NCBI GenBank assembly: GCA_964623675.1
Contig: CAZUSM010000001.1
Location: 1-51,806 of the forward strand
Source of the DNA: an uncultured Oscillospiraceae bacterium
GTDB taxonomy: Bacteria; Bacillota; Clostridia; Oscillospirales; Oscillospiraceae
Length of the DNA stretch: 51,806 bases
Reading direction: 5' to 3'
The position numbers and the translations under genes are program-made. This document shows, piece by piece, positions 1 through 51,806 of this stretch (positions are counted from its first letter, which is position 1; the number at the start of each line of letters is the position of its first letter). The notes beneath the pieces are model-generated. The model searched no databases. It had not been told where the DNA came from and saw nothing but the letters and a program-made list of their open reading frames with translations.

Positions 1-1
1 C

Positions 2-475
2 GACCGCATGGTGGACATTGCGTCCTTCGCGCGCATAAAGCCCATGGTCAATCAGGTCGAGTGCCACCCGCATAATCAGCAGCAGGCCGCAATGCCTTGG
101 CACGAAAAGTACGCCGTTCAGACCGAGGCGTGGGCGCCCCTGGCCGAGGGGCGCGGGGATATGTTCAACCTCCCCGAACTTAAGGCCATCGGCGAAAAGT
201 ACGGCAAAACGACCGCGCAGGTCATACTCCGCTGGCATCTCCAGCGCGGCGTCGTCGCCATTCCCAAGACCACCCACCGCGAGCGCATGGTCGAGAATTT
301 CAATGTCTTTGACTTTTCCCTCACCGATGCCGATATGGCCGCCATCGCCGCGCTTGACAAGGGCGAAAGCTCGTTCTTCTCCCACACCGAGCCGGGCATG
401 GTCGAGTGGTTTGTCAAAATGGTCGAGGAGCGCAAAAAGAACAACGACTGCACCAAAGAGAAGAAAAGCTGGTAA
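2..475 (+). CDS. aldo/keto reductase, C-terminal part (5' end lies outside the window)
   Basis: Frame is open from the window edge. Translation (..VNQVECHP.., ..QVILRWHLQRGVVAIPKTTHRERMVENF..) is the conserved AKR C-terminal core of the 2,5-diketo-D-gluconate-reductase-like subgroup. Confidence 0.85.
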   Translation, partial: DRMVDIASFARIKPMVNQVECHPHNQQQAAMPWHEKYAVQTEAWAPLAEGRGDMFNLPELKAIGEKYGKTTAQVILRWHLQRGVVAIPKTTHRERMVENFNVFDFSLTDADMAAIAALDKGESSFFSHTEPGMVEWFVKMVEERKKNNDCTKEKKSW

Positions 476-614
476 ACCGCCCTCGTTCGCAATATAATCA
501 GTATTATAAACGGAATTATAATCAAGCATATCAAGCCCGTACCCCGCCGCGGCAACCCCCGGAGAGCGTCAAACAAACTTATATAATGATAAATAATAAA
601 AGCGATAAGGAGAA

Positions 615-1178
615 ATGAAAATGAGAAAAGATTTCGGAGCAAAGCCCTATATTTATCCCCAGCCCGTGTTCGTCTTGGGCACGTATAATGCCGACGGCAC
701 GCCCAACGCCATGGTCGCCGCATGGGGCGGCATCAGCGAGGCCACAGAGCTGTCCATGTGCATCAGCGCCGGGCACAAAACCGTCAAAAACGTCCTCGAA
801 ACCAAGGCGTTCACCGTCAGCATGGCGACGCAGGACAAGCTCGTCGAGTGCGATTATCTCGGCCTCGTCTCCGGCAGTGATGAGCCGAACAAGCTCGCCA
901 AGGCCGGCTTGCACACCGAAAAGAGCGCGAATGTCAACGCCCCCGTCATCACCGAGCTGCCCCTCACCGTCGAGTGCCGCCTCGTCAGCTATGACAAGGA
1001 CACCTGCCGCCTCGTCGGCGAAATCGTCAACGTCTCCGCCGACGAAAGCATTCTCACCGACGGCAATATAGACCCCTCAAAGCTCCGCCCCATCACCTAC
1101 GACGGCGTCGCCTACGGCTATTACGTCCTCGGCGAGCGCGTCGGCAACGCGTTCTCCGACGGAAACGCATTGAAATAA
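615..1178 (+). CDS. flavin reductase-like (FMN-binding split-barrel) protein
   Basis: Sequence GTYNADGTPNAMVAAWGG..FTVSM.. is typical of flavin-reductase-like/flavoredoxin domains. AGGAG at 608-612 lies 8 nt from the ATG at 621, so 621 is a more likely start than 615. Confidence 0.75.
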   Translation: MKMRKDFGAKPYIYPQPVFVLGTYNADGTPNAMVAAWGGISEATELSMCISAGHKTVKNVLETKAFTVSMATQDKLVECDYLGLVSGSDEPNKLAKAGLHTEKSANVNAPVITELPLTVECRLVSYDKDTCRLVGEIVNVSADESILTDGNIDPSKLRPITYDGVAYGYYVLGERVGNAFSDGNALK

Positions 1179-1223
1179 GATACCCCAATAACGCAAAAGA
1201 ACATAGCGCAAAACAAATAACGC

Positions 1224-1258
1224 AAGGCCACGCCGGACAACCCGGCGCGGCCTTTTTA
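1224..1258 (+). terminator. rho-independent terminator
   Basis: AAGGCCACGCCGG (1224-1236) pairs with CCGGCGCGGCCTT (1242-1254) with one mismatch, followed by a T-run. Confidence 0.7.
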
Positions 1259-1551
1259 CGCGCTTTCGCCGTTTGTTGCACATTCTCCACCGCCCACCCC
1301 GACCACCAACGTGGACAGAGTGGGCGTTATTTCACCCCCACAACCCCATCCTCCAATCAATAACCATTCCTTATCGAACTATACATAGCGCTATATTTGG
1401 CTGCATTTGTTTTGAAAATTTCCCAAAGAGGGGCGGGTGAGATATAATATTTGCATAATTTGTGCATAAACGATGAATAATCGGCGAATAAGACGAACGG
1501 CGGGGGAGTGCCCCGCTTGAGATAAAACCGATAACTGCAAGGAGGCAAACC

Positions 1552-2547
1552 ATGGACTATCAGCCCGCTGAAAACCGATATGAACAAATCCCTTACCGCC
1601 GCTGCGGCAAAAGCGGAATCCTCCTGCCCTCGCTTTCCCTCGGCCTTTGGCACAACTTCGGCAACATCACCCCCTTCGGCACACAGCAGAGCATTCTGCG
1701 CCAGGCGTTTGACCTCGGCATCACGCACTTCGACCTTGCCAACAACTACGGCCCTCCCTACGGCGAGGCCGAGCGCAACTTCGGCATCCACTACGACCGC
1801 GATTGGCACACCCATCGCGACGAACTGATAATCTCCACCAAGGCCGGATATGACATGTGGCCCGGCCCTTACGGCGACCACGGCAGCAAGAAATACCTCA
1901 TCGCCAGCCTTGACCAGTCCCTCAAGCGCATGCACCTTGACTATGTCGACATCTTCTACCACCACCGCCCCGACCCGGACACCCCCATTGAGGAGACCAT
2001 GGGTGCGCTCGACCAAATCGTGCGCAGCGGCAAGGCGCTGTACGTCGGCATCTCCAACTACTATAACGCCGAGCAGGCGCGCACGGCGATCAAAACCCTG
2101 CGCGAGCTGGGCACACCCATGCTCATCCACCAGCCCAGATACTCCATGATGAGCCGCATCCCCGAAAAAGAGGGGCTGTTCGACGTGCTGAGAGAAGAGG
2201 GCGTCGGCTGCATCGCGTTTGCCCCCTTGGCAAACGGCATACTCACCGGCAAATACCTCAACGGCATTCCCGCCGACTCCCGCGCCGCGCATGACCCGCG
2301 CTACCTCAAATCCACCGACATCACCGAGGAAAAGGTGGAGAAAGTCCGCAAGCTCAACGAGATTGCCCAGCGCCGCGGTCAGTCCATGGCGCAGATGGCG
2401 CTGCAGTGGGTGCTGCGTGACCCGGTCGTCACCACCGCGCTCATCGGCGCAAGCCGCCCGGAGCAGGTTGCGGAAAACGTCCGCGCCTTCGACTGCGCGC
2501 CCCTATCCGCCGAGGAGCTTGCCGAGATCGAGGCCATCTTGGCCTAA
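1552..2547 (+). CDS. aldo/keto reductase (YghZ/Tas-like, L-glyceraldehyde-3-phosphate-reductase type)
   Basis: Full-length 331-aa AKR: ..LSLGLWHNFG.., ..HFDLANNYGPPYGEAE.., ..DIFYHHRPD.., ..IGASRPEQ... AAGGAGG RBS lies upstream of the ATG at 1552. Confidence 0.9.
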   Translation: MDYQPAENRYEQIPYRRCGKSGILLPSLSLGLWHNFGNITPFGTQQSILRQAFDLGITHFDLANNYGPPYGEAERNFGIHYDRDWHTHRDELIISTKAGYDMWPGPYGDHGSKKYLIASLDQSLKRMHLDYVDIFYHHRPDPDTPIEETMGALDQIVRSGKALYVGISNYYNAEQARTAIKTLRELGTPMLIHQPRYSMMSRIPEKEGLFDVLREEGVGCIAFAPLANGILTGKYLNGIPADSRAAHDPRYLKSTDITEEKVEKVRKLNEIAQRRGQSMAQMALQWVLRDPVVTTALIGASRPEQVAENVRAFDCAPLSAEELAEIEAILA

Positions 2548-2617
2548 ACCCCATTATAAGGCGATACCCGGCACTGCCGGATAAGCATATTCTATATCAT
2601 TTTTAGGAGGAAGAATC

Positions 2618-3943
2618 ATGAAAAAGCTGATTTCCCTGCTGCTGGTTCTGACCATGGCGTTCGCTCTGGTCGCCTGCGGCACCAGCGCACCTGCTGCCGA
2701 AGCCCCCGCTGCCGAAGCTCCCGCCGAGGCTCCTGCCGCTGAAGCACCCGCTGCTGTCCCCAACGCTGAAAAGCCCGTTACTTGGTTCAACCGTCAGCCC
2801 TCCAACAGCCAGACCGGCGAGTTGGATATGGACGCTCTGACCTGGAACGATGACACCTACTATGTCGGCTTCGACGCCATTCAGGGTGCTGTCCTTCAGG
2901 GCGAGATGATCGTCAGCTATCTCCAGTCCCACGGTGCTGAGCTCGACCGCAACGGCGACGGCATCATCGGCTACGTCCTGTGCATCGGCGACGTCGGCCA
3001 CAACGACTCCATCGCCCGTACCCGCGGCGCTCGTCTCGCACTCGGCACTGCCGTTCCCGACAGCGCTCAGGGCAAGACCGAGGTCGGCGACATCAACGAT
3101 GTTGACCCCACCCCCATCGGCACTAACACCGACGGCTCCGCCTCCAACGTCAAGGACGGCGCCATCACCATCGACGGCACTGAGTTTGTCGTCCGCGAGC
3201 TTGCTTCTCAGGAAATGAAGAACAACTCCGGCGCGACCTGGGATGCTCCCACCGCCGGCAACGCCATCAACACCTGGAGCGCCGCATTTGGCGATCAGAT
3301 TGATGTCGTCGTCTCCAACAACGACGGTATGGGCATGGCCGTGTTCAATGCATGGAGCAAGGAAGAGGGCGTCCCCACCTTCGGTTATGACGCCAACAGC
3401 GACGCCGTCGCCGCCATCGCCGACGGTTACTGCGGCACCATCTCCCAGAACGCCGACGTTCAGGCTTACCTCACTCTCCGCACCATGCGTAACGCCCTTG
3501 ACGGCGTGGACATCATGACCGGTATCAGCAAGGCTGACGCTGCCGGCAACGTCCTGTCCGAGGATCTCTTCTACTACGATGAGGCCACCCGTTGCTTCTA
3601 CGCTCTCAACGCCGCTGTCACCGCCGAGAACTACGAGAACTTCCTCGATGCCACCGCTCCCAACCCGGCGTTCAGCAACCAGATGACCGAGGCCGACGCC
3701 CCCGTCAAGAAGGTTTGGCTCGACATCTTCAACTCCACCGATAACTTCCTCAACGCCACCTACCTGCCCCAGCTCGAGAACTACGACGGCATCCTTAACC
3801 TCGATGTCGAGTACGTCAAGGGCGACGGCCAGACCGAGGGCAACATCATTGACCGTCTTGCCAACCCCGATGCTTACGAAGGCTTCTGCATCAACATGGT
3901 CAAGACCGACAATGGCGCAGCTTACATGAGCAAGCTCTCTTAA
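2618..3943 (+). CDS. mglB: sugar ABC transporter substrate-binding lipoprotein (galactose/glucose MglB-like, type I periplasmic-binding fold)
   Basis: Signal peptide with lipobox LVACG, then a PAAEA-repeat linker. The core (..VVVSNNDGMGMAVFNAW..GYDANSDAV..GTISQNA..) is typical of monosaccharide-binding proteins. It sits directly upstream of mglA/mglC homologues. AGGAGG RBS. Confidence 0.75.
   Translation: MKKLISLLLVLTMAFALVACGTSAPAAEAPAAEAPAEAPAAEAPAAVPNAEKPVTWFNRQPSNSQTGELDMDALTWNDDTYYVGFDAIQGAVLQGEMIVSYLQSHGAELDRNGDGIIGYVLCIGDVGHNDSIARTRGARLALGTAVPDSAQGKTEVGDINDVDPTPIGTNTDGSASNVKDGAITIDGTEFVVRELASQEMKNNSGATWDAPTAGNAINTWSAAFGDQIDVVVSNNDGMGMAVFNAWSKEEGVPTFGYDANSDAVAAIADGYCGTISQNADVQAYLTLRTMRNALDGVDIMTGISKADAAGNVLSEDLFYYDEATRCFYALNAAVTAENYENFLDATAPNPAFSNQMTEADAPVKKVWLDIFNSTDNFLNATYLPQLENYDGILNLDVEYVKGDGQTEGNIIDRLANPDAYEGFCINMVKTDNGAAYMSKLS
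2687..2755 (+). repeat. in-frame tandem 12-15 nt repeats encoding a (A-P-A-A-E)n linker
   Basis: gcacctgctgccgaa / gcccccgctgccgaa / gctcccgccgag / gctcctgccgctgaa / gcacccgctgct, read directly from the sequence. Confidence 0.8.
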
Positions 3944-3986
3944 TTTCCCCAACTCAAGCATAACCCAATCTTTTAACTGAGAAGAC

Positions 3987-4024
3987 GGGTCATCGGAAGG
4001 TCTTCTTCCGATGACCCTTTTCTT
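3987..4024 (+). terminator. stem-loop/terminator between the binding-protein and ATPase genes
   Basis: GGGTCATCGGAAG (3987-3999) pairs perfectly with CTTCCGATGACCC (4005-4017), followed by TTTTCTTT. Confidence 0.75.
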
Positions 4025-4138
4025 TAATTAAGAAAGAAACCGGAAGCCACTGTTTTCAGCTTTGGCTTCCCGTGGCATATATAAAACACCTTTGAGAGCA
4101 CGCTCTCTAAACAGTAAATGCGCATGCAAAAGGCAGGG

Positions 4139-5659
4139 ATGATAGAAAATATGTCCGAGCAAAATGCGAAAAATATACTCTCCATCCGGGGTATGTGCAA
4201 ATCCTTCGGCCGAAACCGAGTTTTGGATCACATTGACCTGGACGTGAAGCAGGGCAGCATCATGGGGCTCATGGGCGAAAACGGCGCCGGCAAGTCCACC
4301 ATGATGAAATGCCTTTTCGGCACGTATCAAAAGGACGAGGGTACAATCCTTCTTGACGGGAAAGAAGTCAACTTCAGCGGCCCGAAAGAAGCCCTCGAAA
4401 ACGGCGTTGCCATGGTGCACCAGGAGCTGAACCAGTGTCTTGAAAGAAACGTCCTCGATAACCTCTATCTCGGCCGTTTCCCGGTCAACTCCTTCGGCAA
4501 GGTTGACGAAAACCGCATGAAAACCGAGGCCACGGAGCTTTTCCGCAAGCTGAATATGACGGTCAACCTCTCCGCGCCCATGAAGACGATGTCCGTCTCC
4601 ACGCGCCAAATGGTCGAAATCGCCAAGGCGATTTCGTACAATGCCAAGCTCATCGTTCTCGACGAGCCGACGTCCTCCCTCACCGTCAGAGAGGTCGACA
4701 AGCTTTTTGAAATGATGCGCAACCTCAAAGAGCAGGGCATCTCGCTCATTTATATCTCGCACAAGATGGACGAGATTTTTGAAATATGCGATGAGGTCTC
4801 CGTTTTGCGTGACGGCAAGATGATCGTCACCGAGAAAACCTCCGAAACCGACATGGATCGGCTCATCACCCACATGGTCGGCCGCCCCCTCGGCAACCGT
4901 TTCCCGAAGATTGACAACACCCCCGGCGACGTCGTTCTCTCGGTTCAGCATCTGTCCACCAAGTACGCGCCGAATTTGAAAGACATCTCTTTCGACGTGC
5001 GCGAGGGCGAGATTTTCGGCCTTTACGGGCTGGTCGGAGCGGGGCGCACCGAGCTGTTGGAGACGATGTTCGGCGTCCGCACGAGAGCGGCGGGTCGAGT
5101 TTACTATAAAAACAAGCTCATGAGCTTCGCCGATGCCAAGGACGCGATGAGTCACGGGTTTGCCATGATCACGGAGGAGCGCAAGTCCACGGGTCTGTTC
5201 CTTGAGGGCGACCTGGTTTTCAACTCCACGATTTCAAACCTCCCGCATTATATGAGCGGCATCGCCCTCTCCAATGACAAGATGGTCAAAGCCACCGCCA
5301 ACGAGATCAACATCATGCACACCAAGTGCATGGGTCCGCGAGACGCAATCACCTCGCTCTCCGGCGGAAACCAGCAAAAGGTCATCTTCGGCAAGTGGCT
5401 TGAAAGAGACCCGGAGGTGTTCCTCATGGACGAGCCGACCCGCGGCATTGACGTCGGCGCGAAGTATGAAATCTATGAGCTGATTGTCAAGATGGCCAAG
5501 CGCGGCAAGGCCATCATCGTGGTGTCCTCCGAGATGCCGGAAATCCTCGGCATCACCAACCGCATCGGCGTCATGTCCAACGGCCGCCTCGCCGGCATTG
5601 TCGACACCAAAAACGCCAACCAAGAGGAGCTTCTCAGACTGAGTGCCAAATACCTTTGA
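4139..5659 (+). CDS. mglA: galactose/methyl-galactoside-type sugar ABC transporter ATP-binding protein (duplicated ATPase)
   Basis: Strong resemblance to E. coli MglA across both halves (..LMGENGAGKSTMMKCLFGTYQKDEGTILLDGKEV..ALENGVAMVHQELN.., ..LSGGNQQKV..). The ORF track starts at 4118. The ATG at 4139 follows AAGGCAGGG and 4151 is also possible. Confidence 0.92.
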   Translation: MIENMSEQNAKNILSIRGMCKSFGRNRVLDHIDLDVKQGSIMGLMGENGAGKSTMMKCLFGTYQKDEGTILLDGKEVNFSGPKEALENGVAMVHQELNQCLERNVLDNLYLGRFPVNSFGKVDENRMKTEATELFRKLNMTVNLSAPMKTMSVSTRQMVEIAKAISYNAKLIVLDEPTSSLTVREVDKLFEMMRNLKEQGISLIYISHKMDEIFEICDEVSVLRDGKMIVTEKTSETDMDRLITHMVGRPLGNRFPKIDNTPGDVVLSVQHLSTKYAPNLKDISFDVREGEIFGLYGLVGAGRTELLETMFGVRTRAAGRVYYKNKLMSFADAKDAMSHGFAMITEERKSTGLFLEGDLVFNSTISNLPHYMSGIALSNDKMVKATANEINIMHTKCMGPRDAITSLSGGNQQKVIFGKWLERDPEVFLMDEPTRGIDVGAKYEIYELIVKMAKRGKAIIVVSSEMPEILGITNRIGVMSNGRLAGIVDTKNANQEELLRLSAKYL

Positions 5660-5677
5660 GTGGAGGAGATGGAAAAC

Positions 5678-7330
5678 ATGGCCAATATAGACAAAATCCT
5701 CAGCTATGAGCAAGAGCAGAAACTGCTTGAACCTATCGACAGCTATGTCGGCGCAATCCAAGAGCAGATAAACGCCCTGCGCGCCGACGGCACGGACAGG
5801 GTCATCGCCCTAACCAACCACATCGCCGTCGTCAAGGAAAACGCGAACTACACCAAGGAAGAGAAAAAGACCATCATTGCCGCCGACAAGGAAAAGCTTG
5901 CCGCGGCGAAGGCCGTTGAGGCGCAGAACAAGGCGCAGATAACCGCCCTTGTAAATGACGCCGTCGGCTATCTTGACAAGAACTTCGACAGCGGTTATTA
6001 TAACCTCGTTGTCGCCTCGTGCAAAGAGCAGAAGGCGCAGGAAGAGGCGCGCTATGCCGCAGAGCTTGCCGAGCTGAAAGCCGCGCACGAGAAAGAGCTT
6101 GCCAAGCTCAGCGATCAAGGCGAGATTAAAGACGAAAAATACGTCTACAAAAACCGCCAGTTTGACGCCAAGCTCAAGCACGATTCCACCCTGCAAGAAA
6201 TCAAAGACCGCACGCACAACGCCCACGCCTATCGCTATCACCTCATTGACCTCTTGCGCCTTTCCCACTTCACCCAGTCGGAAAAGCTCAAGCAGAGCGT
6301 GGAAAACTATAAATACACCTTCAACGCGCGTCAGTTTTTCCTCACCAACGGCCTTTATATTGTCATCGTGTGCGTGTTTGTGCTGCTGTGCATCCTCGCG
6401 CCCGTCGTCAAGGGCACGAACCTTTTGACGCTCAACAATATCCTCAACATACTCCAGGCTGCCTCGCCCCGTATGTTCCTCGCGCTGGGCGTCGGCGGGC
6501 TCATCCTCCTCGGCGGCACTGACCTTTCCGTCGGCCGTATGGTGGGCACGAGCATGGTGCTTTGCACGATGATCATGCACAAGGGCATCAACACCGGCGC
6601 AATCTTCGGTCACATTTTTGACTTCACCATGCTGCCCGTCGGCCTGCGCGTGGTGCTGGCGCTTGTTGCCTGCTGCCTCGTCACCACCACCTTCTCCGCC
6701 ATCGCGGGCTTCTTCACAGCGCGCTTTAAGATTCACCCCTTCATCTCCACCATGGCCAACATGCTCATCATGTTCGGTCTCATGACCTTTGCGACAAAGG
6801 GCGTGTCCTTCGGCGCGATCGAAGTGGCCATCCCCAAGATGATCATGCCGAAAATCGGCCGCTTCCCGACGATTATTCTCTGGGCGGTCGCGGCAATCGC
6901 GATAATGTATTTTGTCTGGAACAAGACCACGCTGGGCAAGAATATGTACGCCGTCGGCGGCAACGCCGAGGCGGCTGCGGCCTCCGGTATCAACGTTTTC
7001 AAGGTCACCATCACCGCCTTTGCCATCGCCGGTGTGCTTTACGGCTTCGGCGCGTGGCTTGAGTGCATCCGTATGGTCGGTTCGGGCTCTGCCTCTTACG
7101 GCCAGGGCTGGGAGACCGACGCCATCGCGGCCTGCGTCGTCGGCGGAATCTCGTTCTCCGGCGGTATCGGCAAAATCTCCGGCATCGTCGTCGGCGTGCT
7201 CATTTTCACCGCCTTGACGTACTCCCTCACCGTCCTCGGCGTTGACACCAACCTCCAGTTCGTCTTCTCCGGCATCATCATCCTTGCGGCTGTCACCATC
7301 GACTGCCTCAAGTACGTGCAGAAGAAGTAA
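5678..7330 (+). CDS. mglC: sugar ABC transporter permease (MglC-like core) with a long hydrophilic N-terminal extension
   Basis: The C-terminal ~330 aa is a typical ribose/galactoside-family permease (multiple TM segments, ..GGTDLSVGRMVG..). The ORF is open from the GTG at 5660. GGAGGAG at 5662-5668 is best spaced for the ATG at 5678. Confidence 0.85.
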   Translation: MANIDKILSYEQEQKLLEPIDSYVGAIQEQINALRADGTDRVIALTNHIAVVKENANYTKEEKKTIIAADKEKLAAAKAVEAQNKAQITALVNDAVGYLDKNFDSGYYNLVVASCKEQKAQEEARYAAELAELKAAHEKELAKLSDQGEIKDEKYVYKNRQFDAKLKHDSTLQEIKDRTHNAHAYRYHLIDLLRLSHFTQSEKLKQSVENYKYTFNARQFFLTNGLYIVIVCVFVLLCILAPVVKGTNLLTLNNILNILQAASPRMFLALGVGGLILLGGTDLSVGRMVGTSMVLCTMIMHKGINTGAIFGHIFDFTMLPVGLRVVLALVACCLVTTTFSAIAGFFTARFKIHPFISTMANMLIMFGLMTFATKGVSFGAIEVAIPKMIMPKIGRFPTIILWAVAAIAIMYFVWNKTTLGKNMYAVGGNAEAAAASGINVFKVTITAFAIAGVLYGFGAWLECIRMVGSGSASYGQGWETDAIAACVVGGISFSGGIGKISGIVVGVLIFTALTYSLTVLGVDTNLQFVFSGIIILAAVTIDCLKYVQKK

Positions 7331-7391
7331 GGCACAATCACCAAGGCCTTTTCCGGCGAGAAAGAAACGCCGGTGCTATAGAGCAAAAATC

Positions 7392-7420
7392 AAAAAGGCG
7401 CGCCCTCGGCGCGCCTTTTT
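7392..7420 (+). terminator. rho-independent terminator after the mgl operon
   Basis: AAAAAGGCGCGCC-CTC-GGCGCGCCTTTTT, a perfect GC-rich stem with a T-run. Confidence 0.85.
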
Positions 7421-7440
7421 GTGAAGCAAGGAGAAAAGTT

Positions 7441-8574
7441 ATGAAGCAAGTGTATAGGTTTTCCGCTCCCGGCCGCACGGAGATCAGCGGCAATCAGGTT
7501 GACCATCAAAACGGCTGCGTCTTGGCCGGCGCTGTCAATTTGGAGACCGTGGCCGAGGTCACGCTCAATGATTCAAGCGTCGTTTGCGTCAATTCCGTGG
7601 GCTATGCGCCGGTGTCTGTCGACTTGGCCGATTTGACCGTGCATGAGGATGAAAAAAACACCACCGCCGCGCTTGTTCGCGGCGTCGCGGCGGCGTTTGC
7701 GCAGCGCGGGGCGAAGCTCTGCGGCTTTGATGCGCGCGTTTGCTCCACCGTCCTCCCCGGCAGTGGCCTCAGCTCCTCCGCCGCCTTTGAGGTGCTCATC
7801 GGCACGATTTGCAACGAGCTGTTTTTCGATAAGCGCCTCACTCAAATTGAAATCGCGCAAATCGGCCAGTGGGCGGAGAATGTGTATTTCGGCAAGCCCT
7901 GCGGCTTGATGGATCAGATGGCCTCCGCCGTCGGCGGCATGGTGTTCATCGACTTTGCCGACTCCGCCAAGCCCGTGGTCGAGCGGCTGGACTTTGACTT
8001 TTCTGCGGCGCACCACGCCCTGTGCATCATCGACTCCGGCGCGGATCACGCCGACATGACGGGGGAGTACGCCGCCGTGCCCGGCGAGTTGAAGGCGCTC
8101 AGCGCCCTTTTCGGCAAGACCGTCCTGCGCGAAGTGCCGGAGAGCGAGTTCTTCGCCGCCCTGCCCGAAATCCGCCACAAAGTGCCCGACCGCGCCATCT
8201 TGCGCGCCGTGCATTTTTATCAGGAGAATGCCCGCGTGCGCGCTCAGGCCGCCGCACTGCGCAACAACGACTTTGACACCTTCCTCCGCCTCGTCAACGA
8301 ATCCGGCCGAAGCTCGTGGATGTACATGCAAAACGTCATCCCTGCCGGCGCTGTCGAGCATCAGGACATGGGCGTCGCCCTCGCTCTGTGCGACACGCTC
8401 CTCAAAGGCCGCGGCGCCAGCCGCGTCCACGGCGGCGGCTTCGCCGGAACGGTTCAGGCGTTCGTCCCCATGGACATGCTCGATGACTTCAAGGCGGGCA
8501 TCGAGGCCGCCCTCGGTGTCGGCTCTTGCCACGTCCTCTCCATCAGAGACAAGGGCAGCTGCCGCGTGGGCTAA
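7441..8574 (+). CDS. galK: galactokinase-family GHMP sugar kinase
   Basis: GHMP ATP-binding motif PGSGLSSSAAFEV and an N-terminal sugar-kinase signature APGRTEISGNQVDHQNG. AAGGAGA RBS lies 6 nt upstream. The mgl context supports galactose, but substrate is not proven. Confidence 0.75.
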   Translation: MKQVYRFSAPGRTEISGNQVDHQNGCVLAGAVNLETVAEVTLNDSSVVCVNSVGYAPVSVDLADLTVHEDEKNTTAALVRGVAAAFAQRGAKLCGFDARVCSTVLPGSGLSSSAAFEVLIGTICNELFFDKRLTQIEIAQIGQWAENVYFGKPCGLMDQMASAVGGMVFIDFADSAKPVVERLDFDFSAAHHALCIIDSGADHADMTGEYAAVPGELKALSALFGKTVLREVPESEFFAALPEIRHKVPDRAILRAVHFYQENARVRAQAAALRNNDFDTFLRLVNESGRSSWMYMQNVIPAGAVEHQDMGVALALCDTLLKGRGASRVHGGGFAGTVQAFVPMDMLDDFKAGIEAALGVGSCHVLSIRDKGSCRVG

Positions 8575-8620
8575 TATTCGAGGGCTAATGTGCGTGGAAT
8601 AATGTGATATATATGCAAAC

Positions 8621-8649
8621 AACGCAGTGCACGGCTTGTGCACTGCGTT
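8621..8649. terminator. hairpin between convergent galK and the LysR gene
   Basis: AACGCAGTGCAC (8621-8632) pairs with GTGCACTGCGTT (8638-8649), a perfect 12-bp stem. Confidence 0.65.
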
Positions 8650-8654
8650 GAGCT

Positions 8655-9599
8655 TTAGTTTTGGTTTTCGTTTTCGTCTGCGCCCTCGCCACTATCCTCG
8701 GCGGGGTGTATTTCTTTGTCCAGCAAGTCCAAAAACAGCGGCAGCACGGCGTTTTTGGAATCCTCGTGCCAAAGCACGCCGAAATCAAGGGCTTTCTCCT
8801 TCAACGGGAGAAACATGAGGTTGTCCGAGGCGTAAAACTCATAGTTTTTCATCCAGCCGGGGAGAATCGACACACCCATTCCGGTCTCAATCTGCATGAC
8901 TATCGTTTCAAACTGCTTTGATGTCACCGTATAGCGGATTGTCAGCCCGGCCTCTTTTGCCGCGTCCTGCGCAACCTGGCAAAAGCCGAGGTTGGGCGAG
9001 TCGTCGGTCATGATGAAGGTGTCGTTTTCAAGCAGGGAATAGCCCGCCCCGCCGGACATGACAAAGGGGTGATCCTTGCGCAAAACAAGGCACAAATCCT
9101 CTTGCCACAAAACGTGGAATATCGGCGCTTTTTGCGGCATGTCCTGATAGTTTATCCACGAGAACGCCACGTCGATTTCACCGTTTTCCAGCCCGGATTT
9201 CAGATCTTTCAGCCTCCCGCTGAACAGATCCAGCGCAATGTCGGGGTAAAGCACGCGAAATTCCTGCAATACATTGCTCAAAATCGGCTGAAACACCACG
9301 CTGTACCCGATTTTGATGCTCCCGCGCAGACCGGCCTTGGCGCGCAGAAGCTGCCTCTCAATGTCCTCAAGACCGTTGAGAATCGTGGGGCAGGCGTGTT
9401 GAAGTATCTCGCCAGCGGGCGTCAGCGCGACGGAGCGCGAGTTGCGCTCAAATAGCGTGACTCCAAGCTGCTTTTCCAAGTCCGCGATTTGCTGGCTCAG
9501 CGCCGGCTGTGCGAGGTAAAGGTTCATCGCGGCCTTCGTGAAATTCAGACACTTGGCCAGCTCCATGAAATAGCGCAGTTGACGTGTGTTGATGTCGAT
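8655..9599 (-). CDS. LysR-family transcriptional regulator (first canonical start codon would truncate the wHTH)
   Basis: wHTH ..FTKAAMNLYLAQPALSQQIADLEKQLGVTLFER.. plus a LysR substrate-binding domain. The ORF track starts at the ATG at 9566. The frame is open upstream and encodes (I)DINTRQLRYF. RBS AGGAAGGGGGG (9617-9607) is 7 nt from the ATC at 9599. Confidence 0.8.
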   Translation of the reverse strand: MDINTRQLRYFMELAKCLNFTKAAMNLYLAQPALSQQIADLEKQLGVTLFERNSRSVALTPAGEILQHACPTILNGLEDIERQLLRAKAGLRGSIKIGYSVVFQPILSNVLQEFRVLYPDIALDLFSGRLKDLKSGLENGEIDVAFSWINYQDMPQKAPIFHVLWQEDLCLVLRKDHPFVMSGGAGYSLLENDTFIMTDDSPNLGFCQVAQDAAKEAGLTIRYTVTSKQFETIVMQIETGMGVSILPGWMKNYEFYASDNLMFLPLKEKALDFGVLWHEDSKNAVLPLFLDLLDKEIHPAEDSGEGADENENQN

Positions 9600-9850
9600 A
9601 ACAATTCCCCCCTTCCTAAAATACCGAGAATAAAAACAAGTTCGTTTAAGTGTTCACTAAGGCGACAGGGAATAGCCTCCCGTCCGCCAAAAACACAGTT
9701 CACTTAACGATTTGTTCACTTTCTGACAATTATAATGTAATAATTTGACGAAGTCAACCAACCACGCCCCCACCCGCCAAGCAGAATCAATAGCCGATTC
9801 TTATAGAGCTATAAGTAAAACCGCTTGCTTAAGCCCACAAATCCACCCTA

Positions 9851-9888
9851 AAAAGCAATAGGAAAGGTGCAATCAACACCTTTCCTAT
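9851..9888 (-). terminator. rho-independent terminator of the ABC-transporter operon
   Basis: ATAGGAAAGGTG (9858-9869) pairs with CACCTTTCCTAT (9877-9888). On the minus strand it is followed by TGCTTTTT. Confidence 0.8.
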
Positions 9889-9896
9889 TATAATAT

Positions 9897-11789
9897 TTAT
9901 GCTTTTCCGCCCTTGGCGAATTTTGCGCGCAGCTTGGCAAGGAGCTTTTGGCGCTTGTCGCGGGCTTCGAGGCGCTCACCGAGGTCGCGCGAGCCGACGC
10001 CGTAAACTAAGTACAGCACCAGCCCGGACACCAGCATGATGAACACCGTTGACGCGCACTGCCGCCCCAGCGCGTTGAGGTTATAATACGCGCGCATGTC
10101 GCTGGAGGTCATGGTTTGAATGACCATGGCGTAGGTCGTGGCGTCGGGCGAGTGGAACGTGGCGGACATGTCGTACTCCGAAAACAGCTCGTTGAACACC
10201 AGCGCGAACACCGCCAGCACCGAAGGCAGAATTATCGGCAGCTTCACGGTGATAAACGTGCGAATCGGGCTTGAGCCGAGGTTGCGCGCGGCGTCCTCCA
10301 GCTCATTGTCAATCGAATAGAATGACGCCTTTATCATCCTCAGCGCGAATGGCAGCTTGACCACCGTGTACGCCATGATAATCAAAATCCATATACTTTT
10401 GCCGAAATAAAGGTTTTTGCCGAAGACATACCACACGTCCTCGCTGTTGAAGTAAGTGCGGTAAGAATAGCAGATAAGTATCGTGGGCAGAAGCCACGGG
10501 AAAAGCAGCGCGTATTCGAGTATTGTGCCGCTTTTCTTGTGCTTGAAAATGTATGCGCACGCAACGACCACGATGATGCACGCAAGCGCGGCGGCGGAGA
10601 TGGACAAAACCGTGCTCACCTTGATGCCGCTGAGCGCCTTGGCGTTGGAGAAAAGCCCGGTCACGGCCTGCGTCGTGCGCTTGACCACCCCGCGCGGCGA
10701 GGTGTATTCAAAGTCATAAACGCCGAAGTAGTTAATCAGCGTCCACTGCGACCAGTCCAGCTTTTTCATCTTTATCGCGCCGTAATTTTGGAACGAGAAA
10801 ATGACGATGAGCACGACCGGCAGCATGTAAATCACGAACAGCGCGTAAGCGTAAACATGCGCGACGATGTTGGCAAAGCGGTTGTTGATCTTTTGCTTGA
10901 CGAGCTTGGCCTTGGTCTTGCTGACGGAGAGATAATGCCCCTTCCGCTCATACCGAGTCAGCACCGTCAACAGCAAAATCGTGAACATTGCCAGTATTAT
11001 AGACAAAAGCGCGGCGCGCGCCTGCGGGAACGCCTCATCCGCAATCGTCGACCCCGCGAGGCGCACAATCTCCGGGTTTATCGCGTCATAGCCAATTATG
11101 GTCGGCGCACTCATGGCGCAAAGGCCGGTGATGAAGGTCATGACCGTCAGAGAGAAAATCGTGGGCAGCAGCGTCGGCAAAACGACCTTCCACAGCACCG
11201 TGAACGGGTTTGCCCCCATGTTGCGCGCGGCCTCGACGATGTTGTAGTCAATGCCGCGTATGGCGTTGCGCAGGAAAAGCATGTGGTTGCTGGTGCAGGC
11301 GAAGGTCATTGTGAACAGCACGGCCTTGAAGCCCGAAAACCAGTCCGGGTTGAGCGTCGGAAACGCCTTTATCAGCAGGTTCGTGAGTATGCCGTTGGTG
11401 TCGTACAAAAACATATAGCCCGTCACGAGGGCGACGCCGCCGTAAACCAGCGTCGTCATATAGCCCACGCGCAGTATCTTCGCGCCCTTGATGTCGAAAT
11501 ACTCCGTCAGCAGCACCAGCGATATCCCCACGAGGTTCACCGTGATGACAAGGCAGAAGGCCAGCTTGAGCGAGTTGAAGACGAAGTCTTTCATATTCCC
11601 GGCGAGGAAAAAGCGGATGACTGCCCACGTGTCGCGCTCGCCGGCGGCATTGGTGGTGTTGAATATGCTCGTCAGCGTGTTCAGACACGGCAAAAGCATA
11701 AACCCGAAGAAAAGATAGCAAAACAGTATCACGCCGACTATCTTGGCGATAAGCCCCGGCAGCGATCCTTTATTTAAGCTGTGCTTCAT
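9897..11789 (-). CDS. ABC transporter permease, fused two-domain type (Fbp/Thi/Pot family)
   Basis: 630-aa polytopic protein with two binding-protein-dependent permease modules (EAA-like ..VEAARNMGANPFTVLWKVVLP.. and ..LEDAARNLGSSPIRTFITVKLP..). Overlaps the upstream ATPase gene by 20 nt. Confidence 0.88.
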   Translation of the reverse strand: MKHSLNKGSLPGLIAKIVGVILFCYLFFGFMLLPCLNTLTSIFNTTNAAGERDTWAVIRFFLAGNMKDFVFNSLKLAFCLVITVNLVGISLVLLTEYFDIKGAKILRVGYMTTLVYGGVALVTGYMFLYDTNGILTNLLIKAFPTLNPDWFSGFKAVLFTMTFACTSNHMLFLRNAIRGIDYNIVEAARNMGANPFTVLWKVVLPTLLPTIFSLTVMTFITGLCAMSAPTIIGYDAINPEIVRLAGSTIADEAFPQARAALLSIILAMFTILLLTVLTRYERKGHYLSVSKTKAKLVKQKINNRFANIVAHVYAYALFVIYMLPVVLIVIFSFQNYGAIKMKKLDWSQWTLINYFGVYDFEYTSPRGVVKRTTQAVTGLFSNAKALSGIKVSTVLSISAAALACIIVVVACAYIFKHKKSGTILEYALLFPWLLPTILICYSYRTYFNSEDVWYVFGKNLYFGKSIWILIIMAYTVVKLPFALRMIKASFYSIDNELEDAARNLGSSPIRTFITVKLPIILPSVLAVFALVFNELFSEYDMSATFHSPDATTYAMVIQTMTSSDMRAYYNLNALGRQCASTVFIMLVSGLVLYLVYGVGSRDLGERLEARDKRQKLLAKLRAKFAKGGKA

Positions 11790-12828
11790 CGCTGATCTCC
11801 TTTGCGTGGTAGGACATAACGTCGCGCGGGTCGATGGTCACGCTGACGCGCTGACCCTCGCCGTAAATATACACCCCGTCGTTTTTCTCGATGACCTTGA
11901 TAATCTGACTGCCGATGTCGATGGAATACTTGATGTAAAGCCCATAGTATTCGCGCGATTTCACGACGCCGTCAATCGTCAGCTTGCCCTCCTGCGCCCC
12001 GGCGTTTACGTGGATGCGCTCAAGGCGGACATAGTTGTGGTTATCCACGCTCAGCGAGCCGTCGAGCGCGGCAAGCGCCGCAGACACCTCGTCACTCAGT
12101 CGGTTTATATCGCCGATGAAATTGCACACAAACTCCGTCGCGGAGTGATTGTATATCTCGTCCGGTGTGCCGATTTGCTCGATATATCCGTTGTTGAACA
12201 CCGCGATGCGGTCGGACAGGGTCAGCGCCTCCTCTTGGTCGTGCGTGACGTATATCGTCGTGATGCCGAAGCTCTCCTGCATCTTTTTCAGCTCGTTTCT
12301 CAGCTGCACGCGGAGCTTCGCGTCCAGGTTGCTCAAAGGCTCGTCCATGCAGATTATGGCCGGGCCGTTGACCAGCGCGCGGGCGATGGCCACGCGCTGC
12401 TGCTGCCCGCCGGAAAGCTGAGACACGGCTTTCATCAGCTGCTCGTCGGAAAGATCCACCTTTTTCGCGATTTCGCGCACCTGCTTGTCAATCTCGGCCT
12501 TTTTCAGCTTTTTCACCTTCAGCCCGAACGCGATGTTGTCATACACCGTCATCGTCGGGAACAGCGCATAGCTTTGAAAAACGATGCCGATGTTGCGGTT
12601 TTCGATGGGGACGTTGGTGATGTCCTTGTCGTTGACGACGACAGACCCGGAAACAGGCTCAATGAAGCCGGTAATGGTCCGCAATGTGGTGGTTTTTCCA
12701 CACCCGGAGGGGCCGAGAAAAGTGAAAAACTCACCCTTGTTTATGTCTACGTTTATGTTGTGCAGTGCTGTGAAGTCTCCAAATTTCACGACAATGTCAT
12801 TGAGCCTTATCATAGCTTCAAACCTCAT
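11770..12828 (-). CDS. ABC transporter ATP-binding protein (PotA/FbpC/UgpC type)
   Basis: Walker A GPSGCGKTT, signature LSGGQQQRVAIARAL, Walker B ICMDEPLSNLD, and a C-terminal TOBE-like region. The alternative start at ATG 12813 (MIRLNDI..) has a GAGG 9 nt upstream. Confidence 0.92.
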   Translation of the reverse strand: MRFEAMIRLNDIVVKFGDFTALHNINVDINKGEFFTFLGPSGCGKTTTLRTITGFIEPVSGSVVVNDKDITNVPIENRNIGIVFQSYALFPTMTVYDNIAFGLKVKKLKKAEIDKQVREIAKKVDLSDEQLMKAVSQLSGGQQQRVAIARALVNGPAIICMDEPLSNLDAKLRVQLRNELKKMQESFGITTIYVTHDQEEALTLSDRIAVFNNGYIEQIGTPDEIYNHSATEFVCNFIGDINRLSDEVSAALAALDGSLSVDNHNYVRLERIHVNAGAQEGKLTIDGVVKSREYYGLYIKYSIDIGSQIIKVIEKNDGVYIYGEGQRVSVTIDPRDVMSYHAKEISDEAQLK

Positions 12829-12900
12829 TTCTTAATATGCTGTATTGACAATATGGCGAGTTGGAATTTCCGACTCGCCATATTGAATGTGTTATTCCAG

Positions 12901-14157
12901 TCAGCCTGCGCTCTGAGTGAGCGTTGCCCAGTCGAGATTATCCCAATCCGGCTCGGCCGCTGCGTTGGCGTTGTCGGCCCAGTAGAAATGCAGGTTGGTC
13001 ATGATGTTCGTCCACTCCGCGCTGTGTGCGGCGACGTACTCATAATACTTCATGTCGGTGCCGGGGATGTCGTTTTGTGCCATGTTGTCAAGGGTGTAAA
13101 TCCCGGCGTAGTCAACGAGGTCACAACCCTCGGCGGCGTCGGTGTTGCAGGGGTAGCGGTCAAAGGTGTTTGCCCAGCCGATCTGAGTTTCGGCAGAGCC
13201 GAACCAGTCGCAGAATGCCTTGACTATCTCGGTTTCCTCCTCGGTGCGCCCGGCCTTGTCGAGCACGCCGATGTACTCTGCGATGAAGTAAGAGCCGTCG
13301 TCAATCTCCACCAGACCCCAGTTGCCGGGGGCGTTGTTCTCCGCGTCGTAGGTGAGCGGGTTCTCGCTGGAGTCAACCGCGACGTCTATGCCGCCGTAAA
13401 GCGCGCTGGAGAAGTAGGTGCTGACCTGAACGTCGCCGCGGTTGAGCGGGTCGAGGCCGTAGCCGTCGCCGGTATAAGTGCCGTTGGCGCAGTAGTTCCA
13501 CAGGGCCTTCCAGCCGTCAACGGAGATGCCGCCCGCGACGCTGTTGGGGTCAACGTATGGATAGAGCATGCAGTTGTTGATGTTGCCGTTGGTCGTGCCG
13601 CCGACCTTGCCCTGGCGGAAGTAAACATACCCGGAATCGGCGAGGTCGCTCCAGTGCTCGAAGTGCAGCTTTTCGCCGTTCGTGCCCAGCTCATCCGTGC
13701 GGTAGAGCATGAGAATGTCCTGAATGGTGATGCCGTAGGCCTTGTTTTCATAATAGAAGTTGCCCACGCGGTCTGCCCAAGAGGGCGTCCAGTCGACGAT
13801 GGAAAGATTTTCGTACACGCCGTTGAGAATCTGATTCCAGCGCGTCTCGTTCAGGCCGAACATCACGTCGCCGTCTTTGTACTCGTTTGCGGTCTGCACG
13901 GCCTCAATGTCGCCGCTGGCGACGGTCGCGTCAACCATGGTGATGGAAAAGCCGGCTTCCGCCGCGGCGTTGGTCAGCCAAATGACCTCGTCCTCGTTGT
14001 TGGAGTTCGAGTATATCTTGATGGTATAGCCCGAATAGTCCGCCGCGCCCGATTCGCCCGCCGGTGCAGGGGCGCTCGCGCTCTCGTTGCCGCTTCCGCA
14101 GGCGCACAGCGCAAACACCATGCACAAGGCCAAAAGCAGGGATAGTGTCTTTTTCAT
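12901..14157 (-). CDS. extracellular solute-binding lipoprotein of the ABC transporter (PotD/AfuA/ThiB-like superfamily; substrate unknown)
   Basis: Signal peptide with lipobox ALCACG and a GGAGG RBS. Its position at the head of the ATPase-permease genes fits a binding protein. Family assignment by general resemblance only. Confidence 0.75.
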   Translation of the reverse strand: MKKTLSLLLALCMVFALCACGSGNESASAPAPAGESGAADYSGYTIKIYSNSNNEDEVIWLTNAAAEAGFSITMVDATVASGDIEAVQTANEYKDGDVMFGLNETRWNQILNGVYENLSIVDWTPSWADRVGNFYYENKAYGITIQDILMLYRTDELGTNGEKLHFEHWSDLADSGYVYFRQGKVGGTTNGNINNCMLYPYVDPNSVAGGISVDGWKALWNYCANGTYTGDGYGLDPLNRGDVQVSTYFSSALYGGIDVAVDSSENPLTYDAENNAPGNWGLVEIDDGSYFIAEYIGVLDKAGRTEEETEIVKAFCDWFGSAETQIGWANTFDRYPCNTDAAEGCDLVDYAGIYTLDNMAQNDIPGTDMKYYEYVAAHSAEWTNIMTNLHFYWADNANAAAEPDWDNLDWATLTQSAG

Positions 14158-14215
14158 TATTCTGTTTCCTCCAGTTTTTAATTATTTTGACCAGTTTCAC
14201 TGGCAAATTACGTTT

Positions 14216-15118
14216 TTATAAATGCTTTGGGAAATTGCCCGTTATGGACACGTTTTCGTTGTATATCACGAAGGCGTTTTCGTCGTGCTGCTTTATTATC
14301 TGCCTGAGTTTGGGCAGCTCGTGCTTTGAAAGCACCACGCACAGCGCTTCCTCGTCGCGGTTTGAATAGCTGCCCACGCAGTTCCAGCGCGTGGCGCCGC
14401 GGTGCAGCGCGCCGATGATGGCCTTTTCAATCTCCTTGCTTGAGCGCGTTATGATGATGGCCTCCACCGCTATGTTCTGCAAGTGGGACTTATCCAGCAC
14501 GGCGGAGTATATCGCCACGAAGATGAGGGAATATATCACGACGGAGATGTCATACGCGCTTATGCACAGCGCGAAGAACACAAGGTTCACCGCCACTGTC
14601 AGCTTGCCGACGCTCGCGTTGCCGCGCGACTGAGTCATAATCATGCCGACTATGTCAAACCCGCCGCCGCAGCCGCCCATGCGCAGCACCATGCCGTTTG
14701 CCGCGCCGCACACGATGCCGCCGACAATGCACGAGGTCAGCCTGTCTCCGGGCAAAACCGCCCTCACCGGCAGCGCGGCAAACGCCGCCGTCATCGCGCC
14801 CACGGCAATCGCGGTGCGCAGGAGAAAAAGCTTGTTTATTCTCCTTGCGGCGTATATCAGCAGCGGCAGATTTATCGCAAAATACAGCAGCGACGCCGCG
14901 TCAAACCCAACATTCAGTCCCAAAAGCCTCAGCGCACAGTCGGCCGCGATTTGGCACACGCCCAGCATTCCGCCGCAGTACATCCCGCACGAAACCACAA
15001 ACATGTTCATCCCAAACGCATAAACCGCAGCGCTCACGGCGCATACGCACAGCTTGGCAAGCTCGCTTGCCGCGCCGGGACGGTCAATGTCAAAGGCCGA
15101 TGGCGTATTCATAAACAT
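14216..15118 (-). CDS. YitT-family membrane protein (DUF2179 C-terminal domain)
   Basis: Five or six TM segments followed by a soluble C-terminal domain (..IITRSSKEIEKAIIGALHRGATRWNCVGSYS..VVLSKHELPKLRQII..AFVIY..), characteristic of YitT/YqfU proteins. Confidence 0.8.
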   Translation of the reverse strand: MFMNTPSAFDIDRPGAASELAKLCVCAVSAAVYAFGMNMFVVSCGMYCGGMLGVCQIAADCALRLLGLNVGFDAASLLYFAINLPLLIYAARRINKLFLLRTAIAVGAMTAAFAALPVRAVLPGDRLTSCIVGGIVCGAANGMVLRMGGCGGGFDIVGMIMTQSRGNASVGKLTVAVNLVFFALCISAYDISVVIYSLIFVAIYSAVLDKSHLQNIAVEAIIITRSSKEIEKAIIGALHRGATRWNCVGSYSNRDEEALCVVLSKHELPKLRQIIKQHDENAFVIYNENVSITGNFPKHL

Positions 15119-15800
15119 CCTTCAAGCATTCCACGTGCGCCGCGCCCCAGTGGGGCGTTTTCGGCGCGCCGCTTGCGCGGCGCATCTGCACGCAATTGAG
15201 GCCGAGCCTTGCCGCCCCGTCGAGATTCACCGGCGAATCGTCCACGAACAGTATCCGCTCCGGCGCGATGCCCATGCGCGAAATCGCGGTGGAAAACATC
15301 CGCTCGTCCGGCTTCGTGACGCCCAGCTCATAAGAATACGTTTCCGAGGAAAAGAAGCGGTTCATGCCCACGTGGTGCACAATCCGCCGCGACGACGGCG
15401 TCGCGTCGGACAAAAGGCCGAGTGTGAACTCTCCCGCCAGCCTTTCCAACCACTCGAAAACGTCATCGAACACGAACACTCTCTCGTTGTTGTATGTCAT
15501 GTCCCGGCTCAAAAGGCTGATGGTCTCCACGTCCAGCGCCATTCCGGCGGCCTCAAAGGCCTTTGAATAGAGCGCGGTGTATAAGCGCTCCTCCTCCGCC
15601 TCGTCCTTCACTGCCATCGCCTCCGGCAAAAGCTCAAGGTGGCTGTCGATGAACTCGTTCATCAGCCATGCCTCGCGCTCTGTGAGGTCTCTGCCCAAAA
15701 TCTCTTTGTATCGCGGGCTGAGCAGCCAGTTGCCGGAAAGCGGCCCTTGCAGCACTCCGCCGTTGTCGAAAAGTATCGCGCCTATCTTATTCGTGCTCAC
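15090..15800 (-). CDS. HAD-superfamily hydrolase (subfamily IA-like)
   Basis: Motif I ILFDNGGVL (nucleophile Asp present, second Asp replaced by Gly as in some IA variants). Motif II LLSDATP region. Motif IV ILFVDDSPVNLDGA. Overlaps the YitT start by up to 29 nt. Confidence 0.8.
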   Translation of the reverse strand: MSTNKIGAILFDNGGVLQGPLSGNWLLSPRYKEILGRDLTEREAWLMNEFIDSHLELLPEAMAVKDEAEEERLYTALYSKAFEAAGMALDVETISLLSRDMTYNNERVFVFDDVFEWLERLAGEFTLGLLSDATPSSRRIVHHVGMNRFFSSETYSYELGVTKPDERMFSTAISRMGIAPERILFVDDSPVNLDGAARLGLNCVQMRRASGAPKTPHWGAAHVECLKDVYEYAIGL

Positions 15801-15806
15801 TTTGCT

Positions 15807-16736
15807 TCAACTTCCAATCTCTATCCCCACCAACTCGGCGGCCATGTATATGGCGCCCCACTCGGCGGGTGTTCTCATTTCGCGCAGCTCCAGCTTGGGG
15901 AACATCGCGCTCAGCCGTTCGCACACGCGGTCGCGTATCTGACTGTCGTTGAGGAGAAATCCCCCGCCCAGCAGCATCGGGTATTGCCCGTTATCCATGC
16001 ACAGCGTCTCCGCCACGGCTTTCACCATCTTCACAAGCTCGTCGGCGGCCTCGTCCATTATCTGCATCGCTACGCTGTCCCCGCGCTTGCAGGTTTCCGA
16101 CACGACTATGCAAAGGCTCGCCAAATCGCTCTTGTTCTTTTTGTAAACATAGTCCAACAGCTCGTCCACGGCGTTGAGGTGCAGGTGCTTGCAGAGGTTG
16201 TTGAGGATATAGGTGGATTCGCCCGTGTGGTCAAAGGCGTGCAGCGCCGCGGACACGCCGCGCTTTGCCACCCAGTAGGCCGAGCCCTCGTCCCCCACGA
16301 TGTAATCAAACCCGCCCGCGCGCCACATTTCGCGCTTTTCGTTTATGCCAAGCGCGATTGACCCCGTGCCGGATATGAGCATGATGCCGGGCTTGCCGCG
16401 CGTGTTGGCGTAAAGGGCGATTGTGGCGTCGTTGACCACCTTTTTCGGGCAGTTGAGCGAGAGATTGTCCAGCATTCGCTCCAGCATGCGCCGCGACGCC
16501 TCGGAGTCGACCCCCGCCGTGCCGAAGCACAGCCCCACGCAGTCGTCCAGACTGCATTCAAATTTTGTGCAAAAGCTGTCTAACAAAAGCTTCACGTTGT
16601 GCAGCACCAGCGAGAAGGGATTGCTGTCCACGTTGGTGGATTTGCCGCGGCAGCGGCCGATTATGTTGCCGTTGGTGTCGACGGCCAGCAGCCGTGAATT
16701 TGTGCCGCCGCCGTCTATTCCGATGAGGTACTTCAT
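15807..16736 (-). CDS. BadF/BadG/BcrA/BcrD-type ATPase, N-acetylglucosamine-kinase-like sugar kinase
   Basis: N-terminal phosphate-1 motif LIGIDGGGTNSRLLAV, ..ISGTGSIALG.., ..DYIVGDEGSAYWV.., typical of the eukaryotic-type GlcNAc kinase family. The start ATG directly abuts the stop of the upstream gene (TGAATG). Confidence 0.8.
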   Translation of the reverse strand: MKYLIGIDGGGTNSRLLAVDTNGNIIGRCRGKSTNVDSNPFSLVLHNVKLLLDSFCTKFECSLDDCVGLCFGTAGVDSEASRRMLERMLDNLSLNCPKKVVNDATIALYANTRGKPGIMLISGTGSIALGINEKREMWRAGGFDYIVGDEGSAYWVAKRGVSAALHAFDHTGESTYILNNLCKHLHLNAVDELLDYVYKKNKSDLASLCIVVSETCKRGDSVAMQIMDEAADELVKMVKAVAETLCMDNGQYPMLLGGGFLLNDSQIRDRVCERLSAMFPKLELREMRTPAEWGAIYMAAELVGIEIGS

Positions 16737-17801
16737 TCAGTTCGCGTCTCCAAACAATTGTTCTTGAATCCAGGCGCGATTCTCCGGCGAGTAGATATGC
16801 TCGCCGAAGTCGAACGCATATTCCCTGAGCATGCCAAGGTCAACGCTCTTTCTCTCGCGCACTGAATCCATAAAGTTGCCGCAATAGAGTTTCATCAAGA
16901 CCTCCTGCGGCAGAGCCAACCCTTTCACGGGTCGTCCCCAAAATTCAAAGCGCACGTCGGTTTCAAGGAAGCGGCGTATATGCTCCACCGTCACCGACGG
17001 CGATTTTTCGTCCTCGCACATGACATCCGCGCAAAATTCGTCCGCGTCCGTCCCGAACATTATTCTGTCGCAGTTGCGGATGAAAAACTCCCGCCACTCG
17101 TCCGCGTTTTGCGTGAAATTGATGTACATTTCTATGCCCGGCGTCAGGTCGAAGCTCGCGTTCGGGTGGGCATCGAGTATCTCCTGCGCCCGCACTATGG
17201 ACTGCGAGTGAAAGAAAAAGTGTGCGAATATCACCTTCAGGCGCTTGTGGCGCTTGACCACGTCCAGCGCCTCGCCGATAATCTCCTCCCACGTGAGGAA
17301 GCTGTCGTCGTATATCCAGCCCGCCTCGCGCGCAAACGCCGGCGCCTTCTCCGCGTCCCAGAATTCCGGCGGATCGGCCACGTGCCACAAAACCGGCACT
17401 CCGGCCTCCTCCAAATACTCGAAAAACTCGCGGTAAGCCTCGCCCGACAGGGGCAGACCGACCAGCTTGCGCGAATCCGGCTTGCTTTCGAGTATTTTTA
17501 TCCCGTCAAAGCCCATCTGCAAAAGCCGCTTGGCCTGCGAAACGGGATTCCACTTGCCCTCAAGCGCCGCCGCGGGCGCGGTCGGGTATATCAGCGACCC
17601 ATAGGCCATTATCCGCTCGTCCCTCGCCTTGAAAATGAGCGGGAGAATGTTCTGCTCGGCAACACAGCCGTTGCGGTCACAGCCGAATGAGGCGATGGCA
17701 ATGCCGTCCAGCTTTGCGCTCGCCATGTACTCTTGCATGAATTCCAGCGCGCCGGGGGTGTAGGCGTGCGTGTGCATATCGAAAATCTTGTATTCGGCCA
17801 T
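16737..17801 (-). CDS. metal-dependent amidohydrolase-superfamily (TIM-barrel) hydrolase
   Basis: N-terminal IFDMHTHAY (HxH metal motif), later ..LWHVADP.. and ..IMFGTDA.. (terminal Asp motif), as in amidohydrolase_2-type enzymes. AAGGAGA RBS. Confidence 0.7.
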   Translation of the reverse strand: MAEYKIFDMHTHAYTPGALEFMQEYMASAKLDGIAIASFGCDRNGCVAEQNILPLIFKARDERIMAYGSLIYPTAPAAALEGKWNPVSQAKRLLQMGFDGIKILESKPDSRKLVGLPLSGEAYREFFEYLEEAGVPVLWHVADPPEFWDAEKAPAFAREAGWIYDDSFLTWEEIIGEALDVVKRHKRLKVIFAHFFFHSQSIVRAQEILDAHPNASFDLTPGIEMYINFTQNADEWREFFIRNCDRIMFGTDADEFCADVMCEDEKSPSVTVEHIRRFLETDVRFEFWGRPVKGLALPQEVLMKLYCGNFMDSVRERKSVDLGMLREYAFDFGEHIYSPENRAWIQEQLFGDAN

Positions 17802-17851
17802 GTTGTCTCCTTTCTCGTTTCAACAACGCATTGGGCTTTTCATTGACACCG

Positions 17852-17880
17852 AGTATAGCGAAAAAATATGCCCCTGCCAA
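17852..17880 (-). promoter_or_regulatory. candidate sigma-A promoter of the amidohydrolase-led cluster
   Basis: Minus strand reads TTGGCA (17880-17875), a 17-nt spacer, then TATACT (17857-17852), about 50 nt upstream of the ATG at 17801. Confidence 0.5.
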
Positions 17881-17920
17881 TTCAAAATATTGATGTGCAA
17901 AGCCGAAAAAATCATGAATA

Positions 17921-17949
17921 TTGACATCTGAAAAGAAGCGTTCTATAAT
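17921..17949 (+). promoter_or_regulatory. consensus sigma-A promoter of the AraC-family gene
   Basis: TTGACA (17921-17926), exactly 17 nt, then TATAAT (17944-17949). Both hexamers are perfect. It lies 38 nt upstream of the GTG start. Confidence 0.7.
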
Positions 17950-17986
17950 GACGGGGCTATCTTAACAAATATCAGAGGGTGTAATT

Positions 17987-18820
17987 GTGGACTTTGCACA
18001 AATAGGCGAGATTGCCAAAACAAGCACAATAACCGCGCATTACGTCACCATTGACGGCAATCAGGTTTCACTCAAGGCCGAGGGCTGCTGCCGCCTGCTT
18101 TACTTTTTGGAGGGCGCGTCCATGCTGCGCATAAATGCGCACCTGCTCTCCGTCGAGCCGGATTCGCTGGTCGTCATCCCGCCCGACACGCCCTTTGCCT
18201 TTGAACTGGGCAAGTCCAGCCGCTATTGGCAGCTTTGCTTTTTCGGCGAGCGCGACGAGCCGCTTATAAATAATATCCTCTATCGCGGCGCGATCATCGT
18301 CCACCTGAATGACACGGACAAGGCGGCCATTCAAGCGGGCTTTGCGCGCCTGAAAACGCTCAGCGACAAGAAAAAAGACGCGATTGAGGCCGACGCCCCC
18401 GCCGACGAAACCGAGCTTGAATATAATATGGTTTTCGGCAGCCTGCTCTATGCCTGTTCGGAGATTCTCCTCACCGGCCTTGATTTCAAGACCTATCAAA
18501 TCGGCGTGGCCGAGCGTGTGCGCAGCTATATCGACGCGCATTATACCGAGCCGCTCACGCTCTCCCGGCTTGAAAAGTCCTTTTTCGTGACAAGATACCA
18601 TATTTGCCGCCAGTTTGCCAAGACCTACGGCATTACGGTCATGGATTATGTGAAGAAGCTGCGCGTGGCGCGAGCGCAGGAGCTGTTGCTCTCCACCAAT
18701 CTCCCCGTCTCCCAAATCGCCGCCAAAAGCGGCTTCGGCAGCCCCAACACCTTCCACACCGCCTTCCACCAATCCACCTCCCTAACCCCCTTGGCGTATA
18801 GAAAAAAGCTGAAAACGTGA
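17987..18820 (+). CDS. AraC-family transcriptional regulator (cupin-like sensor plus HTH_18)
   Basis: C-terminal double HTH ..YHICRQFAKTYGITVMDYVKKLRVARAQELLLSTNLPVSQIAAKSGFGSPNTFHTAFHQ.. with an N-terminal beta-rich ligand domain. Divergent from the amidohydrolase cluster. Confidence 0.9.
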   Translation: MDFAQIGEIAKTSTITAHYVTIDGNQVSLKAEGCCRLLYFLEGASMLRINAHLLSVEPDSLVVIPPDTPFAFELGKSSRYWQLCFFGERDEPLINNILYRGAIIVHLNDTDKAAIQAGFARLKTLSDKKKDAIEADAPADETELEYNMVFGSLLYACSEILLTGLDFKTYQIGVAERVRSYIDAHYTEPLTLSRLEKSFFVTRYHICRQFAKTYGITVMDYVKKLRVARAQELLLSTNLPVSQIAAKSGFGSPNTFHTAFHQSTSLTPLAYRKKLKT

Positions 18821-18912
18821 AGTGGGGATATAGACCCCATAAAAAAGCATTGTTATTTAAGGACTGCATGAAAGGAACTAGGTATCCACCTCGCCGAACA
18901 AGGCTGAAAGAA

Positions 18913-18955
18913 TAAAAAAATCACCCCGGAAGCCCTGCGCGGGGCTTCCGGGGTG
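18913..18955 (-). terminator. rho-independent terminator
   Basis: CACCCCGGAAGCCC (18922-18935) pairs with GGGCTTCCGGGGTG (18942-18955). A run of 7 T follows on the minus strand (A-run 18914-18920 on plus). Confidence 0.85.
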
Positions 18956-18972
18956 TTGCTTATTTTGCTTTC

Positions 18973-19140
18973 TCACACGTAGTGCTTTCTCGGAATCTTG
19001 TCGTAGTGCTTCAGTAGAATCGGCTCTACGAAGGTGGAGAGGAACTTCATGTCGAGATTGAAAAAGTAAATCGTGAACGTCACGGCGAAAAAGCCGCCGA
19101 TGCTGCCGAGGATTATCCCCGGTATTTTCATTTTTTTCAT
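18973..19140 (-). CDS. small (55 aa) predicted single-pass membrane protein, absent from the ORF track
   Basis: My translation is MKKMKIPGIILGSIGGFFAVTFTIYFFNLDMKFLSTFVEPILLKHYDKIPRKHYV*. GGAGGT lies 7 nt upstream of the ATG at 19140. It sits between the dehydratase-family gene and the strong terminator, 27 nt downstream of the preceding stop. Confidence 0.55.
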   Translation of the reverse strand: MKKMKIPGIILGSIGGFFAVTFTIYFFNLDMKFLSTFVEPILLKHYDKIPRKHYV

Positions 19141-19167
19141 GCAATTACCTCCAAATGGGCGAATATG

Positions 19168-20748
19168 TCACCATGCGTGTTCGTCGGGCAGGGACTCAAT
19201 CGACGGGTCAAGCGGCTCTTCGCGCATGACCGTGCGCATGTAGGTGTTGAACTGGTCGCGAATGGCCTGGCGGGAGTATACGCGCGGGTCGCACAAATCG
19301 TGGCAGACCCAAACGAGGTGAATCCCGCGCTCGCGCGCCTGCTCCTCAAAGTGCCCGTGCAGCCCGGCGAATGCCTTGCACGACATGTGCTCCCACATCA
19401 TCACCATGTCTGCGTTCATCTTTTCGCAGATTTCCCACAGCTCGTCGAGCAGCACCTTGTACCCGCCGTGGGTGCGGTTGCGCATGATCATGTTCATGGT
19501 CAGATACGCCATGTCGTAGTAGGCCTGTTCGCGGTTTTCGGGCGTGTCCTCCTCGGCAATCTCCTTGTCGATGACCATCGACAGCATGTCCGTCAGCGGC
19601 ACGACGCCCCAGCAGTGAATCATCCAGTTGAGCATGTCGATGACGTACTGCGGCTGCACGCCCCACACCACGCAGCGGTGGCGGTATTCCGGCGCCATCA
19701 TGGTCTTGCGCTCATAGCCCTGATGCACAAGGCGCATTATCTTTTTGTCAATCGGCGGGAAGAGGGGACTGCGCCCGCAGTTGCCCATGTAGTTGGTGTC
19801 ATTGTAAAGCGAGAACACAGCGCCCACAAACTGCGGATACGGCGTGCTGTTTATCTCCAGCCATTCCACGCGGTTGCGCGTGGTGTCGTTGACGCGCTTG
19901 GCGCACTCGAAGTATGCCTTCCAATCCCACTTTTCGCCCGTCTGCTCTTCGATGAAGGCAATGGCGTTTTTGATGTCATTGGCGGCGTATTCCTGCACGT
20001 CCTCCTCGCGGTGGCGCATGGGCGCGACCAGCTGGAACGTCGGAATGCCGTATTCGCGCTCCAGACGCTTGGCGATGACGCCGTTGCCCATGAGCGAGCC
20101 GTCGCACGTGGTGTTCACCTGCACCGCGCATTTGCCCAGCACGGGAAAGTCATCCTCGATGGATATGCCCGCCTCGACCTCCGGCATGGGGCACACGTCG
20201 CCCGGAATGCCGAACTGCTGCGCCACGTCGATGTAATGCGTGGCGGAGTACTGGTTGAGGAGGTTTGCCGAGAACATGGTGGGCACTTCGCGCAGAATGT
20301 CATTGAGCATGGGGAAGCCCATCATGAACGCCGTCATCGCGTTTTCGTCGGTCAGCACACAGCGCTCGGAGTATTTCACGTCGTTGCCGGTGTGCCTGTC
20401 GCCGCGCACGGAGTTTTGGATGCACGTGGCCACGTCCTTCACCACGAAGTCCATCGCCGTGTGCGTGATGCGCAGCGGCTCATCGCGCAAGCCCATCGTG
20501 AACTTATCCATCATGTGCGGCACGGCCAAATAGTTTGCAAACCAGCGATAGCGGAACATGGCCTTGATGTTGCGGGGCTTGATGATGACCCCGGCGAGAA
20601 TCGACATCAGGTAGAGCCACCGGGTGTAATCATAAAACGTGTCTTTCACGCCGCGCCATTCGCGGCGGCGGCGCACCTTGCCGTCATTGAACAACACGCC
20701 GAGGCTTTTTTCACCGGGGCGCTCTTTCGGATTTTTCACCAACGCCAT
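19168..20748 (-). CDS. 2-hydroxyacyl-CoA dehydratase / benzoyl-CoA reductase BcrC-BadD-HgdB-family protein (large subunit-like)
   Basis: 526-aa protein of the HGD-D-type family by general resemblance (Cys-containing segments ..GDVCPMPE.., ..VNTTCDGS..). The start ATG overlaps the upstream stop (TAATG), suggesting translational coupling. Confidence 0.7.
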   Translation of the reverse strand: MALVKNPKERPGEKSLGVLFNDGKVRRRREWRGVKDTFYDYTRWLYLMSILAGVIIKPRNIKAMFRYRWFANYLAVPHMMDKFTMGLRDEPLRITHTAMDFVVKDVATCIQNSVRGDRHTGNDVKYSERCVLTDENAMTAFMMGFPMLNDILREVPTMFSANLLNQYSATHYIDVAQQFGIPGDVCPMPEVEAGISIEDDFPVLGKCAVQVNTTCDGSLMGNGVIAKRLEREYGIPTFQLVAPMRHREEDVQEYAANDIKNAIAFIEEQTGEKWDWKAYFECAKRVNDTTRNRVEWLEINSTPYPQFVGAVFSLYNDTNYMGNCGRSPLFPPIDKKIMRLVHQGYERKTMMAPEYRHRCVVWGVQPQYVIDMLNWMIHCWGVVPLTDMLSMVIDKEIAEEDTPENREQAYYDMAYLTMNMIMRNRTHGGYKVLLDELWEICEKMNADMVMMWEHMSCKAFAGLHGHFEEQARERGIHLVWVCHDLCDPRVYSRQAIRDQFNTYMRTVMREEPLDPSIESLPDEHAW

Positions 20749-21944
20749 TATTTCGCACCTCCCTGAAGCTTCTTTATTTCAATGCTTTCCACAAAGGCCT
20801 GTACGCGCGTGCGCATCTGCCCGACGGACGTGGCGATGTTGTACGGTCTGTCCACGCTCATCACCGGGAAGCCGTAATCGTCCCTCAGCATCGTCGAGCC
20901 CATCAGCCGCTCATAAGCCCACGGGTCGCAGAATTTGATCTGCTGATAAATAATGCCGTCGGCGTTGTATTCAAGCGCGATGTCGTTGACGTATTGCTTG
21001 CGGCCGTACACCTTTTCCATGTTCATCTGCCGCGGGCACTGCCCGCGATAAACATACGCCCGGCAAAGCTGGGTCAGCGCGTCCTCGGTGTCGTTGAGCT
21101 CAATGACGTCCCGCCCCGGCAGTGACCCGAAGCAGAAGCGGTCGGCGCACACATAAGCGCCGGTTTCCTCGATGAGCTTGACAAAGCCGCCGTCGTCCAC
21201 CTCTGAGCCGACCAGCGCGATTCTCGCGCGGTAAGGCTTTTCCTCCGGCTCGCGCGCGCGCACTTCCTCCAGCGTCTCCTCCAGCTTGTCAATCAGCAGA
21301 TACTTCGGCGCGACGTAGGTGGCCAGCGTGATTGTGTGGAACTCATACCCCGTGATGCGCGGCCTCTCCTCCTTGCGGAATTCGCCAAGCTCGCGGATGA
21401 GGCGGCACACGTGGTTGTGCTCCTCCACGGCGCGTCTGATCGCCGCGTCGGACACGTCAATGCCGTATTTTTCGTGCAGGGGAGTGAGAATGTGGTTTTT
21501 GCACTGGAGCTTCAGCAGTTCCACGCCGTTGTCGTCGGCCTTCAGGGGGATTTCCATGTACTCGTGGAAGAATTTTTCGTTCCCCTTGCCCATGGTTTTC
21601 AACAGCTCCATGTTCTCCACGCACCGGTTGATCATCGTGCAGCCGTCCGGCGCGATGACGCAGTCGGCGAAGCTGAACCCGCCCTCGATTGCGCGCTCCA
21701 GCAGGGCGCGGCTCGTTTCGCACAGCAGGCTCGTCATGTAATAGGTCGCGATGTCCATCGACCCCGTGTTCGGCGCGGACAGACGGACGGAAAACGTTCC
21801 GCCCAGGTTCATCAAAGGCTCCGGCGTGTTCTCGCACACGAACGCGACGCAGACCTTGCCCTCGTTTTTCGCTTGCCATATCAGCTCGTTGCCCGACTCG
21901 CGCACGAGGTTTTCAAAATAGCTCAGGTGCTTCAGGTCTCTCAA
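20748..21944 (-). CDS. 2-hydroxyacyl-CoA dehydratase-family protein (second subunit-like)
   Basis: HGD-D family features (..CVAFVCENTPEPL.., ..ADCVIAPDGCTMINRC.., ..QQIKFCDPWAYE..). The ORF track starts at 22079. GGAGGT plus 6 nt supports the TTG start at 21944 (MRDLKHLSYFENL..). Confidence 0.72.
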   Translation of the reverse strand: MRDLKHLSYFENLVRESGNELIWQAKNEGKVCVAFVCENTPEPLMNLGGTFSVRLSAPNTGSMDIATYYMTSLLCETSRALLERAIEGGFSFADCVIAPDGCTMINRCVENMELLKTMGKGNEKFFHEYMEIPLKADDNGVELLKLQCKNHILTPLHEKYGIDVSDAAIRRAVEEHNHVCRLIRELGEFRKEERPRITGYEFHTITLATYVAPKYLLIDKLEETLEEVRAREPEEKPYRARIALVGSEVDDGGFVKLIEETGAYVCADRFCFGSLPGRDVIELNDTEDALTQLCRAYVYRGQCPRQMNMEKVYGRKQYVNDIALEYNADGIIYQQIKFCDPWAYERLMGSTMLRDDYGFPVMSVDRPYNIATSVGQMRTRVQAFVESIEIKKLQGGAK

Positions 21945-21993
21945 TTGCTTACCTCCGTTCCTTGTTAGAATAATCCCAAAATATGCTGATACA

Positions 21994-22022
21994 AATTTAT
22001 CATTACGCGTCCGATAAGTCAA
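21994..22022 (-). promoter_or_regulatory. candidate promoter of the dehydratase-family operon
   Basis: Minus strand reads TTGACT (22022-22017), 17 nt, then TAAATT (21999-21994). Confidence 0.4.
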
Positions 22023-22032
22023 CGGAAATTGA

Positions 22033-23490
<1,458 letters not shown>

Positions 23491-23518
23491 TATAAGAGCA
23501 CACCAAATAATATGCAAA

Positions 23519-23548
23519 CGCCCCGCCGAAAAATCGCGGGGCGCTTTC
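23519..23548 (+). terminator. terminator after eno
   Basis: CGCCCCGC (23519-23526) pairs with GCGGGGCG (23536-23543), followed by CTTTC. The T-tract is weak. Confidence 0.55.
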
Positions 23549-23623
23549 ATGTATAATATCCTCCATTGCAGGCAAGAATAGGAATGCAGACAAAAGATTT
23601 ACTGCAAATGGAGGTCAAAAACT

Positions 23624-24361
23624 ATGAACAGCAGCGACTCCGGCAAGAGGCTGGAGAGATTTTTCACGGGTAAGGGCTTTTACATAGTCCTTTTCCTCTG
23701 CGCCGCGGTTATCGGCGTTTCCGCATGGATGATGGCGGCAGGAAATGAGACTATGGCAAAAGACATCGTCACCGACGACTCGGCGCTTTATTCCAACAAG
23801 CGCGTCGAGACCGTCATAATCACCCCGACGGACAACCCCGTCACCGAGGCGGGCGCGTTGGACGGCAGCGCCGTCCCCGCGATGAACGACGGCGCGCTCG
23901 ACGCCGACAGCGCCGACGCCCAACTTGCCGAGGCGTTTGAGGAAACCGCGCCTATGTGGCTCTGGCCTGTCAGCGGCAGCGTCGAGCGCGGCCACAGCGT
24001 TGACGCGCTTGCTTATGACGTCACGCTCCGCGATTGGCGCACCCACGCCGGCCTCGACATCGACGCGCCCGACGGCAGCACCGTCACCGCCACGCGCGGC
24101 GGCACGGTCGAGAGCGTCGAGACAGATGACCTTTACGGCACCGTCGTCACCATCGACCACGGCGACGGCACCAAGGCCGTCTATGCCAGCCTCGCCCCCG
24201 AACCGCCCGTCGCCACGGGCGACAGTGTCGAGGCCGGGTATATCATCGGCGCGGTCGGCACGAGCGCGCTGGCCGAAGTCGGGCAGGGGAGTCACCTGCA
24301 CTTCGCCGTCTTTGCCGACGGCCAAAGCGTCGACCCGCTGCACTTCTTGCAAGCGGCATAA
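23624..24361 (+). CDS. membrane-anchored M23 (LytM-domain) peptidase-family protein, SpoIIQ-like architecture
   Basis: N-terminal TM (FYIVLFLCAAVIGVSAWMMAA) and a C-terminal LytM domain with HxxxD (HAGLDID) and HxH (HLHF) motifs. GGAGG RBS. Confidence 0.85.
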   Translation: MNSSDSGKRLERFFTGKGFYIVLFLCAAVIGVSAWMMAAGNETMAKDIVTDDSALYSNKRVETVIITPTDNPVTEAGALDGSAVPAMNDGALDADSADAQLAEAFEETAPMWLWPVSGSVERGHSVDALAYDVTLRDWRTHAGLDIDAPDGSTVTATRGGTVESVETDDLYGTVVTIDHGDGTKAVYASLAPEPPVATGDSVEAGYIIGAVGTSALAEVGQGSHLHFAVFADGQSVDPLHFLQAA

Positions 24362-24505
24362 TCAAACACAACAAGCGCCCGACTCAAACGAGCCGGGCGT
24401 TTGCCGCGTTAATAAGATGTAGAAGTGATGTATTGAACGGCAATCGGTTTTCAGAGCATCAGCCCCGGCGAAAGCCTTCGCAAAGGCATTGTCCTATTCT
24501 CCCGA

Positions 24506-24946
24506 TTATATTGCTTTTGCGACCTGATTTGCTTTTTCAACCGCTGTGAGGATGTTGCCGGAGGCTTCCGCGTCGCCCACGAGGTAAACGCTCTCGCCCA
24601 TGGTATCTTTCAGCTCGTCGTACACCGTCTGCATGGGCTTGAGCCCGATGGAGATTATCACGGTGTCGGCCTCAATGTCGTGCTCGCCGAGCTTCTTGGT
24701 CTTCACGCGCTCAAAGCCCATGACCTTTGAGCGCGTGAACACGTGGATGTTTGCCTTGCTTTCAAAGGCTTCAACCATGAATTGCTCATTGGGCGGGGCG
24801 GGCTGAATCTCGCCGCCGGTCATGATGCCTTGGCTCATTTCAATCACGCTGATGTCCTTTGCCTCGTCCTCGCTCAGCCACAGCGCCACTTCACAGCCTA
24901 CCCACTCACCGTCGACAATTATTTGACAGAAGCGGTAAAAACCAAC
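24506..24946 (-). pseudogene. 3'-terminal remnant of an FAD/NAD(P)-dependent oxidoreductase (enoate-/2,4-dienoyl-CoA-reductase-like C-terminal domain)
   Basis: Only about 147 codons remain, open to an in-frame TAA at 24947-24949. The stretch ..IIVDGEWVGCEVALWLSEDEAKDISVIEM.. aligns with the second Rossmann GxGxxG strand-helix, but two Gly are replaced (DGEWVG). The N-terminal ~3/4 of such enzymes is absent and there is no RBS at the GTG at 24889. Confidence 0.7.
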
Positions 24947-25138
24947 TTATTGAAACAGGGCAGTTCTCACGTTCAATATCTGATGGAAAGTGTGAAAGAC
25001 AGCACTACCTATGTCCGCAATATCAAGTAATATCTCTTGGAAACGCTTTATAATGCCCCTCCACTATAAACAACTCTTATTTGTCTCTGAACTCTCATGA
25101 TCTCTACAGAGATGGAAATCGCGGGCGTGAATAAACAA

Positions 25139-25167
25139 ACGGTGCATAACGAACTATTATGCACCGT
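25139..25167 (-). terminator. terminator of the R-M operon
   Basis: ACGGTGCATAA (25139-25149) pairs with TTATGCACCGT (25157-25167). On the minus strand it is followed by TTGTTTATT. It begins 8 nt after the nuclease-gene stop. Confidence 0.75.
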
Positions 25168-25174
25168 AAAAGAA

Positions 25175-26251
25175 TTATGCAGGCAAAACAATCTGCTGTC
25201 CGAACCTCAAGTCTTCTTGTGTAGGCAGAATTGCTAATTTTACCGTTTCTATTTTCGCAACATTTACCAACGCTTTTTCGTAGTCAACAGTTTGACAATG
25301 GATATACATAAACAATCCTTTGGCATTGGTGCAAATTTTGACGCATCTCTCGCCATTTTCGTTCATATACACGCGGTAAATGTAATATTTGCAATCAGTA
25401 GAAGTTGCAAAATTGATTTCCTGGCTACTAAAAATCATTTTCTGGGCGAATTTATAATTGGTGGTTTTTACATCAAGGTATATAATTTCACCCGCTTTGG
25501 TCTCAAAATAGAAATCATAGGGCATCCCGCTTTCTCTTTCCTCGTTGAGCCATTTATAGTTGACAATCTCACCTGTTTCTTTTAATTTGGCAAAATGACG
25601 CTCAATAAGGAACTCGCCTTCTTTGCCGATTTTAGCAAAAATCTCACGAGCTTTATTCATATCGTATTCGCGATACTTTTTAGGAGCAACAGCAGTAGTT
25701 TGTGCAATTACTTCCAATTCTTCTGCTATTCTCGCGCCTGTTTCGTTTACGATTTTCTCTAAATATTCTAACAGAGGGGTGAACTGAGGGGCTTGTTCCG
25801 TAATACGATTTTTTATCCCTTCCCTTAACTCAATACCTAACAATGCCGTCTCTCTGTATGTGTTAGAATTTTCATTAAAAAGGAAAAACACGGGCTGACC
25901 GCCTTTTAGCCCAAACCAAAAGAGATACCATCGAACATTATCAGCATATTCTTTGGCGCGATCTCTGATGAAGGTAACAACGCTAACTTCGTTCTTTTCG
26001 CCTTTTCTAATCTTCGGGCTTCTAAATGAGCCGTCGGGATTTTCGATTCTATCAAAATTTAAAGGCAGAAACTCAACTGCGTTGTTATAAATGAGCATAC
26101 TATCTTCTATCTCAAAACTATTTGGCAAATATGTAAATACATCGCCAAACAAGCCAATGTGCGTCTGATTAGACGTTTTACTCCGTCCTAAATCTGCATC
26201 GGTTAATTGCTTATATGCAATTATTTTTTCGTTGTGAAGTTCAAAAAACAC
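25175..26251 (-). CDS. putative restriction endonuclease: N-terminal B3/EcoRII-N-like DNA-binding region plus C-terminal DUF3883-type PD-(D/E)XK nuclease domain
   Basis: The C-terminus GKEGEFLIERHF..GMPYDFYFET..GEIIYLDVKTT..IFSSQEINFA..YYIYRVY matches the DUF3883 (E..D..(D/E)VK) pattern. GTG start at 26251 with GAGGTGAT RBS. It is the last gene of the operon, after two C5-MTases. Confidence 0.65.
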   Translation of the reverse strand: MFFELHNEKIIAYKQLTDADLGRSKTSNQTHIGLFGDVFTYLPNSFEIEDSMLIYNNAVEFLPLNFDRIENPDGSFRSPKIRKGEKNEVSVVTFIRDRAKEYADNVRWYLFWFGLKGGQPVFFLFNENSNTYRETALLGIELREGIKNRITEQAPQFTPLLEYLEKIVNETGARIAEELEVIAQTTAVAPKKYREYDMNKAREIFAKIGKEGEFLIERHFAKLKETGEIVNYKWLNEERESGMPYDFYFETKAGEIIYLDVKTTNYKFAQKMIFSSQEINFATSTDCKYYIYRVYMNENGERCVKICTNAKGLFMYIHCQTVDYEKALVNVAKIETVKLAILPTQEDLRFGQQIVLPA

Positions 26252-26257
26252 TTATCA

Positions 26258-27325
26258 TCACCTCAATTTCAAATGAACAAATAAATAGTAAAAGATGGCG
26301 TACACAGTATTGACGCTAACGGCATTTCCCGCTTGTTTATAAAGCTGCGCATTGCTTACCCCTGCTGAAGCAGCTTTTTCAAAACATTCTGCCGAAAATC
26401 CTTGTAACAGAAATGCCTCCTTCGGCGTTATTTTGCGAATACGTTGTTTGCAAAGTTCTTCCTTCGTATAAGAGGTTTCTAAGTATGCAACGGGATCTAC
26501 GGCTTGAATATACCCATCACTAAAATAGTTATCTTGGCAAGCGCGGTGCATTTTTACCATAGTTGCAGTTAAGGGTTTTGCGATCAGTGGGTTAATTTCA
26601 GACTTTGAATGATATGTTTTCGTCCCATTTGACAAAATGGTTGGTTTAATTGTCTCGGAAAGATAGAATTTCTCACTCACTGTTTTTTCCAAGATATCGT
26701 GTGTAGATTGCTGCATTAAAAGAGAGGTATCTTTCATCACGTTAGAAAAAACACTTTTTACGACTTTGCTAGTAAAGCTGAATCCCTCAATTTCTTCTGT
26801 TGTTGCCAAAATAAATACTCTATTCCGCTTTTGAGCTAATCCAAAATCCTCGGTATTAAAGATATCGAAATAGATATTTTTATACCCGCAATTCTTTAAC
26901 GACGCCAAAATATATGCAAAGGTTTGTCCGTTATTATGTGTCTTCAGATTACGCACATTTTCCAACAACACATATTTAGGCTTTGTTCTTTTTAGAATTT
27001 CAAGAATTTGAAAAAATACATTTCCACGCATATCCTCAAATCCTTTTTGCTTTCCCATCATGCTAAAGGCCTGGCAGGGAAACCCACCGGTCAGCAAATC
27101 AATTTTAGGAAGGGAGAGTATGTTTTCCTCGTCTTGATTAAAGGCAACTATGTCTCCCATTTCAAGCTCATGCTCTGTATTGTAGATAGCTTTGTAGGAT
27201 TTAACTGCACTTGAATCAATTTCGGAAAAAGCAATCGTTGCTTGAGGAATATCAAAATCCTCACTTAGCAAGGTTAAGGCTTGTCTGAATCCACCTATGC
27301 CTGCAAACAATTCTAAATGGTTCAT
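26258..27325 (-). CDS. DNA (cytosine-5)-methyltransferase (second of two)
   Basis: Motif I ELFAGIGGF, IV GGFPCQAFS, VI LLENVRNL, VIII QKRNRVFI, IX ITPKEAFLLQGF, X AGNAVSV. The start overlaps the upstream MTase stop (ATGA). Confidence 0.95.
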   Translation of the reverse strand: MNHLELFAGIGGFRQALTLLSEDFDIPQATIAFSEIDSSAVKSYKAIYNTEHELEMGDIVAFNQDEENILSLPKIDLLTGGFPCQAFSMMGKQKGFEDMRGNVFFQILEILKRTKPKYVLLENVRNLKTHNNGQTFAYILASLKNCGYKNIYFDIFNTEDFGLAQKRNRVFILATTEEIEGFSFTSKVVKSVFSNVMKDTSLLMQQSTHDILEKTVSEKFYLSETIKPTILSNGTKTYHSKSEINPLIAKPLTATMVKMHRACQDNYFSDGYIQAVDPVAYLETSYTKEELCKQRIRKITPKEAFLLQGFSAECFEKAASAGVSNAQLYKQAGNAVSVNTVYAIFYYLFVHLKLR

Positions 27326-28461
27326 AAGTATTTGATAATCTCCTCCCCGATAACTTGCGCTAATTTCACAGGAACAGCATTCCCGATCTGCTTATACCAA
27401 CTGTTTTGAGGTCCGAAAAAAACAAAATCATCAGGAAATGTCTGTATCCTTGCGGCTTCACGGGGGGACAAGCCTCGTGCCTGTGTTGGATGAATATACA
27501 TATTACAGTCGAATCTCATATGTGAAGTAATGGTCTTGCAAACATCATTGAAACGCAACTTGAAATATTTGTCTTTAAATATGCCGTTGCGGGATTTATA
27601 TGGCATAATATCTGCAATACATTCGTGCAACGAATTTGCACCTTGCGGCAGCCGAGTAAATATTTCTATATCTCTGTCATTGTTGTACCTGTTTTTGTGA
27701 TTATACAGATAATCAATTTTTCTTTCACCATTAATAAACGAATAAAACGGAGTAGCCGCATACGAATACTCTATACGGGTATATCCTGTCCCGGCGCATT
27801 CGCTTTTGTTATTATTCTTTATCCGGTTCGGCTCTAATTGAGGCAGATCGGCTATAGCGTCATATAAAGTAAATCTTGGCGTTGTAGTTTCTCTATTGTG
27901 GATTTCTTCGATTATTTGTTTAGATGAAACACCAATTCGATTGCCAATTAAAAATACCCTCTCACGATTTTGAGGGACACCAAAATTCTTAGCATTGAAA
28001 ACATCAAAAAAAACATCGTATTCTTGTCCGAGATATTCTTTTATATCAGCTAATATTTCATCAGTTTTATTCAACATCCCCTTTACATTTTCCATAACAA
28101 AAAACTTGGGACGAGAATTTTTCAAAAAAACCAAATATTCTTTGTACAGAACGTTTCTCGGGTCGTTTATCAAGCGCTGTCTATTGGCTGTAGAAAAGCC
28201 TTGACAAGGGGGACCACCACACACTAAAGCTACATTAGCAAATTGTTTAGCAAATTCAGAGTATCTGCGATTTAATTCTGCAATATCGCCTACAAACATT
28301 TTATCCGCGCCTAGCGCCCTGTTTGCTAAATATGTTTGCGAGCAGATGGGATCAATGTCGCTTGCGAATGCAACTTGAAATCCCGCTTGTTCCATTCCCA
28401 AACTCAATCCACCACATCCTGCAAATAAATCAACAAAGTTATTCTTCATCTGTATCACCAT
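27322..28461 (-). CDS. DNA (cytosine-5)-methyltransferase (first of two)
   Basis: Motif I DLFAGCGGLS, IV GGPPCQGFS, VI VMENVKGM, VIII QNRERVFLIG, IX LSPREAARIQTFPDDF, X IGNAVPV. Alternative start at ATG 28449. Confidence 0.95.
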   Translation of the reverse strand: MVIQMKNNFVDLFAGCGGLSLGMEQAGFQVAFASDIDPICSQTYLANRALGADKMFVGDIAELNRRYSEFAKQFANVALVCGGPPCQGFSTANRQRLINDPRNVLYKEYLVFLKNSRPKFFVMENVKGMLNKTDEILADIKEYLGQEYDVFFDVFNAKNFGVPQNRERVFLIGNRIGVSSKQIIEEIHNRETTTPRFTLYDAIADLPQLEPNRIKNNNKSECAGTGYTRIEYSYAATPFYSFINGERKIDYLYNHKNRYNNDRDIEIFTRLPQGANSLHECIADIMPYKSRNGIFKDKYFKLRFNDVCKTITSHMRFDCNMYIHPTQARGLSPREAARIQTFPDDFVFFGPQNSWYKQIGNAVPVKLAQVIGEEIIKYL

Positions 28462-28642
28462 TTGCTATGTTCCTTGCTTTACAGAAGTTTTCAAATGTTT
28501 TCTTTGCAAGTCTGCTTGGATTATAACTGCCGTTTTCCCAACGATTAACGGTGGCATAACTAACTCCCAATTCGTGTGCGAGATCTTCTTGTGTCATTTT
28601 TAACTGCAATCTAACTAGTTTAATATTATTTGCAAAATCCAT
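28439..28642 (-). CDS. XRE-family HTH protein, candidate controller (C-protein-like) of the R-M operon
   Basis: 67 aa, ..LKMTQEDLAHELGVSYATVNRWENGSYNPS.. (HTH_3). First gene of the operon, overlapping the first MTase gene by 11-23 nt. RBS AGAGG lies 6 nt upstream. Confidence 0.85.
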   Translation of the reverse strand: MDFANNIKLVRLQLKMTQEDLAHELGVSYATVNRWENGSYNPSRLAKKTFENFCKARNIANGDTDEE

Positions 28643-28673
28643 AAATAACCTCTATGTAATGAGTATAAAAACT

Positions 28674-28702
28674 ATTATAGCACTTTTTATAGCATTTGTA
28701 AA
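28674..28702 (-). promoter_or_regulatory. near-consensus extended -10 promoter of the R-M operon
   Basis: Minus strand reads TTTACA (28702-28697), 17 nt, then TGCTATAAT (TGn plus TATAAT, 28682-28674), about 30 nt upstream of the HTH start. Confidence 0.7.
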
Positions 28703-29185
28703 TAGCAGAGAGCGCCTTATAGGAATTATCGCAGTTGTATGCTTTCAATCCCAAACATCAATATCCATTTTGCGCGAGGGTTCAATAATAGATTGTTTGC
28801 AAGGAGGGACACACTTGCAGTGTTTGCCATCAGCTTTTTCACGCATAGTAACTAAGAATTAAACGGGGCAGTTAAATGCATTGAGGAATGGCTGCTTTGC
28901 CTGCTTGTGAACAAAAAACAGTAAGCATTTGTTAATGGCGGTGCGTATGCACCGTTCATCTTGATCATTGACAAGTGCCGTCTTTTTTTTACTCTAATAC
29001 TTTGATGAAAATTTTTTTGAAAAGTGTCCGAGCCACCCATTCTTAAAATCAGTAAATTGAAATGGTTTAAAAATCAGCCTAAGCGTCTTTCTATTTCCGC
29101 TTTTCGCAATCGTCATTTTGCCACTATTAAAAATCCGTGAAATGTGGTATAACTAATCGACAAAACCAACCAAGGAGAAAACCCA

Positions 29186-31339
29186 TTGAACAGCATTAAC
29201 GAGATTCTTGCCCGCGAGCTCAACCGCGAGCAGACGCACATTGACAACGTCATAAAGCTTTTGGACGAGGGCAACACCATTCCCTTCATCGCGCGCTACC
29301 GCAAAGAGCTGCACGGCGCGATGGACGACACCGCCCTGCGCACTCTCGCCGAGCGGCTGGAGTATCTCCGCTCGCTTGCCGAGCGGCGCGAAACCGTCAA
29401 AAACACCATAAACGAGCAGGGCAAGCTCACCGATGAGCTTGCCGCGGCCATCGACGCGGCGGAAACCCTTGCCGCATTAGAGGATCTTTATCGCCCCTAT
29501 AAGCCCAAGCGCCGCACCCGCGCCACCATGGCGCGCGAAAAGGGTCTCGGCCCTCTCGCGGATGAAATCTTCGCCCAGCGCGCCGACAGCCCCGCGCCCG
29601 AAACGCTTGCCGAGGCGTACATAGACCCCGAAAAGGGCGTGGAAACCGTCGAGGCCGCCCTTGCCGGGGCGTCCGACATCATTGCCGAGTGCATTTCCGA
29701 CGACGCCGACATCAGAAGCAAGCTCCGCGCCTTTATCGAAGCCAATGCCAGCCTTGTCTCCAAGGCCGCCACGGACGAGGACTCGGTTTATCGCCTTTAT
29801 TATGACTTCAAGCAGCGTGTCAACCGCCTGCAGGGGCATCAGGTTCTCGCCGTCAATCGCGGCGAGAAAGAGGGCATGCTCAAGGTTTCTCTGGAGCTTG
29901 ACCGCGAGCTTGCGCTTCAGCGCGTTCGCCGCGCGGTCATAATCCCCGGCAGCCCGGCCATGGCCTTTGTTCGCTCTGCGGCCGAGGACGCTTATGACCG
30001 CCTTATGTGGCCGTCCATGGAGCGCGAGGAGCGCAACGCCCTCACCGATATGGCCTCCGAGGGCGCAATCAAAATGTTCGCCCTCAACCTCAAGCCCCTT
30101 TTGATGCAGCCGCCCGTCAAGGGCAAGGTCACCATGGGGCTCGACCCCGGATACCGCAACGGCTGCAAGGTCGCCGTCATCGACGGCACGGGCAAGGTGC
30201 TCGACACCGCCGTCGTTTACCCCACGTTCGGCGACAACAAAAAGCGCGAGGCCATTGCCAAGCTCTCCGCGCTCATCAAAAAGCACGGCGTTGAGCACAT
30301 CGCCATCGGCAACGGCACGGCCTCGCGCGAAACCGAGCAGATGACTGTTGAAATGCTCCACGAGCTTGGTACGGGTCAGTCCTACGCCATTGTCAACGAG
30401 GCCGGCGCGTCGGTTTACTCCGCCTCGCCCCTCGCGGCTGAGGAGTTCCCGGAGTTTGACGTCAATCTCCGTTCTGCCGTGTCCATCGCGCGCCGCCTGC
30501 AAGACCCCCTTGCCGAGCTTGTCAAGATTGACCCCATGGCCATCGGCGTCGGCCAGTATCAGCACGACATGCCGCAAAACAAGCTCGCCGAAACGCTTGA
30601 CGGCGTGGTCGAGGACTGCGTCAACGCCGTCGGCGTTGACATCAACACTGCCTCCCCCTCGCTGCTGCAGCGCGTTTCCGGCCTGACCAAGACCACCGCC
30701 AAAAACATCGTCACCTATCGTGAGCAAAACGGCGCCTTCACCGACCGAAAACAAATTTCCAAAGTGCCCAAGCTCGGCCCGAAGGCCTTTGAGCAGTGCG
30801 CGGGCTTCCTCCGTGTGCCGGAAAGCGCGCAGGTGCTCGACAACACCGCCGTCCACCCCGAAAGCTACGCCGCCGCGAAAAAGCTTCTTGAACTCTGCGA
30901 CTATACCCTCGACGATGTTGCCGCGGGCGGCATTGCGGCCTTGCCCGCGCGCGTCAAGGCCGTGGGCGCGGCGAAGCTCGCCGCCGAGTGCGCCGTCGGC
31001 GAGCCGACGCTCAATGACATCGTCTCCGAGCTCATGAAGCCCGGCCGCGACCCGCGCGATGAGCTGCCCCCGGTGCTCCTGCGCAAGGACGTGCTGGAGA
31101 TAAAGGATCTCAAGCCCGGCATGGAACTCATGGGCACAGTGCGCAACGTCATCGACTTCGGTGTTTTCGTCGACATCGGCGTCCATCAGGACGGCCTTGT
31201 CCACATCTCTCAGGTCAGTGACAAGTTCATCCGCCACCCCAGCGAGGCCGTCTCCGTCGGCGACACGGTCAAAGTCGTCGTCCTCGACGTGGACGAGAAA
31301 AAGCACCGCATCTCCCTCTCCATGAAACAGGCCAAATAA
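29186..31339 (+). CDS. tex: Tex-like transcription accessory protein (YqgF/HHH/S1 domains)
   Basis: ..VIKLLDEGNTIPFIARYRKE.. N-terminus, YqgF-like ..GLDPGYRNGCKVAVID.., and a C-terminal S1 domain ..GTVRNVIDFGVFVDIGVHQDGLVHISQ... TTG start with AAGGAG 8 nt upstream. Confidence 0.95.
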   Translation: MNSINEILARELNREQTHIDNVIKLLDEGNTIPFIARYRKELHGAMDDTALRTLAERLEYLRSLAERRETVKNTINEQGKLTDELAAAIDAAETLAALEDLYRPYKPKRRTRATMAREKGLGPLADEIFAQRADSPAPETLAEAYIDPEKGVETVEAALAGASDIIAECISDDADIRSKLRAFIEANASLVSKAATDEDSVYRLYYDFKQRVNRLQGHQVLAVNRGEKEGMLKVSLELDRELALQRVRRAVIIPGSPAMAFVRSAAEDAYDRLMWPSMEREERNALTDMASEGAIKMFALNLKPLLMQPPVKGKVTMGLDPGYRNGCKVAVIDGTGKVLDTAVVYPTFGDNKKREAIAKLSALIKKHGVEHIAIGNGTASRETEQMTVEMLHELGTGQSYAIVNEAGASVYSASPLAAEEFPEFDVNLRSAVSIARRLQDPLAELVKIDPMAIGVGQYQHDMPQNKLAETLDGVVEDCVNAVGVDINTASPSLLQRVSGLTKTTAKNIVTYREQNGAFTDRKQISKVPKLGPKAFEQCAGFLRVPESAQVLDNTAVHPESYAAAKKLLELCDYTLDDVAAGGIAALPARVKAVGAAKLAAECAVGEPTLNDIVSELMKPGRDPRDELPPVLLRKDVLEIKDLKPGMELMGTVRNVIDFGVFVDIGVHQDGLVHISQVSDKFIRHPSEAVSVGDTVKVVVLDVDEKKHRISLSMKQAK

Positions 31340-31354
31340 ACCAAATACGGAACA

Positions 31355-31396
31355 AAAACTTCCTGTAAACGTCAAAGTATGCAGGAAGTTTTCTTG
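31355..31396 (+). terminator. terminator after tex
   Basis: AAAACTTCCTG (31355-31365) pairs with CAGGAAGTTTT (31382-31392), followed by a T-rich tail. Confidence 0.65.
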
Positions 31397-31424
31397 TAAT
31401 GTCTCGTAAAAGGAGTGTGTTTTC

Positions 31425-33518
31425 GTGAAAAAGCTTCTTGCCCTCTTTCTCACTCTCACCATGCTTTTTCTCCTCTGCGCATGCGGCGCGGCGGATGACG
31501 GCGCGGGCGAAAACGCCGCCTCTTTTTCCCCTCTTTCCGCCGCGGGCGAATGGCAGGGGATAGGCAAGTGCTATAAAGCCGAGCCGTACACCCTCCCCGG
31601 CAATGCCTATCAGGCGAAAAGGTGCGGCGATGAGCTCGTCTGCTTTGCCTCTCACATTTCGGGTGATTCCCACATCATCGTCGGCGGCGACGTCGTGTAT
31701 ACAACCTCCGATATCATCTCGGCCTATACCGTGTACGACAGCAGTGTGTGGGTGCTTGAAAATGTTTATTCCCAATCCGGCAGCGGCTATAAGCTCGTCA
31801 ATCTCTCCCTTGACGGAGCTCTGACTGCCGAGCTTGACGCCACCGCCCTTGTCCCGCAAATGGCGGGCATAAACGCCCTCAATTATGCCAACGGCACTTT
31901 GTTCGTCTTTTACGGCGATTCAAGGCTCGCCGCCGTGTCAAGCGACGGAGTGCTTGAATTTGACGGCGGCTTGCCGCCCGCCTCGGCGCACACCGCCCTC
32001 TCCCTCAACGGCGAAACCCTGCTTATATGCGCCACGGGAAACGGCGATGAGATATACTCGCTCAATGCCGACTTCGTGCCGACCCCGCTCGCCGTGACAG
32101 AGAGCGGGACAATCGTCCCCGACGCGAAAAATGAGCGCTTGCTGCTTTTCAATGCCGACGGGCTTTTTACGCTTGATGAGAGCTTTTCTCCCACGCCGGA
32201 GATTATTTGGCAGGAATGCTCCCTTGCGCTCAATGCCTTGGGAAACCCCGTCGACCTCGGCAACGGCGAATATCTCGTGAAAACCGCCGGGGAGTTTTGC
32301 CTCCTTTCCCCGGCAGACCCCGCAGCGTGGAAACCCAAAACTCAGCTCCGCCTCGCCTCGCTCGACTCGGCGGATGAGCTTCAAACAACGGTCGCCCGCT
32401 TCAACAGCGCCTCGCCCGATTATTATGTCACGATAGTTGACTATTCCGACGGCGGCACACTTGACGCCGAAACGGCGGCCATGTGCCTGGACGCGGACAT
32501 AATAAGCGGCGCGTTCCCCGATATGATATGCGTTTCGTCCGTCTCGCCCTTTCCCTATATGCGCAATGATTTGCTCGTTGACATGACATCCCTCATGGAA
32601 AATGACCCTGACGTGGGCATTCAAGATATCTCCATAGCCAATGCCCTGCGTTATGACGGCGCAATATACTATCTCGCCGGGACATATTCCTTTGAAACCA
32701 TGCTCGCCAAGCGTGAGCTGTTCGGCGACGTCTGCGGCTGGACGCTTGAGCAGTATTTACGCCTCGACGAAAGCCTGACCGACGACGTCATGACCATTTA
32801 CAACGTGACCCACGAGGCGTATCTCAACCACATCATCAAACGCTCGATGAATGACTATGTCGACTGGGCAACCGGCACGTGCTCATTTGACAGCGACGCT
32901 TTCATAAACCTTTTGTCCGTTGCGAAAAAGATACGCGAAACGCCCGAAGACCCCAATAATATGATTTTCGGTTCGGGCGCGAAATTAGTCGGCGATGGCC
33001 TGCGAATGACGGCGCTTACATGGGTGGATGAGATAAGCAAGCTCAAATTTTCCGAGCAGCAAGCGGGTTGTGAGCTGAGCTTTATAGGCTGGCCGTCATC
33101 AACCGGCAAAAACGGCGCGGATGTTCACCTCTATGACCCCGTGGCCATTCTCTCCCCCGGCGATAATATTGACGGCTGCTGGGCTTTCGTCAAGTTTATG
33201 CTCACATCCCCCGCAGACATCGCCCTGCCGGTTTACACGCCCCAATTGCAAAAAACACTGGACACGGCCAAAACGCAAGGCGTGGCCTCGATGCTCAGCC
33301 TTCCGGGCGCAGACCCCATAAAGCTCACCGACGCCGACATAGAAAAGCTCACCGCCGTGATAACTTCCATAGAAAACACCACCATCTACGACGAAGCCCT
33401 ATTCTCCATCATCCAGTCGGAGTATAACGCCTATATGTGCAGTGAAACAACCGCCTCCGAATCCGCCACCCGCACCCAATCCCGCGCCTCCATCTACCTC
33501 TCCGAGCAATACGGCTGA
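31425..33518 (+). CDS. large lipoprotein: N-terminal repeat/beta-rich region plus C-terminal extracellular solute-binding-protein-like domain
   Basis: GTG start after AAAAGGAG. Lipobox LLCACG. The C-terminal ~380 aa resembles family-1 sugar SBPs (..LRLASLDSADELQTTVARFNSASPDYYVTIVDY.., ..SFIGWPSS..). There are no adjacent ABC permease or ATPase genes. Confidence 0.7.
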   Translation: MKKLLALFLTLTMLFLLCACGAADDGAGENAASFSPLSAAGEWQGIGKCYKAEPYTLPGNAYQAKRCGDELVCFASHISGDSHIIVGGDVVYTTSDIISAYTVYDSSVWVLENVYSQSGSGYKLVNLSLDGALTAELDATALVPQMAGINALNYANGTLFVFYGDSRLAAVSSDGVLEFDGGLPPASAHTALSLNGETLLICATGNGDEIYSLNADFVPTPLAVTESGTIVPDAKNERLLLFNADGLFTLDESFSPTPEIIWQECSLALNALGNPVDLGNGEYLVKTAGEFCLLSPADPAAWKPKTQLRLASLDSADELQTTVARFNSASPDYYVTIVDYSDGGTLDAETAAMCLDADIISGAFPDMICVSSVSPFPYMRNDLLVDMTSLMENDPDVGIQDISIANALRYDGAIYYLAGTYSFETMLAKRELFGDVCGWTLEQYLRLDESLTDDVMTIYNVTHEAYLNHIIKRSMNDYVDWATGTCSFDSDAFINLLSVAKKIRETPEDPNNMIFGSGAKLVGDGLRMTALTWVDEISKLKFSEQQAGCELSFIGWPSSTGKNGADVHLYDPVAILSPGDNIDGCWAFVKFMLTSPADIALPVYTPQLQKTLDTAKTQGVASMLSLPGADPIKLTDADIEKLTAVITSIENTTIYDEALFSIIQSEYNAYMCSETTASESATRTQSRASIYLSEQYG

Positions 33519-33534
33519 AAACCATTAAAAATGC

Positions 33535-33572
33535 AAACAGGTCTGTAGTGAAAAATAGCTACAGACCTGTTT
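33535..33572. terminator. bidirectional terminator between convergent genes
   Basis: AAACAGGTCTGTAG (33535-33548) pairs perfectly with CTACAGACCTGTTT (33559-33572), with A/T runs on both sides. Confidence 0.85.
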
Positions 33573-33589
33573 TGCTTATTCATATTGTT

Positions 33590-36025
33590 TCACCCCATTA
33601 CCACATTCACTTCCACCGTTTCTCCTGTCTTGGCTAGGGGGAGGGTGGGGGCGGTTAGCGTTTGTCCGTTTGCGGTGAGGGTTTTTATTCCGTGCTCGAC
33701 GGCGTTGGGGTTTTGCACGTGGATTATGTACGTCGCCCCGCGGTAGCGGCGCGTCACGGTGAACTCGCGCAGGTCGGACGGAATGCACGGGTCGATTTCC
33801 AGCCCGTCATAGCCGGGCTTTATGCCCAATATCGCCTGACTCACGCTGACAAACGACCACGCCGCCGTGCCCGTCAGCCAGCTGTTTTTCGCCTCGCCGA
33901 ACGCGCTCGCGTCCTTGCCGGCGATCATTTGGCTGTACACATACGGCTCGGTGCGGTGGATGTCGCTCCGCTGCTCGGTGTAGGCGGGCGAGGTCTTAGA
34001 ATACACCTCATAAGCGCGGTTGCCGTGGCCGAGCACGGTCTCGGCGCAGGTGATCCACGGGTTATTGTGGCAGAATATGCCCGCGTTTTCCTTGTACCCC
34101 GGCGGATAGCTCGTTATCTCGCCGAGATTGAGATGATACGCAGTGTACGCCGGCTGCAACAGCACTATGCCGTGCTCGGTGTCGAGCCGCTCTTTCACGC
34201 TTTTCAGCGCGGTCTCAGCCTCGCCGGTGGCGCGGCCTATGCCCGCCATGACGCACATGCCCTGCGGCTCGATGAAAATCTGCCCCTCGTCGCACACGCG
34301 GCTGCCCACGGGCGCGCCGAACGCGTCATAAGCGCGGATGAACCACTTGCCGTCCCACCCGGCGGACAGAACGGCCTTTTCCATCGCGTCAATCGCGCGC
34401 TCGCATTCCTCCGCCTCGCCCGCAAGGCCGCGGCGGCGGCAAATCTCGGCATAAGCGCGCCCGTATTTGACGAACATGCCCGCGATGAACACGCTCTCCG
34501 CCACAGGCCCTTCACTCGGCCCCGTGGTCTGGAAGCTTTCGCCCGGATGCGCGGAAAAGCAGTTGAGATTCAAGCAGTCGTTCCAGTCGGCGCGGCCGAT
34601 GAGCGGCAAATCGTGCGGCCCAAGGTGCGTCGGGATATAATTGAAGCTGCGCCGCAGATGCTCCATCAGCGAGCGGGACAGCGTTTCGTCATTGTCAAAG
34701 GGGACTTGCTCGTCGAGTATGCCCCAGTCGCCGGTTTCGCGCAGATACGCGTCCACCCCCGCGATGAGCCACAGGGGGTCATCGTTGAACCCGCTGCCGA
34801 CGGCGAGGTTGCCCTTTTTCGTCAGGGGCTGATATTGGTGATACGCGCTCCCGTCGGGGAACTGCGTGGCGGCAATGTCGAGTATGCGCTCGCGCGCGCG
34901 TTCGGGAATCATGTGCACAAAGCCCAGCAGATCCTGGCACGAATCGCGAAAACCCATGCCGCGCCCCATGCCGCTTTCAAAATAGCTCGCCGAGCGGCTC
35001 ATGTTGAACGTCACCATGCACTGATATTGATTCCAAATGTTCACCATGCGCTCAAGGCGCTCGTCGCCGCCGTCGAGCCGGTAATTGCCCAAAAGCGCGC
35101 TCCAAAATTCGCCCAGCGCCGCAAACGCCGCGTCAAACTGCGCAGAAGTCAAATACCGCGCCTGCATCGCCTCGGCCTTGCCCTTGTTGATCACGCCCGG
35201 CGCGGTGAACTTCTCGCTCTGCGCGTTCTCGATATAGCCCAGGCCGATTATCAGCTCTTTCTCCTCGTCGGGGCGGAGCGCGACGTCAAACTCCATCGCC
35301 CCCACCGGCGCCCAGCCGTGGGCAATGCTGTTGGTGCAGTGCCCGGCCTTGACGGCCTGCGGCATGCTCGGCGCGCCGTACACGCCGACAAACGCGTCGC
35401 GCGCGGTGTCAAAGCCGTCGAAATCCTCGTTTGCCCACAGCACGGCGTAATGGTCGCGCCGCTCGCGGTACTCGGTTTTGTGGTATATCGCCCTCGGCGT
35501 GACCTCGACCTCGCCGACGGAGTAGTTGCGCTGGAAGTTGGACGCGTCGTCCATCGCGTCCCAAAGGCAAAACTCCACATAGCCGAACAGCGTCAGCGCC
35601 TTGGCGGCGTCCGTGGTGTTTTTCACGCTCACGCGCATCAGCAGGCAGTCGTCCCCGCGCGGCACGAACATCTCCTGCCGCGCCTCAACGCCGTCCTTGC
35701 GCCCGGAAATGACCGTGTATCCCAGCCCGTGGCGGCATTCATAGCCGTCCAGCTCCGTCTGCGTCGGCTGCCAGCCGATGTTCCACACGCTCTCGCCGTC
35801 CTTGATATAAATGTGCAGACCGTCGCTGTCAAGCGGGCTTGAGTTGTAGCGATAGCGCGTCAGACGGCGCAGCCGCGCGTCCTTATAAAAGCTGTACCCG
35901 CCGCCGGTGTTCGACACGAGCGTGAAAAAATCGTCGCTGCCGAGATAGTTGATCCAGGGCAGGGGAGTGCGCGGTGTGTCGATGATATATTCCCTCGCGG
36001 CGTCGTCAAAATGTCCGTACCTCAT
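33590..36025 (-). CDS. GH94 glycoside phosphorylase (cellobiose/cellodextrin/chitobiose phosphorylase family)
   Basis: MRYGHFDDAAREYIIDTPRTPLPWINYLG.. and conservation through the whole 811 aa are typical of cellobiose phosphorylase. GGAGGA lies 8 nt upstream of the ATG at 36025. The ORF-track TTG at 36040 overlaps the RBS. Confidence 0.92.
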   Translation of the reverse strand: MRYGHFDDAAREYIIDTPRTPLPWINYLGSDDFFTLVSNTGGGYSFYKDARLRRLTRYRYNSSPLDSDGLHIYIKDGESVWNIGWQPTQTELDGYECRHGLGYTVISGRKDGVEARQEMFVPRGDDCLLMRVSVKNTTDAAKALTLFGYVEFCLWDAMDDASNFQRNYSVGEVEVTPRAIYHKTEYRERRDHYAVLWANEDFDGFDTARDAFVGVYGAPSMPQAVKAGHCTNSIAHGWAPVGAMEFDVALRPDEEKELIIGLGYIENAQSEKFTAPGVINKGKAEAMQARYLTSAQFDAAFAALGEFWSALLGNYRLDGGDERLERMVNIWNQYQCMVTFNMSRSASYFESGMGRGMGFRDSCQDLLGFVHMIPERARERILDIAATQFPDGSAYHQYQPLTKKGNLAVGSGFNDDPLWLIAGVDAYLRETGDWGILDEQVPFDNDETLSRSLMEHLRRSFNYIPTHLGPHDLPLIGRADWNDCLNLNCFSAHPGESFQTTGPSEGPVAESVFIAGMFVKYGRAYAEICRRRGLAGEAEECERAIDAMEKAVLSAGWDGKWFIRAYDAFGAPVGSRVCDEGQIFIEPQGMCVMAGIGRATGEAETALKSVKERLDTEHGIVLLQPAYTAYHLNLGEITSYPPGYKENAGIFCHNNPWITCAETVLGHGNRAYEVYSKTSPAYTEQRSDIHRTEPYVYSQMIAGKDASAFGEAKNSWLTGTAAWSFVSVSQAILGIKPGYDGLEIDPCIPSDLREFTVTRRYRGATYIIHVQNPNAVEHGIKTLTANGQTLTAPTLPLAKTGETVEVNVVMG

Positions 36026-36073
36026 GAGATTATCCTCCAAAGAAGCTTGACGTGTATTGCTGCGGCTTCATAT

Positions 36074-36087
36074 CGAAACCGTTTAAG
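36074..36087. promoter_or_regulatory. candidate LacI-family operator (site A)
   Basis: CGAAACCGTTTAAG. Its reverse complement CTTAAACGGTTTCG shares the 11-mer CTTAAACGGTT with site B. It lies about 50 nt upstream of the GH94 start. Confidence 0.5.
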
Positions 36088-36360
36088 TGTATAATTACGC
36101 TCTAAAACAATAAATGATTTTCGCCCCAAATGCAATAGCTTTTTGCGCCGAAAACCGCGTTTTGGCTATTCTGCGCAAAAATACATGCCCCATTTTGTGC
36201 ATATTCCCAAGTTTTACGAAAATCTACGAAAATTTCTTTGTAGCAGGATAGACAAATTTTCGTGACCAAACTGTGCACTTGTTCCAAAAATGCGCAGAGA
36301 GCCGCATTTTTCAAAAACAAACGCTTGCTTTTTTGACAGAAATGCGATATTTTAGACTTG

Positions 36361-36374
36361 CTTAAACGGTTAAG
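36361..36374. promoter_or_regulatory. candidate LacI-family operator (site B)
   Basis: CTTAAACGGTTAAG, a 14-bp sequence with 6 of 7 palindromic pairs, 25 nt upstream of the LacI-family gene start. Confidence 0.5.
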
Positions 36375-36398
36375 TCACGCGACGGGAGAAAGAGCAAT

Positions 36399-37412
36399 AT
36401 GGTCTCAATGAAAGAAATCGCACAGCGCTGCGGCGTGTCCATCGCCACGGTCAGCAAGGCGCTCAACGGCCAGCCCGACATCGGCGAGGAAACGCGCGAG
36501 CGCATCGCCCGCATGGCCGACGAGCTGGGCTACATGACCAACTCCGCCGCCCGCGCGCTCAAAACGAATCGCACCTATAACATTGGCATACTCTTTGTTG
36601 ACGAGCAGAGCAGCGGCCTTGCGCACGAATATTTCTCCGCCGTGCTCGACAGCCTCAAGGTCGAGGCCGAGGCGCAGGGCTATGACGTCACATTTATCAA
36701 TAAGAACATCGGCCGCCGCGCGTCGAGCTATTTGCAGCACTGCCTGTATCGCGGCGTGGACGGCGTGATAATCGCATGTGTCGACTTCACCGACCCGCAG
36801 GTGCAAGAGCTTGTGGCCTCCGAGCTGCCCGTCGTCACCATCGACCATATTTTCAACAACTGCCTCGCCGTCGTGTCCGACAACGTCAACGGAATGAGCG
36901 AGCTTGTCAAATACGCCCACTCCATGGGTCACCGCCGCATCGCCTATATCCACGGCGAGCACACCGCCGTCACCGAAAACCGCCTCACCGGCTTTTACCG
37001 CGCCTGTGATGAGCTTGGCCTTGACGTGCCGGAGGAGTATATCCGCGAAAGCCGCTACCACGACGCCGAGGGCTGCGCCCGCGTCACGCGCGAGCTTCTG
37101 CGCCTCAACCCGCGCCCCACCTGCATTCTCTTCCCCGACGATTATTCATATATCGGCGGCATGAACGCGATAAACGAGCTTGGTCTGCGCGTCCCGGAGG
37201 ACATCTCCGCCATCGGCTATGACGGCATCGGCCTTGCCGACATCGTCAGCCCCAAGCTCACCACCTACTGCCAAAACACCGCCGAGCTTGGCCGCCTCGC
37301 GGCAAAGGGGCTGGTTGACCTCATCGAGCGTCCGAAGACCACGCTGCTCGACCGCGTCATCGTCAACGGCCGCATCCGCGTCCGCTCATCGGTTGCGGAC
37401 ATCAACGAATAA
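36399..37412 (+). CDS. LacI-family transcriptional regulator
   Basis: N-terminal HTH MKEIAQRCGVSIATVSKALNG.. followed by a periplasmic-binding-protein-like sugar-binding core. Alternative start at ATG 36408. Confidence 0.93.
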   Translation: MVSMKEIAQRCGVSIATVSKALNGQPDIGEETRERIARMADELGYMTNSAARALKTNRTYNIGILFVDEQSSGLAHEYFSAVLDSLKVEAEAQGYDVTFINKNIGRRASSYLQHCLYRGVDGVIIACVDFTDPQVQELVASELPVVTIDHIFNNCLAVVSDNVNGMSELVKYAHSMGHRRIAYIHGEHTAVTENRLTGFYRACDELGLDVPEEYIRESRYHDAEGCARVTRELLRLNPRPTCILFPDDYSYIGGMNAINELGLRVPEDISAIGYDGIGLADIVSPKLTTYCQNTAELGRLAAKGLVDLIERPKTTLLDRVIVNGRIRVRSSVADINE

Positions 37413-37468
37413 GGTGATAACTGCTTTGCAGTCAAAATAAATCACAAAAAACTAGGAGGAATATCTAA

Positions 37469-38833
37469 ATGAAAAAGGCATTAGCACTTATTCTTGCCCT
37501 CGTCATGGTGTTCGCTCTCTGCGCCTGCGGCCAGAGCGCCGCTCCCGCCGAGGAAGCCGCCCCTGCCGAAGCACCCGCTGCCGCCGAAGCGCCCGCCGCC
37601 GAGGAAGCTGCGTCCGCTGAAAAGTTCTATGTTTGGGCATGGAACACCGACTTTGTCACCATTCTCGAAAAGGTGCTCCCGCAGTACCTCAGCGAGGACG
37701 AAATCGCCCGCATTGAGTTCGTCAACGTCGGCGACTCCAGCATCTATCAGGAAAAGATAGACGCCATTCTCGCAGACCCCACCAATGAGCAGTACCCCGA
37801 CATCATGCTCCTCGAAGTCGGCTACGTCCAGAAGTACGTTCAGTCCGGCCTTTTGAAGAACGTCGAGGATCTCGGCATCACGGATGCTGACCTTGCCAAC
37901 ATGTATGAGTACAACCTCTCCCTCGGCACTGATGCCGCCTCCGGCGACACTTACGCCCTCTTCTGGCAGGCCACTCCGGGCGGATGGCAGATCCGCACCG
38001 ACCTTGCCGAAAAGTACCTCGGCACGACCGACCCCGCTGAGCTTCAGGAAATGCTCGGCACTTGGGACAAGGTTGTTGAAGTCTCCGCCGCCGTCAACGA
38101 AGCCTCCGGCGGCAAGGTCAAGCTCCTCTCCGGCGCTGATGACCTCAAGTACGTTTTCTGCAACGGCGCTCGCACCACAGCATGGTATGATGAAAATGAC
38201 AACATCGTCGTCGACGATGCCATCAAGGAATACTTTGAGCTGTCCAAGAAGCTCGACGGCCTGACCTTCGACGCCAAGATGTGGGGCACCGACTGGGCCG
38301 CACTCAAAGACGGCGACGGCGAGACCACCGAGGCCTGCATCGCCTTCACCGGCTGCCCGTGGTACACCTACTGGTGCCTGACCGACACCTGGTCCGACAA
38401 CTGCATCCTCATTCAGGGTCCGCAGGCTTACTACTGGGGCGGCACCGGCCTTGCGGCCACTGCCGACTGCTCTGACCTTGACCTCGCTCAGAAGATTCTT
38501 TACTACACCACCTGCAACGCCGAGTCCATGATCGCCATCAACTCCGCCAACGGCGACTTCGTCAACAACAAAGAAGCCATCGCCTACATCGAGGAGAACG
38601 GCTCCGGCACGACCAGCACCTTCAAGTGCTCCAACGGTCAGGACATCGTCAAGTTCTTTGCCGATAAGTGCGAGGGCATCAGCGTCCTGGCAGTCGGCGA
38701 GGATCAGAAGATTTGCGAAAACCTGCTCCCCGCGGCAGTTGACGCTTACGTCGCCGGCGGCGACCTGGATGCGGCCATCGCCTCCTTCGTCAACTCCATC
38801 CACGACACCTTCTCTTACCTCAACGTCGCATAA
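37469..38833 (+). CDS. CUT1-family sugar ABC transporter substrate-binding lipoprotein
   Basis: Lipobox ALCACG, an Ala/Pro/Glu linker and a family-1 SBP body. AGGAGG RBS. Followed by two MalF/MalG-type permease genes. Confidence 0.88.
   Translation: MKKALALILALVMVFALCACGQSAAPAEEAAPAEAPAAAEAPAAEEAASAEKFYVWAWNTDFVTILEKVLPQYLSEDEIARIEFVNVGDSSIYQEKIDAILADPTNEQYPDIMLLEVGYVQKYVQSGLLKNVEDLGITDADLANMYEYNLSLGTDAASGDTYALFWQATPGGWQIRTDLAEKYLGTTDPAELQEMLGTWDKVVEVSAAVNEASGGKVKLLSGADDLKYVFCNGARTTAWYDENDNIVVDDAIKEYFELSKKLDGLTFDAKMWGTDWAALKDGDGETTEACIAFTGCPWYTYWCLTDTWSDNCILIQGPQAYYWGGTGLAATADCSDLDLAQKILYYTTCNAESMIAINSANGDFVNNKEAIAYIEENGSGTTSTFKCSNGQDIVKFFADKCEGISVLAVGEDQKICENLLPAAVDAYVAGGDLDAAIASFVNSIHDTFSYLNVA
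37538..37617 (+). repeat. low-complexity GC-rich segment encoding an A/P/E linker
   Basis: Encodes APAEEAAPAEAPAAAEAPAAEEAASAE, the same linker type as in the MglB-like lipoprotein. Confidence 0.6.
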
Positions 38834-38845
38834 GCATTGATTATT

Positions 38846-38874
38846 GCGCCCTCCCGTCATGGGCGGGAGGGCGC
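38846..38874 (+). other. GC-rich intra-operon stem-loop after the binding-protein gene (no U-tract)
   Basis: GCGCCCTCCCG (38846-38856) pairs perfectly with CGGGAGGGCGC (38864-38874). The following sequence GTTCCCTG is not T-rich. Confidence 0.7.
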
Positions 38875-38917
38875 GTTCCCTGTTTCCCGATCATCTTAAA
38901 AAGGGGATGTGACCGCC

Positions 38918-39901
38918 ATGAAGCAAAAAAAGAACAAAGCACCCCGTTCCGTCAGCTACAGCCGCTACGGCTATTATTTCATTCTCCCGTTTTTCATCGT
39001 GTACGCGATTTTGTCGCTGTGGCCGCTGCTCAGCACGTTTTACTACAGCCTTTTCGAGTACACCACCCGAAATTTGAAAGAAACAGTCTCCTTTGCGGGG
39101 CTGCTGAATTATAAAAAGCTTTTGGGTCTCGTCGAGGGCGAAACGCCGTATTTCCTCAAGTATTTGGGCAACACGGTGCGTATATGGTTTTTTAACTTCG
39201 TCCCGCAGATTCTGTTGAGCCTTCTGCTTGCCGCATGGCTCACGGACAACCGCAAAAAGCTCAAGGCGCGCGGGCTTTATAAAATCATGATTTATATGCC
39301 CAATATCATCACCGCCGCCTCCATCTCCATGCTTTTCTATGCGTTTCTCAACCAGTTCGGCCCTGTCATGACCGCCTTGCGCAACCTCGGCTGGATCGCG
39401 CAGGACGCGAACATCATGACCAGCAAATGGGGCACAAGCCTTGCCATCTCGTTCATCCTCTTTTGGATGTGGTACGGCAACACCACGCTCCTGCTCATCT
39501 CCGGCATGCTCGGCATCAACAGCTCGCTTTATGAGGCGGCGGATATCGACGGGGCGAGCGGCTGGCAGAAGTTCACGCGCATCACCGTGCCGCTTTTGAA
39601 GCCCGTTTTGATGTACGTCCTCGTCACCTCCGCCATCGGCGGCTTGCAGCTTTATGACATTCCGGCGCTGTTCAACGTCTCCGGCTCAATCGGCATGCCC
39701 GACGACACCAGCACCACCGTCACCATGTACATCATGCGCCTTTACACCACCGACCTCGGCCGCGCGAGCGCCGTGTCGATTCTCCTCTTTGTCGTCACCA
39801 TGCTCGTCAGCCTCGTCCTGCTTTACACCATGCGCCAAACCGACACTCTGCCCCGCCGCCGCAGACACGGCGCGCTGAAAGGAGGCCACGGAAATGACTG
39901 A
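38918..39901 (+). CDS. sugar ABC transporter permease (MalF/UgpA type)
   Basis: Six TM segments and an EAA loop ..LYEAADIDGASGWQKFTRITVPLLKP... AAGGGGA (38901-38907) is best spaced for the ATG at 38918. The ORF-track GTG at 38909 is too close to the RBS. Confidence 0.9.
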   Translation: MKQKKNKAPRSVSYSRYGYYFILPFFIVYAILSLWPLLSTFYYSLFEYTTRNLKETVSFAGLLNYKKLLGLVEGETPYFLKYLGNTVRIWFFNFVPQILLSLLLAAWLTDNRKKLKARGLYKIMIYMPNIITAASISMLFYAFLNQFGPVMTALRNLGWIAQDANIMTSKWGTSLAISFILFWMWYGNTTLLLISGMLGINSSLYEAADIDGASGWQKFTRITVPLLKPVLMYVLVTSAIGGLQLYDIPALFNVSGSIGMPDDTSTTVTMYIMRLYTTDLGRASAVSILLFVVTMLVSLVLLYTMRQTDTLPRRRRHGALKGGHGND

Positions 39902-40760
39902 TAACCGCCTTTCCGACCGCGCCCGGCTTGAGCGCAGCAAGCGCCTGCGCTCTGTCGTGTTCATTCTCCTGTGTCTCATCAGCCTTTTGCCCTTTTACCT
40001 CATGTTCGTCAACGCCACGCGCTCGTCCAATGAGGTCAAGTCCGGCATATCCTTCGTTTTCGGCGATTATCTCTCCCGCAACATCGCCACCTTCAACCAA
40101 AAGCAGCAGGGTCTCGGCGTCACGGCGTATCAAAGCATGCTCAACTCTCTGCTCGTCTCCGTGCCGTTCACCGCGCTCTCGGTTTATTTCTCCGCCCTCA
40201 CGGCCTACGGCATTCATGCGTATGAGTTCAAGGCCAAGAAGCTCGCCTGGGCGTTCATTCTCGGCGTCATGATGGTTCCCACTCAGGTTTACGCCGTCGG
40301 CTATTACAAGTTCATGATCAAGCTCGGCCTCATCGACACGTTTTGGCCGCTCATTCTCCCTGGCATCACCACACCCGCCGTCGTGTTTTTCATGCGGCAG
40401 TATCTTTTGGGCGCGCTGCCGCTTGAGGTGGTCGAGGCCGCGCGCATCGACGGTTCGGGCGAGTTCCACACGTTCAACACCGTCGTTCTCCCCATCATGA
40501 AGCCCGCCCTCGCCACTCAGGCCATTTTCCAGTTCGTCGCCAGCTGGAACAATCTCTTCCTCCCCAGCCTTATCATCAATTCCACCGGCAAAAAAACGCT
40601 CACCATGTTCGTCCAAATGCTCATGGGCGAGTCGTTCCGCACCGATTACGGCGTCATTTTCCTCTCCCTGTCCATCACGATTCTCCCCATGTTCGTCATG
40701 TACTTCATCCTCTCCCGCTACATAGTCGAAGGCGTCTCCATGGGCAGCGTCAAGGAATAA
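39894..40760 (+). CDS. sugar ABC transporter permease (MalG/UgpE type)
   Basis: EAA loop ..VVEAARIDGSGEFHTFNTVVLPIMKPAL... Overlaps the upstream gene by 8 nt. Confidence 0.9.
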   Translation: MTDNRLSDRARLERSKRLRSVVFILLCLISLLPFYLMFVNATRSSNEVKSGISFVFGDYLSRNIATFNQKQQGLGVTAYQSMLNSLLVSVPFTALSVYFSALTAYGIHAYEFKAKKLAWAFILGVMMVPTQVYAVGYYKFMIKLGLIDTFWPLILPGITTPAVVFFMRQYLLGALPLEVVEAARIDGSGEFHTFNTVVLPIMKPALATQAIFQFVASWNNLFLPSLIINSTGKKTLTMFVQMLMGESFRTDYGVIFLSLSITILPMFVMYFILSRYIVEGVSMGSVKE

Positions 40761-40776
40761 AAACCGCATAAAACTT

Positions 40777-40811
40777 TTTGCAGACGCGATTTTTCGCGTC
40801 TGCAAATTTTT
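40777..40811. terminator. bidirectional terminator
   Basis: TTTGCAGACGCG (40777-40788) pairs with CGCGTCTGCAAA (40795-40806), followed by TTTTT. It is shared with the convergent DeoR gene. Confidence 0.85.
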
Positions 40812-40836
40812 GTCTCCGAATATACCCCCCGCCGGC

Positions 40837-41613
40837 TCACAGCACTTCAATGCCGTTTTTCTCAATAACGCTTTTTATATCCGATGGCATATCGTCGTCG
40901 GATATTATTATGTCCACGTCGTTAAAATCCGCGTGCGTGATGGGGTATACCTGCCCTATCTTTTTCGACGTGAGCGGGACGATGACCTTGCTCGCTTTTT
41001 TTATGACGCTCCATCTCGGCCCGTCCACGACCTCCTTGCCGCAGGAAAAACCCGCGTTGATATCAAACGCCGCCGTTGAAAGAAACATCAGGTCAAAATT
41101 CATGTGGGATATCTCGCGGTCGCTTGTTGTGCTGTCGCAGCAGCAGTTATAGCGGTTCAGCATTCCGCCCAGCAGCATCACCGACGGCTTTTTCTTTTCC
41201 GCCAGAGTGTATGCCACGCTTATGCTGTTTGTCACGATGGTGCACCATTCGTCCGGGAAAAGCCGCGCAATATCGGTTATGCCGACGCCGCAGTCCATAT
41301 AAATTGTGACAAACGGCTTTTTCGCAAGCTCTTTTTTCAAATACTCCTGCGCCTTGCACGCAATTTGCATTCTGTGCTCTCTGTCGCGTGTGTCGCGCAG
41401 AAAATAGCTGTCATCGGCGCGCGCGTCGATGATTGTCGACCGCGCCCCGCCGCGCACGCGGTTAATGCGCCCTTGCTCATCAAGCTCCTTCAAATCGGTT
41501 CTCAGCGTCATCTCCGATACGTCGGGGAATCTTTGCTTCAATTCGCCGAAATTGACAAGCCCTTTTTCATTTATAAACTCAACCATATCGCTTCGTCTGC
41601 GCAGTCTGCTCAT
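40837..41613 (-). CDS. DeoR-family transcriptional regulator
   Basis: HTH ..VNFGELKQRFPDVSEMTLRTDLKELDEQGRINRVRGGA.. plus a DeoR C-terminal sensor domain. Confidence 0.92.
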   Translation of the reverse strand: MSRLRRRSDMVEFINEKGLVNFGELKQRFPDVSEMTLRTDLKELDEQGRINRVRGGARSTIIDARADDSYFLRDTRDREHRMQIACKAQEYLKKELAKKPFVTIYMDCGVGITDIARLFPDEWCTIVTNSISVAYTLAEKKKPSVMLLGGMLNRYNCCCDSTTSDREISHMNFDLMFLSTAAFDINAGFSCGKEVVDGPRWSVIKKASKVIVPLTSKKIGQVYPITHADFNDVDIIISDDDMPSDIKSVIEKNGIEVL

Positions 41614-41690
41614 CGTTTGCCCTCCCTGTGATGTGTTATCGCGTATCTCTCTGTTTCAGATAATACACGATTGTATAAAAAATATCAAGA

Positions 41691-41729
41691 AAACTTTTGA
41701 AATTTCACAAAAACTTTTGAATTTTCAAC
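41691..41729. promoter_or_regulatory. tandem 20-bp direct repeats, candidate DeoR operator
   Basis: AAACTTTTGAAATTTCAC (41691-41708) and AAACTTTTGAATTTTCAAC (41711-41729). The first contains the perfect palindrome TGAAATTTCA (41698-41707). Located in the divergent DeoR/TRAP intergenic region. Confidence 0.5.
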
Positions 41730-41931
41730 AGTAATTATAAAAACCGCGAAAATTATTTTGTGCTTAATCTAATAAAAGCCACAGAGAAATTTGTCTATTA
41801 AGCAGAAATCGCGGTTCTTGCGTATTTTTGTGTTGAAATACATTGTTGTTGATGTTAGATTAGGCATGCAAACAAACGTAAAGAACGCGCAAAGAAAACC
41901 GCGTTCAAAAAACGAAAAGGAGACATCACAA

Positions 41932-42981
41932 ATGAAAAAACTTCTTGCACTGCTTTTGTCCGTTGTCATGGTGTTTGCTCTGTGCGCCTGCGGCCAGACC
42001 GCCGCAAAGAGCGATGCGCCCGCGGCTGCCCCCGCAGAGACGCTCACCAAGCCCATCGAGATAAAGCTCACCACCACCGATCCCACGGGCTGCCCCACCG
42101 TTTTGGAGCTTGAAGCCTGTGCAGACGAGATTCGCGAGGCGACCGACGGCATGATCGACATTCAGGTTTATGCCGACGGACAGATGCTCGTTTACGCCGA
42201 GGGCGTTGAGGCAATGATGTCGAACGCAAATCTGTTCCTCGTTGCCACCCCCAGCTACCTCGTTGACTATGTCCCCGTCATGAGCACCATCGTCTCCCCG
42301 TATCTGTTCTCCAGCCGCGAAGTGGCCGCCGCCTTCTTTGACAGCGATTACTTCAAGGGCATCGAGGGCGAGTGCGAGCAGGCCGGCTTCCACGTCATCT
42401 GCAACGACGGCCTCATCGGCTACCGCTCCGTGTGCGCCAGCGCGCCCGTTGAAAGCCTTGCCGACATCCAAAAGCTCAGCCTCCGCATTTCCTCCGGCGA
42501 CGTCATGAACAAGCTTTTCACCGACCTCAAGTGCAACTACACTGTCATGAGCTTCTCCGACGTTTTCAATGCCATGCAGACCGGCGCGATTGACGGCCTT
42601 GAGTGCGTCCCCCTCACCATCACCGCCAACGCCCTCTATGACGCAATGAGCCCCCTTTACTACTCCCGCACCAACCACATCCTCGACTGCTACGGCATTT
42701 ACTGCGGCTATGACTTCTGGAACAGCATTCCCGAAAACTACCGCGATATAATCACCGAGATTCTCGGCAACTGGGGCAAGCGCGCGACTGCGGCCTGCGT
42801 TGACCAGGAGGAGAATATCATCTACAAGCAGTACGACGAGCATGATGTCCATGTTGTCGATCTCAGCGAAGAGGCGATGGCAGACTTCCGCGCTGTCGGC
42901 CAGCAGGTCGTGCGCGAGCAGGAGCGCGGCGATGAGGTTCTTGCCGCTGTCGCCGAAATAGAGGCCTCACTCAAGGGTTAA
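41932..42981 (+). CDS. TRAP transporter substrate-binding protein (DctP family), lipoprotein-anchored
   Basis: MKKLLALLLSVVMVFALCACG lipobox and a DctP-type body. AAAAGGAGA RBS sits before the ATG at 41932. The ORF-track start at 41791 is an upstream artefact. Confidence 0.88.
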   Translation: MKKLLALLLSVVMVFALCACGQTAAKSDAPAAAPAETLTKPIEIKLTTTDPTGCPTVLELEACADEIREATDGMIDIQVYADGQMLVYAEGVEAMMSNANLFLVATPSYLVDYVPVMSTIVSPYLFSSREVAAAFFDSDYFKGIEGECEQAGFHVICNDGLIGYRSVCASAPVESLADIQKLSLRISSGDVMNKLFTDLKCNYTVMSFSDVFNAMQTGAIDGLECVPLTITANALYDAMSPLYYSRTNHILDCYGIYCGYDFWNSIPENYRDIITEILGNWGKRATAACVDQEENIIYKQYDEHDVHVVDLSEEAMADFRAVGQQVVREQERGDEVLAAVAEIEASLKG

Positions 42982-43005
42982 ACTGCGCTGTTGTTAAATA
43001 CCTTT

Positions 43006-43040
43006 CGGTTTTCACCCCCACATCACGGGGGTGAAAACCG
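43006..43040 (+). other. intra-operon stem-loop after the TRAP binding-protein gene (no U-tract)
   Basis: CGGTTTTCACCCCC (43006-43019) pairs perfectly with GGGGGTGAAAACCG (43027-43040), followed by ATTATAAAG. Confidence 0.7.
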
Positions 43041-43080
43041 ATTATAAAGAGACAAACCGAAAACAAAGGAGGTTTTCTGC

Positions 43081-43617
43081 TTGAACCTGAAAAAGCTGGA
43101 TGCCTGCGTTAAAAAGCTCGGTGACTGGGGAGACTCGCTCATTTATATCCTCGGCTGTGCGGGCTTGCTGATGGCAGTTGTGCTGTGCATGGCGAACATT
43201 CTTTCGTGGTGGTTCTTGGGCAAGCGCCTTGCCCTCACGGATGAACTGTCGCTTGTCGGGCTTGTGTGGGCGTCTTACGTCGGCATGGGTCTGCTTTACC
43301 GCACCGACGGGCACTGCGTTATGGACTTTATCGTCAAAATATTCCCGCCCAAGGGGCAGGTCGTCATACGCATCATTACGGACATACTCATTTTGGCCGT
43401 TTCCGCTATTGCGGTGTATTATTCATGGAAGCTGTCCGTGAAATCCTTTACGAAGAAGCTCGTTCTCACGAAAATCCCGTATTTTTATTGTGACATCTGC
43501 GTCACTATAGGCTATGGCCACCTGCTTCTTTTGGTCGTGGCGGATATTGTCCGCAATGTGGTCAAGCTCATTAACTGGGACAAACCCGAAGCAGAGGAGG
43601 AAAGCGCCGTATGCTAA
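43081..43617 (+). CDS. TRAP transporter small permease (DctQ family)
   Basis: Four TM segments of typical size. TTG start 8 nt after GGAGG. Overlaps the large-permease gene. Confidence 0.85.
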   Translation: MNLKKLDACVKKLGDWGDSLIYILGCAGLLMAVVLCMANILSWWFLGKRLALTDELSLVGLVWASYVGMGLLYRTDGHCVMDFIVKIFPPKGQVVIRIITDILILAVSAIAVYYSWKLSVKSFTKKLVLTKIPYFYCDICVTIGYGHLLLLVVADIVRNVVKLINWDKPEAEEESAVC

Positions 43618-44900
43618 GCTATTTGCCTGTTCTTTTGGCCTTTGGCCTCATGTTTTTTGCCGTGCCCGTGCCGGTGTGTCTCCTCGCGGGTACAATGCTC
43701 TATTTCGGCGTGATAAATCCTTCCCTCCCGCTCACGAGCGTTTTTCAGAACATCGTCACTCAAAGCATGTCCACCAGCATGATGGCGGCGCCGTTCTTTA
43801 TCCTCGCCGGTTCAATAATGAACTACGCCGGCATAACCGGCAAGCTGCTTGATATGTGCGATTGCCTTTTGGGGCACAAAGAAGGCGGCCTTGCTTACAT
43901 CAATGTTCTCCTCTCCACGCTCAACGGCGGCATGTGCGGCTCGGCAAATGCCGACGCGGCGCTCCAATGCAAGCTCCTTGTGCCTGAAATGGAGAAGAAA
44001 GGCTACCCCCGCCCGTTCTCCACGGCGGTGACGGCGGCATCCTCACTCATCACGCCCATAATCCCGCCCGGAGTCCCGCTTATACTCTACGGCATCATGA
44101 CCGGCGTCTCCGTCGGCAAAATGTGGGTTGCGGGCTATGTGCCGGGCATAATGCTCTGCATCGGCATGATGATAGTGTGCTATATCTACGCCCACAAATA
44201 TCATTGGAAGAGCGCGCGCGAAACCCGCGCCACGTTCAAAGAACTCGTCCGCTCCATAATCAAGTGCTTTTGGGCGCTTTTGATTCCGGTGTTCATGATA
44301 GTCGGTCTGCGCTCCGGCTTTTTCACCGCGACCGAGGGCGGCACTGTCCTCATCATTCTCGCCATTGCCATCGGCATCATTTATCGCTCGCTTAAACTTG
44401 AGCATTTCAAGCCCATCATGATTGACGCATTCCGCGCCACGGCGAACGTCATGCTCATCATCGTCTCGGCTTGCGGCTTCAGCATGTATCTCAGCTGGGA
44501 GCGCATTCCGCACATGATGGCAGAGTGGATGATGACCGTCTCCTCGAACAAGTACATGTTCCTCTTCCTCAGCCAGCTCATCGTGTTCATTCTCGGCATG
44601 TTCCTCGACGGCACTGCGCTTTTGCTCATCCTCACCCCGCTGTTCTATCCCATTGCGCAAAGCTACGGCATTGACCTCATCCAGTTCGGTATGATTATGC
44701 TGGTCAACCTCTACTGCGGCTGCCTCACCCCGCCTTTCGGAACGCTTATGTACGTCACCTGCAACCTGACCGACGTGAGCATACCGCAATTTTGCAAATA
44801 CGGCTGGGCGTTCATCGTCGTCATGCTCTCCGTCTGCCTCATCATGGCAATATTCCCCCAGATTCCCACGTTCCTGCCCAATTTGGTGTACGGTGCGTAG
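43611..44900 (+). CDS. TRAP transporter large permease (DctM family)
   Basis: 429-aa polytopic protein, ..MAAPFFILAGSIMNYAGIT..LSTLNGGMCGSANAD.., typical of DctM. Confidence 0.92.
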   Translation: MLSYLPVLLAFGLMFFAVPVPVCLLAGTMLYFGVINPSLPLTSVFQNIVTQSMSTSMMAAPFFILAGSIMNYAGITGKLLDMCDCLLGHKEGGLAYINVLLSTLNGGMCGSANADAALQCKLLVPEMEKKGYPRPFSTAVTAASSLITPIIPPGVPLILYGIMTGVSVGKMWVAGYVPGIMLCIGMMIVCYIYAHKYHWKSARETRATFKELVRSIIKCFWALLIPVFMIVGLRSGFFTATEGGTVLIILAIAIGIIYRSLKLEHFKPIMIDAFRATANVMLIIVSACGFSMYLSWERIPHMMAEWMMTVSSNKYMFLFLSQLIVFILGMFLDGTALLLILTPLFYPIAQSYGIDLIQFGMIMLVNLYCGCLTPPFGTLMYVTCNLTDVSIPQFCKYGWAFIVVMLSVCLIMAIFPQIPTFLPNLVYGA

Positions 44901-44919
44901 TGAGGAGCTCAGAAGTATA

Positions 44920-45564
44920 ATGAAAAGAATACTATGCTTTGGCGACTCAAATGCTTGGGGGCATATCCCCGCAAAAGGGACGCGCTATGCCTATGATGTC
45001 CGCTGGCCGGGTGTCGCGGCGCAGCTGCTTGGCGACGGCTATCAGATCATTGAGGATAACATCAGCGGCAGAACGACGGTTTTTGAAGACCCTGAACGCG
45101 CAAACCGCTGTGGGCTGAAAAACCTCGGCTATTCTCTGATGGCGCACATGCCGGTGGATCTCGTCATTATTGCGCTGGGAAGCAACGATTTGAAGTTCAC
45201 CGACGCCGAGGGCAGCAAGGCCGGCCTCGAAAAGCTTGTGGACACGGTGTATTCCGCAGATGAGCTTTTCAATCCGCCGTCTCCCGTCTTTTCCGGGGAA
45301 AAGCGCGTGCTCATCGTCGGCCCGGCGTATATCGCCCCCGAAATCGAAACTCTCCGCCCCGAACACAGGCTTGCCCACGCCGCCGCGCAGTCAAAGCTGC
45401 TCACGGTGAATGCGCAGGCCGTTGCAAAGGAGAAGGGCGCGTGGTTTGTCGACGCTTCTGCCGTGGTGTACCCGCCGCTTGATGACTGCCTGCATCTCTC
45501 GCCCGAAAGCCACCACCGCCTCGGCGAGGTAATGGCGGCCAAAATCAAAGAAATACTCGGCTAA
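44920..45564 (+). CDS. SGNH/GDSL-family hydrolase (esterase)
   Basis: Block I ILCFGDSNAWG, block III ..LGSNDL.., and a C-terminal D..H (..DCLHLSPESH..). The ATG at 44920 (MKRIL..) is preferred over the ORF-track GTG at 44893, which overlaps the dctM end. Confidence 0.85.
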   Translation: MKRILCFGDSNAWGHIPAKGTRYAYDVRWPGVAAQLLGDGYQIIEDNISGRTTVFEDPERANRCGLKNLGYSLMAHMPVDLVIIALGSNDLKFTDAEGSKAGLEKLVDTVYSADELFNPPSPVFSGEKRVLIVGPAYIAPEIETLRPEHRLAHAAAQSKLLTVNAQAVAKEKGAWFVDASAVVYPPLDDCLHLSPESHHRLGEVMAAKIKEILG

Positions 45565-45589
45565 TTGTTTTTCCCTTTCATATAAAACG

Positions 45590-45628
45590 TGCCGCAGCGG
45601 CAAAAAACACCGCTGCGGCATGTTTTTT
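45590..45628 (+). terminator. rho-independent terminator of the TRAP/SGNH operon
   Basis: TGCCGCAGCGG (45590-45600) pairs with CCGCTGCGGCA (45610-45620), followed by TGTTTTTT. Confidence 0.85.
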
Positions 45629-45638
45629 CACTTTAACA

Positions 45639-45667
45639 TTGACACCGCCGCCCCGGCGGATTAAAAT
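45639..45667 (+). promoter_or_regulatory. sigma-A promoter of nadE
   Basis: TTGACA (45639-45644), 17 nt, then TAAAAT (45662-45667). Confidence 0.65.
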
Positions 45668-45728
45668 TCAGATAAGAATAATAATTAGATAATTTAGATA
45701 AGAATGATTATTACCGGAGGCGTTTCAA

Positions 45729-47651
45729 ATGAAGCACGGATTCATCAAGGTCATGGCGGCAAGCCCCGACGTTCGCGTGGGGGACACGCTTTTCAATCTC
45801 GCCGGGGCTGAGCGCGCCCTTGACGCGGCGGAGCGCGCGGGCGCGAACCTCCTCGTCCTGCCGGAGCTTTATCTCACCTCGTATTCCTGCGGCGATTTGT
45901 TTTACTCCGACGTGCTTTTGCGCGGCGTGCTCGACGCGCTTGTCGCCCTGCGCGACTATACCGCCGGCAAGCGCGCCCTCGTCGCGGTGGGCTTGCCTCT
46001 GCGCCTCGCCGGAAAGCTTTATAATTGCGCCGCCGTGCTGCACGGCGGGCGCATCCTCGGCATCGCCCCCAAGGTGACCCTGCCCAATTACGGCGAGTTT
46101 TATGAGCGCCGCCAGTTCACCTCCGGCGCGGATTATTGCGGCGAGGACACGCTGACGATCGCGGGCGAGCGCGTCCCGTTCGGGCGTGGGCTGCTTTTCT
46201 GCTGTGAAGAGCTTGATTCCTTTGTCCTCGGCGTCGAGCTTTGCGAGGATTTGTGGGCGCCCGTGCCGGAGTCCACCGGCCTTTGCCTCGCCGGGGCGAC
46301 GGTTATTGCCAATCTCTCCGCCTCAAATGAGCTCATCGGCAAGGCCGATTATCGCCGCATGCTCATCGCCGCCTCGTCCTCGCGCCTCGCCTGCGGGTAT
46401 GTTTACGCCAGCGCCGGCCACGGCGAATCCACGCAGGATCTCTCCTTCGGCGGCCACTGCATGGTGTACGAAAACGGTGCGCTCCTTGCCGAGCGCAAGC
46501 CCTACGCCGACGAGGACGCAATCACCACCGAGCTTGATCTTCTCCGCTTGACCTCCGCGCGCCATCTGTGCACCAGCTTTGACGTCTCCGCCGCGCCGGA
46601 GTGCCGCCGGGTGTCTTTCTCCCAGCCGCTCGCCGAAACGGCACTCACGCGCCCCATCGCGCGCAATCCCTTCGTCCCCGATGACGTCGACGAGCTTGCC
46701 GAGCGCGCCGAGGCCATCCTCCGCATCCAGTCCGACGGCCTCATGCGCCGCATTGAGCACATCAACTGCCCCAAGCTGATTCTCGGCGTTTCCGGCGGCT
46801 TGGACAGCACGCTCGCCCTCTTGGTGTGCGTGCGCGCGCTCGACGCGCTGCGCCGCCCGCGCACGGATTTGCTCGCCGTCACCATGCCCTGCTTCGGCAC
46901 GACGCAGCGCACGCGCTCCAATGCCGAGCGCCTTTGCGAAAAGCTGGGCGTCAGCTTCAAAACGGTGGATATCTCCGCCTCTGTCCGCGCGCACTTTGCC
47001 GACATCGGCCACGATGAGCGCGTCACCGACGTCACCTATGAAAACGCCCAGGCGCGCGAGCGCACCCAGGTGCTCATGGACATCGCCAATCAGACCGGCG
47101 GCATCGTCGTCGGCACGGGCGACCTGTCCGAGCTTGCCCTCGGCTGGGCGACGTATAACGGCGACCACATGTCCATGTACGGCGTGAACGCCTCCGTGCC
47201 CAAAACGCTCGTGCGCTATATTGTCCGCCACGAAATGCTCAACAGTGACCCCGAAACCGCCGCCATTTTGCGTGATATTCTCCTTACGCCCGTCTCGCCG
47301 GAGCTGCTCCCGGCCAAGGACGGCGTAATTGCCCAGAAAACCGAAGACCTCGTCGGCCCTTACGAGCTGCATGACTTCTTCCTTTATCATTTCCTGCGCA
47401 CCGGCGCGTCACCCTCACGCATTCTGCGCTTGGCCGAGTATGCCTTCGCCGGGGAGTATGACCGCGCCACCATCATGAAGTGGCTGCGCACGTTCACCCG
47501 CCGCTTCTTTGCCCAGCAGTTCAAGCGCTCCTGCCTCCCCGACGGCGTCAAGGTCGGCACAGTCTCCCTCTCCCCGCGCGGCGACTGGCGCATGCCCTCC
47601 GACGCCACCCCCACCCTCTGGCAAAAAGAGCTGGCCGAGCTGGAGACGTGA
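45729..47651 (+). CDS. nadE: glutamine-dependent NAD+ synthetase (N-terminal CN-hydrolase domain plus NAD synthetase domain)
   Basis: Nitrilase-type N-domain (..LLVLPELYLTSYSCGDLF.., ..ELCEDLW..) and a C-terminal PP-loop ..GVSGGLDSTLALLV... GGAGG RBS. Confidence 0.93.
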   Translation: MKHGFIKVMAASPDVRVGDTLFNLAGAERALDAAERAGANLLVLPELYLTSYSCGDLFYSDVLLRGVLDALVALRDYTAGKRALVAVGLPLRLAGKLYNCAAVLHGGRILGIAPKVTLPNYGEFYERRQFTSGADYCGEDTLTIAGERVPFGRGLLFCCEELDSFVLGVELCEDLWAPVPESTGLCLAGATVIANLSASNELIGKADYRRMLIAASSSRLACGYVYASAGHGESTQDLSFGGHCMVYENGALLAERKPYADEDAITTELDLLRLTSARHLCTSFDVSAAPECRRVSFSQPLAETALTRPIARNPFVPDDVDELAERAEAILRIQSDGLMRRIEHINCPKLILGVSGGLDSTLALLVCVRALDALRRPRTDLLAVTMPCFGTTQRTRSNAERLCEKLGVSFKTVDISASVRAHFADIGHDERVTDVTYENAQARERTQVLMDIANQTGGIVVGTGDLSELALGWATYNGDHMSMYGVNASVPKTLVRYIVRHEMLNSDPETAAILRDILLTPVSPELLPAKDGVIAQKTEDLVGPYELHDFFLYHFLRTGASPSRILRLAEYAFAGEYDRATIMKWLRTFTRRFFAQQFKRSCLPDGVKVGTVSLSPRGDWRMPSDATPTLWQKELAELET

Positions 47652-47723
47652 GCCGCTCTACCGAGTCAAAAAATGACCCACCCGCGCAGCAAAAACGATA
47701 CACTAGATTATCATACAAATAAT

Positions 47724-47760
47724 GTTCAAAGGGAGCGCCCCGCAGGCGCTCCCTTTGAAC
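47724..47760. terminator. bidirectional terminator (16-bp perfect stem)
   Basis: GTTCAAAGGGAGCGCC (47724-47739) pairs with GGCGCTCCCTTTGAAC (47745-47760). It lies between convergent nadE and spoIIID. Confidence 0.85.
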
Positions 47761-47762
47761 GT

Positions 47763-48026
47763 TCATGCTTTTTCGTATTTTTTCTTTGTGGCCAAGCCGC
47801 CGCGAATGTGGCGCTCGGCCTTGTTTATGTCCAACAGCGCGCGCACCCGGCGGTAAAGTCCGGGGTTTATGCGTGGCAACCTCTCCGTCAAATCCTTGTG
47901 TACCGTGGACTTGGACACGCCGAACTTTCCTGCGGCGGCGCGCACGGTGGTTTGGTTATCGACGATGTACGCGGCCAGGTCGCAGACCCGCTTTTCAATA
48001 TTTGTACGCACATATACCACTCCCAA
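47763..48026 (-). CDS. spoIIID: stage III sporulation protein D (SpoIIID, HTH regulator)
   Basis: ..AAYIVDNQTTVRAAAGKFGVSKSTVHKDLTERLPRINPGLYRRVRALLDINKAERHIRGGLATKKKY.. closely parallels B. subtilis SpoIIID. GGGAG plus 8 nt favours the GTG at 48011 as the true start. Confidence 0.93.
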   Translation of the reverse strand: MGVVYVRTNIEKRVCDLAAYIVDNQTTVRAAAGKFGVSKSTVHKDLTERLPRINPGLYRRVRALLDINKAERHIRGGLATKKKYEKA

Positions 48027-48040
48027 TCAGCTCGTGGTTG

Positions 48041-48069
48041 AATATATGTGCGCGCCGCGCTATATATGA
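48041..48069 (-). promoter_or_regulatory. sigma-E-type sporulation promoter candidate for spoIIID
   Basis: Minus strand reads TCATATA (48069-48063), 14 nt, then CATATATT (48048-48041). Against the B. subtilis sigma-E pattern as I recall it (ZHATAXX-14-CATACAHT), this is 7/7 and 6/8 with exact spacing. Confidence 0.5.
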
Positions 48070-48078
48070 GGTTCGGCC

Positions 48079-48729
48079 TCACTCCAAATCCTGCTCAACA
48101 AACCGCTTTTCGCTCACTTTGCAGGATATCCCGGTCAGCAGGGCGAACAGCGCCGCGCCTGCGGCCACGGCGGCGAGCTTTGCACCGAGGTGCGACCAAT
48201 CGGGCGTGTCCAGCACATCGCGCACGAATGGCACAACATAGGTTGACATAATATCCACAGCCGTCAGCAGCAGCATCACCACGCCCGACACCACGAACGG
48301 AACGCCCACCTTGTGCACGTCTTTATAATACAGCGTGAAAAATACAAGGTTGAACACTCCGTACACCGCAAGCCCCAGCCCCACAAGCGCAAGATTTGCG
48401 TCCAGCCCCGCCTGATTCCCGACGGGGTTCAGTTTTAGCGCGAGCGGGATAAGTGCCAGCATGACGAGAAGCTGAGCCAGCTCTGTCACCACGGCGAACA
48501 TGATGCGCGCGCGGACAATGTTGCGCTTGGCTACGGGCAGGGCGAGGGAATACGCGATGTCGCGGTTTTCGCGTCCGGAAAGGCAGGTGAAGAAAACTGA
48601 CATCGTCGTGTAAAAGAAAATCACCACAAACGGATAGTTCGGAATGAACACCATTGCCGAAAGCAGCAGCATCAACGGCGTCGACGGGTGCATCGACAGC
48701 CGAAACTCTTTCATCAGCAGCTTTTTCAT
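48079..48729 (-). CDS. ABC-2-type transporter permease
   Basis: MKKLLMKEFRLSMHPS.. followed by six TM segments. The ATG at 48729 overlaps the ATPase stop (ATGA). The ORF-track N-terminal 47 aa are Arg/Gly-rich artefact. Confidence 0.8.
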   Translation of the reverse strand: MKKLLMKEFRLSMHPSTPLMLLLSAMVFIPNYPFVVIFFYTTMSVFFTCLSGRENRDIAYSLALPVAKRNIVRARIMFAVVTELAQLLVMLALIPLALKLNPVGNQAGLDANLALVGLGLAVYGVFNLVFFTLYYKDVHKVGVPFVVSGVVMLLLTAVDIMSTYVVPFVRDVLDTPDWSHLGAKLAAVAAGAALFALLTGISCKVSEKRFVEQDLE

Positions 48730-49574
48730 GCCGTCTCGCCCTCCTTTTCGATGTGCACCATTATGCTCTCCAGCTCTGCGCGCTCGCCGTCGAGCGCAAG
48801 GCGCGCCGCGTCCCCAGCGCGCAAAAGCGCCGTGCAGCCGCCCTTGGCGCGCTTTATGCCCAGCGCGCACGGCGCGGCCGCACGAGCCGCGTCCACCGAG
48901 TCAAACCGCACGATTTTGTACGCGTTTTCAAACTCGCGCATGTCGCCGTTTGCGATAATGCGCCCGTTTTTGATGTAAATGATGTCGTCCGCGCACTTGT
49001 CGAGGTCGGAAGTGATGTGCGTGGAAAAAAGCACGGTTTTCCCCTCGTCGCACAGCCCCATCAGCACGTCCAGCAAATCGTCGCGCGACACGGGGTCAAG
49101 CCCGCTTGTCGGCTCGTCGAGTATCAGCAGCTCCGCGTTGTGCGACAGCGCCAGCGTCAGTGCGTACTTCACCTTCATTCCGGCGGACAGCTTCGCGGGT
49201 GTTTTCTCGTCGTCGAGCGCGAACATTCGCATGTATTTTTCATAAGCCGCCGCGTCCCACGTCGGGTAAAACCCCGCTGTCACAGCGGATATGGTTTTCA
49301 GCTTTTTGTTTTGATAATAATTGACCCCGCTTGACACGAACCCCACGCGCGACTTGATTTCGTCCTCGTGCCCCGCAAAATCCAGCCCGAAAAAGCGCAC
49401 AGATCCGCTGTCCGGGTGCACGAAATTGAAAAGGGAGTTGAGCGTGGTGGATTTCCCAGCGCCGTTTCGCCCGATGAACCCGGTTATCTTGCCCTCGCGC
49501 AGGGCAAAGGACACACCGTCCAGCTTGAAGCCGGGGTATTCCTTGCGCAGTCCTTCAACTTCAAGTATCGCCAT
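48726..49574 (-). CDS. ABC transporter ATP-binding protein
   Basis: Walker A GRNGAGKSTT, signature LSAGMKVK, Walker B LLILDEPTSGLD. GGGAGG lies 9 nt upstream of the ATG at 49574 (MAILEVEGL..). Confidence 0.9.
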   Translation of the reverse strand: MAILEVEGLRKEYPGFKLDGVSFALREGKITGFIGRNGAGKSTTLNSLFNFVHPDSGSVRFFGLDFAGHEDEIKSRVGFVSSGVNYYQNKKLKTISAVTAGFYPTWDAAAYEKYMRMFALDDEKTPAKLSAGMKVKYALTLALSHNAELLILDEPTSGLDPVSRDDLLDVLMGLCDEGKTVLFSTHITSDLDKCADDIIYIKNGRIIANGDMREFENAYKIVRFDSVDAARAAAPCALGIKRAKGGCTALLRAGDAARLALDGERAELESIMVHIEKEGETA

Positions 49575-49812
49575 TTTCATCTGCCTCCCAAGCCTTTCTC
49601 GCCTCGTCGTCGCTGTCGAAAATGAGCGACGCGAGCTTGACATACATTGAATTCGGCGGGATTGCGATGCCCTGCTTTTCGTCGGCAAGAACGATGAGCG
49701 TGTCGCCCGGCTTGATGCCGAAAATCTCCCGCGCCTGTTTGGGAATCACAAATTGTCCCTTTTCCCCGACCTTGACCGTCCAAGCGTATCTCCCCGCCGG
49801 TGCTTTCCGCAT
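49561..49812 (-). CDS. AbrB/MazE/SpoVT-family DNA-binding protein
   Basis: ..VKVGEKGQFVIPKQAREIFGIKPGDTLIVLAD.. is the swapped-hairpin SpoVT-AbrB motif. GGGAGG lies 7 nt upstream. First gene of the ABC operon. Confidence 0.85.
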   Translation of the reverse strand: MRKAPAGRYAWTVKVGEKGQFVIPKQAREIFGIKPGDTLIVLADEKQGIAIPPNSMYVKLASLIFDSDDEARKAWEADENGDT

Positions 49813-49866
49813 AATAATACCTCCCGAAAGTGAGTAAAGTATGAAAAGTATGATTTACATGATTGA

Positions 49867-49895
49867 ATAATAACACACGTTTCCGAATAAGTCAA
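49867..49895 (-). promoter_or_regulatory. sigma-A promoter of the AbrB-ABC operon
   Basis: Minus strand reads TTGACT (49895-49890), 17 nt, then TATTAT (49872-49867). Confidence 0.6.
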
Positions 49896-49965
49896 GAGGG
49901 GAGAGGATAGAAAAAATATAGTAGCGAAATGCAGCAAAATAGCAGTCCAATTCTCTCGAAATATC

Positions 49966-50018
49966 GCAAAAAAGAAAGCTCCGGAAACCTGTATAGTTTA
50001 CAAGTCTCCGGAACTTTT
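49966..50018 (-). terminator. terminator after the GH2 gene
   Basis: On the minus-strand RNA, AAAGUUCCGGAG pairs with UUCCGGAGCUUU (about 12 bp including two G-U pairs), followed by CUUUUUUG. Confidence 0.55.
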
Positions 50019-50067
50019 ACTGCGTTCATTATGGGGAAAGTTGTTTGATTACAGCGTCCTTTACTCC

Positions 50068-51783
50068 TCAACCAATCAGCCGCTTATTGACTTCCCTCAC
50101 CGCGTCGACGTCGAACTTCACGTGCTCGCGGTCGTAGGTGACGAAGCCGTTGACCTCGTCCTCCACGTCGCTGAGCTGGGTGTACACGCTCGCGGCAAGG
50201 CCTTGCTTGCGCGCGGCGATAATCTCGCGCTCGTACAGCTTTTCAAATGCCGCGCCGAGGGCGGCCTCGGTCTTGCACCCGCGATAGCCGAAGCTGGCGT
50301 TATTCCACGTGTGCCCCGGAACGCTCAGCTTGTACCCGCCGAACTCCGACAGCACCACTGCGCGCCCATGCTCGTCGCGCCGGTAGCGATAGGGGTAAAA
50401 ATAAACGTGCAGGCTCTTCACGTCGCTGATTCCCTGGTCGTGCCAGCCGCTGGCGTGGTCGATAGTGCGCGTGGGGTCGAGCGCGCGTATGCGCGTCACG
50501 GCCTCGGCCGCGTCGAACTGCCCCCAGCCCTCGTTGAACGGCACCCACATCGCAATGCACGGGCAGGAGTAAAGCTGCTTTATCATCGCCTCCAGCTCCT
50601 CGTAATACTGCGCGCGCCCCGCCGCGTCCTCGCGCGCGAAGCGCTTGTAATCAACGTCCTTTTTGTGCTGCCGGGTGATGAGCGGCGCGGTTATGGTCAA
50701 CGTGTCGTACCTGCCCCCGCCGTTTATCATGTCCTGCCACACCAGCATGCCCAGCCTGTCGCAGTGATAATACCAGCGCAGCGGTTCGATTTTGATGTGC
50801 TTTCTCAGCATGTTGAAGCCCATTGACTTCATCAGCTCGATGTCGTATATCATCGCCGCATCGCTCGGCGCGGTGTACAGCCCATCCGGCCAGTAGCCCT
50901 GATCCAACACGCCGGAGTGAAAATACGGCTTGCCGTTGAGCGTCAGACACGGCCGCCCCGCATCGTCATGCCCCACGCCGACAGAGCGCATGGCAAAATA
51001 GCTCTCCACCCTGTCCTCGCCAAGCTCTGCCGAAAACTCATAAAGCCTCGGATTCTCCGGACTCCACAGCTCCGCCCCCGGCACGGGCACGCTTATCGCC
51101 GCGTTCGCGCGCCCGACGTGGCGTACGCCGCCGAACACCACGGCGCACTCGCCCTCGCTCGCACTCTGCACCTCAATCTCCACGCACTCGCGCTCGACGC
51201 ACGGCGTTATGCGCAGCGCGGAAATGTGCGCCTCCGGCACCCATTCCGCCCACACGCTCTGCCATATCCCGCTCTGCGGGGTGTACCATATCCCGCCTCG
51301 CTTCGTGCGCTGCTTGCCGCGCGTGAACTCGTTTTCGTCCGTCGCGTCGTGCACGCGCACTATCAGCTCGCTGTCAGCGTCAGGCAGGAGATATTCAGTT
51401 ATGTCAACCTCAAAAGCCGTGTAACCGCCGCGATGTTCGGCGATTTGCTTCTGATTTATGTAAACCACTGCCTGTTGGTCAACCGCGCCGAAGTGCAGCA
51501 GCAGCCGCGCGCCCTCGCGCGGCTTTTCGCATATTGCGCGGCGATACCACAGCGTTTCGCCCGGCTTGAGCGTGCGATTGACCCTGGATAGCGGCGCTTC
51601 CGGCGAAAACGGCACGATTATCTCACCGTCAAACTGCCTCGGCAGATCATCCGACGCCGTGATGGCGTAATCCCAGCGGCCATTTAGGTTTACATAACTA
51701 TTGCGCACCATCTGCGGGCGCGGATATTCGGGCAGGACGTTGTCCTTGTCAAGCGCCTTGCCCCAGCGTGTCAGCATTGTCAT
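50068..51783 (-). CDS. glycoside hydrolase family 2 (beta-galactosidase/beta-glucuronidase-like)
   Basis: N-terminal sugar-binding region ..EYPRPQMVRNSYVNLNGRWDY.. and TIM-barrel acid/base segment ..IAMWVPFNEGWGQF... GGAGGG RBS. Confidence 0.9.
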   Translation of the reverse strand: MTMLTRWGKALDKDNVLPEYPRPQMVRNSYVNLNGRWDYAITASDDLPRQFDGEIIVPFSPEAPLSRVNRTLKPGETLWYRRAICEKPREGARLLLHFGAVDQQAVVYINQKQIAEHRGGYTAFEVDITEYLLPDADSELIVRVHDATDENEFTRGKQRTKRGGIWYTPQSGIWQSVWAEWVPEAHISALRITPCVERECVEIEVQSASEGECAVVFGGVRHVGRANAAISVPVPGAELWSPENPRLYEFSAELGEDRVESYFAMRSVGVGHDDAGRPCLTLNGKPYFHSGVLDQGYWPDGLYTAPSDAAMIYDIELMKSMGFNMLRKHIKIEPLRWYYHCDRLGMLVWQDMINGGGRYDTLTITAPLITRQHKKDVDYKRFAREDAAGRAQYYEELEAMIKQLYSCPCIAMWVPFNEGWGQFDAAEAVTRIRALDPTRTIDHASGWHDQGISDVKSLHVYFYPYRYRRDEHGRAVVLSEFGGYKLSVPGHTWNNASFGYRGCKTEAALGAAFEKLYEREIIAARKQGLAASVYTQLSDVEDEVNGFVTYDREHVKFDVDAVREVNKRLIG

Positions 51784-51806
51784 ATTTGTTCACCCTCCGT
51801 TTTCTC

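Follow-up and report, generated by a model that had tools for sequence, protein, structure and literature searches.

The locus considered here raises the question of whether an AT-rich block carrying two m5C methyltransferase genes and a nuclease candidate constitutes an intact restriction-modification (R-M) system, how it came to lie where it does, and what kind of site its proteins would recognise. The window, i.e. the whole stretch of 51,806 nucleotides that was analysed, contains this AT-rich block with its operon as the sole block of its kind, with a G+C content of 37.5% compared to 57.2% for the remaining window, values that replace the 33% and 65% given in the initial annotation.

Comparison with sister genomes revealed that 44 bp between a peptidase M23 gene and the leader of the Tex gene were replaced by a 4733-bp insertion. 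By blastn, positions 4483-9867 of locus L066 correspond to window positions 18972-24365 (95%) and positions 9912-12154 to window positions 29099-31339 (94.5%). In L066, L067 and L068 the peptidase M23 gene is followed, after approximately 135 nt, by Tex, and the island is absent from all three; the empty site is thus seen in two sister genomes. The cassette is horizontally acquired, and the earlier description of the region as a foreign island is borne out by this empty site and by the low G+C content. The insertion and the gene fragment that it carries are:

24366-29098, no strand assigned: strain-specific insertion of 4733 bp, delimited by blastn against sister genomes.
24506-24946, minus strand: 5'-truncated fragment of a Pyr_redox_2-type oxidoreductase gene (Pfam and homologue P0271), with a moderate G+C content of 0.54.

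Since the sister genomes show the empty site, the insertion spans 24366-29098 and not 24938-29170 as first proposed: the former left border marks just the start of the AT-rich part of the insertion, and the former right border takes in native sequence, approximately 70 nt of the AT-rich leader of Tex. Exactly at these two former borders sits a repeat of 9 bp, AAAACCAAC; it was rejected as a border feature and considered a chance match, because its right copy is native sequence. The oxidoreductase fragment, whose match to Pyr_redox_2 stays below the cut-off (E 1.6e-4), aligns at 73% identity with residues 116-256 of the 256-aa protein P0271, with the homology ending near position 24919. It was not found by blastn in the empty-site genomes, and is hitch-hiking DNA of the donor genome that does not belong to the R-M system; its interpretation as a disrupted resident gene was rejected, since it came in as part of the insertion. 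A cassette G+C content lower than that of the flanks is found in 45 of 47 loci.

Within the insertion, four tightly packed minus-strand genes, encoding an HTH protein, the methyltransferases M1 and M2, and the nuclease candidate R, are flanked by a single strong promoter and a single terminator:

28668-28705, minus strand: conserved promoter/operator block (-35, extended -10 and tandem repeat).
28439-28642, minus strand: XRE-family HTH protein of 67 aa (HTH_3, E 1.1e-12).
27322-28461, minus strand: M1, m5C DNA methyltransferase of 379 aa, alternative start at 28449 (PF00145, E 9e-75).
26258-27325, minus strand: M2, m5C DNA methyltransferase of 355 aa (PF00145, E 2.3e-71; TIGR00675, E 3.7e-74).
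25175-26251, minus strand: R, restriction endonuclease candidate of 358 aa with a GTG start (Pfam NOV_C).
25139-25167, minus strand: intrinsic terminator of the operon, with a 12-bp stem containing five G-C pairs, a 5-nt loop and the T-run TTGTTTATT.

The four ORFs occupy exactly the coordinates initially assigned to them, and their junctions are as first described: the HTH gene and M1 overlap by 23 nt (11 nt if M1 begins at the ATG at 28449), M1 and M2 overlap by ATGA, and 6 nt separate M2 from R, whose start is immediately preceded by the RBS-type sequence GAGGTGAT. The proposal that a single promoter (28702-28674) and a single terminator (25167-25139) bracket the operon likewise held. The promoter, TTTACA-17-TG-TATAAT, scores 11 of 12 against the consensus, better than any other site of the region; it is composed of the -35 element TTTACA at 28702-28697 and the extended -10 element TGCTATAAT at 28682-28674, in which TG precedes the -10. 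Promoter-like sites as such are not enriched across the region (14 found versus 11.9 expected from shuffled sequence). A tandem TGCTATAA repeat is present at 28694-28687 and 28682-28675. The whole promoter/operator block hardly differs in L005, L006 and L011, the sequence upstream of it being unrelated, and cassettes with an HTH protein of just 50% identity still have a tandem TGyTATA over the -10. The terminator falls within the segment common to L011.

The XRE protein is a putative autoregulator of the operon. Among solved structures, those of CylR2, PbsX-family and HipB proteins come nearest to it, and its dN/dS is 0.18. It was counted as a member of the operon, which holds for this locus, but it is a clade-specific accessory gene that many cassettes of the family do not carry: it was found only in a close Clostridia clade and in L031 and L032, other clades having different small HTH genes or none. 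Assignment to the controller (C) protein class was rejected, as the gene precedes the methyltransferases and not R, and the nearest structures are not C proteins; the PADLOC Control_protein models match weakly (E 3e-3 to 6e-3). A class with an XRE gene followed by methyltransferase and endonuclease genes, matching the arrangement found here, has been described (PMC12376442).

M1 and M2 are two different m5C methyltransferases, as initially annotated. PF00145 spans both end to end, TIGR00675 scores above its cut-off, and both translations display motifs I, IV (PCQ), VI (ENV), VIII, IX and X, so that the methyltransferases bring the complete catalytic motif set of a Type II R-M system. Their best PDB matches, M.HaeIII for M1 and M.HhaI for M2, are confined to the core region. 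The two proteins are approximately 25-32% identical, and their target-recognition regions are unrelated to each other. Each of these regions is conserved as much as the catalytic motifs, with identities over 50 sequences of 0.67-0.83 for the M1 segment (aa 241-320) and 0.73-0.89 for the M2 segment (aa 221-260).

R carries a NOV_C domain (E 3.4e-12, 46.7 bits versus a cut-off of 22.1), and its AF2 model (pLDDT 91) displays two domains joined by long helices:

25796-26251, minus strand: residues 1-152, B3-like DNA-binding pseudobarrel, proposed recognition domain (Foldseek on a domain-only model, pLDDT 90).
25178-25669, minus strand: residues 195-358, PD-(D/E)xK nuclease domain, proposed cleavage domain (NOV_C match at residues 218-301, nt 25349-25600).

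For the N-terminal domain, the top six Foldseek matches are all of B3 type (BfiI, LlaJI.R1-N, the plant transcription factor LEC2, and UbaLAI; TM 0.45-0.61), headed by BfiI (2c1l, E 8.9e-4) and LlaJI.R1-N (6c5d, E 1.1e-3, probability 1.00, TMt 0.60) and including the BfiI-C/DNA complex (3zi5), the LEC2 B3 domain (6j9c, TMt 0.61) and the UbaLAI B3 domain. This assignment is at the level of the fold (E about 1e-3), no sequence similarity to the solved B3 domains being detected. In the C-terminal domain, E213, D246, D260, V261, K262, Q270 and E278 are invariant across 38 R homologues; the domain resembles the nuclease subunit of SPARDA and PvuII in Foldseek searches, and PADLOC matches this half of R to the C-terminus of TmtA. 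Its NOV_C domain, invariant PD-(D/E)xK residues and linkage to the methyltransferases support the nuclease candidate of the initial annotation: an endonuclease gene with an intact active site lies 6 nt past M2, as in a Type II system. All 448 R homologues are unnamed except for the label 'DUF3883 domain-containing protein', and the homologue and structure searches yielded neither a functional name nor a solved structure for any family member, so that the nuclease activity and specificity of R are predicted by homology alone. The family is widespread and does not seem to have been characterised so far.

The linkage of R to the methyltransferases is conserved. Of 46 species genomes that could be evaluated, 44, spread over many phyla, have M1, M2 and R in collinear order, with M2-R gaps of approximately 6-13 nt in varied genomic contexts. 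Two loci depart from this pattern: L052 has R without any methyltransferase, and in L020 a different methyltransferase adjoins R. All four ORFs are of full length relative to their homologues. With dN/dS values of 0.03-0.18 for the four genes (0.07-0.18 versus the closest relative; 0.08 for R versus L011), M1-M2-R is under strong purifying selection. Domain content, conserved synteny, purifying selection and the empty site together support the reading of the region as a four-gene R-M operon.

A link to LlaJI-type systems emerged when the N-terminal domain of R was used as query. It retrieved McrB-like AAA_5 proteins with N-domains 38-40% identical, which directly follow M1 and M2 homologues 59-60% and 52-53% identical, respectively, to those of the window. 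Because the same methyltransferase pair and N-domain thus occur fused to McrB-like AAA+ motors, the module for recognition is indicated to be the N-domain. Among annotated proteins, the closest to M1 and M2 (59% and 58% identical) are encoded on Treponema saccharophilum pTS1, where an AAA ATPase gene and one labelled 'LlaJI family restriction endonuclease' come after the pair; despite this similarity the N-domain of the Treponema LlaJI-type R1 fails to align with that of R, so loci with the same type of methyltransferase pair can differ in their reader domain. LlaJI itself, the prototype, has two m5C methyltransferases and reads an asymmetric site, its R1 subunit setting the specificity (PMC1459862) through a B3 N-domain that binds DNA site-specifically (PMC7680126). 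Since the GACGC methyltransferases of LlaJI from pNP40 match M1 and M2 just in the catalytic core (25-30% identity), the LlaJI recognition sequence is not transferable, and the site of the present system is probably not GACGC.

Taken as a whole, the locus is likely to be an intact, horizontally acquired Type II R-M cassette of an ordinary kind, and the R-M system is very likely functional. One sigma-70 promoter would drive a polycistronic XRE-M1-M2-R mRNA and would itself probably be repressed by the XRE protein via the tandem TGyTATA repeats over the -10. M1 and M2, as distantly related m5C methyltransferases with different target-recognition regions that appear conserved family-wide, would, if they work as in HgaI/MhoVI and LlaJI, most likely share out the two strands of one asymmetric site, each enzyme methylating one of them; this arrangement is favoured, with less assurance than function itself. 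The B3-like domain of R would read the unmethylated site and the NOV_C PD-(D/E)xK domain (E213, D246, D260, K262) would cut the DNA. Cutting would most likely be Type IIS-like, beside the site, after two R molecules meet, as each chain has one active site; cleavage outside the site is given about even chances. The Type IIS asymmetric-site reading, which the initial annotation offered as an inference, is plausible, and is strengthened by the two-domain build of R and its connection with LlaJI-type systems. The AF2 model and the recurrence of the N-domain on McrB-like motors show recognition and cleavage to be assigned to different domains, as expected for Type IIS enzymes.

The strongest competitor, which we regard as rather unlikely, is a working R-M system with a palindromic or degenerate target, in which R would be a homodimer cutting inside its site (Type IIP-like) and both methyltransferases would act on the same or overlapping sites. 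Two m5C methyltransferases do not prove an asymmetric site, because those of BsuM, ydiO and ydiP, serve the palindrome CTCGAG (PMC10034627), and B3-type domains can also read pseudosymmetric sites such as CCWGG in EcoRII-N and UbaLAI (PMC2770665, PMC5766183). However, M1 and M2 share little identity, have unrelated target-recognition regions and are both retained in 44 of the 46 loci, as expected if each is indispensable; the reader and nuclease domains of R are set apart by long helices, and the reader swaps with the McrB-like motors of LlaJI-type systems, whose prototype site is asymmetric (PMC1459862).

Very improbable by comparison is a decaying remnant in which the methyltransferases act as orphan epigenetic regulators and R is inactive. 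Entry of the cassette along with a gene fragment, through illegitimate recombination, the GTG start of R, and the possible disruption of M1 in L012, where the best M1 match is limited to residues 5-228, would fit such a remnant, but the full-length ORFs, intact catalytic residues, low dN/dS versus the closest relative, and intact, conserved promoter and terminator argue against decay. Slightly less credible still is that R is not partnered with the methyltransferases and represents a modification-dependent (Type IV) or other DUF3883 defence nuclease beside a methyltransferase pair: DUF3883 is the catalytic domain of modification-dependent enzymes such as YenY4I and McaZI, some of which adjoin m5C methyltransferases (PMC6765204), PADLOC matches TmtA proteins in the C-terminal half of R, and L052 carries an orphan homologue, but R has a B3-like N-domain and, by Pfam, no PUA, SRA, DUF3427 or other modification-sensing domain, almost every locus has it approximately 6 nt from M2, it varies together with M1 and M2 from phylum to phylum, and a 5mC-dependent nuclease co-operonic with two m5C methyltransferases would attack its host unless the sequence contexts differ.

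As a candidate Type IIS-like R-M system, the cassette can be set beside several known systems. In gene content and order it is similar to the Type IIS systems HgaI and MhoVI, the latter of Mycoplasma hominis, which are encoded as one polycistronic XRE-M1-M2-R unit and recognise GACGC (PMC12376442): the (XRE-)M1-M2-R genes form one transcription unit here as well, and in both cases the methyltransferases are more conserved than the endonuclease (PMC12376442). The XRE gene of the present family, in contrast, is found in some clades only, R.MhoVI has 520 aa versus 358 aa for R, GACGC specificity is unlikely here given the core-only alignment of the LlaJI GACGC methyltransferases, and the HgaI family is likened to the cassette by gene order and description, not by sequence. 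With LlaJI it shares the N-terminal B3-type domain (the 6c5d match) and the m5C methyltransferase pair (59%/58% with the Treponema pair). LlaJI R1, however, joins its B3 domain to an McrB-like GTPase and works with an McrC-like PD-(D/E)xK subunit, R2, whereas domain searches detected no McrB-like AAA+ GTPase domain in R or elsewhere in the insert, and none of the four genes between promoter and terminator encodes an McrC-like or LlaJI-like protein. Since R joins its reader domain straight to a small NOV_C nuclease, with no motor, it should not need NTP hydrolysis. The Type IIS enzyme BfiI resembles R in its modular build: a B3-like pseudobarrel, C-terminal in BfiI, selects the asymmetric site, and cutting is left to a nuclease domain of its own that is non-specific (PMC3973309); no sequence similarity between the two was detected, the domain order is reversed, and BfiI is a metal-independent PLD enzyme, whereas R belongs to the PD-(D/E)xK (NOV_C) nucleases and should be Mg2+-dependent. 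The Type IIE enzymes EcoRII and UbaLAI have the same order as R, an N-terminal B3-like and a C-terminal PD-(D/E)xK domain in one chain (PMC2770665, PMC5766183), but their B3 domain is an allosteric effector and their catalytic domain reads CCWGG, while the catalytic domain of R is a small NOV_C unit; since McrB-like motors take the place of this unit in relatives, the site is likely read in R by the B3-like domain alone.

The sole AT-rich segment of the window carries what is very probably a functional Type II restriction-modification (R-M) cassette, comprised of a small XRE regulator gene (HTH), two m5C methyltransferase genes (M1 and M2) and a gene for a candidate nuclease (R). The initial annotation had read this segment as a four-gene R-M operon, a reading supported by domain content, synteny, purifying selection and an empty site in related genomes, and its four minus-strand ORFs match those found here:

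28642-28439, minus strand: HTH, XRE-type regulator, ORF of 67 aa.
28461-27322, minus strand: M1, m5C methyltransferase, ORF of 379 aa.
27325-26258, minus strand: M2, m5C methyltransferase, ORF of 355 aa.
26251-25175, minus strand: R, candidate nuclease, ORF of 358 aa with a GTG start.

The gene junctions are likewise as initially described: the HTH and M1 ORFs overlap, M1 and M2 have an ATGA in common, and 6 nt separate the M2 stop from the R start, which is preceded by GAGGTGAT. A consensus scan recovered both signals proposed to bracket the operon, a near-perfect extended -10 promoter at 28702-28674 (TTTACA-17-TG-TATAAT, 11/12) and a terminator with a 12-bp stem at 25167-25139. The total of promoter-like sites in the AT-rich stretch was not above that of shuffled sequences, so that the case for the promoter rests on its position and conservation and not on the scan. 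The AT-rich block has a G+C content of 0.36-0.39, versus 0.46-0.66 elsewhere in the window; this contrast, which had been taken as a sign of foreign origin, is real, but with means of 37.5% for the block and 57.2% for the rest of the window it is less extreme than the 33% versus 65% first estimated.

Both M1 and M2 are full-length m5C methyltransferases (PF00145/TIGR00675), whose translations contain all the classical motifs, as had been noted. They are only ~25-32% identical to each other, and their nearest solved structures are M.HaeIII for M1 and M.HhaI for M2, both matches ending before the target-recognition region. Among 50 distinct sequences, the target-recognition segments are conserved as strongly as the catalytic motifs (identity 0.67-0.83 for M1 residues 241-320 and 0.73-0.89 for M2 residues 221-260), which argues for one specificity common to the whole family. 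Membership of the DISARM or Druantia systems, suggested by PADLOC matches to DrmMII and DruM, was rejected, since these matches reflect generic m5C methyltransferase similarity and the other components are absent.

The nuclease candidate R matches Pfam NOV_C (formerly DUF3883) over residues 218-301 with an E-value of 3e-12, above the curated cut-off; Steczkiewicz et al. (PMC3424549) placed DUF3883 in the PD-(D/E)xK nuclease superfamily. Across 38 aligned members of the R family, with identities down to 48%, residues E213, D246, D260-V261-K262, Q270 and E278 are invariant and form the classical E...D...(D/E)xK constellation. The AlphaFold2 model of R (mean pLDDT 91) consists of an N-domain rich in beta structure (residues ~1-152), a set of three long helices (157-225) and an alpha/beta nuclease core (231-341). 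Foldseek was run on the whole model and then on the N-domain predicted separately (pLDDT 90), whose top matches were B3-type DNA-binding pseudobarrels only: BfiI (2c1l, E 8.9e-4; 3zi5 with DNA), the N-terminal domain of Helicobacter pylori LlaJI.R1 (6c5d, E 1.1e-3, TMt 0.60), LEC2 B3 with DNA (TMt 0.61), and the B3 domains of UbaLAI and TEM1. With TM values of ~0.5-0.6 and no competing fold, the B3-like fold is a moderate assignment. The C-domain resembles PvuII and the PD-(D/E)xK subunit of SPARDA.

A collection of 5.8 billion proteins holds 448 relatives of R, of ~307-372 aa among those listed, and the few that bear a name are all called "DUF3883 domain-containing protein". NCBIfam has no model covering R, PADLOC matched R only with the C-terminal part of TmtA proteins and one candidate family, and R and its family profile gave chance-level matches only against PDB sequences, with no solved chain matched. 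Searches by tblastn returned only remote DUF3883-domain matches (~24% identity) on plasmids and zero matches on phages. For this compact fusion of a B3-like domain with NOV_C, the searches run found neither a name based on function nor a curated family model nor a solved structure; its architecture and family appear uncharacterised in the resources searched. The R-type N-domain (42% identity, E 9e-16) was also observed in a 970-aa protein, P0203, together with ankyrin repeats and a complete sigma-70 factor (regions 2, 3 and 4); here a transcription factor seems to have taken up a restriction reader domain, recalling the plant B3 factors.

We consider it fairly probable that the site is asymmetric, with M1 methylating one of its strands and M2 the other. 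R would read the unmethylated site via its B3-like domain and cut with its PD-(D/E)xK domain, and we give about even chances to cleavage taking place beside the site after two R molecules pair. The main rival to an asymmetric site is a symmetric one served by two methyltransferases, for which BsuM, acting on CTCGAG, provides a precedent (PMC10034627). It is unlikely that R is instead a modification-dependent nuclease, as it carries no modification-sensing domain and is tightly coupled to the methyltransferases (cf. PMC6765204).

A scan limited to a single genome for each species detected R-family members in at least 50 species, among them Clostridia, Bacteroidota, Gastranaerophilales, Alphaproteobacteria, Desulfovibrionaceae, Campylobacterota and Mollicutes, as well as CPR bacteria (Saccharibacteria, Uhrbacteria) and one Methanomethylophilaceae archaeon. 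The cassette is also carried by the complete Candidatus Limiplasma chromosome OY776489.1 (L056) and by the cultured strains Paracholeplasma vituli 92-19 (L038) and Pedobacter arcticus A12 (L046). Upstream DNA was long enough for evaluation in 46 loci, and in 44 of these R is preceded by homologues of M1 and M2 in the same order and with the same spacing, at identities of 56-92% for M1, 51-94% for M2 and 37-93% for R; the genes around the cassette differ and are unrelated between loci. The methyltransferases are better conserved than the nuclease, as is also the case for the HgaI/MhoVI homologues (PMC12376442). The G+C content of the cassette is below that of its flanks in 45 of 47 loci (means 0.31 versus 0.39). 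For the four window genes, dN/dS was 0.07-0.18 versus the closest relative and 0.03-0.11 versus the next; all four are under strong purifying selection, which speaks against a decaying cassette and makes that explanation unlikely.

Several loci display other arrangements. In a Faecalimonas sp. MAG (L020:1-7100), an M1 homologue (55%) is followed by a protein of 909 aa with HTH_73 and AAA_5, an McrBC-family protein of 461 aa, a 315-aa m5C methyltransferase that differs from M2 (30% identity only) and a homologue of R (50%); one explanation is that an McrBC-like pair entered the cassette and M2 was replaced, the other that two systems are nested. A Saprospiraceae MAG (L052:4944-7053) encodes an R homologue of 39% identity that lacks the first 14 residues, with no m5C methyltransferase throughout the 13-kb locus and an HNH_2 endonuclease gene upstream instead; this R may be an orphan or a decaying copy. 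Two further loci resemble defence islands: in L062:1-11200 an McrB-type variant lies beside an AIPR abortive-infection protein and a SNF2/ResIII helicase, and in L005:11398-13425 a SLFN_AlbA_2/HATPase_c_4 gene adjoins the cassette.

The regulator belongs to the XRE type and matches HTH_3 (E 1e-12); it is closer to CylR2, PbsX-family and HipB proteins than to solved C proteins. The order of regulator, methyltransferase and restriction endonuclease is that of XRE.MhoVI, unlike the classical C-protein layout (PMC12376442). An XRE gene of the window type is confined to cassettes of the nearest Clostridia clade and of two alphaproteobacterial MAGs; in other clades the place upstream of M1 is taken by a gene of HTH_26 type or of a third small HTH type, or is empty. 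Because the XRE gene is limited to some clades, the core of the system is M1-M2-R, with the regulator as a swappable accessory. Alternative regulators were seen upstream of M1 in seven loci (L002, L004, L017, L022, L023, L024 and L056), and besides the window XRE at least three unrelated small HTH types were observed (HTH_26-like, the 'QAAQKWGISQRRVQILC' type and an XRE of 80 aa); no small regulator gene precedes the cassette in most copies from Bacteroidota, Gastranaerophilales and Campylobacterota. In cassettes with the XRE gene, the promoter block CTATTTACAAATGCTATAAAAAGTGyTATAATAGTTTT hardly varies and the DNA directly upstream of it is unrelated; the tandem TGyTATA repeat over the -10 recurs even with an HTH that is only 50% identical. 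The block of the window (nt 28668-28705) contains TGCTATAA repeats, and the tandem repeat is likely an operator for autorepression by the XRE protein.

An empty site, which the initial annotation had suggested looking for, is present in three close relatives and consists of enolase, peptidase M23, ~135 nt and Tex. In one of them Tex is 98% identical and the flanks show 92-95% DNA identity; in the two others Tex is 92% identical. By blastn the insertion comprises window positions 24366-29098, 4733 bp in place of 44 bp, so that the island stands as foreign DNA, with these borders and not 24938-29170 as first proposed. Its left 580 bp, with a G+C content of 0.54, contains the 3' part of an oxidoreductase gene of the Pyr_redox_2 type, which matches residues 116-256 of a homologue (256 aa) from elsewhere at 73% identity, and a terminator-like hairpin also lies in 24366-24946. 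Both are absent from the sister genomes; the fragment thus arrived with the insert, as hitch-hiking chromosomal DNA of the donor, and interruption of a resident oxidoreductase gene by the island is ruled out. The insert took the place of the terminator native to the M23 peptidase gene (44 bp in L066, the closest sister contig) and left the native Tex leader (29099-29185) untouched.

The insertion lacks an integrase, a transposase, a tRNA and terminal repeats, and Rfam and tRNA scans of the window found nothing, which excludes a tRNA integration site. A 9-bp direct repeat, AAAACCAAC, at 24938 and 29162 was rejected as a target-site duplication, as ~0.33 such repeats are expected by chance and the right copy is native, being present with a variant in an empty-site genome. 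The exact empty site and the hitch-hiking fragment show that cassettes of this sort need no recombinase of their own to spread, and can do so by illegitimate recombination. The closest cassette, from a goat-rectum Clostridia MAG (90% DNA identity), shares only 25007-28860 with the window and has a different context. A metagenome scan with the Tex 5' end found no match, and exact-protein look-ups of the M23 peptidase and enolase returned zero records. Two other stretches of ~9 kb each (~9823-18971 and 31340-40775) are missing from L066, 31340-33514 being found in the sister contigs L067/L068; the window thus holds further strain-variable regions.

R-M systems are commonplace, so that the existence of this one is unsurprising and its value lies in the nuclease. 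The kind of system is well known; what appears uncharacterised is the architecture and family of R, which is a candidate for a new Type IIS enzyme whose cutting m5C would block. Golden Gate cloning relies on enzymes of this type.

The closest annotated M1/M2 pair (59% and 58% identity) is encoded by Treponema saccharophilum plasmid pTS1, where it is followed by an AAA ATPase gene and a gene annotated "LlaJI family restriction endonuclease". The LlaJI prototype has two m5C methyltransferases, an R1 subunit that provides specificity and comprises an N-terminal B3 domain and a McrB-like GTPase, and a nuclease subunit R2, and it recognises the asymmetric site GACGC (PMC1459862; PMC7680126). When the N-domain of R alone (155 aa) was used as query in a full-library search, 151 proteins were found, most of them resembling R; in several, of 500-900 aa, the same N-domain is followed by an AAA_5/McrB-like domain. 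Two McrB-like proteins placed in their context each directly follow M1 and M2 homologues (59-60% and 52-53% identity to those of the window), and their N-domains are 38-40% identical to that of R. As the same methylase pair and N-domain occur with either a fused nuclease or a McrB-like motor, the N-domain is predicted to be the reader and NOV_C a non-specific cutter; these shared modules are the strongest evidence for such a Type IIS-like split.

The motor of one of these two McrB-like proteins, P0220, is 35% identical to that of the Treponema R1 (L008:9210-10790), each lying downstream of a methyltransferase pair ~59% identical to the window's, while their N-terminal domains do not align; reader domains seem to turn over faster than methylases, or specificities differ despite similar methyltransferases. 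Neither BLASTP nor hhalign found sequence similarity between the N-domain of R and the Treponema LlaJI-type R1, and the authentic M1.LlaJI and M2.LlaJI of pNP40 (NC_010901) align over the catalytic core only (25-30%), with the target-recognition region unaligned. The recognition sequence can therefore not be read off LlaJI, and the GACGC specificity was not carried over; on these alignments the site is probably a different one.

Having neither the motor nor the R2 subunit of the LlaJI family, the window system is not a member of it, and the link between the two is a concrete example of modules passing between NTP-dependent and simple restriction enzymes. Tentatively, the B3-like reader and its matched m5C pair may form a portable "specificity kit" serving two killing devices: in the window a fused NTP-independent PD-(D/E)xK nuclease, and in LlaJI-type systems a McrB-like motor that translocates and works with a partner nuclease. 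If the reader specificity is the same in both devices, the family would offer a new m5C-sensitive Type IIS prototype that occurs widely among gut and CPR bacteria and in one archaeon, as well as a natural experiment on the passage from motor-driven enzymes to simple Type IIS ones, or the reverse.

What the first reader, a model, noticed from the sequence alone, without database searches (positions are those of the whole stretch)
25175..26251. Nuclease candidate combines a B3/EcoRII-N-like N-terminus with a DUF3883-type PD-(D/E)XK domain
- The C-terminal ~150 aa fit the DUF3883 pattern: GKEGEFLIERHF (Glu), GMPYDFYF (Asp), IYLDVKTT ((D/E)-x-K), then IFSSQEINFA and YYIYRVY. This domain is a PD-(D/E)XK nuclease fold found in many poorly characterised defence proteins.
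- The N-terminal ~200 aa begin ..IIAYKQLTDADLGRSKTSNQTHIGLFGDVF... This is reminiscent of the K-x-L-T/S-x-x-D..(polar)..h-x-h-P signature of B3/EcoRII-N pseudobarrel DNA-binding domains. That is resemblance only.
- A DNA reader fused to a separate cleavage module is the Type IIS/IIE logic and fits the paired MTases.
- A methyl-directed (Type IV-like) reading is the alternative and would be paradoxical in this operon.
Basis: inference. Interest (0 to 1): 0.65.

Follow-up and report, generated by a model that had tools for sequence, protein, structure and literature searches.

The report
Restriction enzyme: B3-like reader plus DUF3883 nuclease
The 358-residue protein is very probably the DNA-cutting half of a small, horizontally mobile restriction-modification cassette: a B3-like DNA-reading domain fused to a DUF3883 nuclease. 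The same reading domain, next to the same pair of protective methylases, is found elsewhere joined to two other kinds of cutting machinery.

Summary

- **The gene.** ORF 25175..26251 (minus strand, GTG start) encodes 358 aa.
- **C-terminal half.** Residues 218-301 match Pfam NOV_C/DUF3883 (E 3.4e-12, above the cut-off). D246, D260 and K262 are invariant in 41 relatives.
- **N-terminal domain.** Residues 1-150 match no Pfam family. A confident AlphaFold model (pLDDT 92) finds only B3-like pseudobarrels as its seven best PDB matches: BfiI-C, LlaJI.R1-N, LEC2 and UbaLAI.
- **Operon.** The gene ends a low-GC operon: promoter, HTH regulator, C5-methylase M1, C5-methylase M2, R, terminator.
- **Synteny.** In 41 independent loci from at least eight phyla, including one archaeon, C5-methylase genes directly precede R. 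Forty of them keep the M1-M2-R order, and R and M divergence co-vary (Spearman 0.89 and 0.84).
- **New result.** A profile of the N-domain alone also finds it on McrB-like AAA+ proteins (next to a LlaJI-family R2) and on HNH nucleases. Each sits downstream of orthologous M1/M2 pairs.

So the N-domain is most likely the sequence reader and DUF3883 a swappable cutter (BfiI/FokI logic). The recognition site, cut position and activity are untested. I rate it a new variant of a known kind, of moderate interest.

The parts
28674..28702 (-). Promoter-like site of the cassette (TTTACA-17 nt-TATAAT, with TG extension). It overlaps a tandem repeat, TTATAGCA(C/T)TT x2, at 28675-28697, which is a possible operator.
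   Evidence: 11 of 12 consensus matches. (repeat). Homology to other cassettes extends through this region. Consensus match only; function is inferred.
28439..28642 (-). Small HTH_3 (Xre/Cro-type) protein of 67 aa, a putative controller or repressor of the operon. It overlaps the M1 start by 23 nt.
   Evidence: Pfam HTH_3 at E 1.1e-12. PADLOC control-protein models match only weakly. Orthologues lie upstream of M1 in L004-L008, L023 and L024, and other small HTH genes lie in L001 and L002.
27322..28461 (-). M1, a C5-cytosine DNA methyltransferase of 379 aa.
   Evidence: PF00145 at E 9e-75, TIGR00675 at E 9.6e-62. Orthologue at 55-92% identity in every related locus.
26258..27325 (-). M2, a C5-cytosine DNA methyltransferase of 355 aa, only about 31% identical to M1.
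   Evidence: PF00145 at E 2.3e-71, TIGR00675 at E 3.7e-74. Orthologue at 50-94% identity in 40 of 41 loci. M1 against M2 is 31%.
25175..26251 (-). R, the candidate restriction endonuclease (358 aa plus stop). This is the finding itself.
25802..26251 (-). R residues 1-150: B3-like DNA-binding pseudobarrel, the putative target reader. Signature: K14-x-L-T-D-x-D-L-G ... T30-H-I-G-L34 ... R77-S-P-K-I-R82 ... W108-Y-L-F-W-F113.
   Evidence: Domain model pLDDT 92.3. The seven best Foldseek PDB matches are all B3-like domains. The signature is invariant across the DUF3883, AAA_5 and HNH architectures.
25322..25669 (-). R residues 195-310: DUF3883/NOV_C PD-(D/E)XK nuclease core. Catalytic candidates and their codons: E213 (25613-25615), D246 (25514-25516), D260 (25472-25474), K262 (25466-25468).
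   Evidence: Pfam. D246, D260, V261 and K262 are invariant and E213 is at least 90% conserved in 41 sequences. Helix-strand order in the model. Foldseek matches to PvuII, AvaII, AdnA nuclease, Cas4-family ACE1, and viral NOV_C, RecB, Cas4 and VRR-NUC. Codons.
25139..25167 (-). Terminator-like hairpin (12-bp stem followed by a T-rich tail), 8 nt after the R stop codon.
24900..29150 (.). Low-GC island (about 37-40% GC against 57-62% in the flanks) that carries the cassette. The segment shared with the closest foreign cassette (L004) is 25007-28860.

Best explanation
The protein is the restriction endonuclease of a self-contained, horizontally mobile Type II restriction-modification cassette. The unit reads promoter, HTH regulator, M1, M2, R, terminator.

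Proposed mechanism:
- The N-terminal B3-like pseudobarrel (aa 1-150) reads a short asymmetric, cytosine-containing DNA sequence when it is unmethylated.
- Two long helices connect it to a minimal DUF3883/NOV_C PD-(D/E)XK domain (E213, D246, D260-V-K262). This domain has little or no sequence specificity of its own and makes the cut.
- Cutting is most likely at or near the site in a Mg2+-dependent reaction. Because each chain has one active site, a double-strand break would need two catalytic domains, as with FokI or BfiI.
- M1 and M2 each methylate C5 of a cytosine on one strand of the asymmetric site, as in HgaI and LlaJI, and so protect the host.
- The small HTH protein probably sets the timing or level of operon expression.

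Shown here: domain identities, conserved catalytic residues, operon anatomy, strict co-inheritance with M1/M2, and reuse of the reader domain with other effectors.

Inferred, not shown: nuclease activity, which domain carries the specificity, asymmetry of the site, cut position, oligomeric state, and the role of the HTH.
For: 1. DUF3883/NOV_C matches above the Pfam cut-off. D246, D260 and K262 are invariant and E213 is at least 90% conserved. The helix and strands follow the canonical PD-(D/E)XK order in a pLDDT 90.8 model.
2. NOV_C/DUF3883 is the catalytic domain of tested enzymes: YenY4I (PMC6765204) and HmaA (PMC11232893). It was assigned to PD-(D/E)XK in PMC3424549.
3. For the N-domain model, the seven best PDB matches out of 350,542 chains are all B3-like DNA-binding domains. 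They are BfiI (E 8.9e-4), LlaJI.R1-N (1.6e-3, TM 0.53/0.60), LEC2 (TM 0.47/0.61) and UbaLAI-B3.
4. In 41 independent loci from Clostridia, Bacteroidota, Alphaproteobacteria, Campylobacterota, Gastranaerophilales, Saccharibacteria, Acholeplasmatales and a methanogen, C5-MTase genes directly precede R. Forty keep the M1-M2-R order.
5. R identity co-varies with M1 and M2 identity (Spearman 0.89 and 0.84, n=40).
6. The MTase target-recognition regions are as conserved as the catalytic cores (66% against 65% for M1, 68% against 63% for M2). This argues for one shared specificity.
7. The N-domain profile finds the same domain at the N terminus of McrB-like AAA_5 proteins and of HNH nucleases. These sit directly behind M1/M2 orthologues at 50-59% identity. 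One type is followed by a PF09563 RE_LlaJI gene.
8. In LlaJI, the R1 subunit is the sole specificity determinant and restricts unmethylated DNA (PMC1459862).
9. Promoter-like and terminator-like sites bracket the four genes.
Against: - No biochemical data exist for any member of this family.
- The Foldseek E-values for the B3-like fold are modest (about 1e-3) and the TM-scores are 0.4-0.6. No Pfam B3, EcoRII-N or BfiI model matches the sequence.
- The N-domains of prototype LlaJI R1 and of the Treponema R1 are not detectably similar by hhalign. The Treponema MTases are 59% and 57% identical to M1 and M2, so reader and MTase pair are not always visibly linked.
- DUF3883 is also the cutter of methyl-dependent enzymes.
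- E213 is replaced by Lys in at least one relative (P0113).
- The recognition sequence could not be inferred. The prototype LlaJI MTases are only 25-30% identical, and solved MTases match only the catalytic motifs.
Confidence: 0.75

Rival explanations
1. Type IIE, EcoRII- or UbaLAI-like enzyme. The PD-(D/E)XK domain itself recognises and cuts inside the target. The B3-like domain binds a second copy of the site as an allosteric effector or autoinhibitor.
For: EcoRII and UbaLAI are the two solved precedents with an N-terminal B3-like domain and a C-terminal PD-(D/E)XK domain (PMC2770665, PMC5766183).
Against: The DUF3883 core here is minimal, about 115-145 aa, and belongs to a family used as a generic cutter in many fusions. 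The same reader domain is paired with HNH or with a McrB-type motor behind orthologous MTases, which is hard to reconcile with specificity residing in the nuclease domain. EcoRII and UbaLAI sites are (pseudo)palindromic and need one MTase, not two.
Confidence: 0.1
2. Methyl-directed (Type IV-like) nuclease that reads m5C, linked to the MTases for some other reason.
For: DUF3883 is the catalytic domain of the modification-dependent enzymes YenY4I and McaZI, some of which sit beside C5 MTases. One locus, L013, combines R with McrB/McrC genes.
Against: No known modification-reading domain (SRA, PUA, DUF3427, EVE, YTH) is present. The solved bacterial restriction-enzyme B3-like domains matched here (BfiI-C, UbaLAI) were crystallised with cognate DNA, and LlaJI.R1 is reported to bind DNA site-specifically. 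R sits in one operon with both MTases in every locus examined and co-diverges with them, which would be self-destructive for an m5C-dependent enzyme. LlaJI, with the same layout, restricts unmethylated DNA.
Confidence: 0.05
3. The protein cannot cut on its own. It could be a strand-specific nicking enzyme. Or it could need a partner encoded elsewhere, such as an NTPase, as for NgoAVII or CglI, where a B3-containing R protein needs an ATPase.
For: There is one active site per chain. In CglI and NgoAVII the B3-containing R protein depends on a separately encoded helicase-like ATPase for DNA cleavage (PMC4267653, PMC5737866).
Against: The four-gene cassette is the only block shared between 41 otherwise unrelated contexts. 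No conserved fifth gene or NTPase travels with it.
Confidence: 0.1

Closest known systems
BfiI (Type IIS; PLD nuclease plus C-terminal B3-like domain; PDB 2c1l, 3zi5)
   Same: It is the best structural match of the N-domain. The logic is the same: a B3-like domain supplies specificity for an asymmetric site and a separate non-specific nuclease domain cuts.
   Different: The BfiI cutter is a metal-independent PLD-family domain, whereas here it is a PD-(D/E)XK DUF3883 domain. The domain order is reversed. There is no detectable sequence similarity.
LlaJI-type systems (M1, M2 m5C MTases; R1 = B3 domain plus McrB-like GTPase; R2 nuclease)
   Same: The layout is the same: two C5 MTases followed by the restriction gene(s). 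The H. pylori LlaJI.R1 N-domain is the second-best structural match. Sequence-level homologues of this N-domain are the N-termini of McrB-like proteins followed by PF09563 RE_LlaJI genes. The closest plasmid-borne M1/M2 pair (59% and 57% identical) belongs to a LlaJI-type system in Treponema saccharophilum.
   Different: No AAA+/GTPase and no R2 gene are present here; a single chain carries its own nuclease. The prototype LlaJI (GACGC) MTases are only 25-30% identical, and its R1 N-domain is not detectably similar. The target is therefore probably a different sequence.
EcoRII and UbaLAI (Type IIE; N-terminal B3-like plus C-terminal PD-(D/E)XK)
   Same: They share the domain order and the same two fold classes. 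UbaLAI-B3 is among the best matches.
   Different: Their catalytic domains are themselves site-specific for CCWGG and belong to other PD-(D/E)XK families. They use one MTase and their B3 domain is an effector. Here the cutter is a generic DUF3883 module and there are two MTases.
YenY4I/McaZI-group modification-dependent enzymes and HmaA (DUF3883/NOV_C as nuclease module)
   Same: They use the same Pfam family for the catalytic domain.
   Different: Their reader or motor domains are PUA, DUF3427 or Snf2, and they target modified DNA or act as a helicase-nuclease. They have no cognate protective MTase pair.
HgaI (Type IIS with two m5C MTases, one per strand) - from general knowledge, not tested here
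   Same: It uses two separate C5 MTases for one asymmetric site together with a single-chain endonuclease.

Membership tests
Pfam PF13020 NOV_C / DUF3883 (PD-(D/E)XK clan) | Profile match above the curated gathering score | tested here: met
   46.7 bits against a cut-off of 22.1, E 3.4e-12, aa 218-301. All listed homologues carry PF13020.
Pfam PF13020 NOV_C / DUF3883 (PD-(D/E)XK clan) | Conserved acidic and Lys catalytic residues (E ... D ... (D/E)-x-K) on a helix-strand-strand-strand core | tested here: met
   D246, D260, V261 and K262 are invariant and E213 is at least 90% conserved in 41 sequences. The model places the helix at 195-225 and strands at 231-234, 247-250 and 256-263. Structural matches to PvuII, AvaII, AdnA and Cas4-like nucleases.
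Pfam PF13020 NOV_C / DUF3883 (PD-(D/E)XK clan) | Metal-dependent nuclease activity | not testable with these tools
   Requires purified protein.
B3-like DNA-binding pseudobarrel (EcoRII-N, BfiI-C, LlaJI.R1-N, plant B3) | Pseudobarrel fold superimposable on solved B3-like domains | tested here: met
   Model pLDDT 92.3. The seven best Foldseek matches are all B3-like, with probability 0.80-1.00 and TM 0.41-0.61. The scores are moderate, not overwhelming.
B3-like DNA-binding pseudobarrel (EcoRII-N, BfiI-C, LlaJI.R1-N, plant B3) | Sequence-profile membership in a curated B3, EcoRII-N or BfiI-type family | tested here: not met
   No Pfam family matched any of 25 N-domains at E <= 10. PDB sequence searches were empty. 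The domain is a separate, unnamed sequence family.
B3-like DNA-binding pseudobarrel (EcoRII-N, BfiI-C, LlaJI.R1-N, plant B3) | Sequence-specific DNA binding through the N-arm and C-arm loops | not testable with these tools
   The loops between strands (LTDADLGR..THIGL and RSPKIR) are the most conserved parts. That is suggestive only.
Type IIS restriction-modification system | Separate recognition and cleavage domains in one chain | tested here: met
   Two-domain model joined by long helices. The cleavage domain is exchangeable for HNH or a McrB-type module.
Type IIS restriction-modification system | Asymmetric target protected by two strand-specific MTases | tested here: inconclusive
   Two divergent C5 MTases (31% identical) are conserved together in 40 of 41 loci. 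Strand specificity and the site itself are unknown.
Type IIS restriction-modification system | Cleavage at a fixed distance outside the site | not testable with these tools
   Needs cut-site mapping.
LlaJI-type (McrBC-like) restriction system | R1 with a McrB-like GTPase domain and a separate R2 (PF09563) nuclease | tested here: not met
   The window cassette has no AAA+ gene and no PF09563 gene. Relatives with those genes exist elsewhere.
Type IV / modification-dependent restriction enzyme | Modification-reading domain and absence of a cognate MTase acting on the same site | tested here: not met
   The N-domain is B3-like, not SRA, PUA, DUF3427, EVE or YTH. Two MTases share the operon in every locus.
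C-protein-controlled R-M system | Small HTH protein with a palindromic C-box operator upstream of its own gene | tested here: inconclusive
   HTH_3 at E 1.1e-12. PADLOC control-protein models match only at 3e-3. Upstream there is a strong promoter-like site with a tandem repeat rather than a clear palindrome.

The most novel reading that the evidence does not exclude
The conserved 'THIGL' B3-like reader and its orthologous M1/M2 methylase pair form one portable specificity cassette. Evolution has plugged three unrelated restriction engines onto it: a single-chain DUF3883 PD-(D/E)XK cutter (this gene), an HNH cutter, and a McrB-like NTP-driven motor with a LlaJI-type R2 nuclease. All would act on the same or nearly the same asymmetric site. 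That would be a natural series showing how NTP-independent Type IIS-like enzymes and McrBC-like motor nucleases interconvert. It would also give a ready-made scaffold for swapping cleavage chemistry behind a fixed DNA reader.
Probability: 0.5. Interest if true: 0.65.

Novelty: new variant of a known kind. Interest (0 to 1): 0.52.

Why it matters
- **Function for a poorly annotated family.** It gives a concrete, testable function to a widespread family: 448 clusters in the large protein database at E <= 1e-3. Where a source name is shown for a listed homologue, it is only 'DUF3883 domain-containing protein'.
- **A new role for DUF3883.** It would be the first case I could find of DUF3883 acting as the cutter of a classical, methylation-blocked restriction enzyme rather than of a modification-dependent one.
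- **A tidy example of modular evolution.** The shared reader domain links single-chain enzymes to LlaJI/McrBC-like motor nucleases and to HNH enzymes behind the same methylase pair.
- **Possible tool value.** If the site is new, the enzyme could be a useful Type IIS-like reagent, and the reader domain a compact DNA-targeting module.

Tried and rejected
- **PDB sequence searches.** Searches with the protein and with the family profile found nothing meaningful. The ring-hydroxylating dioxygenase beta-subunit hit (E 0.017) was judged to be chance.
- **Direct comparison with LlaJI-type R1 proteins.** BLASTP and hhalign of R or its family against the Treponema, Pedobacter and prototype LlaJI R1 proteins showed no significant similarity.
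- **Pfam on N-domains.** A scan of 25 N-domains at E <= 10 found no B3 or EcoRII-N family.
- **Inferring the target site.** Prototype LlaJI (GACGC) MTases are only 25-30% identical. Solved MTases (HaeIII, HhaI, DNMT1) match only the catalytic motifs, not the recognition region. The site remains unknown.
- **Mobile-element signature.** A search for flanking direct or inverted repeats at the island borders found nothing convincing.
- **Phage carriage.** No relative was found in IMG/VR viral contigs. Only two distant DUF3883-only hits appeared in plasmids.
- **Unavailable sources.** Accession DQ534432 (pNP40) was not in the collection; the record was reached as NC_010901.1 instead. The LlaJI.R1 structure paper PMC6066307 is not held, so it is cited only through PMC7680126.
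- **Not run.** The metagenome scan was skipped because the genome scan already gave 41 loci.
Full report
**1. The observation**

The window has an intact ORF at 25175..26251 on the minus strand: 358 aa, GTG start, stop at 25175-25177.

Homologues begin with the same MFFELH, so the start is real.

The ORF lies in a sharply bounded low-GC island, roughly 24,900-29,150. Its GC content is 37-40%, against 57-62% on both sides.

**2. The C-terminal half**

- Pfam NOV_C (PF13020, formerly DUF3883) matches residues 218-301 at E 3.4e-12, with 46.7 bits against a cut-off of 22.1.
- PADLOC models of the Tiamat protein TmtA match the same region at E 1.1e-16.
- In an alignment of 41 full-length relatives at 48-91% identity, D246, D260, V261 and K262 are invariant. 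E213 is conserved in at least 90%.
- The full-length AlphaFold model is confident (mean pLDDT 90.8, no segment below 50). It places E213 on the long helix 195-225, D246 at the start of strand 247-250, and D260/K262 on strand 256-263. This is the canonical PD-(D/E)XK order.
- Foldseek matches for this half are PvuII, AvaII, the AdnA nuclease domain and Cas4-family ACE1 among solved structures. Among viral models they are NOV_C, RecB, Cas4, VRR-NUC and RecU.
- Published work assigns DUF3883 to the PD-(D/E)XK superfamily (PMC3424549). It also treats DUF3883 as the catalytic domain of tested enzymes: the modification-dependent YenY4I group (PMC6765204) and the Snf2-nuclease HmaA (PMC11232893).

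**3. The N-terminal domain**

- Sequence methods see nothing. There is no Pfam, NCBIfam or PDB sequence match. None of 25 N-domains scanned singly at E <= 10 matched a Pfam family.
- The domain was modelled alone (aa 1-155; pLDDT 92.3, pTM 0.87) and searched against 350,542 PDB chains.
- The seven best matches are all B3-like DNA-binding pseudobarrels:
  - BfiI (E 8.9e-4) and its C-terminal recognition domain bound to DNA
  - the H. pylori LlaJI.R1 N-domain (E 1.6e-3, TM 0.53/0.60)
  - the Arabidopsis LEC2 B3 domain (TM 0.47/0.61)
  - the UbaLAI B3 domain
- The scores are moderate, but the list is uniform. The same families also led the full-length search.
The domain is about 150 aa. Residues ~157-225 form two long helices that lead into the nuclease core.

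**4. Context in the window**

Upstream on the same strand, tightly packed, lie three genes:
- a 67-aa HTH_3 protein (28439..28642)
- C5-MTase M1 (27322..28461, 379 aa)
- C5-MTase M2 (26258..27325, 355 aa; 31% identical to M1)

A near-consensus promoter-like site (TTTACA-17-TATAAT with TG extension, 28702..28674) precedes the HTH gene. A 12-bp-stem terminator-like hairpin (25167..25139) follows R.

The four genes thus look like one 3.6-kb transcription unit. These two signals are consensus matches, not proof.

**5. Related loci**

- The large protein database holds 448 clusters at E <= 1e-3. All 120 that were listed carry PF13020; most are 355-372 aa and a few are truncated.
- A scan of one genome per species returned 41 loci. 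They come from Clostridia, Bacteroidota (Muribaculaceae, Rikenellaceae, Pedobacter, Saprospiraceae), Alphaproteobacteria, Campylobacterota, Gastranaerophilales, Saccharibacteria, Acholeplasmatales and the archaeon Methanimicrococcus.
- Counting three loci from exact look-ups (one is a duplicate), 41 independent loci include upstream DNA.
- In all 41, C5-MTase genes directly precede R. Forty have the M1-M2-R order with 0-87-nt gaps; in L005 the M1 gene appears split. One locus, L013, is composite.
- Outside the cassette the loci share nothing with the window, so the cassette moves as a unit.
- R identity (37-93%) tracks M1 identity (55-92%) and M2 identity (29-94%; 50-94% without the composite locus L013). 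Spearman coefficients are 0.89 and 0.84. R is the faster-evolving partner in 36-37 of 40 loci.
- The MTase segments between the catalytic motifs, which are the target-recognition regions, are as conserved as the cores: 66% against 65% for M1 and 68% against 63% for M2. MTases with different specificities normally differ most there, so the family probably shares one target.
- No relative was found in viral contigs.

**6. The link to LlaJI-type systems and to HNH enzymes**

- The closest plasmid-borne M1/M2 pair (59% and 57% identical, adjacent, same order) is on Treponema saccharophilum pTS1. There it is followed by a McrB-family AAA+ protein and a 'LlaJI family restriction endonuclease'.
- A Pedobacter plasmid shows the same layout with more distant MTases.
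- I then searched 1.84 billion representative proteins with a profile of the N-domain alone. It returned 198 hits at E <= 1e-3.
- Most hits are DUF3883 proteins of 340-400 aa. Seventeen of the best 150 are longer.
- Of those 17, 16 carry the domain at their N terminus; in P0221 (5875 aa) the matches are internal. For example, P0246 matches at E 8e-13 and P0215 at 1e-20.
- Among these longer proteins, at least nine are McrB-like AAA_5 proteins and two are HNH nucleases.
- Their genes sit directly behind two C5 MTases:
  - L048: M-M-[reader+AAA_5]
  - L051 and L052: M-M-[reader+AAA_5], followed in L051 by a PF09563 RE_LlaJI gene
  - L049 and L050: M-M-[reader+HNH]
  - L053: M-M-161-aa ORF-[reader+AAA_5]-802-aa ORF
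- Those MTases are orthologues of the window's M1 and M2: 59% and 50% in L048, 50% and 50% in L049.
- An alignment across the three architectures keeps K14, T30-H-I-G-L34, I69, F122 and S129 invariant. The RSPKIR loop and WYL(I/F)(W/F) are nearly so.
- For LlaJI itself, published genetics and biochemistry assign specificity to R1 alone. They also show that the system restricts unmethylated DNA at an asymmetric site protected by two m5C MTases (PMC1459862). The H. pylori R1 N-domain is described as a site-specific B3 domain (PMC7680126).

**7. Mechanism**

The simplest account is that the B3-like domain is the sequence reader matched to M1/M2, and DUF3883 is a generic, exchangeable cutter. This is the logic of BfiI and FokI, with a PD-(D/E)XK module.

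Two divergent C5 MTases kept together imply an asymmetric site methylated on one strand each.

Each chain has one active site, so a double-strand break should need two catalytic domains, by transient dimerisation or by using two sites. This last step is inference only.

Not shown by anything here: nuclease activity, the site, the cut position, and the role of the HTH.

The site is probably not GACGC. The prototype LlaJI MTases are only 25-30% identical, and the prototype R1 N-domain is not detectably related.

**8. Rivals**

- **EcoRII- or UbaLAI-like Type IIE enzyme.** This is the nearest architectural precedent, but it fits poorly with a swappable cutter and with two MTases.
- **Methyl-directed enzyme.** This is suggested only by the use of DUF3883 in Type IV enzymes and by the composite locus L013. 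It conflicts with the operon, with the co-divergence of R and the MTases, and with the absence of a modification reader.
- **Dependence on an unlinked partner, or nicking only.** This cannot be excluded, but no fifth gene travels with the cassette.

**9. Weak points**

- The fold match is moderate.
- The Treponema system has orthologous MTases but an R1 N-domain with no detectable similarity. Either that domain has diverged beyond recognition or readers can also be replaced.
- The NJ trees that place the Treponema MTases among family members are unrooted and crude.

**10. Novelty**

B3-like readers fused to PLD, PD-(D/E)XK or AAA+ modules are known, and DUF3883 is a known nuclease module.

What I did not find in any family library or paper searched here:
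- this particular sequence family of reader
- its fusion to DUF3883 in a classical R-M operon
- its reuse with HNH and McrB-type engines behind one orthologous MTase pair

REBASE could not be consulted, so a putative listing there cannot be ruled out.

I rate it a new variant of a known kind, of moderate interest.

Noticed in passing
window 24506-24889 (minus strand), at the island edge near 24,900: A 127-aa ORF looks like only the C-terminal part of a Pyr_redox_2 flavoprotein (Pfam E 1.6e-4, below the cut-off). Its 5' part is missing where the low-GC island begins, so arrival of the cassette may have truncated a host gene.
   Followed up: no
L013 1-7071 (Faecalimonas sp. MAG, JAZUCE010000136.1): Composite locus: an M1 orthologue, a 909-aa McrB-like AAA_5 protein with HTH_73, a 461-aa McrC protein, an unrelated 315-aa C5 MTase, then the B3/DUF3883 R. 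The recognition region of that MTase is only 15% identical to M2. Two restriction engines appear to sit in one operon, or this is an exchange intermediate.
   Followed up: partly
L045 4875-10083 (Treponema saccharophilum pTS1, NZ_AP025289.1): M1/M2 orthologues (59% and 57% identical; recognition regions 70% and 62%) are followed by a McrB-like protein whose N-domain shows no detectable similarity to the window's reader, and then by a LlaJI-family R2. If both systems share a site, two unrelated-looking readers would recognise it.
   Followed up: partly
L005 3797-4929: The M1 orthologue aligns as two pieces (aa 5-228 and aa 231-379), which suggests a frameshift or an assembly error in this MAG.
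   Followed up: no
P0195 (970 aa): The reader domain at the N terminus is followed by ankyrin repeats and sigma-70 regions 2, 3 and 4. This is either an odd fusion or a gene-call chimera.
   Followed up: no
P0221 (5875 aa) and P0212 (822 aa): P0221 matches profile positions 25-79 in eleven separate stretches, which is unexplained.
   Followed up: no
window 28675-28697: A tandem direct repeat, TTATAGCACTT / TTATAGCATTT (12-nt spacing), overlaps the -10 region of the cassette promoter. It may be the operator of the HTH protein. It is not the palindromic C-box typical of controller proteins.
   Followed up: partly
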